From positions 336,403 through 368,402 of the forward strand of contig CAZXEQ010000001.1 in assembly GCA_964640155.1 (NCBI GenBank): a stretch of DNA of 32,000 nt, written 5' to 3'. The notes below the pieces were generated by a model. The model searched no databases. It was not told where the DNA came from and was given only the letters and a program-made list of their open reading frames with translations. How positions within the stretch are numbered: position 1 is the stretch's first letter; every line of letters begins with the position of its first letter. The DNA is from an uncultured bacterium. Its GTDB lineage: Bacteria > Auribacterota > JACPWU01. Below, piece after piece: positions 1-32,000 of this stretch. The position numbers were made by a program, and so were the translations under genes.

Positions 1-1390
1 ACGTTTCTCCAAAAACTGTCTTGATACGAACCCCAAGATCAAATCTACTGAAAGATTCAGGTGGATTGCCGTCATAAAGCAGATCTTCAAAAATGCTTCT
101 AAAACTTTCTGGATGAGGAACCTCTCCTTCATAATAAGGATTCCCTTCTTTATCAACTCTCACTTCACTGGCCCGTAATTTTCTTCCCCCTTCATTTCCC
201 AAAGGTTCAATGCGAAGAGAAAGTCTATAAAGCATAGCCAAAAGTTTCTTAGCTCTTTCTTCTTTTGGAATATTGAAAAACCAATCTTTTAAAGACGTAC
301 GTTCACTTTCATCCACAATTTTTTCTACAACATAAAATGTTCCAAATTTCTTTCCATTTTGCGGCGGAGTTCTCATAACAAACTCCAAAGCCCCTGTTTT
401 TAAATTAATCACCTGATATGCAAGTGTTCCGTCACTTCCCATGAATGAAACAGGAGCATATCCATTTTTGACAAGTTCTGGATAAAGACTCATCAATTCA
501 TCTCTTTCTTCAGACCCTCTCCCTGCCATTGTTTCAAGAGTTGCTTCGACAAGATGTTGCACTTGAAAAGCTCTGTTGCGATCTGGAGTTGGAGTCGAAA
601 GCCAAGCTATTCCCCTACTTAAGCGTGTGGGAGGAGTTACATCCCACCCCTTCTGATAAAAATCTTTAATGCGCTTAGCAACTCTGGCTCGGAAATCATC
701 TTGGAATTGTCTGTTTGATTCAAAAGCTGTTGGAAGAAATCGTCCAATGATTCTTAATTGTTCTCTTCTATCTTCATTTAAGAATCCTGGCAAAACTTCA
801 AAAGATTTTTGAGCAATTTGAGCATCGACGAATTTTAAAAGATCTTCAAGTGAACGACCTGCCACTCCTTTTCCACCACGATAAGCTAGCTCACCACCAA
901 AATTTCCTTGAGCTTGAGCCATCGCCATTTGAATATCTAAAGCCCAAGCCAGAATATGAATCACTCGTTCAAGCGTAAAATCTTCGGAGATCTCTCCTCT
1001 ACCTTTACTTGCTTCAATTTCAGCCCCAAATCTCTGCCGAATATAAATTTCTGTTATTTCATGCCATTCATAAAAGGCCTGCTGATTTTGTGCAGGATCT
1101 TCATGCAAAGCCTTCTTGGAAACAAATACATAATTCACACCTCCCGCTTGTGCAGCAGGAAAATGAAATGCATTTTTAAGTCCTTTTTTTCTTGCTAATT
1201 TTCCAATCGGATCTTTTGTCTTTTCTGAATCATCATAAATCACAAGCTGATAAGAAATTTCTTTCTCTAATACATTTTGTTTTTTAGCTTCCGCTCGGCC
1301 TTGAGCATTTTTTATAAATGCTTGTACATCTTCCTTAGATACTTTCTGATCATTGTCTTGAGGGCCTGGCTCACCAATGTCTTTAAGGCG
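1..1390 (-). repeat. Protein-level super-repeat R3 (partial, truncated by the window edge)
   Basis: LKDIGEPGP ... NAFH (His 1165) ... YEWHEITEIY (His 1063) ... HILAWALDIQMA (958) ... KSFEVLPGFLNEDR ... KKLLAMLYRLSLRIEPLGNEGGRKLRASEVRVDKEGN. Confidence 0.7.
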
Positions 1391-4300
1391 ATTAACGGGA
1401 GTAGACTTAGATTTCTCAACAAGCCTACCCCAAGCATTGGGATCGATTTCCTGCATGAGATCTCTTAATCGTTCTCCAAAAGCTTTACCATTTCTATCCT
1501 CCATAGCAGCTCTAGACGGTTTGAACATTGCATCTAACGGATCAGACGCAAACAATCTTTGTGTACTCATAGATACTCTTTTTAATCTATCAATCGCAAC
1601 CTCTAGTGGTAGTCCTCGAAACGATATTGTTAGCTTAGGGAACAAAATTTCAAGCCGTTTCCAATCCGCCTCACTAAATATATTCCCATCAATATTGTCA
1701 AATCTACCATGATAGTCTGTACTTTCTCTTCCAAATAAAAATTCTAAAACTTTTAAACAAACTAACTCTTTACCGAGATCACTCCATCCCGTAGAATCTT
1801 TATTCGCATCCTCAGCAGATACTGGTTCTCCATCTGAAGTCATTAAGAGACCTCCTATTCCACCGGGTGAAACTCCAACCTTTCCATGGTAAATTTTGGC
1901 CATTAAGCCAATGATTCTTTTAAACTTTTCCTCACGAGAAATCAAAGTATGCTCTCTCAGCCACTTTGCCCAAACTGGGAGTGGCAATTTACATTCAGGG
2001 CCTTCTATATCAATGACAGCTTGAGGATCTAAAGGTAAAAGAGCATCTCTCACAACACCAAAGATTTCTTCAAATTCCGCAGTAGATGCTTGACGAGTCA
2101 AACGATGACCAATCTGTGTGCCATATATGCTCTCAGAGATAAGTTTTTTTATTATAGGATTACTTCCAAAAAAATCTTTTGCTATATCCGGTAACTTGGA
2201 GAATCCTGTCTCAAAATAGACAGACCAAGAATTTGGTTCTCCCAAAAGAGCATAAAGAATTAAAGTGCGATAGAAACGTGAGATTTTCTGAAAAGGTTTA
2301 AGAAAAACAATTTTTTGAGGATTAAGAACGACTAATATTTTTCCACCTTCGTTCTTAAAAGTAATGTCTTTCCATGGGTCAAAATCTGATAAAGAAAATC
2401 CATCTTTAAACAATTTATCGATTTTAAACATCATTGTATAAAGAACTGTTAGAAATGCTTTATTTCTTTCTTCTTTTCCTTGTGTTGAAAGCAACTCTCT
2501 CCATTCTTCAAAAGTCATTACTTTTTCATCTTTAGATTCTTCTTTTTTAGCTTCTGGCAGAGGTTGGACTTTACCTCCCATAGCTTCCATATCCAACAAA
2601 GCTTTAAAATCCAATCTTTCAAGAATTTTTCTGATAGCCACACTAGGATCTTTCAGCTTTTCAGCAGGAGGAAATAGAATTTGTCCCACAAGAGTAATAA
2701 AGTCTTTATCTTCACCATAAATTCCTATGATTTTTTGCTTAAGAACATCATGTGTTACATTTTCTTTTGGCCAAGAATCTCTTGAACCATAGAGTGTTTG
2801 AAAAAGTAATGAACGAAAGGCTTCTGCAAAAATTGCAGAGTTCGAAAATGACATGCCTGTATTTTCTTGGCGAGGAACAATCTTATTGGGGTTAATAATA
2901 AATTGATCTCCATCAAGGCCTCTTAGAATAATAATATCCGTTAGAGGATCAAAATCTGTCAGTTTGTAACCATTCTCATACAAATGATTTCCTTGAAGTA
3001 TGACGGCATAAAGAAGTGTGGTAAATGCTTTTACTTCTTCTTCCTGAGAGCGATGGACAAATTGCCACCAACGTCCAAGCCTCGGTTGGATCTCTATAGA
3101 GTCAGTTTGTAAAACCCCTGTATAATCTTCTCGAAGATCGGGCCCCATTCTCGATGAAACTACTCTTTGATTGATATGACCTGTTGCAATTTCTATGGTT
3201 AAATAAGCATATACATTTGAATGTCCTTGCTCATACATAGATGGAATTTTTTTAAAAATAAGATAGCCCCGTTGAGAGAGCAATGCATGAACTTTTTTAA
3301 GTGCTGAAGATCCTTTTGCCCCTACTCTTTTCATACTTATTAGAGCTGCTTCTAAAAATTTCTCTGTTTGTTTATCTTGATTCTCTTCTTTCGTTGGTTT
3401 ACGTATTTGAGCAAACCATCCAGCAACCCTATTCTCTTCAGGTCTAGTCCCTTCTCGATAATGCCAAGCCAGCCTTTTCGCTAACATTTCCTGTACAAAT
3501 TGCTCAAACTCAATAAATATTTTTCCCACTTCCACTCCAAAACATCGTGTTGCCCAAGCTTCTTGCATGGACCGATCTTCAGTCAACATCTCAAGGGCAA
3601 GATCAAAGGACATATTGTTAATATAAGTTTCCATAAAACTTTTTAGCTCTTCCATAGATCGAGCTTGAGTAGTCATTCCCCGCATGGGAACAGTACCTAC
3701 GTTATATTGAAAAAGCCCAGGATTTCTCGCCATGCGAAGATCATTTGCCCAAGCCAAAATATGAAAGAGACGCTGAGCCGTATATCCCTTGGGCAATTTT
3801 TTAGCTTTTTCTAAAGCATAAACTTCTTCCCCATACTTCATCTCTGCATAAATTTCAGAGAGCTCATGTTGTTCGTAAAGTGGCCGATGAGCTCCCGCAT
3901 TTTTTGAGACAAAAATATAATAAGTTTTCTTAGCAGGATCAGGATTTGGCAAATGAAAGGCATGATTTAGTTTTTTCTCTCTTGCGATTTGTCCGATAGG
4001 ATCTTGTGTTTTTTCATCATTGTCATAGATCACCACTTGAAACTTAATTTCTACTCCATCCACAAGACATGTAGTTTCAGAACCTGCTCGATTTTGAGCC
4101 TCATCTAAAATAATCTTTTGTTCTTTTTCATTTAAACTTGCCCCATTTCCATGGTATGGACCAGGGTCTTTAAAAGCACCAACGCCTTTTTTCCCCAACA
4201 CTCTCCCAATCAAGCCACTAAACCAACCTGATGAGCTTGACGAACTACCCGAAGTTGTTGGCTCAGGAGGAAGAGATGTGTTGCTATGCACCTGAACCCT

Positions 4301-5722
4301 ATGTTCTGGATCTAGTTCATCGAGCACTCTAAGCAACGATCCTATTTGTGAGAAATAAAGAGGATTTTTAATGGAATCGTCAAATAATTGAACATCGAAA
4401 ATCAATCTTAGAAAATTATCAAAACCGGGAGTCACCTTAAAAAGACGAGCTGCTTGCGCCTGAATTTCAGAAAAAGAAGGATAGTTAGAATGAAATCTCT
4501 CTCCATACAAGGCCCATAATATTAAAGCAGGTAAAGCATTCTGAACAATAGGAGTAAATTCTCCTATAGCGGTTTTATCTTTTGAGCCACGGATGATTTT
4601 CTTTTCCATAATACTAAAAACGATTTTTCCGCCCCGCTCTTCAAAGATGATATCTGTCAACGGATCAAAATCTTGGGATAATTGATACCCGCGTCCTCTT
4701 AATGATTCATCTTCCCTTGCCAACCAATAACAAAGAATGATTAAGAATAGTCCTCTTTGTTTAGGGTCCACAGGCAAAGATGCCCACCACTGACCAAACG
4801 AATTAATTTCACCTACTACATCATCTTCTTCATGAGCAATGTGAATATTTATCTCATTCTTAGTCATTGTTGCTTCAATAACTTTACCTGACTCTAAATC
4901 CATCACCTGATAAATACAGGAATCATTTTCCTCATTGCGGGGAGATACTTGCTTAATAATGGCAAAACCTTGTTCAAGAAATTTGGGAAAAGCTTTTTCA
5001 ACTTTTCCTGCCTCCCTTGAACCAAATTTTTTAGCACTAGCGGTAGCTTTCGCTTTAAATCTCTTGAGCTGTTCTTCTTTTTTTAACTCTTTCTCCCTTC
5101 TATAGTGCTCAACCATTCTTGCTTCAGCCATTTTGATGACTTCACTGTTAAACTCATCGAGCAAAAAAAGTTCATCTCCCATAACATTTTTAGAAAGCTC
5201 ACTTTGATGGAATCTGTCCTCGAGTAATATCTCTAATGCATCGTCAAAAGACATTGTTCCTATTTTTTCTTGCATAAATCGCTTTAAAGCAGCTAAATCT
5301 TGTGCTTGAACAGACATCTTTCTATAAGCAGTAGCTCCTGTACCTTGAGAACTCCCGAAAAGTTCAGGATGTGCAGCCATTCGAACATCATTGGCCCAAG
5401 CTAGAATATGTTTGATCCTCGTCCATGTAAATTCTTTGGGATAGTCTAAATGGCCTTGTTCAAGTAAAGTTTTCAACCATGCAAATTTTATATCAATAAA
5501 AATTTCTGAAAGTTCATGCTGTTCGCAAAGGCCTTGATTGCTGGCATTATCAGAAACGAATACATAATAAGTTCCATCATCATCTTGCAAATGAAAAGCG
5601 TTCTCTAACTTTTCATCCGCAGCTAAATTCCCAATAGTAGGTTCTTTTGCTTTCTTCTCATTTTCATTAAACGCAACTAAGTAATACTCAATAATCTGAC
5701 CATCTATAATGCGTGATCTCAT
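1..5722 (-). CDS. Giant repeat protein, part 2 (second ORF or continuation of part 1), 3-prime partial, at least 1907 codons from ATG 5722
   Basis: The same minus frame stays open from 5860 to position 2 (1953 codons, no in-phase tta/cta/tca on the + strand). First canonical starts after the TGA are TTG 5749 and ATG 5722 (MRSRIIDGQIIEYYLVAFNENE...). The ORF runs off the left edge, ending ...FSRFDLGVRIKTVFGET at position 2. It contains three paralogous super-repeats. The start codon is uncertain. Confidence 0.7.
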   Translation of the reverse strand, partial: MRSRIIDGQIIEYYLVAFNENEKKAKEPTIGNLAADEKLENAFHLQDDDGTYYVFVSDNASNQGLCEQHELSEIFIDIKFAWLKTLLEQGHLDYPKEFTWTRIKHILAWANDVRMAAHPELFGSSQGTGATAYRKMSVQAQDLAALKRFMQEKIGTMSFDDALEILLEDRFHQSELSKNVMGDELFLLDEFNSEVIKMAEARMVEHYRREKELKKEEQLKRFKAKATASAKKFGSREAGKVEKAFPKFLEQGFAIIKQVSPRNEENDSCIYQVMDLESGKVIEATMTKNEINIHIAHEEDDVVGEINSFGQWWASLPVDPKQRGLFLIILCYWLAREDESLRGRGYQLSQDFDPLTDIIFEERGGKIVFSIMEKKIIRGSKDKTAIGEFTPIVQNALPALILWALYGERFHSNYPSFSEIQAQAARLFKVTPGFDNFLRLIFDVQLFDDSIKNPLYFSQIGSLLRVLDELDPEHRVQVHSNTSLPPEPTTSGSSSSSSGWFSGLIGRVLGKKGVGAFKDPGPYHGNGASLNEKEQKIILDEAQNRAGSETTCLVDGVEIKFQVVIYDNDEKTQDPIGQIAREKKLNHAFHLPNPDPAKKTYYIFVSKNAGAHRPLYEQHELSEIYAEMKYGEEVYALEKAKKLPKGYTAQRLFHILAWANDLRMARNPGLFQYNVGTVPMRGMTTQARSMEELKSFMETYINNMSFDLALEMLTEDRSMQEAWATRCFGVEVGKIFIEFEQFVQEMLAKRLAWHYREGTRPEENRVAGWFAQIRKPTKEENQDKQTEKFLEAALISMKRVGAKGSSALKKVHALLSQRGYLIFKKIPSMYEQGHSNVYAYLTIEIATGHINQRVVSSRMGPDLREDYTGVLQTDSIEIQPRLGRWWQFVHRSQEEEVKAFTTLLYAVILQGNHLYENGYKLTDFDPLTDIIILRGLDGDQFIINPNKIVPRQENTGMSFSNSAIFAEAFRSLLFQTLYGSRDSWPKENVTHDVLKQKIIGIYGEDKDFITLVGQILFPPAEKLKDPSVAIRKILERLDFKALLDMEAMGGKVQPLPEAKKEESKDEKVMTFEEWRELLSTQGKEERNKAFLTVLYTMMFKIDKLFKDGFSLSDFDPWKDITFKNEGGKILVVLNPQKIVFLKPFQKISRFYRTLILYALLGEPNSWSVYFETGFSKLPDIAKDFFGSNPIIKKLISESIYGTQIGHRLTRQASTAEFEEIFGVVRDALLPLDPQAVIDIEGPECKLPLPVWAKWLREHTLISREEKFKRIIGLMAKIYHGKVGVSPGGIGGLLMTSDGEPVSAEDANKDSTGWSDLGKELVCLKVLEFLFGRESTDYHGRFDNIDGNIFSEADWKRLEILFPKLTISFRGLPLEVAIDRLKRVSMSTQRLFASDPLDAMFKPSRAAMEDRNGKAFGERLRDLMQEIDPNAWGRLVEKSKSTPVNRLKDIGEPGPQDNDQKVSKEDVQAFIKNAQGRAEAKKQNVLEKEISYQLVIYDDSEKTKDPIGKLARKKGLKNAFHFPAAQAGGVNYVFVSKKALHEDPAQNQQAFYEWHEITEIYIRQRFGAEIEASKGRGEISEDFTLERVIHILAWALDIQMAMAQAQGNFGGELAYRGGKGVAGRSLEDLLKFVDAQIAQKSFEVLPGFLNEDRREQLRIIGRFLPTAFESNRQFQDDFRARVAKRIKDFYQKGWDVTPPTRLSRGIAWLSTPTPDRNRAFQVQHLVEATLETMAGRGSEERDELMSLYPELVKNGYAPVSFMGSDGTLAYQVINLKTGALEFVMRTPPQNGKKFGTFYVVEKIVDESERTSLKDWFFNIPKEERAKKLLAMLYRLSLRIEPLGNEGGRKLRASEVRVDKEGNPYYEGEVPHPESFRSIFEDLLYDGNPPESFSRFDLGVRIKTVFGET
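1391..4180 (-). repeat. Protein-level super-repeat R2 (about 930 aa): X-domain plus two degenerate kinase-like modules plus tail
   Basis: VGAFKDPGPY (4183-4154) ... NAFH (His 3955) ... EQHELSEIY (His 3868) ... HILAWANDLRMA (3763) ... MSFDLALEMLTEDR ... YKLTDFDPLTDIIIL (2956-2945) ... FSLSDFDPWKDITF (2386-2375). Confidence 0.75.
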
Positions 5723-5823
5723 TTCCTTCTTTGAGGAAGCTTTGGCCAATTTAATAAACTGCTGTTTCTGGGCATCTTTTAAAACCTTTTCCCCACGATA
5801 AGCACCTGGATTTTTTAAAGCAC
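4181..5823 (-). repeat. Protein-level super-repeat R1 (about 548 aa): X-domain plus degenerate kinase-like module
   Basis: VGALKNPGAY ... NAFH (His 5593) ... EQHELSEIF (His 5518) ... HILAWANDVRMA (5410) ... MSFDDALEILLEDR ... YQLSQDFDPLTDIIF (4672-4661). Paralogous to R2 and R3 at the same relative positions. Confidence 0.75.
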
Positions 5824-5860
5824 CCACTGGTTCTGGTTGAGGAGTTGACTGGCGAGCCCC

Positions 5861-8800
5861 TTCAAGCAATGTTCGAAGGAGTGGGATCAATGATTCAAGC
5901 ATTTGATTCTCCTTAATCGCTTGCATAAGAGGGCCATCTAAAGCAAAAGGATCAGAGTCAATATGGGTATCAAAATAGATCGAAGATCCTTCAACACTAT
6001 ATAATTTTTTGCCAGTTATTAATTTATATAAAAGAACTCCCACTGAAAAAAGATCGGATGTCCCATAACTTTGCCTCTCTGCTAATTTAGCCATTCCAAA
6101 ATCAATCAAAGCTACTTCATCTATCTCATCATCATATAAAATATTAGCTGGTTTAATATCACTGTGAAAAACTCCAGCCTGATTGGCTAATTGAACAATT
6201 TTAAAAATCCTTCGAAATAAACGATCGACTTGAGAAACGTTTTCAGAAGTCCAGTTCTTAGAAGTTGATCTTCTTAAAGATTCATATAATTTGCTTCTTG
6301 TAATATCTTTTCCCTTAACTTCCATTGCAATGAAATAACCGAAAGAAGAATCTCCTTCTGCATAGTATTTTGGGATACCTTCTTGAACTTTTTGAAGCAT
6401 AACAGCATCATTCCTTACATGTTGATCATGTTCTCTTGATTTAGAAATCTTTAAGGCAATCCGCTTTCCTGTCTGGAAATTTCCTGTCGTTAAATCAATA
6501 GCATCCCAAACTGTAGCAAAAGCCCCACTTCCTAGCTGATTCACAACATAGTATTTACCTGCAACAATCACTCCAGATTGAACTTGCACTACATCTCCTT
6601 GCCCTCGTGTAATATTCGCCAGAAACTGAATTTTTTGATCTAATTTACTTTTGGGATCTAATACATTCACAAAAACGGTCGATAAATCACTATGCCCACC
6701 TAAAATGCCATCCAAAACTTCATCTGCTAAGGCTGCAGCATAGGCTTCAGGTATAGCTGCCACACGGCGATAGATTCCACCTGGCATATAAACGGCATTA
6801 CGACGGGTACCTGTATGAAGATCCCAATGACGGTTATGACCTTCATAGCCTAGGAAATCCAGATTATTGAGAACAACTACAGTGGCTTTTTCCAAGCGAT
6901 ATTCGAAAAATTGAAGAAGGCTTTCTGCATCAATTTTATCTAAAGATTCTTTAGTTCCAGGATAAGTTTCTCTAAAATTTTTATAGTCCTCTACTAAGGC
7001 AAGGTAGGACTGACGTTTCTTTTCTCGTATTTTTGGATCTTTGTCTTTGCTTTCTCGTAACTCTGAAATACTCTCACGAACTAAATTAAGGCGAGTTTCA
7101 ATTTCCTTAAACAAATCTTCTCTTTTCTCTCTAAGAACGGTTTGGGCATTTATAAAATATTCATCATCTTTAGGATCTTCCGTTCTAAAAAACGCTTGAT
7201 CCCCTTCTAACATTCTTTGCTCACCATGTACGACCGTTACCGCTTTATTATTTCCTTTGGTCTGACTCTGTATGCGATAATCAATTCTTTCTTCACGATA
7301 ATCATCCATTCCCACGCGATGAGCTTTGGCTGTTGTAACTGTTTCACTTGTGTCTTTCTTTATTTTGTCTGTTAACATTATAGAAAATGCTTTTGCAATT
7401 TCTCCAGCAACTGAATCTTTATATTTTTCTTCATCATAAACATAATCTCCTCTAAGTTGGTCGAGCTTCTCTTGATCATTTTTCTCTATACATTCTTGAA
7501 TGTACCTTTGAACACGAAGTGGAATAAATTCTTGTCCTCCTGACAAACTCCATCGGATAAAAGCTTCTACTCCATCTACCATTTCAGGATGAACAAAAGT
7601 GAGTCTTTCATCTAACCAAACAGGGGTTTCTCCTTTCTCATATTGCTCTCCCAACTCATGCGCCATCAAAGAAAGTATTTCTTCTGCCTGTGCTTCTCCA
7701 GAGAAACTTTTGATCTTTTCATAATGAGTTTGATTAATAATCACATGTACAATGCCATTTTTCGTCTGGACTTGCCGTGTCGCCTGAACATCTTTGTGAA
7801 GTTTATTGGAAGTGTGAACTTTAACTGTTCCTGATTGGAGAGCTACTTGTAATGCTTTTAAAAGCTCTCGATATTTTTCATGTCTATCTTTTCCATAGGA
7901 AGGAGGTGGTGCTCGATCCTCTAAAATTAATTCAGAATCTGATGTACTTACAATTTTTTCAATATACTTCTCCATCAAAACCACAACCTCTTGTGGTATT
8001 TCAAGCAACGGTTCATTCGTTAAGTCAATCGGCTTACCCGTCGCAGGATCTTTCGGAACCGCATGGTCATCCCCACGAGAACCCACAACTTTAGCCGCCA
8101 TACCAGCAATCTGCTCAACCTGAGACTGTACTCCTCTGTCATTTTGATTTTGAAAACCACTCGCAGGAGAAACAGTACTCACCTCTAAAACACGTGTTGG
8201 CAAAGGCAAAACTGGGATATTTCTAGGATGCTGATAAGGCCCTCCTTGTACTTGTATTTGTAAAGGCGTCTGCACGGTATTTGATATATGAAGATGAGGG
8301 AATGCTCTTTGTATTCTTTCAGGGGTTATTCCTACAAGAATCGTCATGTCATTAAAAATCATTGGAGGGACTCCTACCCCCTCTATCATAGTTGGTGCAT
8401 TCATCCGAGCTTCTGCTTGAAATAGTGTTCCAAATAATACAGATTGATGAGGCCTATGACTGGATTGCAGCGCAGATAAAAAATATCCACTAGCAGACTG
8501 GTCAAAACTACTGACAGAAACAGTGGTTGGAGGCATACCATTTTGCAACAATTGCATTTGTGTAGTTTGAGTAACCAATTGTCCATTAAAGTTATAAGAA
8601 AAACATGAATCATTAATAAAAACAACTTCTTCTAAATCTCCTCTGGCAACCAAGGCTCGTGCCATTTCTTCAGGACTAATATCCGTTTCATCATCAAGCG
8701 CTAATAGCTGAGGCAAGCCATGTCCATTAAAGTAAATAGTGAGGGGTCCTCTGGAATTTCTAATCTCACTTAAAGCTGCTTGCTTATCTTGCCCTCCCTG

Positions 8801-11800
8801 GAAGGGGCGAGAAATAAGGTCTGGTGAAACACCCGAATCTATTTCTAACTCTGTAATTTCAGATGGATCAAATTCTTGTCCTGCTGCAAAAATATTAATC
8901 ACTCTTCTGCCAGGACCAAAAACAACTCTTTGAGATAATCGTCTCCTCTCTTCAGAAATAAGATGAACAACCCTTCCAATATTTTCGGATGTTATTTCAA
9001 TGTTATATCTCCTGAGAAGCCGATAAGCACACAGTGCTATCGAATGTTGACTTTCAATAGACATGTTTCGCGTTATATTTCTAAATGCAGTATCTAAATA
9101 GATTTGATAATGAGGGAGAGGATGATGTACTGCATCTTCAGGCAGAGAAAGTGCTGCTTGGGCTGGAGAAGAAGGTCGTATTAAATTTGCATTTAACTGT
9201 TGAATTCTGCGAAGCGCATGGGCGATAGGAATACAAGCACTTCCTGGAGTATATTCCCTTGTCAGAACTGTTTCTAATGCTACAACTAGACTTGATTGGA
9301 TAAGATCTGGTCTTATTTCACAAAACCTCTCTATTAGCCGTGTGATTTGGCCAATAGCAGATGTATAAATCCTTCCATCAGATGTGTTATCTGGTAAATA
9401 TCGGTTTAAGAATCTCTCAAGAATTGCAATGTCATTTGCTTGAAACAGTTCTGGACGAGTCCTTCCAAAAGAGCCTAGAAGAAAGACGCCTGCATTTGCA
9501 TAAACTCCATCTTCTTGATTTGGTAAAGTAAAAATGGTCATCATAGAGCGAAATAGACTGGGCGTAAGCCAGGCTTGAGGGATAGCTCCCTCCCGAACTG
9601 AATATCTAAAAAACCTTGGAATCATTGCTAACACTTCTAATGCTCTTTTCCTAAGCATATGAGGAACAAAGGCAGAACTCGTATTTTGAATAAATCGCTG
9701 CAATCGAAGCATATCTTCTTCTCTAAAATTCTCTGCCCCACCTCTAACTGCATCTCTTCCTTCAACGTCCACTCTCCTAGCAATATCACCAAGCAAAGTC
9801 ATTCCTCTATGATATTCCTCCCCGTCTTGTTGTGAAATTTCTCCTGAGGATTGAATTGCAATAGAAGGTCTAAAACAAGCGCCTAAAGACAAAATTAATG
9901 CCATCCACCATGACGAAAGAAATCCAACACGAGGAGGTCGAGGCAATACACGAGATCTATCCTGTTCAGATTGTTTTTTAACCCACACTTGAGCCAACTC
10001 CACAAGCCCAGGTTGATTTTCACCATAACGTTGGATAAGGTCTTGTGTAATCTCCGCAGCATCACTTGTTGTTCCTCTTAACTCCTCAAGTTCTGCAAAA
10101 AATTGTGTAACGATGGTATTGGGATGTGCTGTTTTGAGGGATTCAATTAAACGGTCTATATCTTCTAGCTTTAATTTCTCGAATGCTTTAGCCCAATCAT
10201 TCAATGTATTTCTGATTACGCCTTGTGCACTCATCCACATACTTACAAGAATTTCTTCATCCTTTTGTGTGTATTCTTCACCTGCTATAATTTTTTTGAT
10301 GGTTCCACAGAAAGCTGCAGGTATGAGTGTCCATTTCCCATCTTCTGTTCTTTCATGACTTGCTAGTTTTTTCTGAGAAAATTCTATATTTTCAAAGTCA
10401 TAAGGACCTTGCATGCGTTTTTCATAAATATTTTCATCTACTTTGCCATGCATGTTGGGGATCACAACTGCATAAGATATTCCCTTTTCGTCTAAAATTT
10501 TTTCAATGCCTTCGGTGTGAAAGCCACCGGTTACTAAAACTGTAGTTCGTATCTCGTAATTCGTATTTCGTAAAACCACTTGTTCTTCTATACTTCCTGC
10601 TTCCTGTCTCCTGCTTCGTGCGTCTATTTGCTTTAACGCATTTTCCGCCATAACTCGGTCTCGAGCCAAGGCTAGATCATAAAAGTGAAGCGATTCCTGG
10701 ATGAGGAAGCTGATATTGTTCGAGCTTGTATAAGCACCTTCCTGCTGAGCACTTCTCGACTTCGCTTCGCTGCGCTCGAAGAATATGAGTGGTTTCTGCC
10801 CAATATCAATACTGTTCGAGCCTAGTCGAGAACTCATATATTTTTTTATATTCTCCAGCCCACTTCTCGTCGCTTTCAGCGCTATCAAATCCTTAATCAA
10901 TCCCCACTCTCTTACCATACGTTCTTCTTGAATTACGTTGTGGGCTTTTGAAAGCTCTAGCATCAAAGTATTGATCTTTTGCTCTAGCTCTTCATAGATA
11001 GATTCTGATTTAAGATCTTCTTGATGCAGCTGAAGCTTGTAGTAATGAGAAAGTCCTGGATAGTTTTCTTCTAAGGATAATCCATTTTTTTCATAAGCCT
11101 CTTTCAAATGAGTCAAATATTCCAATATTCCCATTCGACCTAATCGATATTCCAAACTCCATTTCACTATTGTTTTAAGTTCTTCATTTTTGAGCCGATG
11201 ACTTAATTCATCTAAAAGCTTTTTCAAGTCCGATTGAATTGTTTCACTTTGTATGGCTTTAGAAGTTTTAAAAATTTCGAGCATTTGCTCTAAACTCCCA
11301 TCCAGCTTTTGCCCATGCTTTTGTAGTAAGACCTTTAATTGCATTAATGCTTCGTCTAATTTTAGCTCTCCTTCTTTAAGTTGATTTTGAAGGTTTAAAA
11401 GCTCTTTCATTTCTTTAGTGTAGTTCTTTTCTATGATGTTTTTGATTTGTTCATCAATTTTGTTTATTTCAGAAGAAAGTTCTTTGGACAGTCTACGTAC
11501 TTTTAAAAAAGATTTTAAATTCTCAATATAAAGATCTCTCTTTTCTACTCCGTACAGGTCAAGCGAGTCCTGAAACCCTGAACGCAATGCCGCATATTCA
11601 GCTCCGGTGAGATATCCCTCTTTTAGAAATTGCAAGCCTACTTTGTCTCGAACTTTATGATCTGGAAAAGCCTTCAAAAGTTCTAAATCAAATTCCCCTT
11701 CTGCTCCTTCCATAAAAACATCTTTGAGGCCAAGTTTCTGCTGAAATACTTCCAAAGTTTTAGCAATGTTGATTTGGGCTTCTTCCTGACAATGCAAATC

Positions 11801-12049
11801 CTGAATGAGAATGATTAGAGAATCTTTCTTCTCTCCTTCTTTGATTTTGGAAAGGGTAGCACCTGAAAGCTTCAACTGTTTCAGTTGATCTAAAACTGAG
11901 AGGTTTTTAAGTGTAGATGATGATGAAGCCGCTGAAGAAAGAACCTCTGCCATCGATTGATGGTCTGGGAAAATACAAACAAGAGAGAAAATAAAGACGA
12001 AAACAATCCGACATAATTTTAATAAGCAAGCGTTCATTAATCTGGACAT
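5861..12049 (-). CDS. Giant multidomain protein, part 1 (2062 codons, ATG 12049 to in-frame TGA 5863-5861): signal anchor, coiled-coil-rich region, internal TM, caspase-like module, Ser/Thr kinase-like domain
   Basis: Hand scan of the minus frame whose codon first base is 1 mod 3. Upstream stop is TAA 12064-12062, first ATG is 12049 (second ATG 12037), and there is no stop until TGA 5863-5861. Translation starts MSRLMNACLLKLCRIVFVFIFSLVCIFPDHQSMAEV. AAGGA abuts ATG 12049 and lies 12 nt before ATG 12037, so the exact start is uncertain. Kinase and caspase-like motifs are in frame (separate entries). Absent from the supplied ORF track. Confidence 0.8.
5890..6560 (-). other. Hanks-type Ser/Thr protein-kinase-like domain
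   Basis: YYVVNQLGSGAFATVW (G-loop, 6532-6506), KRIALK (Lys codon 6451-6449), VFHSDIKPANIL (6166-6137), LIDFG (DFG 6103-6095), SDLFSVGVLLYKLITG. The HxD Asp and the DFG Asp are 19 residues apart. There is no APE motif and only about 12 residues between DFG and the DxFSxG helix. Confidence 0.8.
8560..8935 (-). other. Clan-CD (caspase/legumain-like) cysteine-peptidase-like module
   Basis: Hydrophobic strand RRVINIFAAG, then PLTIYFNGHG (His codon 8722-8720). 39 residues later comes EEVVFINDSCFS (Cys codon 8605-8603). A hydrophobic strand followed by His-Gly, then about 40 aa, then a hydrophobic strand followed by Cys, is the clan CD catalytic-dyad layout. Confidence 0.45.
9872..9928 (-). other. 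Predicted internal transmembrane helix of the giant protein (about aa 708-726)
   Basis: RSRVLPRPPR followed by a 19-residue hydrophobic segment VGFLSSWWMALILSLGACF, then RPSIAIQSSGE. Confidence 0.45.
10545..10620. repeat. Two imperfect tandem heptamer arrays inside the giant ORF
   Basis: 10545-10572 reads GTTCGTA TCTCGTA ATTCGTA TTTCGTA. 10593-10620 reads CTTCCTG CTTCCTG TCTCCTG CTTCGTG. On the minus strand they are translated as ...RSRRQEAGSIEEQVVLRNTNYEIRTT... Confidence 0.7.
11945..12049 (-). other. N-terminal signal peptide or signal-anchor of the giant protein
   Basis: Basic n-region (MSRLMNACLLKLCR) followed by a hydrophobic run IVFVFIFSLVCIF, then PDHQSMA-EV. Confidence 0.5.
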
Positions 12050-12084
12050 TCCTTGTTGTTTTTAAAGCGGCAAGTTCAGCCTAT

Positions 12085-12113
12085 AGAATATCACAAAATG
12101 AGGGGAAAATCAA
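12085..12113 (-). promoter_or_regulatory. Candidate sigma-70 promoter with extended -10 for the giant gene
   Basis: Minus strand reads TTGATT (12113-12108), a 17-nt spacer ending in TGa, then TATTCT (12090-12085), about 35 nt upstream of ATG 12049 in the 198-nt AT-rich gap after comF. Motif match only. Confidence 0.3.
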
Positions 12114-12247
12114 GGCGTCCAGATATAAATATTCATAATATGTTCTCTTGGAATATATTATATTAAATATTTATTCTTTAATTTGTCTTAACGAAACGGG
12201 AGATTATTGCACAATATGTTGGAGAAGAATAAGTTGTAGATTTTATA

Positions 12248-13003
12248 TCACATGCTTCTAGCCAAAGTAAGTACTGTGACAGAAATTGCGCCTGCACTTT
12301 TAAGAACTTTAGCACACTCTTGAGCCGTTGCTTCTGTGGTCAATACATCGTCCACAAGGAGAACTCTTTTATCTCGAATTTTATGAGGAGAGTTAACGAC
12401 AAAACTATTCTGAATATTCTCCATACGCTCTCTTTTATCTTGAAGAGTCTGACCTGCAGAATATTTCACTCGTTTTAAAACAGTTGGAAGAAGAGGTATT
12501 TTCTGTTTTTTATAAAGCGTTTGAGCCAAAAACAGAGACTGATTAAATCCCCTCTCTTTGAGTTTCAAAGGATGAAGCGGAACAGGCACAATACAATCAA
12601 ACTCATTCCAGGGGATATCTCTTCCAGAAACACTTCCAAAAATCATTTGAAGTGTAGGAGCAAGATATTCCTCTCTTGCATATTTAAACGACTGAAGAAG
12701 CTCCTTAATCACACCTGCATAAAGCGCCACTGAAAAACATTCATCAAAAAACCGTTTATCTCTTAAACAACTAGGGCAAAGCCCCCGCTCTTCTGAACCA
12801 TCAAAACCAGGTAAAAATTTTGCACATCCTCGACAAGCTTGATTCGGAAGAAAACTAATTTTTTGAAAACAAATCTCACAAATGAGAAACCTATTTTCAT
12901 GCGGCATTTTGGCATCACAAGTGCGACAATGTCTTGGGAAAAGAAGATCTGAAAAAATCCAAGAAATTTGAAGAATATTTTGACTTAAAGAGGTGTTTCT
13001 CAT
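12248..13003 (-). CDS. comF: ComF-family protein / amidophosphoribosyltransferase-like
   Basis: N-terminal Cys pairs (CRTCDA...CEICFQ, CRGCAK...CPSC) and a C-terminal PRTase motif VLLVDDVLTTEATAQECAKVLKSAG. Confidence 0.8.
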   Translation of the reverse strand: MRNTSLSQNILQISWIFSDLLFPRHCRTCDAKMPHENRFLICEICFQKISFLPNQACRGCAKFLPGFDGSEERGLCPSCLRDKRFFDECFSVALYAGVIKELLQSFKYAREEYLAPTLQMIFGSVSGRDIPWNEFDCIVPVPLHPLKLKERGFNQSLFLAQTLYKKQKIPLLPTVLKRVKYSAGQTLQDKRERMENIQNSFVVNSPHKIRDKRVLLVDDVLTTEATAQECAKVLKSAGAISVTVLTLARSM

Positions 13004-13073
13004 TTTCTATCTTAATCCCTGGTTATAGACAAAATTGCAAGACTACTGTTATGATAAGCCAAATTTTTGAGTT

Positions 13074-14162
13074 ATGACTATGAAAATTCTCCATGCATAT
13101 GTTTTAAGAGGAATCCTTCTTAATTTTTTTGTGGGCTTGGCCCTTTTTGTGACTGTTCTACTTTTAGGGCATATGTTCAAAATCGCCAATCTCATCATGC
13201 ATGGCGTACCTCTCAAAGATATCGCCCTTCTTTTTGCTTATCTTCTTCCTTACTTTTTGTCCGCCTGTATTCCGATGTCTCTTTTAAGCTCTATTTTACT
13301 TGTTTTTGGGCGCTTGTCTCAAGACAATGAAATTGTTGCCATGAAAGCCTCTGGCGTTTCAATCCTTCAAATCAGCTATCCCTTATGGATTATTGGCTCT
13401 ATAGCTACCTTGATTTGTTTTAAAATTAACAATGAGATTATCCCTTACTCTCATTTTGCAGCCAGAAAACTCCTGGTCGAAATGGGATCAAAAAACCCAA
13501 CTGCTTATCTTGAACCTGGAAATTTTGTTGAAATCTTCCCCAGACATATTATTTATGTTCGTGAACGGCATGGAGATGTTCTAAAAAAAATCGTTATTTA
13601 TCAATCTCTCGGGCAAGGTCATGTTAAAACGATTACAGCTCAAGAAGGTCAAATCTCATACGACTCAGAATCAAAACAAGTTCTTTTAGAGTTAAAGAAT
13701 GGAGCTATTCAAGAACCTTCCGGAAAAGATTTTTTTAATTTGCAGTTTGGAACTTATGCTTTAAAACTGGATGCGAGTAAAGTCTTTCAAGACACGGACA
13801 ATCTTGGAAAAAAGCACAAAGATATGACGATTCGAGAAATTAAAAAGAAAATTGTAGAATATAAAGGAAAAGGAATTAATACCACTCCTCTTCTTACAGA
13901 AATTCAGAAAAAAATATCCATCTCTTTTTCATGCCTGGTGTTCACGCTCATTGGAATTCCATTAGGGATTCGGACCCATCGAAGTGAAAAAACAGTTGGA
14001 ATCGCTATTAGCTTACTTCTTGTTTTTCTCTATTATCTCTTAATTATTTTTGGAAAAGCTTTGGATGAAAAAACTGCGTTTCACCCTGAATATTTGATGT
14101 GGCTTCCTAATGTGTTGGTGATGGGAATTGGGCTTTATTTATTTAGAAAAGTTTCGAAATAA
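13074..14162 (+). CDS. lptF: LPS export ABC permease LptF (YjgP/YjgQ family)
   Basis: 362-aa polytopic protein with the YjgP/YjgQ layout (three N-terminal TMs, a large periplasmic insert, C-terminal TMs), directly followed by its paralogue. Confidence 0.8.
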   Translation: MTMKILHAYVLRGILLNFFVGLALFVTVLLLGHMFKIANLIMHGVPLKDIALLFAYLLPYFLSACIPMSLLSSILLVFGRLSQDNEIVAMKASGVSILQISYPLWIIGSIATLICFKINNEIIPYSHFAARKLLVEMGSKNPTAYLEPGNFVEIFPRHIIYVRERHGDVLKKIVIYQSLGQGHVKTITAQEGQISYDSESKQVLLELKNGAIQEPSGKDFFNLQFGTYALKLDASKVFQDTDNLGKKHKDMTIREIKKKIVEYKGKGINTTPLLTEIQKKISISFSCLVFTLIGIPLGIRTHRSEKTVGIAISLLLVFLYYLLIIFGKALDEKTAFHPEYLMWLPNVLVMGIGLYLFRKVSK

Positions 14163-14167
14163 CAACC

Positions 14168-15250
14168 ATGAAAATCATTGATCGCTATATTATAAAACAG
14201 TTTGTCCTGCCTTTTATCTACTGCAGTTTAGCCTTCTTTATGCTTTATCTCATTGCGGATCTTTTCGAACATATGGATGAATTTTTAAGAGCTCACACCC
14301 CTTGGTATCACATTCTTAAATATTATCTTTATATGCTTCCCATGATTTTTATCCAGACTTCTCCTTTCTCTTTGGTCCTGGCACTCATTTATGAACTCGG
14401 AAATTTTGCCCGTCATTTTGAAGTTGTGGGAATGAAGGCTTGTGGTATTTCTCCAAAGAGAATTGCTCTTCCTTTTCTAGGACTTGGATTTCTTCTGTCT
14501 TTAATTCTTCTCTACCTCCATGAAGGAGTTCTCCCAAAAGCCTTTGTTCGCTTAAATGAATTTAAAAACGTATATTTTGAAAAAGGGGAATCAAACAATA
14601 CTAAACTGCACCGAGATCTCGCCTATAGCAATGCAAAAGAGAATTACGTTTTTTACATTCATACCCTCAATTTAAAAAAGAATACTGCTAAAGATGCCCA
14701 AATCCATTACTTAACTCCCAATGGTTCTATTGAAAAACTTTTTCGAGCAAAAGAGGCTCAATGGCTTGATGGACAATGGTGGTTTTTAGACGGCAGTGTC
14801 CTTCGATATGATGAAACTGGAGAAATTGAAGATATTCCTGAAAAATTTGAAAAGATGGTCATGAGAATAGACGAATCTCCAAATGATCTTATTCGAGAAG
14901 AAAAAGCCAATGAGCAAATGAATTATTTAGAGTTTCGCTCTTCTTTATCAAAAAAATATGGAAAGAAAATTCCTGTTTATGAAAAAGTGGAACTTCATTC
15001 AAAACTTTCAATGCCCTGGATATGCCTCGTACTTGTACTTGTGGTCGTGCCCATGGGAGTTAATATTTCAAGACGGGGTGCTTTTGCGGCCCTTGGCCGA
15101 ACTCTCCTTCTTACCATTGCCTATTACGTAATCCAATTTATGGGGCTTGCTTCTGGAAAGCAAGGTTATCTTGATCCCATACTTGCTTCCTGGTGCGCCA
15201 ACATTATTTTTGGTGGACTAGGTGGATTCTTAATGATGAGACTGAAATAG
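14168..15250 (+). CDS. lptG: LPS export ABC permease LptG (YjgP/YjgQ family)
   Basis: MKIIDRYIIKQF... N-terminus typical of LptG, the same topology as LptF, and a 5-nt gap after lptF. Confidence 0.8.
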   Translation: MKIIDRYIIKQFVLPFIYCSLAFFMLYLIADLFEHMDEFLRAHTPWYHILKYYLYMLPMIFIQTSPFSLVLALIYELGNFARHFEVVGMKACGISPKRIALPFLGLGFLLSLILLYLHEGVLPKAFVRLNEFKNVYFEKGESNNTKLHRDLAYSNAKENYVFYIHTLNLKKNTAKDAQIHYLTPNGSIEKLFRAKEAQWLDGQWWFLDGSVLRYDETGEIEDIPEKFEKMVMRIDESPNDLIREEKANEQMNYLEFRSSLSKKYGKKIPVYEKVELHSKLSMPWICLVLVLVVVPMGVNISRRGAFAALGRTLLLTIAYYVIQFMGLASGKQGYLDPILASWCANIIFGGLGGFLMMRLK

Positions 15251-15261
15251 AAAAAACCGTC

Positions 15262-15341
15262 GATCGTAAATCGTAGTTCGCAAAGGGAAAACACTTCTTC
15301 AATTTTTTGATTTTACGAACTACGAATTACTAATTGCGATC
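15262..15341. terminator. Inverted repeat built of tandem heptamers between convergent lptG and ahcY, possibly a bidirectional terminator
   Basis: Left arm GATCGTA AATCGTA GTTCGCA (15262-15282). Right arm TACGAAC TACGAAT TACTAAT TGCGATC (15314-15341). tcgtagttcg (15271-15280) pairs perfectly with cgaactacga (15316-15325), and the stem extends to 14 bp with one mismatch. The 35-nt loop contains T-runs. Confidence 0.45.
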
Positions 15342-15350
15342 TACTGTCTT

Positions 15351-17830
<2,480 letters not shown>

Positions 17831-17840
17831 TACAAACTCC

Positions 17841-18569
17841 TTATTGTTTCTGATAAATTATATTTGCTTGTTTGTAGCTGTCTAAATCTCCAATATCCAA
17901 CCAAAGTCCTTGAATCACATATCCATAAACCGCTTGTCGTACAGCCAACCATTCTAAAAAATGACCTGGGGCATCTGGATTGCTCCCTTCTTTAAGGAAG
18001 ACTTTCATCTTTTCTAAATCGCGAAGAGTATACCCATAGATCCCCATAGAAATCAAGTCCGTTGGAGGATTTTGAGGTTTTTCAAGAAAACGCTTAATTC
18101 GACCTTTCTCACCTAATTCAATAACACCAAACCGGGTTGCGTCTTCTTTATTGGGCAACTTGAAACAAGCAACGCTTGTTCCCTTTTTATAAAAAGAAGA
18201 AACAAAATCCTTAAGGCTAAAATCAAAAAGATTATCCCCTGCTAAAATTAAAACCTCTTCTGAAATATTTTGTTTTGAAACTGCAAAAAGAATATCCCCA
18301 ATAGCCCCTAAACGACGATCATTCTCCCTAGTCCCATCATTTAAAACAACACAGGGATTTTTATTTTTTTTATTCCATTCTACAAATTGAGGGTAAAATT
18401 TATCATTGGTCACAATACAGATTTCATTCACTTCTCGAATCTCTTGAACCTTTTCAAGAATATGATTTAAGATAGGCTGATCTCCGACAGGCAAAAGTGG
18501 TTTGGGCTGGTTTTGAGTTAAAGGATAAAGACGTGTCGCGTATCCAGCAGCTAAGATAATGGCTTTCAT
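17841..18569 (-). CDS. Sugar-phosphate nucleotidyltransferase (NTP_transferase family), specificity unknown
   Basis: [28 protein letters not shown] matches the G-x-G-T-R-L nucleotidyltransferase signature. I chose the start at ATG 18569 because the longer ORF overlaps the ptsI end. Confidence 0.75.
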
Positions 18570-18573
18570 CCCA

Positions 18574-20364
18574 CTACCCTTTCCTTCTCTTGCTTCTGTG
18601 AACACGCTCTTGATGAAGTTGAATCAACTCGGGGGCCACCTCACCTAAAAACTTCCATGCCTTTTTTTCGATTTCTTCTGCTGAACTTAACTGAAGAACA
18701 TTTTTAGCTAAACGCTGCGTATCTGGCAGATGAACAGAGCGAATCGTTTTCTTTAATTCAGGAATAGCGGCCGGACTTGTACTAAATTCGTCCAATCCCA
18801 TCCCTAAAAGAACTAGGGCCAAAGCAGGATCTCCTGCCATTTCACCGCACATACCAACCCAAAGACCTGCTTCATGAGCTGCTTTAATCACCGTTTGGAT
18901 CAGTCTTAAAACACCTGGATGCGCTGGTTGATAAAGATGCGCTATTTTTTCATTTACCCGATCCACTGCTAAAGAATATTGAATTAAGTCATTCGTCCCA
19001 ATACTAAAAAAGTCCACATGCTTGGCCAAGAGATCTGCCGTCATCGCAGCAGATGGAATTTCTATCATTGCGCCTACTTCCATGTCTGGATTAAAAGCTA
19101 TTCCCTCTTTACGCAATTCATCTTTAACGTCTGAAAGTACTTCATTGGCTCTGATGAGTTCATCCACTCCTGAAATCATGGGATACATGAGTTTAATATT
19201 TTTAAACGTACTTGCTCGTAAGATAGCTCGCAGTTGTACTTTAAAAATATCTAATCGTTCTAAGCAAAATCGAATCGCCCTCCATCCTAAAAAGGGATTC
19301 ATTTCTTTGGGAACTTCAAGATGAGATAAAAACTTATCCCCACCTAAATCCAACGTTCTAATAATCACATCGTGGGGCATGACCTTTTCAGCAACATCTC
19401 GATAGGCCTTATAATGTTCTTCTTCTGTGGGCAAATCCATCCGATTCATATAAAAAAATTCAGTGCGATAAAGCCCAACACCTTCGGCTCCGTGCGAAAT
19501 CACAGAATTAATATCCTCTGGCATTTCAATATTGGCGGCTAGGCAAACTCGGTGACCATCTAAAGTTTCTGCAGGTGAATCTTTTAAAACAGCTAATTTA
19601 TTTTCAAAAATAAGAACGCGTTCACGTTCCTGTCTATAAGTTTTTAATGTCTCTTTAGAAGGATTGACAATGATGACGCCACGATTACCGTCTAGAACAA
19701 TGGTTTCTCCAGCAGACAATTTAGAGCTAATATCATGTAAACCTACAACCGCTGGAATATCCAGGGACCTGGCCATAATTGCCGTATGACTGGTTCTACT
19801 GCCAACATCTGTAGCAAAACCAATCACGCGTTCCTTATGCATCAAAGCAGTATCGGAGGGAGAAAGATCATAGGCAATGACAATGACTTCTTCAGAAAGA
19901 TTGGCTAAATCTTCTCTTTTTTTTCCTGTCAGATTATGGACGACTCTACGTCCTACGTCTCGAATATCGCTAGAACGCTCTTTTAAATATTCATCATTAA
20001 TTTGTGAAAAAATTTCAGAATATTTCTGAATCACTTGCTGAAAAACATACTCTACATTCTTATGTTCTTTCTCCAGTCGCTTAATAACTTCTTCAATCAA
20101 AGCCCGATCTTCTAAAACCATTAAATGCGCATTAAAAATCTCGGCATGCTCGACTCCCAACTTTTCAGAAATTTGCTTTTGAATAGCCAAAATTTCTCGA
20201 CGAGTTTCAATCAAAGCCCCTTCAAAACGGGCTATTTCTTTTGGAAGCTCTTCACGCTTGACAGGACGAGCTAAAACAACTTCCTCTTGGCTATCAAAAA
20301 TAAAGACCTTGCCAATGGCAATGCCTGGAGAAACTGGAATACCGCGATAGCTTTTTTCTTTCAT
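18574..20364 (-). CDS. ptsI: Phosphoenolpyruvate-protein phosphotransferase (PTS Enzyme I)
   Basis: Full-length EI with GSRTSHTAIMARSL (phospho-His region) and a C-terminal PEP-utilising domain (GTNDLIQY, CGEMAGDP). Confidence 0.9.
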   Translation of the reverse strand: MKEKSYRGIPVSPGIAIGKVFIFDSQEEVVLARPVKREELPKEIARFEGALIETRREILAIQKQISEKLGVEHAEIFNAHLMVLEDRALIEEVIKRLEKEHKNVEYVFQQVIQKYSEIFSQINDEYLKERSSDIRDVGRRVVHNLTGKKREDLANLSEEVIVIAYDLSPSDTALMHKERVIGFATDVGSRTSHTAIMARSLDIPAVVGLHDISSKLSAGETIVLDGNRGVIIVNPSKETLKTYRQERERVLIFENKLAVLKDSPAETLDGHRVCLAANIEMPEDINSVISHGAEGVGLYRTEFFYMNRMDLPTEEEHYKAYRDVAEKVMPHDVIIRTLDLGGDKFLSHLEVPKEMNPFLGWRAIRFCLERLDIFKVQLRAILRASTFKNIKLMYPMISGVDELIRANEVLSDVKDELRKEGIAFNPDMEVGAMIEIPSAAMTADLLAKHVDFFSIGTNDLIQYSLAVDRVNEKIAHLYQPAHPGVLRLIQTVIKAAHEAGLWVGMCGEMAGDPALALVLLGMGLDEFSTSPAAIPELKKTIRSVHLPDTQRLAKNVLQLSSAEEIEKKAWKFLGEVAPELIQLHQERVHRSKRRKG

Positions 20365-20382
20365 TATTTCTTAATCCTATTT

Positions 20383-20652
20383 TTACGCTTCTCCAAACTT
20401 ACTCATGAATAATTCTTCTAAAGCCTTCACTGCTTCTTGAGCATCTACCCCTTTGGCGATAATTTTAATTTTCGATCCCTTGGAAGCTGCAAGCATCATG
20501 ACGCCCATAATGCTCTTGCCATTCACTTTTTCCCCATCTTTCTCAAGAAAAATTTCCGAGCGAAATTGATTGGCTACTTTTACCACCGAAGCTGCAGGCC
20601 TAGCATGAAGGCCAAGTTCATTCTGAACAGTGACATCCTTTGAAAAACTCAT
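20383..20652 (-). CDS. ptsH: Phosphocarrier protein HPr
   Basis: MSFSKDVTVQNELGLHARPA (His-15 region) and NGKSIMGVMML (Ser-46 region). The start is placed to give an HPr of about 89 aa. Longer in-frame starts at 20697 or 20679 are possible. Confidence 0.85.
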   Translation of the reverse strand: MSFSKDVTVQNELGLHARPAASVVKVANQFRSEIFLEKDGEKVNGKSIMGVMMLAASKGSKIKIIAKGVDAQEAVKALEELFMSKFGEA

Positions 20653-20729
20653 TTGAGCTACACTTTTTTCTTCCATCATCACTTCCTCTAATTCCATTAT
20701 TTTCTTCCCCCAAATTGCAAAGGAGAGTC

Positions 20730-21689
20730 TCAACTGGTTCTGACTTCTTTCAAAGACTTTGTCTTCATTCCCCGAATTAATTCCTCATTCAAATCCCGGC
20801 TCGCATGATGCCCCATTTTTCTCAATCGATGATTCAAAGCCGCCACCTCTACTAATAAAGCCAAATCTCGTCCAGGTCGAACAGGAATCAACACATAAGG
20901 GAGATTTACATCAAACAATTTAAAAAATTGATCGTCTAAACCTAATCGGTCATACTCTTTTTTTGCATCCCATTCTTCAAGATTCACAACCATTTCTATT
21001 TCTTTTTCCTGCATGACACAGCCTGCACCAAAAAGAGTTTGAACATTAATAATCCCCAAACCCCTTACTTCCAAGTGATGTTTCAGAAGTGGATCCCCTG
21101 TTCCAATCAACTGCCCACCTGCGGTATATCTGACTCGAACAACATCATCAGAAATCAATCGATGTCCACGCTCAATCAAACCTAAAGAACATTCACTTTT
21201 CCCAACACCACTCAGACCTCGGATGAGAACCCCAACGCCATAGACTTCAACAAGATCTGCGTTAATTGTTAAAGTTGCAGCAAAAACATCTTCTAAAAAG
21301 AGCGTGGCTTTATTCACCAACACCATGGTCACCAAAGGAGACCGAAAAAGAGGAATTTTTCGTTTTTCAGCTTCTTCAATCAACTCTTGAGGGGGAAGGA
21401 GACGCCGAGACACAATACAGCAAGGAATATTCTGTTCAAGAAGTTCTATAATTCTAGCACGGCGAAGCTCTGGACTCATCGTCCTTAAATAAATCAACTC
21501 CACCTTACCCAAAACCTGAATTCTGGATCTTGCAAAATAATCAAAATAGCCAGAAAGTGCCAACCCAGGACGATTGACTTCAGCTACTTTAATTTTACGT
21601 TTCAGCCCCTTTTCACCAGCAATGAGGCGTAGACGCAAAGTATCTTTGGTCTTGGTATAAAAATCTTGAACACTGAGCCCTTTTTCCAA
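20730..21689 (-). CDS. hprK: HPr kinase/phosphorylase
   Basis: 319 aa with the P-loop GLSGVGKSE followed by LIERGHRLISDDVV and LEVRGLGIINV, the HprK signature region. Confidence 0.9.
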   Translation of the reverse strand: MEKGLSVQDFYTKTKDTLRLRLIAGEKGLKRKIKVAEVNRPGLALSGYFDYFARSRIQVLGKVELIYLRTMSPELRRARIIELLEQNIPCCIVSRRLLPPQELIEEAEKRKIPLFRSPLVTMVLVNKATLFLEDVFAATLTINADLVEVYGVGVLIRGLSGVGKSECSLGLIERGHRLISDDVVRVRYTAGGQLIGTGDPLLKHHLEVRGLGIINVQTLFGAGCVMQEKEIEMVVNLEEWDAKKEYDRLGLDDQFFKLFDVNLPYVLIPVRPGRDLALLVEVAALNHRLRKMGHHASRDLNEELIRGMKTKSLKEVRTS

Positions 21690-21707
21690 TTATCCCCCAC
21701 ACATCTG

Positions 21708-22247
21708 TTATGGCTCAATCAAACCAAAATGCTCATCTTTCATTTTATAGACCACACTGACTCGATTTGTTTCAGCATTAAAAAAAACGAGAAAAGCATC
21801 GTCAGACAATTTTAACTGCATCATCGCCTCATTAGCATCCATGGGCTTAGGTGCAAATTTTCGAGTTCGAATCAATTGAGGTTTCTCTTCCTCATCCTCA
21901 TCTACAACTGGGCGAGACTCCTCAACCTGCTTTTCTAATGTAGAAAGCCGAACCCTTTTGCGATGTGCTTGTAACTTATCCTTATATTTTTTCAATTGCC
22001 GACTTAATTTATCCAAAACAAGATCGATGGATGCCATCAAGTCTTCGGACTTGTCCGCTGCACGAAGCCTTTGATGATTGACATGAACTACAACCTCAAC
22101 TTTATGGTTAAAGCGTTCTGAATCGATAATAACATGAACACTTGTTACCTTCGGAATATTCCGAATTGTTCTTTCTAATTTCTTTTCAACGTAAGATTTT
22201 GCCTTAGAATCCACATATTCATGACGACCTGTAAAAATAATCTCCAA
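21708..22247 (-). CDS. hpf: Ribosome hibernation promoting factor (long HPF, S30AE family)
   Basis: The N-terminal S30AE-like domain (MEIIFTGRHEYVDSKAKSYVEKKLER) plus a C-terminal dimerisation-type domain gives 179 aa. TTG start at 22247 with AGGAGG 9 nt upstream. Confidence 0.85.
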   Translation of the reverse strand: MEIIFTGRHEYVDSKAKSYVEKKLERTIRNIPKVTSVHVIIDSERFNHKVEVVVHVNHQRLRAADKSEDLMASIDLVLDKLSRQLKKYKDKLQAHRKRVRLSTLEKQVEESRPVVDEDEEEKPQLIRTRKFAPKPMDANEAMMQLKLSDDAFLVFFNAETNRVSVVYKMKDEHFGLIEP

Positions 22248-22399
22248 GGGGAAACCCCTCCTTTCAAAATAAAAAAGAAATGGACTTCTCTATTGTAGGC
22301 CAATCATCAACAACTGTTTACAGAAAAATGACCTATTTATAACATCTTCAAAGAGAACAAGTTAAGAAGGTTTCATTCTTCAGAACTTCGCAGTGATTT

Positions 22400-22436
22400 T
22401 ATAGGAAAAGAAGCGGGCCGTCAACAAAGAACGGCG
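22400..22436 (-). terminator. Weak candidate intrinsic terminator after the membrane-protein gene
   Basis: Minus strand reads GCCGU-ucuuuguug-ACGGC (5-bp GC stem, 22435-22417) followed by ccgcuucuuuuccua, 16 nt past the stop at 22452. The stem is short, so support is low. Confidence 0.25.
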
Positions 22437-22451
22437 CAAAGGGCTATTCTT

Positions 22452-23564
22452 CTATTTTGCTCTAAAATGATTTTTCATCTTAAACAATTTTTTTCTCACC
22501 AAAATGCTTAAAATAGAAAGACTGGATCCAAAAATCAGCCAAAAAAGAGAACGAGGAAGCCACTCCGAAAAAACTTCAAAAAATCTTGTATATAAATCAA
22601 TCACTAAAAAGACAACTCCAAAATTAAAAAACAATCTTCTTTCCTGCCTTATTCCTAACCACATAAAAAAAATACATATCCCAGTCATCAAAACAATAAA
22701 CCAAATAGGACTGATGTCGGGCCCTTTACTCCAAACCCACTCATGATCAAAGTTATAGCCCCAAATGGATAGAATCAATAGTGCATTAAACAGAGTTATA
22801 CATCCCACAACTTCAAAGGGTTGCTTTAAATAGGCCTTCCCATACCTGCCCACCCAATGCCCTATACAAATGAATAACCCTCCAATGGGTAAAAAGAGGA
22901 GAGGATCTTTCATATAGAGCCAATAACAACCCATTCCATAACCTGTTGCGCCTCCTAACCAATTTAAAAGTCCAAATAAACCTACATACATGAGGGTTTT
23001 AAAACTTTTTTGATAGCTGACACACAAAGTTATAAATGAAAACACGCATAGCGAAGAGCGAACCATATCCTGATGGAACAACCAAACAGGAATTGAAAAA
23101 ATAGTGTAGGCTAAGATAATTAAAGAAAGAATCAATAAACCTTTGGCATTTACTTCTTTCTTTTGTCTATACATTAGGGAAAAAGAAGCCACCGTTAATA
23201 AACTCATGAATATTGACTTTACCCATCCAGGGGAATTCAAAAGAAGGTAAAATATTTTTCTGATAAATCCGAAGTTAAAATATTTCCAAATTTGATAATC
23301 TGAAACAAAAAAACTTATTCCTGTCACCACTGCTACAATTCCAAACCATTCCAAATTCTTCTTCCAACGTTTCAGTTTAATTTCTTGCTGCTTTAACTCA
23401 ATCAACTCTTCAATGCGATTAACCTGGCTTGCGTAATATTTCTTAATTTCTTGAACATCTTGCATACGCAAAGAAATATTTTCAAAGTCGCTCACCATAA
23501 ATTGATACTGGATCAACTTTTTCTTTAATTCTTTAAGCTTTAGGTTTTGAAATTCTATGTTCAT
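22452..23564 (-). CDS. Polytopic membrane protein with an N-terminal coiled-coil, function unknown
   Basis: About 75 aa of heptad-like charged sequence (QNLKLKELKKKLIQYQ...IEELIELKQQEIKLKRWKK), then roughly 9-10 hydrophobic segments. The ORF track starts at GTG 23582. I prefer ATG 23564, which has GGAGGA 10 nt upstream. Confidence 0.7.
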   Translation of the reverse strand: MNIEFQNLKLKELKKKLIQYQFMVSDFENISLRMQDVQEIKKYYASQVNRIEELIELKQQEIKLKRWKKNLEWFGIVAVVTGISFFVSDYQIWKYFNFGFIRKIFYLLLNSPGWVKSIFMSLLTVASFSLMYRQKKEVNAKGLLILSLIILAYTIFSIPVWLFHQDMVRSSLCVFSFITLCVSYQKSFKTLMYVGLFGLLNWLGGATGYGMGCYWLYMKDPLLFLPIGGLFICIGHWVGRYGKAYLKQPFEVVGCITLFNALLILSIWGYNFDHEWVWSKGPDISPIWFIVLMTGICIFFMWLGIRQERRLFFNFGVVFLVIDLYTRFFEVFSEWLPRSLFWLIFGSSLSILSILVRKKLFKMKNHFRAK

Positions 23565-23627
23565 AAGGATTGTATCCTCCACATCAAAATATTTAGACTC
23601 TCATAGCAGAGTTTAGAATAAATTTAT

Positions 23628-24350
23628 TTACATCGAAAATTTTTCGCCCAGATAAAGCTGACGAGCTTCGGGGTCATTGGCAAGAAATTCAGAGGTTCCG
23701 GACTTCAAAACTTTTCCTTCATAAATTAAATAAGTTCTGTCTGTTACTGTCAAAGTTTCACGCACATTGTGATCAGTAAGAAGAATCCCTAATCCTTTTT
23801 CCCTAAGGCTCTTTAGAATCTCTTGAACATCTAAAACAGCAATAGGATCTACTCCTGAAAAAGGTTCGTCCAACATCAAAAAGGAAGGCCGTGTCACCAA
23901 AGCACGGGTGATTTCAAGACGACGTCTTTCTCCACCTGAAAGGGTGTAAGCTTTATGAGTTGCTAGATTGGTAAGCTGCAGTTCTTTTAAAAGCTCTTCC
24001 AATCTTTTATCTCTCTCTGCTCGGCTTAACGAAAGCATTTCAAGAACAGCTAAAATATTTTCCTCGACAGTCAATTTTCTAAAAATGGAAGGTTCCTGAG
24101 CCAAATATCCCATGCCCAATCTTGCTCGAGTCGCCATAGGAATAGAAGTTACATCCTGCCCCTTAAAAAAAACTTTCCCAGAATCTGCTTTAACAAGACC
24201 CACAATCATATAAAAAGAAGTGGTTTTACCTGCCCCATTGGGACCTAATAACCCCACAATCTCTCCTTCTTGAACGTGTATGCCTACTTCATTCACCACA
24301 CGTCTACGATGATAAGATTTTACTAAGTTTTCTGTGCGTAATAATTGCAT
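23628..24350 (-). CDS. lptB: LPS export ABC transporter ATP-binding protein LptB
   Basis: Walker A GPNGAGKTT, signature LSGGERRRLEI, Walker B FLMLDEPF, 240 aa, directly downstream of lptC-lptA. Confidence 0.9.
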   Translation of the reverse strand: MQLLRTENLVKSYHRRRVVNEVGIHVQEGEIVGLLGPNGAGKTTSFYMIVGLVKADSGKVFFKGQDVTSIPMATRARLGMGYLAQEPSIFRKLTVEENILAVLEMLSLSRAERDKRLEELLKELQLTNLATHKAYTLSGGERRRLEITRALVTRPSFLMLDEPFSGVDPIAVLDVQEILKSLREKGLGILLTDHNVRETLTVTDRTYLIYEGKVLKSGTSEFLANDPEARQLYLGEKFSM

Positions 24351-24364
24351 TTAAATACCGTATT

Positions 24365-24868
24365 TTAAAGCCATTCCTTGTTTAAATCATTCTGACCCGA
24401 AGAATAAATCATTAATTTTGCACTAGGCTCAATCAACATTCGATTGTCATCTCTAAAAAAAGTAATCTTTTCCCCAGCCAAAACATCCCGATCTCTTTTG
24501 ACCATAGGTTGACCTGTCAAAACAATCTTACCATCTTTGACGGTGTAAACCGCTTGATTCGATTTTGCAGTTTTATCTTCTTTCCTAAATCGGACATTTC
24601 CTGTCGCCACTACTTTTTCAATATTTTTTTCTTTAGGCTCAAAATAAACAGTCATCAAATCAGCATTCATTTTCATGCGAGGATCTTCCACCGTCACATC
24701 ATTATGAAAGACAGCAACGTTCTTTTCATAATCCATGTCTAATTTTCCTTTGCATGTAATTTCAGTCTGAGGATTTACTTTATTTTCTTTAGGTAAAGAA
24801 GCTGCTGTAGCAAAAACCTGAAAAAGTAAAATCAGCAAACACCCTGTTCCATATGTGAATAATTTCAT
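24365..24868 (-). CDS. lptA: LptA-like periplasmic LPS transport protein (OstA N-terminal fold)
   Basis: Signal peptide MKLFTYGTGCLLILLFQVFATAAS and a beta-rich OstA-like body. ATG 24868 overlaps the lptC TGA as ATGA. Position between lptC and lptB. Confidence 0.7.
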   Translation of the reverse strand: MKLFTYGTGCLLILLFQVFATAASLPKENKVNPQTEITCKGKLDMDYEKNVAVFHNDVTVEDPRMKMNADLMTVYFEPKEKNIEKVVATGNVRFRKEDKTAKSNQAVYTVKDGKIVLTGQPMVKRDRDVLAGEKITFFRDDNRMLIEPSAKLMIYSSGQNDLNKEWL

Positions 24869-25323
24869 TTTGCCCCTACCATTTGCCACTGTTTTGATTC
24901 GTCCATACTCAAAGACATCTTCACATCACTTAAAATAGAAACCTGTTTTTGCTCTGTTTTCCAACGCAACCCTTTTCCTGTAATCTTTGAACTTCCACGA
25001 ATAATCTCAACTCTTCCTTCTGTCCAGACATCTTTGGTGAGTTTATTCATCCTGGCCCATTCAGCCTTAATAAAATATTCTGGCTTAGAACCATTGTAAA
25101 CAACCGCCCGTGCAGGAGTAATCTCTATAATTTTTTTGGAAATAAATTTGGCCTTATCACCTTCAACCTTCCATCTCTTTTGATCTGATAAACCCGGCGA
25201 AACAAATCGAAAGCCTCCTGTAATTTCATCTCTGATTGTTTTTGCATATAAAAAAGATGTGAAAGGGAATAAGAAAATTCCATCCAAAACTAAACAAACA
25301 ATAACCCAGCGTCCTATACTCAT
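24865..25323 (-). CDS. lptC: LptC-like inner-membrane-anchored LPS transport protein
   Basis: Single N-terminal TM (WVIVCLVLDGIFLFPFTSFLY), a small beta-rich periplasmic domain, and the conserved kdsC-lptC-lptA-lptB order. Confidence 0.65.
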   Translation of the reverse strand: MSIGRWVIVCLVLDGIFLFPFTSFLYAKTIRDEITGGFRFVSPGLSDQKRWKVEGDKAKFISKKIIEITPARAVVYNGSKPEYFIKAEWARMNKLTKDVWTEGRVEIIRGSSKITGKGLRWKTEQKQVSILSDVKMSLSMDESKQWQMVGAK

Positions 25324-25335
25324 AAAATCTATTCC

Positions 25336-25875
25336 TTACGCTTTCGCGTAATCTTCGACCAATTTATGCCAACTGCCTTGAGCCTTCATAACCATCTCAA
25401 TCACCTCACGCACCGCACCTCGACCTCCTAAGTGCTGGGTCACATAAGAAGATATTTTTTTAACTTCAGGCGCAGCATTTTGAACAGCAATCGCTAGCCC
25501 CGCCCTTTTCAAAGCGGGGATATCCACCAAATCATCCCCGATATAACAAACTTCCCGAGAATGAAGTTTAAAATCTTTTAAAATATTCTCGAAAGACTCT
25601 GCTTTGTTCATTTTTTTCTGATAGAGGGCATCTATTCCTAATTCTTTTGCCCTTGAAGCTAATGCCTTCGAGCCCCGAGCACTGATCCATGCAATTTTAA
25701 GACCCATACGTTTTGCAGAGGTAATAGCCAATCCATCCGCAGAATAAAAAGCTTTTATCTCTTCACCTTTTTGATCCAAGAAAATGGTTCCATCGGTTAA
25801 AACACCATCCACGTCCATGACAATGGCTTTAATAGACTGTAAAGTGGATGATATTTTTTTGGAAGATTGTTTCAT
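25336..25875 (-). CDS. kdsC: 3-deoxy-D-manno-octulosonate 8-phosphate phosphatase (HAD-IIIA)
   Basis: IVMDVDGVLTDG (HAD motif I), GDDLVDIP, 179 aa, located next to kdsD. Confidence 0.85.
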   Translation of the reverse strand: MKQSSKKISSTLQSIKAIVMDVDGVLTDGTIFLDQKGEEIKAFYSADGLAITSAKRMGLKIAWISARGSKALASRAKELGIDALYQKKMNKAESFENILKDFKLHSREVCYIGDDLVDIPALKRAGLAIAVQNAAPEVKKISSYVTQHLGGRGAVREVIEMVMKAQGSWHKLVEDYAKA

Positions 25876-25879
25876 AGTC

Positions 25880-25922
25880 AGAGTTAAGGGTTAAGGGCTA
25901 TTAACTCTTAGCCCATAGCCCT
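25880..25922. other. Intercistronic hairpin element built from duplicated heptamers (kdsD-kdsC spacer)
   Basis: AGAGTTAA (25880-25887) pairs with TTAACTCT (25901-25908). The element contains GTTAAGG GTTAAGG (25883-25896) and TAGCCCA TAGCCCT (25909-25922). GGGCTA (25895-25900) can alternatively pair with either TAGCCC copy. Confidence 0.5.
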
Positions 25923-25926
25923 GTTT

Positions 25927-26910
25927 TTAAAATATCCCATTATGAATTAAATCTTGAACATCTAAGAGACCCACAGGACACCCTTTTTCATCAACAACAG
26001 GAAGTTCGTCGATAGAAAGCTCTTTCATCAAGCGAAGGGCTTCAACAGCCATTTTTCCTTTTTCAATATTTCTAGGATGCCGTGTCATAAGTTCTTGAAT
26101 CGACTTTTGTAAAACATCCGGATCTTCTTCCAAATGCCTTCTTAAATCTCCATCTGTAAAAATCCCAATCAAAACTCCACTTTCATCGACGACAGTTGCA
26201 GCCCCAGCTTTTGCCGAAGTCACACGAATCAAAACTTCTTTCACGCGCATATTCATATCCACAATAGGATTAGCATCTCCCGTTCGCATAATATCTTCAA
26301 CACGCAAAGTCAACTTTTTACCCAAGCTTCCTCCCGGATGATAAAGCGCATATTCTTCTGCTTTAATTCCTTTTTTCTCTAGCAAAGCCATTGCCAATGC
26401 ATCTCCCATTGCTAAAGTCACGGTCGTACTGGCAGTAGGTGCTAACCCTAAAGGACAAGCCTCTTTTTGAATGCTGATATCCAAAACAATATCTGCATTT
26501 TTAGCCAAGGTCGACTGAAGATTTCCTGTCATTCCAATCACCTTCGCACCTAAACGCTTTAAGAAAGGTAAAAGATTTTTGATTTCATCAGTTTCTCCAC
26601 TATTAGAAATAATAATAATGACATCTTTCTCTAAAACAGTTCCTAAATCTCCATGACTGGCCTCTGCGGGATGAATAAATTGAGAAGCTGTTCCTGTACT
26701 ATTAAAGGTTGCTGATATTTTTCGAGCGATAATGCCAGGCTTGCCCATGCCTGTAACAATGATTTTCCCTTCACATTGATAAAGAAGTTCAATCGCTTTT
26801 TCAAATTGACTCCCGATACGATCAAGCAAAGCTAAAATGGCATCCGCTTCTGTTTTAATGACACGTCGTCCTGCTTCAATGGTGCTTGAAATCTTTTCTT
26901 GTATTTTCAT
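25927..26910 (-). CDS. kdsD: Arabinose-5-phosphate isomerase (SIS plus tandem CBS domains)
   Basis: SIS motif IIVTGMGKPGIIARKISATFNSTG followed by two CBS-like repeats at the C-terminus, 327 aa. Confidence 0.9.
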   Translation of the reverse strand: MKIQEKISSTIEAGRRVIKTEADAILALLDRIGSQFEKAIELLYQCEGKIIVTGMGKPGIIARKISATFNSTGTASQFIHPAEASHGDLGTVLEKDVIIIISNSGETDEIKNLLPFLKRLGAKVIGMTGNLQSTLAKNADIVLDISIQKEACPLGLAPTASTTVTLAMGDALAMALLEKKGIKAEEYALYHPGGSLGKKLTLRVEDIMRTGDANPIVDMNMRVKEVLIRVTSAKAGAATVVDESGVLIGIFTDGDLRRHLEEDPDVLQKSIQELMTRHPRNIEKGKMAVEALRLMKELSIDELPVVDEKGCPVGLLDVQDLIHNGIF

Positions 26911-26912
26911 TT

Positions 26913-27785
26913 TTACTTTACTCCCAATTTTCTTACGACTTGATCTAATGCTACAACTTCATTCAATAGTTCTGGTAATTCTGCAAGAGGCACCATATTC
27001 GGACCATCACTGGGCGCATGATCTGGATCTTGATGTACTTCCATAAAAATCCCATCGCATCCTGCTGCGACTGCAGCTCTGGCCAAAGGTCTTACAAATT
27101 GGCGTTGACCTCCTGATCGATGGCCTTCTCCGCCTGGCAATTGAACACTATGTGTTGCATCAAAAATGACAGGAAAGCCGAAAGAGCGCATAATCGGTAA
27201 GCTTCTCATATCACTTACCAAATTATTGTATCCAAATGAAACCCCTCTTTCTGTAATCAAAATATTTTTGGATCCTGCCTCTTGGACTTTTTTAATAATG
27301 CCTTGTACATCCCAGGGAGCCAAAAACTGTCCTTTCTTGACATTAATCACTTTTGCTTTTTTTGCAACAGAAACAATCAAATCTGTTTGTCGACAAAGAA
27401 AAGCTGGGATTTGAACAATATCTGCAACTTCACATACCGCGTCCACTTCCTCAAGATTATGAACATCTGTCAAAATAGGAACATTCAATTCTTTTTTTAT
27501 TTTCGCAAGAATTTTTAACCCTTCTTTAAGCCCAGGACCTCTGAACGAATCAATGGATGTTCGATTAGCCTTGTCATAAGAGGATTTAAAAACAAAAGGT
27601 AGAGATCTCTTCTCAAAAATTTCTTTAAGTCGAGTCGCCATCATGAGGCAATGCGTTTCATTTTCAATCGCACAGGGACCCGCAATGAAAACAAGCGAAT
27701 CACCAGACCCAGCAACAACCGTTTTGGAAATCTTAACTTCTTTCATTTTAATCCAATCAAAATGAGGGTTAAAAGTTGAGTTCAA
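26913..27785 (-). CDS. kdsA: 2-dehydro-3-deoxyphosphooctonate aldolase (KDO-8-P synthase)
   Basis: LVFIAGPCAIE, FKSSYDKANR(TS), DATHSVQLPGG are KdsA motifs. Alternative start at ATG 27746. Confidence 0.9.
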   Translation of the reverse strand: MNSTFNPHFDWIKMKEVKISKTVVAGSGDSLVFIAGPCAIENETHCLMMATRLKEIFEKRSLPFVFKSSYDKANRTSIDSFRGPGLKEGLKILAKIKKELNVPILTDVHNLEEVDAVCEVADIVQIPAFLCRQTDLIVSVAKKAKVINVKKGQFLAPWDVQGIIKKVQEAGSKNILITERGVSFGYNNLVSDMRSLPIMRSFGFPVIFDATHSVQLPGGEGHRSGGQRQFVRPLARAAVAAGCDGIFMEVHQDPDHAPSDGPNMVPLAELPELLNEVVALDQVVRKLGVK

Positions 27786-27787
27786 AT

Positions 27788-29422
27788 TTACGAAGATGTT
27801 TGTACTGTGCTCGTTTGAGAAATCCTCTTTTTCAATGCTGCCCCAATAAATCCACGAAAGAGAGGATGGGCTTGATGAGGTTTAGATTGAAATTCAGGAT
27901 GGAATTGACATGCAATAAACCAAGGATGATTTTCTAATTCAACCAACTCAGCCAAAACACCATCGGGACTTAAGCCTGTCACTTTTAAACCTTTTTTCTC
28001 AAAAATATCCCGATATCCATTATTCAGTTCATAGCGATGTCGATGACGCTCAGAAACACGATGCCTTCCATAAATTTCATATACACGAGAGCCTGGTTTT
28101 AACTCACACGGTGAAGCACCTAAGCGCATGGTTCCCCCAAGATTTTTTACATGCTGCTGTTCCGATAAAAGACAAATCACCGGATGAGGCGTTTCAGGTT
28201 CAAATTCAGAACTATTGGCCTTGTCAAAACCACAAACATGACGTGCAAATTCAATAACGGCACATTGCATGCCCAAACAAATTCCAAAAAAGGGAACTTC
28301 ATGTTCACGCGCATAACGAATTCCAGAAATTTTTCCTTCAATGCCCCGATTGCCAAATCCTCCTGGCACTAAAATCCCATCCATTCCTTTCAGATAAAGG
28401 CCTGCCCCATCTTTTTCTATTTTCTCAGCATCTATTCTTATGATTTCAACTTTAGCTTTATGAGAAATACCCGCATGTATAATGGCCTCATAAATACTTT
28501 TATACGCATCTTGATGTTCAATATATTTTCCAACGACAGCAATCTTCACATGATGTTTTGGATGTTCCAAAGCTTGAATAACACCATCCCACAAAGAGGA
28601 AGAAGATTTTTTAGCAGGCAAAGCCAAACGCTCAATAATCAATTCTGGCAATCCTTCCTGAGCAAGAAACTTCGGTACTTTGTATACGGAATCCACATCT
28701 TTTGCTTGAATCACAGCCTTCGGATCTACGCTACAAAAGAAAGCAATTTTTCGCTTCACATCATCTGAAAGATCATGCTCTGTTCTGCATAATAAAATAT
28801 CTGGTTGAATACCAATTTGGCGCAAAGTTCCCACACTGTGCTGAGTCGGCTTGGTTTTCATCTCATCTGCAGCACGAATATAGGGAACATAAGTTAAATG
28901 CATGTAGAGAACATTCTCATATCCTGCATCTAAGCGAAATTGCCGAATAGCTTCCAAAAAGGGGAGGCCTTCAATGTCTCCGACGGTACCACCTACTTCT
29001 GCAATCACAACATCAATTTTAGGATCCAGTTCCTGAGGTTTTCGGATTCGACTTTTAATTTCATCAATGATGTGAGGAACCACTTGAACAGTTCGCCCCA
29101 AATATTCGCCTTTTCTTTCTTTCTTAATCACAGCATCATAAATTTGACCCGTGGTAGAATTGTTGGCCTTGCTCATGCTAGCTGAAGTGAAGCGTTCATA
29201 ATGACCTAAATCTAAATCTGTTTCAGCCCCATCATCTGTGACATAGACTTCGCCATGCTGATAAGGACTCATCGTCCCAGGATCCACATTAATGTAAGGA
29301 TCTAGCTTTTGTAATGTCACCTTCAATCCTGCATCTTCAAGAAGACGACCCACTGAAGCTGCTGCAATTCCTTTTCCTAAAGAAGAAACAACTCCCCCTG
29401 TTACAAAAATATATTTTGTCAT
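27788..29422 (-). CDS. pyrG: CTP synthase
   Basis: [20 protein letters not shown]-terminus and GATase domain GICLGMQ with HRHRYE(LN), 544 aa. Confidence 0.95.
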
Positions 29423-30168
29423 AAGAATTTTTTCACCTCTTCCAGATCTTGTGGCGTATCAACACCCATCGAATCCTCATCACTCAACATTACTTTAATC
29501 TTACCCTTTTTTTCAAGAACTCTCAATTGTTCTAAACATTCTGTAATTTCCAAAAAAGTGGGTTTGGTTCGAGTCATCTCTAAAAGGAACTCTCTTTTAT
29601 AACCATAAAAGCCCATATGCTTGTACCAAACCCTTGGGAAACGACCTTCTCTTGCATAAGGAATAGGTGCTCTTGAAAAATACAAAGCAAAACCATCCTC
29701 ATCGCAAACCACCTTTACAACATTCGGATCATCAAAACCTTCTCGAGACTCCATTTTACGAGCTAATGTACTCATGGACGAGTCTGATTCTAAAAGTCCT
29801 CGCACTAATTGATTAATCATATGAGGCGTGACCAAAGGTTCGTCGGCTTGAATATTAATCGCAACAGAACAATTTAAAGGTCGAATCACCTCGGCAATAC
29901 GATCACTTCCACTGGCATGATCTGATTTGGTTAAGCAGGCCTTGCCCCCAAAACCTTCCACAACTTTGACGATACGCTCATCATCACAAGCAACAATCAA
30001 ATCATCTAAAAGCTCGGCTTTTTCAGCACGTTCATAAACATGCTGAATCATGGGCTTACCCAAAAGATCCGCCAAAACTTTTCCTGGAAATCGTGTAGAG
30101 GCAAACCGGGCAGGAATGACACCGATGACGCGGGATTTATTTTCTTTTGTTTTAGCCCCTTGCGTCAT
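29419..30168 (-). CDS. kdsB: 3-deoxy-manno-octulosonate cytidylyltransferase (CMP-KDO synthetase)
   Basis: [47 protein letters not shown] are KdsB motifs. The stop overlaps the pyrG ATG as ATGA. Confidence 0.9.
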
Positions 30169-30170
30169 TT

Positions 30171-30779
30171 TTAATCCTTACGTTTAATACCTATCTCCGC
30201 TTTAATCACTTCAAGCGCGCCACTGTCCTTCAAAATCCATTCTACTGCACCACTCAAATGATCTGCTACATAATCAGGAGAAGGCCACTCTTCATCCTCT
30301 TCATCTACATTGGCAGCTTCATCCTCTTCAGATAAGAGAAGAATGGTTTTGCATGTCGCATTTTTCCCCGTCAACACATCTGAAATCTTATCTCCCACAA
30401 TGTAAGATTTTTTCAAATCAACATCATATTTCTTCGCCAAATCTTTAATCATTTTAGGAGAAGGTTTTCGACAAGCGCATTTTTCTTCAGGACGATGTGG
30501 GCAATAGACCACGCCATCAAACTCAATATCTGAATGTGCAAACTCTTCACGCATTTTCTCATGAATGGCATCCAGTACTTCTTGTGAAACAATACCTCGT
30601 CCAATCCCTGACTGATTACTCACAACAAAAACTTTAAATCCCATTTCTTTTAACAAACCTACTGCTGGTTTTGCACCAGAAATCAGTTTGAAGTTTTCGA
30701 CCTTATTCAAATAACCCACATCTTCATTAATGGTTCCATCACGGTCCAAGAAAACTGCTTTAAACTTACCAGATGACAT
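30171..30779 (-). CDS. gmhB: D-glycero-D-manno-heptose 1,7-bisphosphate phosphatase (HAD, histidinol-phosphatase-like)
   Basis: AVFLDRDGTIN (HAD motif I), the Zn-finger insert YCPHRPEEKCACRKP, and VGDKISD. It has an acidic C-terminal tail (EEDEAANVDEEDEEW). Confidence 0.8.
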   Translation of the reverse strand: MSSGKFKAVFLDRDGTINEDVGYLNKVENFKLISGAKPAVGLLKEMGFKVFVVSNQSGIGRGIVSQEVLDAIHEKMREEFAHSDIEFDGVVYCPHRPEEKCACRKPSPKMIKDLAKKYDVDLKKSYIVGDKISDVLTGKNATCKTILLLSEEDEAANVDEEDEEWPSPDYVADHLSGAVEWILKDSGALEVIKAEIGIKRKD

Positions 30780-31770
30780 TTTCTAATTCCTCCCCCATTT
30801 CAACTTGACTGACCACCGCTGTTCCGAGTTTACCTACCACAATTCCTGCTGCAAGATTTGCTAATTGAGCCGCCTCTTTGAAATTTGCTCCACTTAAAAG
30901 AGATGTTACAAATGTTCCTATCACCGTATCTCCTGCACCCGAAACATCATAAACTTCACGTGCTCTTGTAGGAATACGATAAGGTTTCTGTCCTTTTTCA
31001 AAAAGACACATCCCTTTAGAGCCCAAAGTAATTAAAACAGCATTACACTCCCACTTGTTTAGCAAAATCGAACCTATCTTGTCTATCTCAGAATCTTTTT
31101 CTGCCCCCATAAGTTCAATACCTGCAAAATAAGCAGCTTCTTCTAAGTTAGGAGTTGCAAAATGAATTCCGCGATAATTTAACAAATGTCCCTTCTTCGG
31201 ATCAACGCCAATCAACAATCGATGACACTTTGAAAAATCAATAAGCCAAGAAAGAAATTCTTGTGTGAGAACTCCTTTTCCATAATCTTCAACTAATATC
31301 GCCTGAATTTTTTTTGAATTTTGCATCAACATACGTTTCATATTATCCACATCTCGGGAACTTGTAGGACGAATGACTTCCCTATCAATACGAACCACCT
31401 GCTGCTGATGTGCCACCACGCGTGTTTTTAAAGTGGTATGTCGCGCTTGATCTTTTCCAATTCCAGAAATATTTATTCCACGCTCAGTCATTTGATCCAA
31501 TAAAAGCTTACCCTCTTGATCTTTTCCAACCACTCCAGCGACAAAAACCTTTCCGCCCAAAGCCACAATGTTATTGGCAACGTTAGCCGCTCCACCAGGG
31601 ACATAAGAATCTCTTTCAACTTCTACCACAGGAACAGGGGCTTCTGGAGAAATACGTCTGACCTTTCCCCAAATAAAACAATCCAAAATTAAATCTCCGA
31701 TGACACAAACTTTTGTTTTATCAAATCCTGATAATATTTTTTTAAATCGTGATTTCATCGACTTTTTCAC
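30766..31770 (-). CDS. hldA: D-glycero-beta-D-manno-heptose-7-phosphate kinase (RfaE domain I, PfkB family), stand-alone
   Basis: VCVIGDLILDCFIWGKVRRISPEAPVPVV (RfaE-I N-terminal signature) and DVSGAGDTV (PfkB motif). At 334 aa it has no fused adenylyltransferase domain. Confidence 0.8.
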   Translation of the reverse strand: MKKSMKSRFKKILSGFDKTKVCVIGDLILDCFIWGKVRRISPEAPVPVVEVERDSYVPGGAANVANNIVALGGKVFVAGVVGKDQEGKLLLDQMTERGINISGIGKDQARHTTLKTRVVAHQQQVVRIDREVIRPTSSRDVDNMKRMLMQNSKKIQAILVEDYGKGVLTQEFLSWLIDFSKCHRLLIGVDPKKGHLLNYRGIHFATPNLEEAAYFAGIELMGAEKDSEIDKIGSILLNKWECNAVLITLGSKGMCLFEKGQKPYRIPTRAREVYDVSGAGDTVIGTFVTSLLSGANFKEAAQLANLAAGIVVGKLGTAVVSQVEMGEELENVIW

Positions 31771-31810
31771 TTTCTTTAACTTAAATATTCCGAAAAACTC
31801 TTATGTTTAG

Positions 31811-31948
31811 AAACCTCTCAAAAAGGTCTCAGACATGTTTTTATAGTCCCCTTAAGGGGATGCAAGGCGCCTGCAAGCGACTGCGGGGAGGCGTACAATG
31901 TACGCCCCGCACAAAGAAGCTCAGCAGATGGGCCTTTTTCAGAGGTTT
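31811..31948. other. GC-rich nested inverted-repeat element (candidate structured RNA or REP-like element), class unknown
   Basis: Outer arms aaacctctcaaaaaggtc (31811-31828) and ggcctttttcagaggttt (31931-31948) give 8 + 7 bp around one C/C mismatch. Inside are the perfect palindrome tccccttaagggga (31847-31860), the palindrome aggcgcct (31865-31872) and the hairpin gcggggaggcgtacaatgtacgccccgc (31883-31910). It is much more GC-rich than its AT-rich surroundings. Confidence 0.35.
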
Positions 31949-32000
31949 AAGTTACATTCTTCTTTTTTATAATTTCGGCTTTCACTAAAGTAGCTGTCAC

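Follow-up and report, generated by a model that had tools for sequence, protein, structure and literature searches.

A giant minus-strand gene of an uncultured bacterium encodes a signal-peptide-bearing protein with a kinase domain and large internal repeats

The first 12 kb of the window, i.e., of the whole 32,000-nt stretch of DNA that was analysed, are part of one real, intact, chromosomal gene of an uncultured Gram-negative bacterium that probably stands near the PVC group or Omnitrophota. Its in-window part (positions 2–12049, minus strand) comprises codons 1–4016 of a 5,549-codon gene, or the first 72% of 16.65 kb. Regarding the product, the preferred reading, to which we give a probability of roughly 45%, is an exported multi-enzyme effector, targeted to the Sec pathway and working at the cell envelope or inside another (host or prey) cell.

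Gene structure and coding evidence

The ORF track lists a single 111-aa ORF within positions 1–12100, since its lister leaves out ORFs that run past the sequence edge, and the sequence-only reading was right that it missed a long minus-strand frame. According to an independent translation, this frame (codon first base = 1 mod 3) has 4,020 codons from 12061 down to 2 with zero stops. It is bounded upstream by a TAA at 12064–12062, and the first ATG at 12049 leaves 4,016 codons within the window. The TGA reported earlier at 5863–5861 is absent, the codon there being GAA, and the ORF is therefore one uninterrupted frame and not two; of the "gene(s)" said to be cut by the window edge, the cut stands and the plural does not. 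Since 5.4% of all triplets on the minus strand are stops, the chance of meeting no stop in 4,020 codons is ~1e-97. When scored against the codon usage of 15 neighbouring genes (themselves scoring 0.31), the frame gains +0.14 to +0.36 bits/codon in each 500-codon block, the remaining two frames have negative scores, and GC1, GC2, and GC3 agree with those of the neighbouring genes. Neither further in-frame stops nor a loss of codon periodicity, named earlier as grounds for doubting the gene, were found.

The full product is present in public data as P0011 (5,549 aa, called on an NCBI contig of 620,977 bp), whose residues 1–4016 are identical to the window translation. The C-terminus placed outside the window by the earlier reading thus amounts to 1,533 codons beyond the left window end. 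Long DNA repeats able to cause mis-joining are absent from the region, and relatives from other phyla conserve domains along the entire protein length.

Upstream, an AT-rich gap of 198 nt (12050–12247, minus strand; 29% GC vs 38% for the window) separates the gene from a ComF-family gene (12248–13003, minus strand) that combines a double zinc ribbon with a phosphoribosyltransferase domain (Pfam DZR_2 5.5e-9, Pribosyltran 5.9e-7), both as first described. We infer that the giant gene probably has its own promoter in this gap; a promoter scan found no minus-strand site above threshold in it, and an Rfam search returned no matching family.

Domain organisation

Residues 1–34 (11948–12049, minus strand) form a predicted Sec-type signal peptide with a KD hydropathy of 2.54, a basic n-region (R3, K11, R14), and a hydrophobic core at residues 15–27, in agreement with the N-terminal signal or anchor noticed earlier. 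The likely signal-peptidase I site, read by eye, is PDHQSMA followed by E, with the cut between them. This segment is conserved in P0001, a 71% identical paralogue or orthologue, and the N-termini of P0012, P0014, P0015, P0016, P0018, and P0020 are likewise signal-peptide-like.

The N-module (residues 56–545; 10415–11884, minus strand) appears to have an alpha/beta core of the TIKI/ChaN/erythromycin-esterase type, interrupted by a long helical insert, and its motif and model make it a candidate TIKI-type hydrolase. Its candidate catalytic residues are D84-x-H86, E114 (28 residues past H86), and H511, and this D-x-H / +28 E / H pattern is retained in nearly all members of a family of at least 10 proteins, P0001 having Arg for His. 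The module shares with the TIKI/TraB/ChaN/erythromycin-esterase superfamily (PF04187) the acid-x-His, the Glu at +28, and a distal 'GGxH', as well as an AF2 core of parallel strands flanked by helices (five beta-strands, pLDDT 80–90). PF04187 (ChaN/Tiki) is the sole recurrent Pfam match among the members, hitting 4 of 9 with a best E of 5.8e-4, weak and under the curated cut-off. In contrast to the superfamily, the N-module has Asp for the first Glu and a core split by the large insert. Foldseek recovered no structural match for it because helical-repeat hits swamped the list.

Further along, residues 708–726 (VGFLSSWWMALILSLGACF; 9872–9928, minus strand) are a marginal candidate for a transmembrane or stop-transfer segment, with a KD value of 1.71 at a cut-off of 1.6. 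The second transmembrane segment proposed earlier therefore holds as a hydrophobic stretch, though a marginal one.

This segment falls within a lysine desert (residues 693–1320; 8090–9973, minus strand) in which just 3 of 628 residues are Lys, whereas Lys accounts for 8.0% of the remaining sequence (binomial P = 3.8e-19). Arg stays at 9% (55 residues), and 65% of its codons there are of the AGA/AGG type, a single step away from AAA/AAG; the GC content of the desert is 0.40 vs 0.375 elsewhere. No stretch of comparable scale occurs among the relatives. Inside the desert, residues ~740–1038 (8936–9832, minus strand) resemble a helical-repeat (HEAT/ARM-like) solenoid, modelled by AF2 as successive helix pairs (pLDDT 55–80), with CAND1, karyopherins, and separase as its best, all weak, Foldseek PDB matches (E 1.5e-3 to 4e-2). 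It is followed by a candidate clan-CD (legumain/caspase-like) cysteine-protease dyad (8576–8743, minus strand), arranged as strand-'NGH1110G', helix, strand-'NDSC1149' with a His-Cys spacing of 39 residues. Pfam Peptidase_C13 matches here at E 0.0044–0.06 and 13–17 bits, under the 22.8 cut-off, over profile positions 111–170 of 258, which presumably hold the catalytic dyad. The AF2 secondary structure, strand-helix-strand, fits at pLDDT <50, and homology searches found no homologue of the lysine-desert/protease-like region. Of the caspase-like dyad claimed earlier, the His and Cys of 'YFNGHG...INDSC' are present, and the domain is a candidate.

The kinase domain is a firmer part of the earlier description. 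Residues ~1826–2050 (5900–6574, minus strand) match Pfam Pkinase at 1.2e-18 over profile positions 2–152 of 263, NCBIfam and PADLOC kinase models match as well, and PDB kinases do so down to 3e-10. This Hanks-type kinase has GSGAFATV, K1867, HSD1964IKPAN, and D1983FG, so that all ATP- and Mg-binding residues are present; however, just 12 residues lie between DFG and subdomain IX ('SDLFSVG'), leaving practically no activation segment, P+1 loop, or APE. Minimal effector kinases of the NleH/OspG type are Hanks kinases without an activation loop, and the giant protein is similar to them in its intact Gly-loop, catalytic Lys, HxD loop, and DFG beside a nearly vanished activation segment. Unlike in those kinases, the C-lobe helices past subdomain IX appear to be present, and a specific sequence relationship with NleH/OspG is absent, the best matches being generic eukaryote-like and PknA/PknB-type kinases.

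The rest of the in-window product consists of large repeats, three of which had been noticed earlier: at least three tandem units of ~550–930 aa with 25–45% identity (E down to 3e-28), each starting with an HE domain. R1 (residues 2074–2621; 4187–5830, minus strand), seen in tile-vs-tile BLASTP and in sequence alignments, has its HE domain at residues 2074–2301 with H2178-E-x-x-E2182 ... R2211-x-x-H2214-x-x-x-W2218 (AF2 pLDDT 75–88), followed by an alpha/beta region with a 'DFDPLTDII' motif. In R2 (residues 2622–3550; 1400–4186, minus strand; HE domain 2622–2850) the 'DFDP' sub-module occurs twice, near residues 3032 and 3222, before an additional ~300-aa insert. R3 (residues 3551–4016 and onward; 2–1399, minus strand; HE domain 3551–3778) runs past the window, and more repeats lie outside it. 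The H-E-x-x-E ... R-x-x-H-x-x-x-W pattern is invariant in 7 HE copies from 4 proteins, and in the AF2 model HExxE lies on a helix that directly follows a beta-sheet, with the His on a helix further along. The HE domain has no match in domain libraries, nor by Foldseek in the PDB. As for the second half of the repeat, its Foldseek matches are weak ones to kinases (best E 9e-3, TM ~0.3), and profile-profile comparison did not relate its sub-modules to the real kinase (0.2%).

Relatives and known systems

Searches of the giant protein against Pfam, NCBIfam, PADLOC, and the PDB gave no match besides the kinase, and the repeat profile matched 5 proteins among 1.84 billion cluster representatives (the giant protein, three genuine relatives, and a low-complexity sequence that is a spurious hit), which bears out the suggestion that the domain combination lies outside described families. 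Sources of the repeat relatives include Chlamydiota and Elusimicrobiota, and 2 of the 3 also bear the N-module. Taken over all modules, relatives come from MAGs of Omnitrophota, Auribacterota, Chlamydiota, and Elusimicrobiota, and the comparison drawn earlier with giant ORFs of uncultured lineages is apt. P0011, P0012, and P0015, which are large proteins of different phyla, all combine an N-module with the HE domain; the first two have the kinase as well. N-module genes are fused to or adjoin Pfam-dark ORFs of 11,155 aa, more than 2,648 aa, and 3,769 aa, and an Auribacterota neighbour ORF has a C-terminal module in common with the giant protein.

The closest architectural relative is P0012 (MBI1884639.1, 'serine/threonine protein kinase [Chlamydiae bacterium]'; 2,688 aa), collinear with the giant protein in its signal peptide, N-module, HE domain, Hanks kinase, and second HE domain. 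It is, however, half as long, 20–28% identical, and without the second hydrophobic segment, the lysine desert, or the clan-CD-like dyad region, and in its kinase the activation segment and the APE motif are normal, with ~35 residues more between DLG and 'DLF' than in the giant protein.

Giant, mostly sequence-unique proteins of Omnitrophota with membrane segments or signals are documented (West-Roberts et al. 2023, bioRxiv 10.1101/2023.11.21.568195; Nielsen & Lui 2026, bioRxiv 10.64898/2026.06.07.730766); they span 10,000–147,000 aa at a catalogue cut-off of 10,000 aa, and 80% of the catalogued proteins of this type are singletons (West-Roberts et al. 2023; Nielsen & Lui 2026). The present protein resembles them as a very long single ORF of an uncultured Gram-negative lineage, mostly Pfam-dark and sequence-unique, with an N-terminal signal peptide, a peptidase-like domain close by, and divergent internal repeats that are not tandem repeats at the nucleotide level. 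N-module relatives in Omnitrophota MAGs, one adjoining the 11,155-aa ORF, add a direct link. On the other hand, its 5,549 aa are well below the cut-off, it has one marginal transmembrane candidate instead of many such segments, SecA-DEAD, C39, S8, dockerin, and sugar-metabolism domains are absent, and the N-terminal peptidase-like module is TIKI-like rather than C39 or S8. PyrG, no more than 64% identical to its counterparts in many phyla, does not assign the organism to Omnitrophota.

As a working analogy, a MARTX-type autoprocessing multi-effector toxin may come closest. MARTX toxins carry a clan-CD cysteine protease that releases their modules. They are modular proteins of 3,500–5,300 aa with several enzymatic modules, and RRSP, which serves as an effector module within one of these giant toxins, is a TIKI-superfamily endopeptidase with a 2His/2Glu motif and a His-to-Glu spacing of 28 residues (PMC6254334). 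The giant protein is likewise modular with multiple enzyme-like modules, and the motif and spacing of its N-module are those of RRSP and Bcr135. Unlike MARTX toxins, however, it lacks RTX or glycine-rich repeats and any sequence homology to MARTX repeats, CPD (C80), or RRSP, has an N-terminal Sec signal in place of a C-terminal T1SS signal, a candidate clan-CD-like domain resembling C13 and not C80, and a TIKI-like module at the extreme N-terminus with a ~280-aa helical insert.

Topology and function

An exported effector would leave the cytoplasm through the Sec pathway. Its N-module and candidate clan-CD protease would cleave or process proteins, the giant protein perhaps among them, and wherever ATP is at hand the minimal kinase would phosphorylate its targets. 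The HE domains may be metal-dependent hydrolases, their layout being zincin-like with Glu in place of the second His and the downstream His as a third ligand. The lysine desert could shield the segment with the candidate protease against attack at lysines, for instance by host ubiquitin-type tagging or Lys-specific proteolysis. P0012 and the HE-domain protein P0014 have a signal peptide and no further hydrophobic segment, and their kinase and HE domains would therefore be on the exported side. Against the effector reading, the TIKI and legumain matches are both under curated thresholds, and the giant protein showed neither a signal nor a partner for outer-membrane secretion, the genes 3′ of it being outside the window; a TPS domain is absent, and neither a C-terminal barrel nor a T1SS signal is obvious.

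Somewhat less probable than export is a type I membrane receptor or scaffold with a cleaved signal peptide, in which the N-module would act as a periplasmic sensor or hydrolase, residues 708–726 would span the inner membrane, and ~4,800 residues (solenoid, protease-like region, kinase, and HE domains) would lie on the cytoplasmic face. A signal peptide with one downstream hydrophobic segment has this topology by default, the kinase keeps all residues for the ATP it needs, and Omnitrophota giants have been described as anchored in the inner membrane with their bulk on the cytoplasmic face (Nielsen & Lui 2026). P0001 also has a strongly hydrophobic counterpart (2.96) at the same place, followed by just a ~60-aa tail, which suggests a true stop-transfer helix; were residues 708–726 one, the ATP-requiring kinase would be cytoplasmic and the effector reading would fail for the giant protein. 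Their hydrophobicity is marginal, however, and the flanking charges run counter to the positive-inside rule, with four Arg just in front of them and hardly any positive charge behind. The exported-side domains of P0012 and P0014 likewise argue against this topology, and the lysine desert has no ready reason in the cytoplasm. The earlier guess of a membrane-anchored signalling or effector megaprotein covers both explanations.

A self-processing polyprotein is unlikely. Both gingipain K, which is Lys-specific, and the CPD through which MARTX toxins process themselves belong to clan CD, and a Lys-specific clan-CD-like protease might cut the precursor at lysines into separate modules, escaping self-cleavage in its own nearly lysine-free 628-aa segment. 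That the candidate His1110/Cys1149 dyad lies in the desert, where Arg persists, points this way, and self-cleavage by N-terminal peptidase domains has been proposed for Omnitrophota giants (West-Roberts et al. 2023). The protease assignment is, however, sub-threshold (17 bits at best), its AF2 model has low pLDDT, its region has no homologues found, and the desert far exceeds a ~250-aa protease domain, covering the solenoid too. Finally, a decayed pseudogene, non-coding stretch, or assembly chimera reading open by accident is highly improbable: although one independent short-read assembly (Logan SRR8893623_25415) ends ~300 bp past comF, at the 5′ end of the giant gene, the stop-free length, even and host-like codon usage, NCBI product, and domain conservation effectively refute it.

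Giant genes of this general sort are already known in uncultured bacteria, and the present gene is an unusual further example.

Reading frame and genomic setting

According to an independent translation of all minus-strand frames, the frame with codon starts at 1 mod 3 has zero stops from the TAA at 12064-12062 to position 2, which corresponds to 4,020 codons. This confirms the 12-kb minus-strand open reading frame described in the sequence-only reading, with no further in-frame stops. The single TGA placed there at 5863-5861, however, is absent (the codon is GAA), so the region holds one ORF rather than two. Stop triplets make up 5.4% of the minus-strand triplets, and the chance of an open run of 4,020 codons is ~1e-97. 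The first ATG is located at 12049, giving 4,016 codons within the window (2-12049). The ORF is missing from the supplied track because the ORF lister leaves out ORFs that run off the source. An alternative genetic code was rejected, since the frame contains no TGA, TAA, or TAG and the neighboring genes are normal in code 11.

Regarding the coding signal, a codon-usage score referenced to 15 neighboring genes is positive in every 500-codon block of the giant frame (0.14-0.36 bits/codon, compared with 0.31 for these 15 genes themselves) and negative in the remaining two frames over the ORF. GC content at the three codon positions matches that of the neighbors, and codon usage is host-like in all blocks. 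Judging from the sequence, the gene looks expressed as a single unit. An exhaustive search with a profile of the internal repeats recovered the full-length protein, P0011, whose aa 1-4016 are identical to the window translation. P0011 is encoded on a 620,977-bp contig, and MetK, PyrG, PtsI, and LptG of the window are recorded from a contig of equal length. The gene is 16.65 kb long and encodes 5,549 aa, with 72% inside the window, so the C-terminus indeed lies outside, as had been claimed. Genome and metagenome scans with aa 3417-4016, run to extend the contig, gave no match. Giant genes are a known phenomenon, and P0011 is itself already in public data (NCBI only) as a prediction.

Around it lie common chromosomal genes of a Gram-negative bacterium: comF-like, lptF/G, ahcY, metK, PTS EI/HPr/HprK, hpf, lptB/A/C, kdsC/D/A, pyrG, kdsB, and a pfkB-family kinase. 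The giant gene was correctly placed downstream of comF, and the AT-rich gap to the comF-like gene measures 198 nt (29% GC). Contig SRR8893623_25415 from Logan (33.5 kb), an independent short-read assembly of this region, breaks off ~300 bp past comF, at the very start (5' end) of the giant gene. Window 1-12100 is free of long DNA repeats. PyrG shares 57-64% identity with proteins of Verrucomicrobiota, Nitrospinota, Planctomycetota, and Omnitrophota alike, and at most 64% with those of many phyla.

As for the rest of the window, positions 23628-30168 (minus strand) hold a co-directional Kdo/LPS-transport block of kdsB, pyrG, kdsA, kdsD, a kdsC-like HAD gene, lptC, lptA, and lptB; kdsB and pyrG are paired in Chlamydia as well, which may give a hint of the taxonomy of the organism. 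Between lptB and hpf lies a 376-aa ORF (22452-23582, minus strand) with no Pfam match at 1e-3 and a weak TMEM43 match (E 0.0097). In the lptCAB-rpoN-hpf-ptsN/hprK cluster this slot is usually occupied by rpoN (sigma-54). The longest ahcY ORF (15351-16715) runs 85 nt (16631-16715) into the end of metK (16631-17830). For this protein the gene call in Logan has 427 aa versus 454 aa, so the real start of ahcY is probably farther downstream. GC skew of the plus strand is negative in all 1-kb bins of the window (cumulative -5.4), which fits the location of nearly all genes on the minus strand, and an Rfam scan of positions 1-32000 reported no family at its gathering score.

Domains and repeats of the giant protein

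The protein starts with a signal peptide (aa 1-34) with a basic n-region, a hydrophobic core of 13 residues, and an SMA/E junction; it is conserved in P0001, a stand-alone protein related to the N-terminal part of the giant protein. The proposed signal anchor corresponds to this signal-peptide-like N-terminus. It is followed by the N-module (aa 56-545), which recurs in at least 10 proteins, most of them also starting with a signal peptide, from MAGs of Omnitrophota, Auribacterota (Ca. Theseobacter), Chlamydiota, Elusimicrobiota, and others. The only recurrent Pfam signal in this family is PF04187 (ChaN/Tiki superfamily), found below threshold in 4 of 9 members (best E 5.8e-4, ~19 bits versus a cut-off of 27.7), and the window protein itself has no PF04187 match. 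The N-module profile retrieved no TIKI-family member from PDB, only EF-hand noise in the helical insert.

A TIKI-type 2His/2Glu motif is found in the N-module as D84-x-H86, E114 (28 residues after H86), and H511, with the first Glu replaced by Asp. All members inspected retain the acid, the Glu, and the second His, and the family also keeps the distal GGxH. The spacing and the motif equal those of the MARTX effector RRSP and of Bcr135, whose motif pairs (H3902/E3930 and H85/E113, respectively) are likewise 28 residues apart (PMC6254334). AF2 predicts a confident alpha/beta core with five strands. The TIKI assignment of the N-module stays putative, at motif level.

The second TM of the sequence-only reading corresponds to a hydrophobic segment at aa 708-726; the segment is present, but its hydrophobicity is marginal (KD 1.71). 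At the equivalent place P0001 has a strong TM. The whole giant protein has only two hydrophobic segments.

Aa 693-1320 form a lysine desert with 3 Lys and 55 Arg in 628 residues, in comparison with 8% Lys elsewhere (P = 4e-19). Since AGA/AGG codons are enriched there and GC is nearly unchanged, the desert reflects protein-level selection rather than base composition. The relatives have no lysine-poor stretch of such scale; in P0001, 96 aa from just before the TM to the C-terminus are also Lys-free. AF2 and Foldseek suggest a helical solenoid inside the desert, and its comparison with PDB sequences gave no meaningful match.

The same region holds the candidate caspase-like dyad as a motif pair: LTIYFNGH1110G and VVFINDSC1149 place His-Gly and Cys at the ends of hydrophobic strands with a 39-residue spacing, as in clan CD. 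The profile support, however, is sub-threshold, with Peptidase_C13 matching over the dyad at E 0.0044-0.06 (13-17 bits versus a cut-off of 22.8). The matching part of the profile is, we assume, the region expected to hold the catalytic dyad. No homologues of the region were found for a deeper alignment, and the AF2 model is unreliable here (pLDDT <50). The clan-CD domain is accordingly spoken of below as a candidate, at motif level.

As for the kinase, the claim is well supported: a Hanks kinase domain (aa 1826-2050) matches Pfam PF00069 with E 1.2e-18 (67.9 bits versus a cut-off of 31.7, aa 1834-1994), and PDB kinases match it down to 3e-10. The catalytic residues are all present, i.e., the Gly-rich loop (GSGAFATV), Lys (K1867 in IALK), the catalytic-loop Asp (HSD1964IKPAN), and the DFG Asp (D1983FG). 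The kinase is of the non-RD type, with Ser in place of Arg. Its activation segment, P+1 loop, and APE are missing, with only 12 residues from DFG to SDLFSVG (subdomain IX) and the match ending at profile position 152 of 263. In contrast, the kinase of P0012, a Chlamydiae relative, has ~35 more residues between the DFG-type motif and subdomain IX. An anti-phage defence role was rejected, as the PADLOC models hit (PD-T4-6, PglW, Mad6) respond to a generic kinase and score far below a full-length match.

The three large internal repeats were recovered by tile-against-tile BLASTP; whole-protein self-BLASTP drops off-diagonal matches, which are enveloped by the self-hit. They are divergent and span aa 2074-2621 (R1), 2622-3550 (R2), and 3551 to past 4016 (R3). 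Each opens with an HE domain of ~230 aa, in which 7 copies from 4 proteins share the invariant columns F, H-E-x-x-E, R-x-x-H-x-x-x-W, and F. This domain has no match in Pfam, NCBIfam, or PDB sequences, nor by Foldseek, and a word-indexed search with its alignment also returned none. In the AF2 model (pLDDT 75-88) the HExxE helix directly follows a small sheet and the His sits on a later helix, an order of strands, HExxE helix, and His helix that is predicted to be like that of gluzincins. The motif, however, has Glu at the fifth position (HExxE) versus the HExxH required of a zincin. The domain is not classed as a zincin and may at best be zincin-like in its working.

A DFDPLTDII motif marks the second half of each repeat, whose Foldseek matches are weak kinase-fold ones only (E ≥9e-3, TM ~0.3). 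Profile-profile comparison with the genuine kinase domain of the protein was negative, and a pseudokinase reading of these halves is kept as tentative only. A separate HExxE motif, AHELGE, is located at aa 1464 (window 7550-7762, minus strand; aa ~1430-1500), after a hydrophobic strand and before the kinase, where P0012 has its first HE domain with respect to its own kinase. The HE profile detects neither this motif nor another HE-like one at aa 4257, outside the window, so both remain at motif level. Beyond the window, aa 4017-5549 of P0011 (1,533 residues) are Pfam-dark. Two ~190-aa units there (aa 4675-4867 and 5261-5453) carry E[VL]ERHRWRSENNY and flank four ~100-aa repeats with GVQFFKR...VWAF..Q...VA.IFGF.L.

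Relatives and gene neighborhoods

Searched against 1.84 billion representatives, the repeat profile reported five proteins: P0011, P0012, P0014, P0015, and one low-complexity false match. P0012 (MBI1884639.1, Chlamydiae MAG, 2,688 aa) is collinear with the giant protein, having a signal peptide, N-module, HE domain, kinase, and HE domain in this order, and no hydrophobic segment besides the signal peptide. P0014 consists of a signal peptide and an HE domain, and P0015 (Elusimicrobia MAG, 5,896 aa) has an N-module, an HE domain, and many TMs. P0001 (GCA_041906985.1, JAYRID010000360.1, 834-3269 of the retrieved locus) is an 811-aa stand-alone copy of the first ~700 residues with 71% identity, in which the N-module is followed by the strong TM and a Pro-rich, Lys-free tail. 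The first His of its TIKI motif is replaced by Arg (RDLRC), so this protein may be inactive. Its gene sits among HicAB and AbiEii toxin-antitoxin genes, beside a Lactamase_B-fold gene.

Unfused N-module genes adjoin Pfam-dark ORFs of 11,155 aa in Omnitrophica (locus L003, 1-9641), >2,648 aa in Auribacterota (L084, 7770-15715), and 3,769 aa in a JGI metagenome (L085, 1-7874 and 10205-14551), the last having a second N-module gene after the first. The giant neighbor in L084 shares the C-terminal ~190-aa unit of P0011 (E 4e-6). This tendency of N-module genes to be fused to, or to adjoin, giant dark ORFs points to a processing or export role of the module.

Function and comparison with known systems

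The sequence-only reading cautiously suggested a membrane-anchored signaling or effector megaprotein, which holds as a hedged guess. What can be counted on is a single gene that looks expressed, a Sec-type signal, and conserved motifs of the kind found in the active sites of hydrolases and kinases. Our preferred reading, to which we give a probability of about 0.45, is that the protein would be an exported multi-enzyme effector acting at the envelope or in another cell. Export of its modules is suggested mainly by P0012 and P0014, in which kinase or HE domains follow a signal peptide and no membrane anchor is present. The lysine desert and the MARTX precedent also fit, as do two properties of aa 708-726: the segment is only marginally hydrophobic, and the charges on its flanks run opposite to those of a stop-transfer helix. 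In MARTX toxins, a TIKI-type protease module occurs together with an autoprocessing protease of clan CD. None of the defining MARTX features is found in the giant protein, however: RTX repeats and the C80 CPD have no Pfam/NCBIfam match in it, and it has an N-terminal Sec signal in contrast to the T1SS-dependent export of MARTX, which thus serves as an analogy only.

A somewhat less probable possibility is a type I membrane protein with the N-module in the periplasm and the bulk in the cytoplasm. The strong TM in P0001 and the requirement of the kinase for ATP speak for such a topology, as does the anchored-cytoplasmic pattern of Omnitrophota giants (Nielsen & Lui, 10.64898/2026.06.07.730766). 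Giant, mostly sequence-unique proteins bearing signals or TMs are documented in Omnitrophota, ~15% having no Pfam match and 80% being singletons (10.1101/2023.11.21.568195; 10.64898/2026.06.07.730766). In comparison with them, P0011 (5,549 aa) is below the catalogue length cut-offs (≥10,000 aa, and 30,000 aa in West-Roberts et al., 10.1101/2023.11.21.568195), lacks their many TM helices, and has no Pfam match to their hallmarks (SecA-DEAD, C39/S8 peptidase, dockerin, sugar enzymes).

It is also attractive to consider the candidate clan-CD domain as a Lys-specific self-processing protease that the lysine desert would shield, an idea that depends, however, on a putative protease domain recognized at motif level. 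The boldest version, unlikely as a whole, would make the protein the prototype of a class not yet described, namely self-processing multi-effector proteins exported by Sec in bacteria of the PVC group, Elusimicrobiota, and Omnitrophota: a TIKI-type protease would stand at the head, a Lys-free clan-CD protease cassette would free the modules, the minimal kinase and a new HExxE...RxxHxxxW metallohydrolase fold (3-4 copies) would act inside another cell, and the lysine desert would have evolved to escape ubiquitin-type tagging inside a eukaryotic host.

Three features appear to be undescribed: the recurrent pairing of N-module and HE domains (to which two proteins add the kinase), the HE domain as such, and the lysine desert. 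Giant bacterial genes routinely drop out of ORF tracks and break in short-read assemblies, and their products are among the least understood. To these the present case adds a small recurrent architecture, shared across phyla, in which HE domains accompany a TIKI-like N-module and, in two proteins, a Hanks kinase as well. It further contributes a repeated domain that lacks relatives in Pfam, NCBIfam, and PDB and whose invariant motif resembles a metal site, and a lysine desert of 628 residues that demands a selective explanation of its own. If the effector reading is true, the protein would represent a toxin-like delivery design from lineages living on or in other cells.

Follow-up and report, generated by a model that had tools for sequence, protein, structure and literature searches.

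A repeated domain with an invariant H-E-x-x-E...H set, paired with pseudokinases in a giant protein of an uncultured Auribacterota bacterium, may be a new metal-dependent enzyme

The 32,000-nucleotide stretch of Auribacterota DNA that was analysed here (the window) carries on its minus strand a giant gene whose reading frame runs uninterrupted from position 12061 to position 2, with an ATG at 12049, and whose full-length product, P0001, has 5,549 amino acids (Table 1). The gene encodes a canonical Ser/Thr protein kinase domain that is recognised by Pfam Pkinase (E 1.2e-18; 67.9 bits against a cutoff of 31.7) and by the kinase models of NCBIfam and PADLOC, and that has an intact catalytic loop, HSDIKPANI at 6140-6166, together with IDFG. 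It is followed by an array built from a domain that we call X and a second, kinase-like domain. The gene lies among housekeeping genes, those for LPS and Kdo, with no toxin, secretion or mobile island in the neighbourhood. The surroundings of the X-bearing loci are of the housekeeping kind and differ from one locus to another, so context gives no clue to function. Under current labels P0001 has no name, one relative is called just a 'serine/threonine protein kinase' and one a 'hypothetical protein'.

Table 1. Features of the giant gene, in window positions
Feature	Positions	Strand	Remarks
Giant gene, first 4,016 codons	2..12049	minus	Start MSRLMNAC at 12026-12049; runs past the window start
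'Weak fourth copy' region	7550..7790	minus	MAHELGEQY at 7640-7666; HExxE string only, third His position is Phe
Canonical Ser/Thr protein kinase domain	5837..6574	minus	Pfam Pkinase; directly upstream of X1
X domain copy 1 (X1)	5072..5830	minus	NAFH 5591-5602, HELSEIF 5498-5518, HILAWA 5393-5410, LLEDR 5213-5227
K1, pseudokinase after X1	4184..5071	minus	QDFDPLTDI replaces HRDxKxxN; DFDP 4661-4672; without VAIK Lys or DFG
X domain copy 2 (X2)	3437..4183	minus	HAFH 3953-3964, HELSEIY 3848-3868, HILAWA 3746-3763, LTEDR 3572-3586
K2, pseudokinase after X2	2657..3436	minus	DFDP 2945-2956; self-BLAST to K1 E 5e-12, alignments
K2b, extra partial kinase-like C-lobe copy	2027..2656	minus	DFDP 2375-2386; self-BLAST to K2 E 3e-11, to K1 E 1.5e-7
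Spacer segment between K2b and X3	1397..2026	minus	Without Pfam match or internal repeat partner
X domain copy 3 (X3)	632..1396	minus	NAFH 1163-1174, HEITEIY 1043-1063, HILAWA 941-958, LNEDR 767-781
K3, start of third kinase-like domain	2..631	minus	Cut by the window edge; more degenerate, without DFDP

Tiled self-BLAST places three super-repeats at residues 2078-2560, 2627-3130 and 3555->4020 of the window reading frame, with an additional half copy at 3171-3280 in the same numbering. X1 matches X2 with E 1.4e-28 at 43% identity, X2 matches X3 with E 1.75e-29 and X1 matches X3 with E 5.9e-18, while the segments that follow X also match one another (E 5e-12). In the alignment of the three copies 52 columns are invariant, with identities to X1 of 39% and 30%. 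X is thus a real, repeated domain of about 250 residues (E 1e-28 to 1e-29 for the best pairs), as the initial annotation had proposed when it described three super-repeats sharing one domain. The motifs NAFH/HAFH, HE(L/I)(S/T)EI(F/Y), HILAWA and (L/N)xEDR lie where that annotation had put them, and its His codons at 5518/5410, 3868/3763 and 1063/958 give His-to-His spacings of 36, 35 and 35 residues. The source assembly is derived from a metagenome, but we found nothing to support the alternative that the repeats resemble one another by chance or through composition, or that they are an assembly artefact such as a contig that was collapsed or duplicated. The copies are only 30-39% identical as proteins, which marks them as old duplications and not assembly duplicates; the self-BLAST E-values reach down to 1e-29; the 12-kb frame is uninterrupted; and an independent metagenome-assembled genome (MAG) carries an orthologous fragment in which the end of X1, K1 and the beginning of X2 follow one another as they do here. 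Chance resemblance and artefact are refuted by these observations, and we give them next to no probability.

The suggestion that a weaker fourth copy lies upstream of the kinase found no support: neither the family HMMs nor Pfam matched the region, and its hhalign probability of 0.1% against the family profile equals that of an unrelated control segment. A genuine fourth X-like copy is found instead downstream, beyond the window, at about residues 4240-4335 of P0001; it is degenerate, and matches the family profile with an hhalign probability of 80% (E 1.4e-5).

The super-repeat is not a single unit. X is shared among the repeats, as had been noted, but each repeat comprises two domains, of which the second has a predicted kinase fold that lacks the catalytic residues. 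The AlphaFold model of K1 (pLDDT 68 overall and about 80 over residues 10-210; pTM 0.55) shows a bilobal protein-kinase fold. In a Foldseek comparison with the PDB the best 50 matches listed were all protein kinases or pseudokinases, the best being 2y4p_C (E 1.9e-3, probability 0.99), with E-values from 2e-3 to 2e-2 over about 250 columns and modest TM-scores of 0.3-0.37. The Gly-rich loop, VAIK Lys, HRDxKxxN and DFG were not found in the domains after X, where the loop reads (S)QDFDPLTDI; these domains have no Pfam Pkinase match, and hhalign against true kinase domains gave a probability of 0.2%. A kinase fold without catalytic residues makes the domain after X a predicted pseudokinase or an atypical enzyme. 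Like the pseudokinases of known tandem modules it retains the fold and has lost the VAIK Lys, the HRD/N loop and DFG; unlike them it has a conserved acidic loop of its own, DFDP(L/W)(T/K)DI, and no sequence-level similarity to Pkinase, and we found no description of such a module paired with an X-type domain.

X itself belongs to no family that we could recognise, in line with its initial description as an unrecognised domain. Searches of Pfam, NCBIfam, PADLOC, PHROGs and PDB sequences by phmmer and by profile found no match, and seven members of the X family showed no link to any Pfam family at E up to 10. One copy only scored against PF13084 (DUF3943), at 17.1 bits against a cutoff of 27, and this was taken as chance. 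Several known types were rejected because either their motif positions or the predicted order of secondary structure seem not to fit X: HEPN (Rx4-6H), hemerythrin/HHE, deaminase (H/CxE...PCxxC) and JAMM domains, ADP-ribosyltransferases (H-Y-E and R-S-E motifs), PD-(D/E)xK enzymes and the phospho-lyase domain that class III/IV lanthipeptide synthetases carry.

Homologues of X are rare and remote. At 23-26% identity they occur in proteins from Chlamydiota and Elusimicrobiota MAGs and on two metagenome contigs, and most are giant. When 1.84 billion representative proteins were searched with a profile, P0003 (E 6.8e-9), P0005 (E 1.6e-4) and P0006 (E 2.0e-4) were retrieved; P0002 and P0004 were rejected as homologues, being repeat proteins that score by many weak partial matches. 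A further homologue search with a word prefilter gave no match to the alignment of the three copies or to one of seven sequences, and P0005 retrieved itself alone; as the proteins are present in the collection searched, this outcome is due to the prefilter and does not speak for absence. Two metagenome loci match the family HMM (E 1.5e-31 and 6e-19). The sole match of a genome-contig scan was the orthologous fragment mentioned above, which is 57% identical and comes from an Auribacterota MAG; a scan of viral contigs and a plasmid tblastn found nothing. Nine X domains from five protein lineages, 23-26% identical, were aligned, and the alignment shows a sequence family that is conserved between phyla and in which an H-E-E-H-W set never varies: the H-E-x-x-E motif and the His and Trp of HILAW are present in all nine, and so are three more residues, namely the YxF strand's Phe, another Phe further on and the EDR Arg. 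The proposal of three conserved His plus Glu therefore holds for the His and Glu of HExxE and for the HILAWA His but fails for the NAFH His, which is kept in 7/9 domains and is Asn or Gln in the other two. Loss of the His and Glu positions in homologues, which had been named as the outcome that would remove the idea of a catalytic site, was not seen; even the degenerate fourth copy, in which other motifs are lost, keeps HE..E and the later His.

X is predicted to fold with confidence, the AlphaFold model of X1 having a pLDDT of 83.4, a pTM of 0.84 and 10-residue block means of 87-94 over the blocks that bear the motifs. The model runs helix (17-29), strand (33-40), strand (43-52), helix (64-70), strand (76-80, NAFH), strand (86-91, YYVFVS), helix (97-113, HELSEI), helix (115-122) and helix (134-151, RxxHILAWA). 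A four-stranded sheet with a backing helix thus comes first, strand 3 carrying (N/G)A(F/Y)H and strand 4 Y(V/I)F(V/L), and is followed by the HExxE helix, on which the His and the second Glu are one turn apart on the same face. Helix 134-151 carries an invariant His, the putative third ligand, at a distance of 24-38 residues downstream of the first His. When the model was compared by Foldseek with 350,542 PDB chains, no match had an E-value below 0.3, and among the 50 matches listed TMq never exceeded 0.19 and zincins were absent; against BFVD there was no significant match.

The order of elements in the model is that of the zincins of clan MA, in which a sheet with its backing helix precedes the active-site helix and then the helix bearing a further ligand. 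This order, together with a real and repeated domain, a remotely conserved H-E-x-x-E/His/Trp set and a confident model, suggests that X may be a new metal-dependent enzyme. As we read it, tentatively and with somewhat less than even confidence, X is an autonomous, conserved catalytic module, a metal-dependent hydrolase that has a zincin-like layout with swapped metal ligands; the metal binding, the hydrolase chemistry and the zincin-like geometry are what we infer. The first Glu of H-E-x-x-E would act as general base, and the His and second Glu of this motif would be metal ligands, with the His of the R-x-x-H-x-L-A-W helix as the third, so that the ligand set would consist of two His and one Glu (H103, H139 and E107 in X1), as in gluzincins, arranged as HExxE...H instead of HExxH...E. 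The small protein P0005 (719 residues, with an N-terminal signal-like leader and a single X domain) and the kinase-free settings of other copies fit an autonomous module.

The likeness to gluzincins (MEROPS clan MA(E); thermolysin, M4, and neprilysin, M13) extends to the small mixed sheet with its backing helix, the N-A-F-aromatic strand, the second hydrophobic strand, the H-E-x-x-(ligand) helix and the later helix with the putative third ligand; the Glu beside the first His never varies, which would suit a general base. The succession of NAF(H), strand and HExx parallels NAFW...MVYGDG...HELTH of thermolysin, whose sequence was checked against the PDB (E 1.8e-211), and this parallel is a further argument for the zincin-like reading; neprilysin, with NAFY...IVFPAG...HEITH, offers another such parallel. 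Several of the few annotated BFVD matches in Foldseek are zincin peptidases (a phage AR9 zincin, IrrE and M48), a weak hint only, as none is significant.

X differs from gluzincins in that every copy and homologue has HExxE...H: in the nine aligned domains and the degenerate fourth copy the motif is always H-E-x-x-E, with His never at +4, and HExxH does not occur. The family is without profile or pairwise similarity to these enzymes, the hhalign probabilities against thermolysin and against a neprilysin segment being below 1%, and the four-helix C-terminal part with the R-x-x-H-x-L-A-W helix has no counterpart that we can name. The marks of clan MA membership (HExxH, structural similarity to a solved zincin, and a sequence or profile match) are thus absent from X. 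Foldseek would often recognise a canonical zincin core, so the absence of any solved zincin from the matches listed counts against such a core, as does the residue after the first Glu, which is often polar in the homologues (HEK, HED, HER) and so unusual for a zincin active-site helix. An 'HEXXE' motif printed for the fungal M35 peptidases looks like a misprint of the HEXXH of family M35, and we did not use it as a precedent. The article concerned gives 'HEXXE' for those peptidases (PMC7215534).

A confident model without a fold match in the PDB or BFVD would also suit an enzyme of another chemistry, possibly with a new fold, such as a metal-dependent phosphoesterase, lyase or transferase that is not a peptidase and that, in concert with the adjoining kinase-fold domains, acts on proteins bearing phosphate or some other modification. 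In four cases a kinase-fold domain comes immediately after X (X1-K1, X2-K2, X3-K3 and, in the Chlamydiota protein P0003, Xa followed by an active kinase), and phospho-signalling modules accompany it in further giants, as in L005 with Metallophos (E 5e-12) and Zeta_toxin (E 1e-3). The invariant His/Glu set would serve a Mn, Fe or Zn phosphoesterase site equally well. Against this, X carries no known phosphatase, lyase or transferase motif and no profile match; in P0006, L004 and P0005 it has no kinase anywhere near it, the surroundings in L004, L005 and P0006 being other than kinase-adjacent; and the order strand, strand, HExx helix, ligand helix would agree more with a zincin-like layout than with the folds known for phosphoesterases. 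We regard such a chemistry as unlikely.

Three tandem copies, each with a dead kinase, could equally mean a pseudo-enzyme scaffold, and this counts against the zincin-like reading. X would then be a structural or regulatory partner of the kinase-fold domains or a protein-binding module, in which the conserved His, Glu and Trp serve to bind a structural metal or to form a buried network of hydrogen bonds. Consistent with this are the pairing of all three window copies with dead kinases, the lack of a match to any enzymatic family and the abundance of repeated non-enzymatic modules in giant proteins of related phyla (bioRxiv 10.1101/2023.11.21.568195). Against it, the positions kept best are polar residues of catalytic type, in the order H, E, E and H, that share a helical face. 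They do not vary among homologues of 23-26% identity and persist in the degenerate copy, although such residues are usually the first that a pseudo-enzyme loses; several proteins, among them the small one with a leader, carry X without a kinase neighbour. A non-catalytic X seems to us unlikely.

Returning to a catalytic X, we consider it a somewhat unlikely but serious possibility that the domain founds an undescribed enzyme family with a fold of its own, unrelated to zincins, that modifies or cleaves proteins through H-E-x-x-E...H and is targeted or gated by the pseudokinase. On the zincin-like reading, too, the dead kinase-fold domain with which each X is paired is plausibly its docking or regulatory partner, a role that we infer. 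The X-pseudokinase array as a whole comes after an active Ser/Thr kinase, within a giant protein of several enzymes that is anchored in the membrane.

The giants that carry X have an N-terminal domain in common and combine kinases, pseudokinases, a phosphatase and peptidase-like modules. With the giant proteins of uncultured PVC-related, Omnitrophota and Elusimicrobiota bacteria and with MARTX-type toxins they share a very long polypeptide, N-terminal hydrophobic anchors and the juxtaposition of kinase, caspase/legumain-like and JAMM-like motifs, with a phosphatase and a zeta-toxin-like kinase in relatives. Long stretches without annotation are a further likeness to the giant proteins, but X and the shared N-terminal QDxH...EG...GGxH domain are absent from the domains described for these (bioRxiv 10.1101/2023.11.21.568195). 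X-bearing genes differ from both groups in lying among housekeeping genes, those for LPS and Kdo here and a ribosomal protein operon in L004.

A non-catalytic X would be one more domain of unknown function, of an ordinary kind. Should X be catalytic, it represents an additional enzyme family, unusual in how its metal site is arranged, that current annotation misses entirely, and the pairing with a pseudokinase would exemplify a dead kinase recruited as the partner of another enzyme. Were X to prove a family with its own fold, the X-pseudokinase pair would be a new two-domain catalytic unit in effector-like giants of uncultured Auribacterota, Chlamydiota and Elusimicrobiota. A catalytic X would provide the first functional handle on the giant membrane-anchored proteins of these poorly known phyla.

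The giant gene contains three super-repeats (aa 2078-2560, 2627-3130 and 3555->4020), as the initial annotation had proposed: in a tiled self-BLAST their first halves matched one another with E values down to 1e-28 to 1e-29 and their second halves to 5e-12, and an additional half copy was found at aa 3171-3280. Within them, the three copies of the domain that we call X (approximately 250 aa) share 52 invariant columns, and the second and third copies are 39% and 30% identical to the first, X1. The motifs and His codons quoted for X were all located at the coordinates claimed, and the spacing from His to His is 36, 35 and 35 residues. Chance resemblance and an assembly artefact are both excluded for practical purposes, because the copies have diverged from each other and an independent orthologue exists. 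The latter is a fragment from a Candidatus Auribacterota metagenome-assembled genome (MAG), the only related genome contig in our scan, which is 57% identical and covers, in unchanged order, the end of X1, the kinase-fold domain K1 and the beginning of X2. This makes an Auribacterota-like bacterium the most likely source of the window. A weak fourth copy suspected upstream of the kinase (window 7550-7790) was not borne out, its hhalign probability of 0.1% being like that of a control segment. A degenerate X-like copy does lie beyond the window, at aa ~4240-4335 of the complete product (hhalign probability 80%, E 1.4e-5), where YVFV, HEIYE and an in-register His are retained.

That complete product, P0001 (5,549 aa), turned up when 1.84 billion representative proteins were searched; it comes from a 621-kb contig in NCBI and is unnamed there. 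The start codon is at window position 12049. Residue numbering begins at the open frame's first codon: aa i has its codon start at 12061-3(i-1), and subtracting 4 gives the P0001 number. The window has a G+C content of ~35-41%, and housekeeping genes adjoin the giant gene; from their translations we take them to include comF, lptF/G, ahcY, metK, ptsI, hprK, lptA/B/C, kdsA-D, pyrG and hldE, comF being the one name checked against Pfam. The frames that we assign to ahcY (15351-16715) and metK (16631-17830) share 85 nt (16631-16715, minus strand). Taking the longest ORF probably sets the start of ahcY too far upstream, since the first ~30 residues resemble an extension that is basic and of low complexity. 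Genes for the X-bearing giants have core genes as neighbours and lie outside mobile or defence islands; that of the metagenome locus L004 comes after a secY-adk-map-rpsM-rpsK-rpsD-rpoA-rplQ operon.

Coordinates and properties of features in the window and of remote X-bearing proteins and loci
Feature	Position	Strand	Details
Giant gene open frame	window 12061->2	minus	single uninterrupted reading frame; runs off window start
N-terminal domain	window 10382-11854, aa ~70-560	minus	IQDLH 11792-11806; GGFHT 10514-10528
Legumain/caspase-like signature	window 8576-8743, aa 1107-1162	minus	Peptidase_C13 E 0.03-0.06, below cutoff
DFDP loops	window 2375-2386, 2945-2956, 4661-4672	minus
P0003 (MBI1884639.1)			2,688 aa; Chlamydiota MAG; E 6.8e-9; annotation: Ser/Thr kinase only
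P0005 and next gene	L006 91-2250 and 2335-3057		P0005 719 aa, E 1.6e-4; next gene 240 aa, no Pfam match
P0006 (MBI2119911.1)			5,896 aa; Elusimicrobiota MAG; E 2.0e-4; annotation: hypothetical
L004	ORF 5537-11911		long open frame, at least 2,125 aa, cut by locus end; metagenome scan
L005			long open frame, 3,453 aa; metagenome scan

The initial annotation had described X as unrecognised, and it matched no known family in Pfam, NCBIfam, PADLOC, PHROGs, PDB sequences or Foldseek searches of PDB and BFVD. Pfam found the canonical kinase alone (aa 1838-1998) in the whole 4,020-aa part encoded in the window, and NCBIfam and PADLOC returned the same kinase and nothing else. Seven X domains scanned singly against Pfam and PHROGs at E values up to 10 gave no recurring family, and PDB sequences yielded no match by phmmer or profile. 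Remote relatives were found with a profile of the three X copies, significance being database-wide (see table). In an alignment of nine X domains, identity between lineages is 23-26%. H-E-x-x-E is invariant in all nine, as are both the His and the Trp of H(I/V)LAW and the Arg of (E/D)(D/N)R, and Phe is invariant at three places: in the Y(V/I)F strand, at one position after H(I/V)LAW, and in FE.SV. An Arg three residues ahead of the second His is present in eight. The proposal of a site built from three conserved His and a Glu thus stands in part: HE..E and the HILAWA His are kept in the homologues, while the NAFH His is found in seven of the nine, being replaced by Asn in P0005 and by Gln in one copy in P0003. 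X represents a real domain family that had not been annotated before, and its invariant H-E-E-H-W signature has a catalytic look; the family is rare and restricted to uncultured Auribacterota, Chlamydiota and Elusimicrobiota-type genomes.

The segment that follows each X had no match in Pfam, and hhalign gave no link between it and true kinases. Its AlphaFold model (pLDDT 68 overall, ~80 over residues 10-210) has protein kinases as all 50 of its top PDB matches in Foldseek, among them DAPK1, CaMKII, WNK1, a lanthipeptide-synthetase kinase and the CASK pseudokinase, with probabilities up to 0.99 and E values of 2e-3 to 2e-2 over ~250 columns. The segment lacks a Lys at the VAIK position and a DFG motif, and its catalytic loop reads (S)QDFDPLTDI. 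With a kinase fold but without the catalytic residues, the segment is a pseudokinase, and each super-repeat thus pairs one with X. In the Chlamydiota protein P0003, an active kinase (aa 1663-1950; Pkinase E 1.6e-32) comes straight after one X domain (aa 1363-1640), so the succession of X and a kinase-fold domain recurs as a unit. X also occurs with no kinase neighbour, in P0005, P0006, L004 and L005. The acidic loop DFDP(L/W)(T/K)DI is present in K1, K2, the partial C-lobe copy K2b and the Auribacterota orthologue, and is absent from K3; it could mark an atypical active site instead of a simply dead one.

All five giant X-bearing proteins (P0001, P0003, P0006, L004 and L005) begin with a hydrophobic N-terminus, and a conserved domain of ~450 aa comes next. 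Its invariants are Q-D-x-H, E-G-x-x-G, G-x-E, R and G-G-(F/Y)-H...I-S-Y-x-x-x-x-P, and it contains a long helical insertion. It had no Pfam match, and its motif pattern recalls the ChaN / erythromycin-esterase / TIKI-TraB superfamily. A PDB profile search returned nothing but weak calmodulin matches to the insertion, which were regarded as noise. The giant protein has two hydrophobic segments on the minus strand, at window ~11950-12049 (aa 15-33) and ~9850-9925 (aa ~714-733, GFLSSWWMALILSLGACF); because they flank the N-terminal domain, they suggest that this domain is periplasmic and the kinase/X array cytoplasmic.

The remainder of the giants is a variable set of modules. In P0001 it comprises, besides the kinase, a segment with weak likeness to Peptidase_C13 (legumain). 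This segment has a caspase-fold-like His-Gly (YFNGHG, 8717-8734) and Cys (INDSCFS, 8597-8617), and is a possible cysteine-peptidase module. L005 has a Zeta_toxin-like P-loop kinase and a calcineurin-like phosphoesterase. A Pfam scan of the whole L004 protein found nothing; just upstream of its X domain we noted by eye a JAMM/MPN+-like HxH...S..D string (aa ~1316-1340, FFHNHPTYEATNMWPGINDSNSYYY). Further internal repeats occupy the C-terminal third of P0001 (aa ~4690-5440, beyond the window start): a duplicated ~150-aa module ending ISFA(H/R)MGY...IY(I/M)GRD...E(V/L)ERHRWRSENNY, one segment of which had no Pfam match, and four tandem units of ~100 aa (GVQFFKR...VWAF(D/N)(K/Q)TQK...IFGFELR). The small protein P0005 carries a signal-like leader that recurs in the next gene; the leader, of ~45 residues, is nearly identical in the two (MKNN..T..I..ILITALL.SNI.WA.P..AGN.R.DCLSAESQF), which suggests an export or targeting signal common to a small effector-like gene family.

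From a seven-sequence alignment, AlphaFold2 gave a confident model of X1 (mean pLDDT 83.4, pTM 0.84), with 10-residue block means of 87-94 in the motif-bearing blocks and a lineage-specific loop (residues 160-170) as its sole poor region. In the predicted order of elements, a helix, a beta-hairpin and a second helix are followed by the NAFH strand, the YYVFVS strand, the HELSEI helix, a short helix, the RxxHILAWA helix and a further four helices. One helical turn separates the His of HExxE from its second Glu, and the later helix has its Arg, His and Trp at i, i+3 and i+7, so each set probably lies on one helical face. Zincin metallopeptidases have the same layout of sheet, backing helix, active-site helix and ligand helix. 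Thermolysin (NAFW...MVYGDG...HELTH, checked against the PDB) resembles X in its N-A-F-aromatic strand, hydrophobic strand and HExx helix, as presumably does neprilysin (NAFY...IVFPAG...HEITH). On account of these parallels we tentatively favour X as a metal-dependent hydrolase in which a metal would be held by two His and one Glu in a swapped arrangement, HExxE...H, and the first Glu might act as general base. Membership of the zincins themselves is not supported: HExxH was not found in X, zincin families gave no profile link and solved zincins no Foldseek link to the X1 model. Against 350,542 PDB chains Foldseek returned nothing significant (best E 0.32; TMq <=0.19 among the 50 matches listed), nor did BFVD, where a few of the non-significant matches are annotated as zincins. 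Two rival readings are somewhat less probable, and about equally so: that X has a new fold and catalyses some other reaction, which may be linked to phospho-signalling, or that it is a non-catalytic partner or scaffold domain. For now X counts as a well-characterised domain of unknown function rather than a new mechanism that has been demonstrated, and it clearly merits structure comparison and biochemistry.

Follow-up and report, generated by a model that had tools for sequence, protein, structure and literature searches.

Does a giant protein from an uncultivated bacterium carry, next to one genuine protein kinase, further copies of a kinase domain that have lost the catalytic motifs? The first-pass annotation of the window (the whole stretch of 32,000 nucleotides that was analyzed) had proposed one active kinase followed by four or more pseudokinases in a single polypeptide. 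In our analysis the kinase and the four repeated segments stood up, while the picture of a plain array did not: an unrelated domain (A) alternates with the copies (B1 to B4), B3 is a half module and the catalytic loop is missing from B4. These three features had been missed in the first reading.

The giant protein and its canonical kinase

A minus-strand frame is open throughout positions 2-12061 of the window, with its first ATG at 12049. This giant ORF (2..12049, minus strand) is a single open frame, the product of which is identical to residues 1-4016 of the 5,549-residue database protein P0001; the C-terminal part is encoded outside the window, past its start. The N-terminus of P0001 is hydrophobic at residues 3-33, a weaker second hydrophobic segment is seen at residues 708-726, and the protein is predicted to carry an N-terminal export signal or membrane anchor. 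The host is an uncultivated PVC-type bacterium with a Candidatus Auribacterota MAG as its nearest relative. No Rfam families were found in the window.

A Ser/Thr kinase is the only Pfam domain in the whole protein. This canonical domain (residues ~1830-2063; 5861..6562, minus strand) was found with the Pfam Pkinase model (E = 1.2e-18 at residues 1834-1994) and with NCBIfam kinase models, in agreement with its earlier description as genuine, and it contains the G-loop GSGAFATV, IALK, HSDIKPAN and DFG. Weak scores were also obtained for it with the LanL/LanKC models of NCBIfam. A lanthipeptide synthetase context was rejected because the neighbors of the giant ORF are housekeeping LPS/PTS/SAM genes. 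The domain order in P0001 is kinase - A1 - B1 - A2 - B2 - B3 - X - A3 - B4, where X denotes the stretch without domain assignment between B3 and A3; the A-B order recurs three times.

Module B is a repeated domain

All four segments of the earlier annotation are present at the positions it gave, and every peptide that it quoted occurs in the same minus-strand frame. The DFDP motif lies at 4661-4672 in B1, 2945-2956 in B2 and 2375-2386 in B3, and the fourth copy (KKLLAMLYRLSL...), at 215-250, extends past the window start. When fragments were compared by BLASTP within the protein, E-values were 7.6e-8 over 116 residues for B1/B2, 1.1e-7 for B1/B3 and 8.5e-12 for B2/B3; BLAST also aligned B1 with B4 over the N-lobe plus alphaE (E = 5e-5) and B2 with B4 over alphaF (E = 0.01). 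Judged by sequence, the four segments are homologous copies of one module of ~250 residues, B. That their similarity reflects chance or composition, with no repeated module behind it, has a negligible probability: its sole favorable point is the weak match of the fourth copy to B2/B3 (E = 0.007-0.01), and it is refuted by pairwise E-values of 1e-7 to 1e-12 among B1-B3, by the B1-B4 match, by the threefold A-B order and by the conservation of B1 in an ortholog.

The copies differ in their state of preservation. Modules B1 (residues 2341-2587; 4289..5029, minus strand) and B2 (residues 2906-3154; 2588..3334, minus strand) are degenerate kinase-like domains, delineated with AlphaFold2 (AF2) models and Foldseek and, for B1, with the ortholog. 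Module B3 (residues 3155-3347; 2009..2587, minus strand), identified by a B-profile match and by BLAST to B2, is a C-lobe-only half module, which matches only positions 44-250 of the B-profile HMM and has no N-lobe strands in the alignment. The most decayed copy is B4 (residues 3841-4016 in the window, continuing to about 4101 beyond it; 2..529, minus strand), recognized by BLAST to B1 and B2; an alignment gap shows that the catalytic-loop/beta7-beta8 stretch has been deleted, and with it DFDP. Outside the DFDP[LW][TK]DI stretch, B modules are 20-30% identical (~21% for B1 versus B2). The repeats are ancient: self-matches among them at the DNA level are confined to short conserved-motif stretches, including the DFDP motif (family D5). 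An idea formed by eye, that residues 3348-3550 are a fifth kinase C-lobe, found no support from the B HMM or hhalign.

Module A alternates with module B

The second repeat, A, was delineated from internal repeats and the domain table of an A-HMM as A1 (residues 2074-2319, HELSE...HILAWAND; 5093..5830, minus strand), A2 (residues 2623-2881; 3407..4183, minus strand; AF2 pLDDT about 85-93 over A2) and A3 (residues 3551-3816; 602..1399, minus strand). Its copies are ~245 residues long, match each other with E-values down to 1e-28 in internal BLAST and share the invariant pattern F..HExxE..R..H..W, where HExxE sits on a long helix that immediately follows a beta-strand, and the next helix carries the invariant His. 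Profile searches with Pfam, NCBIfam and PDB produced no match to A, apart from a sub-threshold match of A2 to DUF3943 that was taken as chance. With Foldseek, the model of A2+B2 returned no PDB structural match for A2 above the kinase matches; A was also considered as a candidate zincin-like metallopeptidase, and in BFVD it drew only faint matches at E about 1 and probability at most 0.2, annotated as “PolyVal metallopeptidase” and “peptidase”. From its sequence, A is best described as a new HExxE...H domain alternating with B.

Homologs and conservation

The sole distant homolog of the giant protein is P0002 (MBI1884639.1) from a Chlamydiota MAG, with which it shares an N-terminal domain (E = 3e-23). 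P0002 has, in this order, A at 1355-1605, Pkinase at 1663-1950 (E = 1.6e-32), A' at ~2071 and A at 2247-2484; a true kinase fills the slot that B holds in the window protein, and this kinase matches the canonical kinase of P0001 in BLAST (E = 2e-7). In two distant lineages, A repeatedly stands beside a kinase or a kinase-like remnant, which suggests that the two may be functionally coupled.

With an A+B profile, HMMER was run exhaustively against 1.84 billion representatives; it retrieved the protein itself and three weak matches via module A, of which one, the helical-repeat protein P0003, is probably spurious. Word-indexed homology searches with the A and B alignments and with residues 2078-4020 gave no matches, and two metagenome scans gave none either. 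A genome scan identified one orthologous fragment of 1,987 bp in an Auribacterota MAG (L001), which carries both A and B. Apart from this 2-kb fragment, A was found in three proteins only and B in P0001 only, in searches of billions of proteins. Identity of B1 to L001 is 67% in the N-lobe, 48% in the C-lobe core and 53% in the tail; over A1 the figure is 56%, and it drops to 23% in the linker between units, a pattern indicative of purifying selection on the retained B features.

Module B lacks the kinase motifs

In B1-B3 the first Asp of DFDP falls at the position of the HRD Asp, and in the alignments the catalytic-loop Lys is replaced by Asp and the Asn by Thr/Lys. The earlier description of these motifs, with the HRD-type Asp kept and Lys/Asn lost, is accurate for these three modules and fails for B4, where the DFDP region is deleted; similarly, replacement of DFG by NPx applies to B2 (NPN) and B3 (NPQ) and does not apply to B1, which has MEK, or to B4, where the whole stretch is gone. 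The Gly-rich loop is absent: the beta1-beta2 loop reads SPRNEENDS in B1, PSMYEQGHS in B2 and GSDGT in B4. There is no conserved Lys/Arg column in beta3 among the B modules, and in the predicted B1 and B2 models beta3 leads to beta4 without an intervening helix, i.e. alphaC is missing. Neither hallmark of an active kinase, GxGxxG plus a beta3 Lys with an alphaC Glu or HRDxKxxN plus DFG, is present in B. Retained features are DFDP[LW][TK]DI, which is the best conserved B stretch and is unchanged in L001, and the alphaF helix motif LLxxLYG; a Lys after beta8 (xxKI[IV]) is also conserved. A pseudokinase is a kinase fold from which the VAIK Lys, the HRD Asp or the DFG Asp, or more than one of them, is missing (PMC13519141). 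The motif losses of B agree with this definition; the evidence for a kinase fold comes from predicted structures with marginal search scores and is supported by position, since a real Pkinase follows A in P0002.

Sequence comparison of module B with kinases

Profile searches (Pfam, NCBIfam and PDB profiles), proposed in the first-pass annotation as a check, matched no B module to Pkinase-like families. No Pfam match to any B module was obtained even at E <= 10; neither Pkinase nor any other family of the PKL clan (APH, ABC1, RIO, Kdo, HipA, CotH, Fam20, SelO) gave a significant profile match; hmmsearch found no kinase match to B in PDB, and the exhaustive HMMER search with the A+B profile returned no kinase. 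These searches did not assign the modules to an unrelated family either. In hhalign, the B profile matched the protein's own kinase with E = 0.4 and two- and five-kinase profiles with E = 0.1-0.15, compared with 0.52 for a reversed-sequence control; one of these kinase profiles included three textbook kinase sequences. The alignment to the upstream kinase that had been drawn by eye is not supported statistically by sequence alone; its register, however, was reproduced, as in the best hhalign alignments, which are colinear, DFDP faces D-[IL]-K-P, the same register as in the structural reading.

Predicted structures of module B resemble kinases

AF2 models of B1 (pLDDT 70.4, pTM 0.57) and of B2 (modeled separately, within A2+B2; pLDDT 76.2) were built from alignments of 4-7 internal repeat sequences, and the two share alignment rows. 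Both models show the element order of a bilobal kinase-like fold: beta1-beta2-beta3-beta4 - short helix - long alphaE - beta6 - DFDP loop - beta7 - beta8 - alphaF - alphaG-I. This is the kinase order without alphaC, and the N-lobe is atypical. Neither of the two outcomes that the first-pass annotation had named as refuting its reading was thus observed. Foldseek, the other proposed check, retrieved only protein kinases and pseudokinases among the top 50 PDB matches of each model (50/50 for B1 and 50/50 for B2). The best match of B1 is the CurKC kinase domain 7wj7 (E = 0.011, probability 0.97, about 245 aligned columns), and others among its top 50 are DAPK, CK1, CK2 and the PAN3 pseudokinase. 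For B2, the best-scoring match is CK1delta 4kb8 (E = 0.004, probability 1.00), and its top 50 also include the PEAK3 pseudokinase 8dp5 (E = 0.023), PINK1 and bacterial PknG and YabT. Alignments of B1 and B2 span about 240-300 columns, that is the full domain, with marginal PDB scores (E = 0.004-0.09, TM 0.2-0.39) and poor global superposition (rmsd 9-16 A). In BFVD, most of the higher-probability matches are giant-virus Ser/Thr kinases, the best for B2 being a Pithovirus Ser/Thr kinase (E = 0.011).

These scores leave some room, which we consider small, for B to be a lineage-specific alpha+beta domain unrelated to kinases, the kinase matches being an artifact of low-confidence models and the many kinases in PDB. 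Such a reading is in line with the negative outcome of every sequence-level test, with Foldseek values of E >= 0.004 and TM <= 0.39, and with models made from 4-7 sequences in which the alphaC helix is missing. It has difficulty, however, with two modules that are ~21% identical and yet each yield 50/50 kinases in full-domain alignments, with the dominance of kinases above a probability of about 0.6 in BFVD, a viral library without over-representation of kinases, with hhalign alignments that are colinear and in structural register, although non-significant, and with the true kinase at the equivalent slot in P0002.

A decayed kinase fold as the preferred explanation

With moderate confidence, we favor the explanation that B is a strongly decayed protein-kinase fold, derived from duplicates of a kinase+A unit, and that its copies are most likely non-catalytic docking or regulatory modules. 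A kinase+A cassette, such as the one surviving intact in the Chlamydiota homolog P0002, would have been duplicated in tandem. The extra kinase copies would then have lost the Gly-rich loop, beta3 Lys, alphaC helix, catalytic Lys and Asn, and DFG, while keeping the fold, the acidic catalytic-loop relic DFDP[LW][TK]DI and the alphaF helix LLxxLYG. Because these retained features are under purifying selection, B most likely serves in docking or regulation, with the adjoining A domains, the single active kinase and a target protein as candidate partners. In such a role it would resemble JAK JH2, the pseudokinase of GCN2 and the tandem kinase-pseudokinase proteins of plants. Counting against this explanation are the failure of every sequence method to tie B to kinases, Foldseek E-values that are all >= 0.004, the shallow internal-repeat alignments and the atypical N-lobe; AlphaFold may also lean toward very common folds.

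Strict conservation of DFDPxxD could also reflect a site that still catalyzes a reaction, or has newly come to do so, instead of a dead one. In this reading, B would be a kinase fold that works as an active non-canonical enzyme, with DFDPxxD and the Lys after beta8 (xxKI[IV]) as a rebuilt site; nucleotide and metal would be bound differently, and the adjoining A or a target protein might be the substrate. We regard this as unlikely. In its favor, no other part of the modules is conserved as well as DFDP[LW][TK]DI, which is unchanged in L001 and visible as a DNA-level repeat; the A-B pairing is repeated three times; and kinase-fold proteins without canonical motifs do catalyze other reactions (PMC13519141), as SelO (AMPylation) and Legionella SidJ (glutamylation) exemplify. 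Yet without a Gly-rich loop, a conserved beta3 Lys/Arg column and alphaC, no obvious nucleotide pocket is left, B4 has been retained despite deletion of its whole motif region, and B3 is entirely without an N-lobe. A related and rather improbable proposal makes the A-B cassette a new two-domain enzymatic unit, tripled in a giant exported effector, in which B with its rebuilt acidic site (DFDPxxD) would either perform non-phosphotransfer chemistry or allosterically switch the adjoining HExxE...H metallo-domain.

Comparison with known systems

A competent kinase and motif-less kinase-fold copies coexist in one polypeptide in JAK JH1/JH2, GCN2 and plant TKPs, where the copies probably arose by internal duplication and serve as regulators or as docking or decoy modules (PMC13519141). 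Like these tandem proteins, P0001 combines one normal kinase with kinase-like copies lacking catalytic motifs. The known examples, however, are eukaryotic, have one pseudokinase per kinase (a few in TKPs) and are still recognized by Pkinase profiles, whereas P0001 is a 5,549-residue bacterial protein with a predicted export signal and four profile-invisible copies interleaved with an unrelated repeated domain. Among bacterial kinase folds with degenerate motifs, Legionella SidJ and SelO/YdiU were found mainly by structure or sensitive fold recognition (PMC13519141). Both are single domains that keep the nucleotide-binding pocket and catalytic residues, whereas B has no recognizable pocket-forming motifs; SelO and SidJ have no sequence or profile relation to B and are absent among the top Foldseek PDB matches of B1 and B2. 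The best structural match of B1, CurKC, is the minimal kinase of a class III/IV lanthipeptide synthetase and has a similar domain length, but P0001 has no lyase/cyclase domains or lanthipeptide gene context, and B lacks the catalytic residues.

In the part of the literature consulted, giant proteins of the PVC group and Omnitrophota are described as longer than 5,000 residues, largely unannotated and with an N-terminal signal or TM segment, and a part in interaction or predation has been discussed for them (PMC12057145; see also bioRxiv 10.1101/2023.11.21.568195). P0001 resembles them in its great length, mostly unannotated sequence, predicted N-terminal signal or anchor and origin in an uncultivated PVC-related lineage. 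The domains named in that portion of the source are carbohydrate-binding, carbohydrate-degradation and toxin-like ones, and a kinase with a pseudokinase/HExxE array is not mentioned there (PMC12057145).

Implications

Modules A and B are two unannotated domain families defined here, and with them the function of a giant “dark” protein of a candidate phylum becomes approachable for the first time. If A-B cassettes were enzymatic units, they would represent two new domain families and a new bacterial coupling of a pseudokinase with an enzyme. If the kinase-fold assignment of B is true, this bacterial protein combines a single active kinase with four kinase-fold copies in successive stages of decay, far out of reach of current kinase profiles. 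The B series, with two copies that keep the loop relic, one reduced to the C-lobe and one with the loop deleted, would then be a natural record of pseudokinase decay after internal duplication.

The giant gene and its surroundings

A single open frame on the minus strand (window 2-12061, first ATG at 12049) translates to a product that matches P0001, a 5,549-residue protein from an exhaustive library of representative proteins, without a difference over residues 1-4016; the gene thus extends about 4.6 kb beyond the window start. P0001 has one NCBI record, on a contig of 621 kb. Neighbouring genes form an ordinary Gram-negative chromosomal set (lptF/G, ahcY, metK, ptsI, hprK, hpf, lptB/A/C and kdsA/B/C/D). 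Between lptB and hpf, a position occupied by rpoN in many Gram-negative bacteria, lies a 376-residue ORF (window 22452-23582, minus strand) without a Pfam family (only TMEM43, E 0.01). Only one related genomic locus was found, in a Candidatus Auribacterota MAG, on a contig of 1,987 bp with 56% identity. An independent assembly of the locus (a 33.5-kb Logan contig from SRR8893623) runs through the comF-like gene adjoining the giant gene and stops some 300 bp later, and its called genes consequently include no part of the latter.

The N-terminus of the giant protein is hydrophobic (aa 3-33). Right after this signal or anchor, a domain of about 540 residues (window 10403-12031, minus strand; aa 7-549) is shared with P0002, a Chlamydiota MAG protein (BLAST E 3e-23). 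It matches no Pfam family and carries conserved LIQD.H and GG[FY]HT.GI motifs, which may resemble those of the TraB/Tiki/ChaN type. A faint, below-threshold match to Peptidase_C13 (legumain/caspase-type; E 0.02-0.06) at window 8576-8743, minus strand (aa 1103-1158), covers YFNGHG ... INDSCFS, a possible His/Cys dyad. A second, weaker hydrophobic segment, VGFLSSWWMALILSLGACF, lies at aa 708-726 (window 9872-9928, minus strand). Should it cross the membrane, a receptor-like topology would result, with aa 34-707 outside and the kinase and the A-B region described below in the cytoplasm; the N-terminal hydrophobic segment is the only one in P0002 and in P0004, a 719-residue signal-peptide protein. 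Beyond the window, the C-terminal third of P0001 (aa 4675-5450) holds two repeats of about 190 residues with an ERHRWRSENNY motif and four of about 100 residues (GVxFFKR...VWAF...), none of which matches Pfam.

Repeat architecture

The first-pass annotation had proposed one genuine kinase followed by at least four pseudokinase-type modules with a DFDP relic of the catalytic loop. The kinase is genuine (Pfam Pkinase, E 1.2e-18, aa 1834-1994), with GSGAFATV, IALK, HSDIKPAN and DFG motifs. The quoted peptides were all found where they had been placed, with DFDP at 4661-4672, 2945-2956 and 2375-2386; the fourth copy occupies 215-250. These four segments, here called B1-B4 (copies of a module of about 250 residues), are homologous to one another, as shown by fragment BLASTP (B1/B2 E 7.6e-8, B1/B3 E 1.1e-7, B2/B3 E 8.5e-12) and, for the last copy, by BLAST (B1/B4 E 5e-5, B2/B4 E 0.01). 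The proposed replacement of DFG by NPx holds in B2 and B3 but not elsewhere.

Self-comparison also revealed a second, better conserved repeat that had been overlooked, module A (E down to about 1e-29), giving the order kinase - A1 - B1 - A2 - B2 - B3 - X - A3 - B4. B3 aligns to the B profile over its C-terminal four fifths only and, lacking the N-terminal beta-strands, is a half module. B4 has retained its N-terminal half and both the alphaE- and the alphaF-like helix, but the DFDP loop and the next two strands are deleted. X is an unassigned stretch of about 200 residues (aa 3348-3550; window 1400-2008, minus strand). By eye it resembles a further kinase C-lobe (WSDLGKELVCLKVLEFLFG; RLRDLMQEIDP), but beyond the last helix neither the B HMM nor hhalign recognises it. 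Between repeats, DNA similarity is confined to the most conserved motifs, so the duplications are old.

Module A is a new domain

The three copies of module A (about 245 residues, minus strand) lie at window 5093-5830 (A1, aa 2074-2319), 3407-4183 (A2, aa 2623-2881) and 602-1399 (A3, aa 3551-3816). Module A matches neither Pfam nor any PDB sequence, and is a new domain. Six copies in three proteins share the invariant pattern F..HExxE..R..H..W. In the predicted structure HExxE sits on a long helix directly behind a beta-strand, with the invariant His on the following helix, a layout reminiscent of zincins that may form a metal site. A Foldseek search of the PDB with the A2+B2 model gave no structural match ranking above the kinase matches, and BFVD gave only faint peptidase hints. 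Upstream of the kinase, HELGE (window 7646-7660, minus strand; aa 1464-1468) is a further HExxE on a zincin-like strand-helix pattern, preceded by strand-like GIVHVIINQ and ILSLMA; the module-A HMM did not pick up this region. Module A also occurs in P0002 and in P0004, which combines a signal peptide and one A module with a faint HATPase_c match; A may therefore be a habitual companion of ATP-binding folds.

Relationship of module B to protein kinases

The sequence evidence for a kinase-like module B is negative. No B module matched Pfam even at E <= 10, and no kinase was retrieved by hmmsearch of all PDB sequences with the B profile or by running the A+B profile exhaustively against 1.84 billion representative proteins with HMMER. 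Aligned by hhalign, the B profile scored E 0.4 with the protein's own kinase, E 0.1 with a two-kinase profile and E 0.15 (reversed control 0.52) with a five-kinase profile, built from the two family kinases together with PKA, PknB and CDK2. Despite these weak values the alignments are colinear. The best local piece places GyaiiXXv...YqvmXleTGk opposite kinase beta1/G-loop/beta2/beta3, and the extended alignment sets Gy.Ls.DfDPltDIif opposite gv.h.DlKP.Nil.d, the same register as in the by-eye alignment of the first-pass annotation, although at E 0.1-0.4.

Where profile searches found no kinase, the Foldseek comparison suggested at that stage returned nothing else among its top 50, at marginal scores. 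B1 modelled alone (4-row alignment of internal copies) reached pLDDT 70.4 and pTM 0.57, and the A2+B2 unit (7-row alignment) pLDDT 76.2, with A at about 85-93 and the B2 core at about 75-86. In both B models, strands beta1-beta4 are followed by a short helix and a long alphaE-like one; then come a short strand, the DFDP loop and two more strands, and at the end an alphaF-like helix with three to four others behind it. This is the kinase order, except that helix alphaC is absent between beta3 and beta4. All 50 best PDB matches were protein kinases for each model: for B1 they include the CurKC lanthipeptide-synthetase kinase domain (7wj7, E 0.011, prob 0.97), DAPK1/3, CK1, CK2, CaMKII and the PAN3 pseudokinase, and for A2+B2 CK1delta (4kb8, E 0.004, prob 1.00), the PEAK3 pseudokinase (8dp5), Aurora A, PINK1 and bacterial PknG and YabT. 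In BFVD, giant-virus Ser/Thr kinases made up the majority of higher-probability matches. No structural match reached E <= 0.001, TM values were 0.2-0.39 and rmsd was 9-16 A. Such weak scores, with the shallow alignments, leave room for a non-kinase fold, which appears unlikely; on this model-based evidence a kinase fold for B is probable, not proven.

Conservation and proposed role of module B

B1 and the orthologous Auribacterota fragment are 67% identical over the N-lobe, 48% over the core of the C-lobe and 53% over the tail; the corresponding values are 56% for A1 and 23% for the Ser-rich linker between units. DFDPLTDIIF and LW.LYG are unaltered. B is thus maintained and is no decaying spacer. 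Alignments and models show B modules without a Gly-rich loop, conserved beta3 Lys, alphaC helix, catalytic Lys and Asn, or DFG, which makes canonical ATP binding and phosphotransfer very unlikely. In the main rival reading, the invariant acidic DFDPxxD cluster would mark an active site rebuilt for other chemistry, as in the kinase folds of SelO and SidJ (PMC13519141). This seems unlikely, and the loopless B4 and the half module B3 speak against it as a general property. We favour, with moderate confidence, the reading of B as non-catalytic kinase-fold modules whose role would be to dock or regulate a partner, for which the neighbouring A domain, the one active kinase and a target protein are candidates. 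The tandem pseudokinase domains of JAKs, GCN2 and plant tandem kinase proteins act in this manner (PMC13519141).

Origin and novelty of the array

The only distant relative of similar build is P0002 (MBI1884639.1; 2,688 residues, annotated as a Ser/Thr kinase), with the order A (1355-1605) - Pkinase (1663-1950, E 1.6e-32) - weak A' (about 2071) - A (2247-2484). By this order, a real kinase fills the slot of B right behind an A module, which is independent evidence from context that B is kinase-like. If B is taken as a former kinase, K', the giant protein reads K-A-K'-A-K'-K'-x-A-K', a pattern consistent with a kinase/A cassette having been duplicated in tandem and the surplus kinases having decayed afterwards.

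The combination of kinase and pseudokinase in a single chain is already known, as are giant dark proteins of PVC-related candidate phyla (PMC12057145). New here are the degeneration series of four copies within one bacterial protein, the divergence of B outside the reach of all current profiles, and the interleaving of its copies with a previously undescribed HExxE...H domain.
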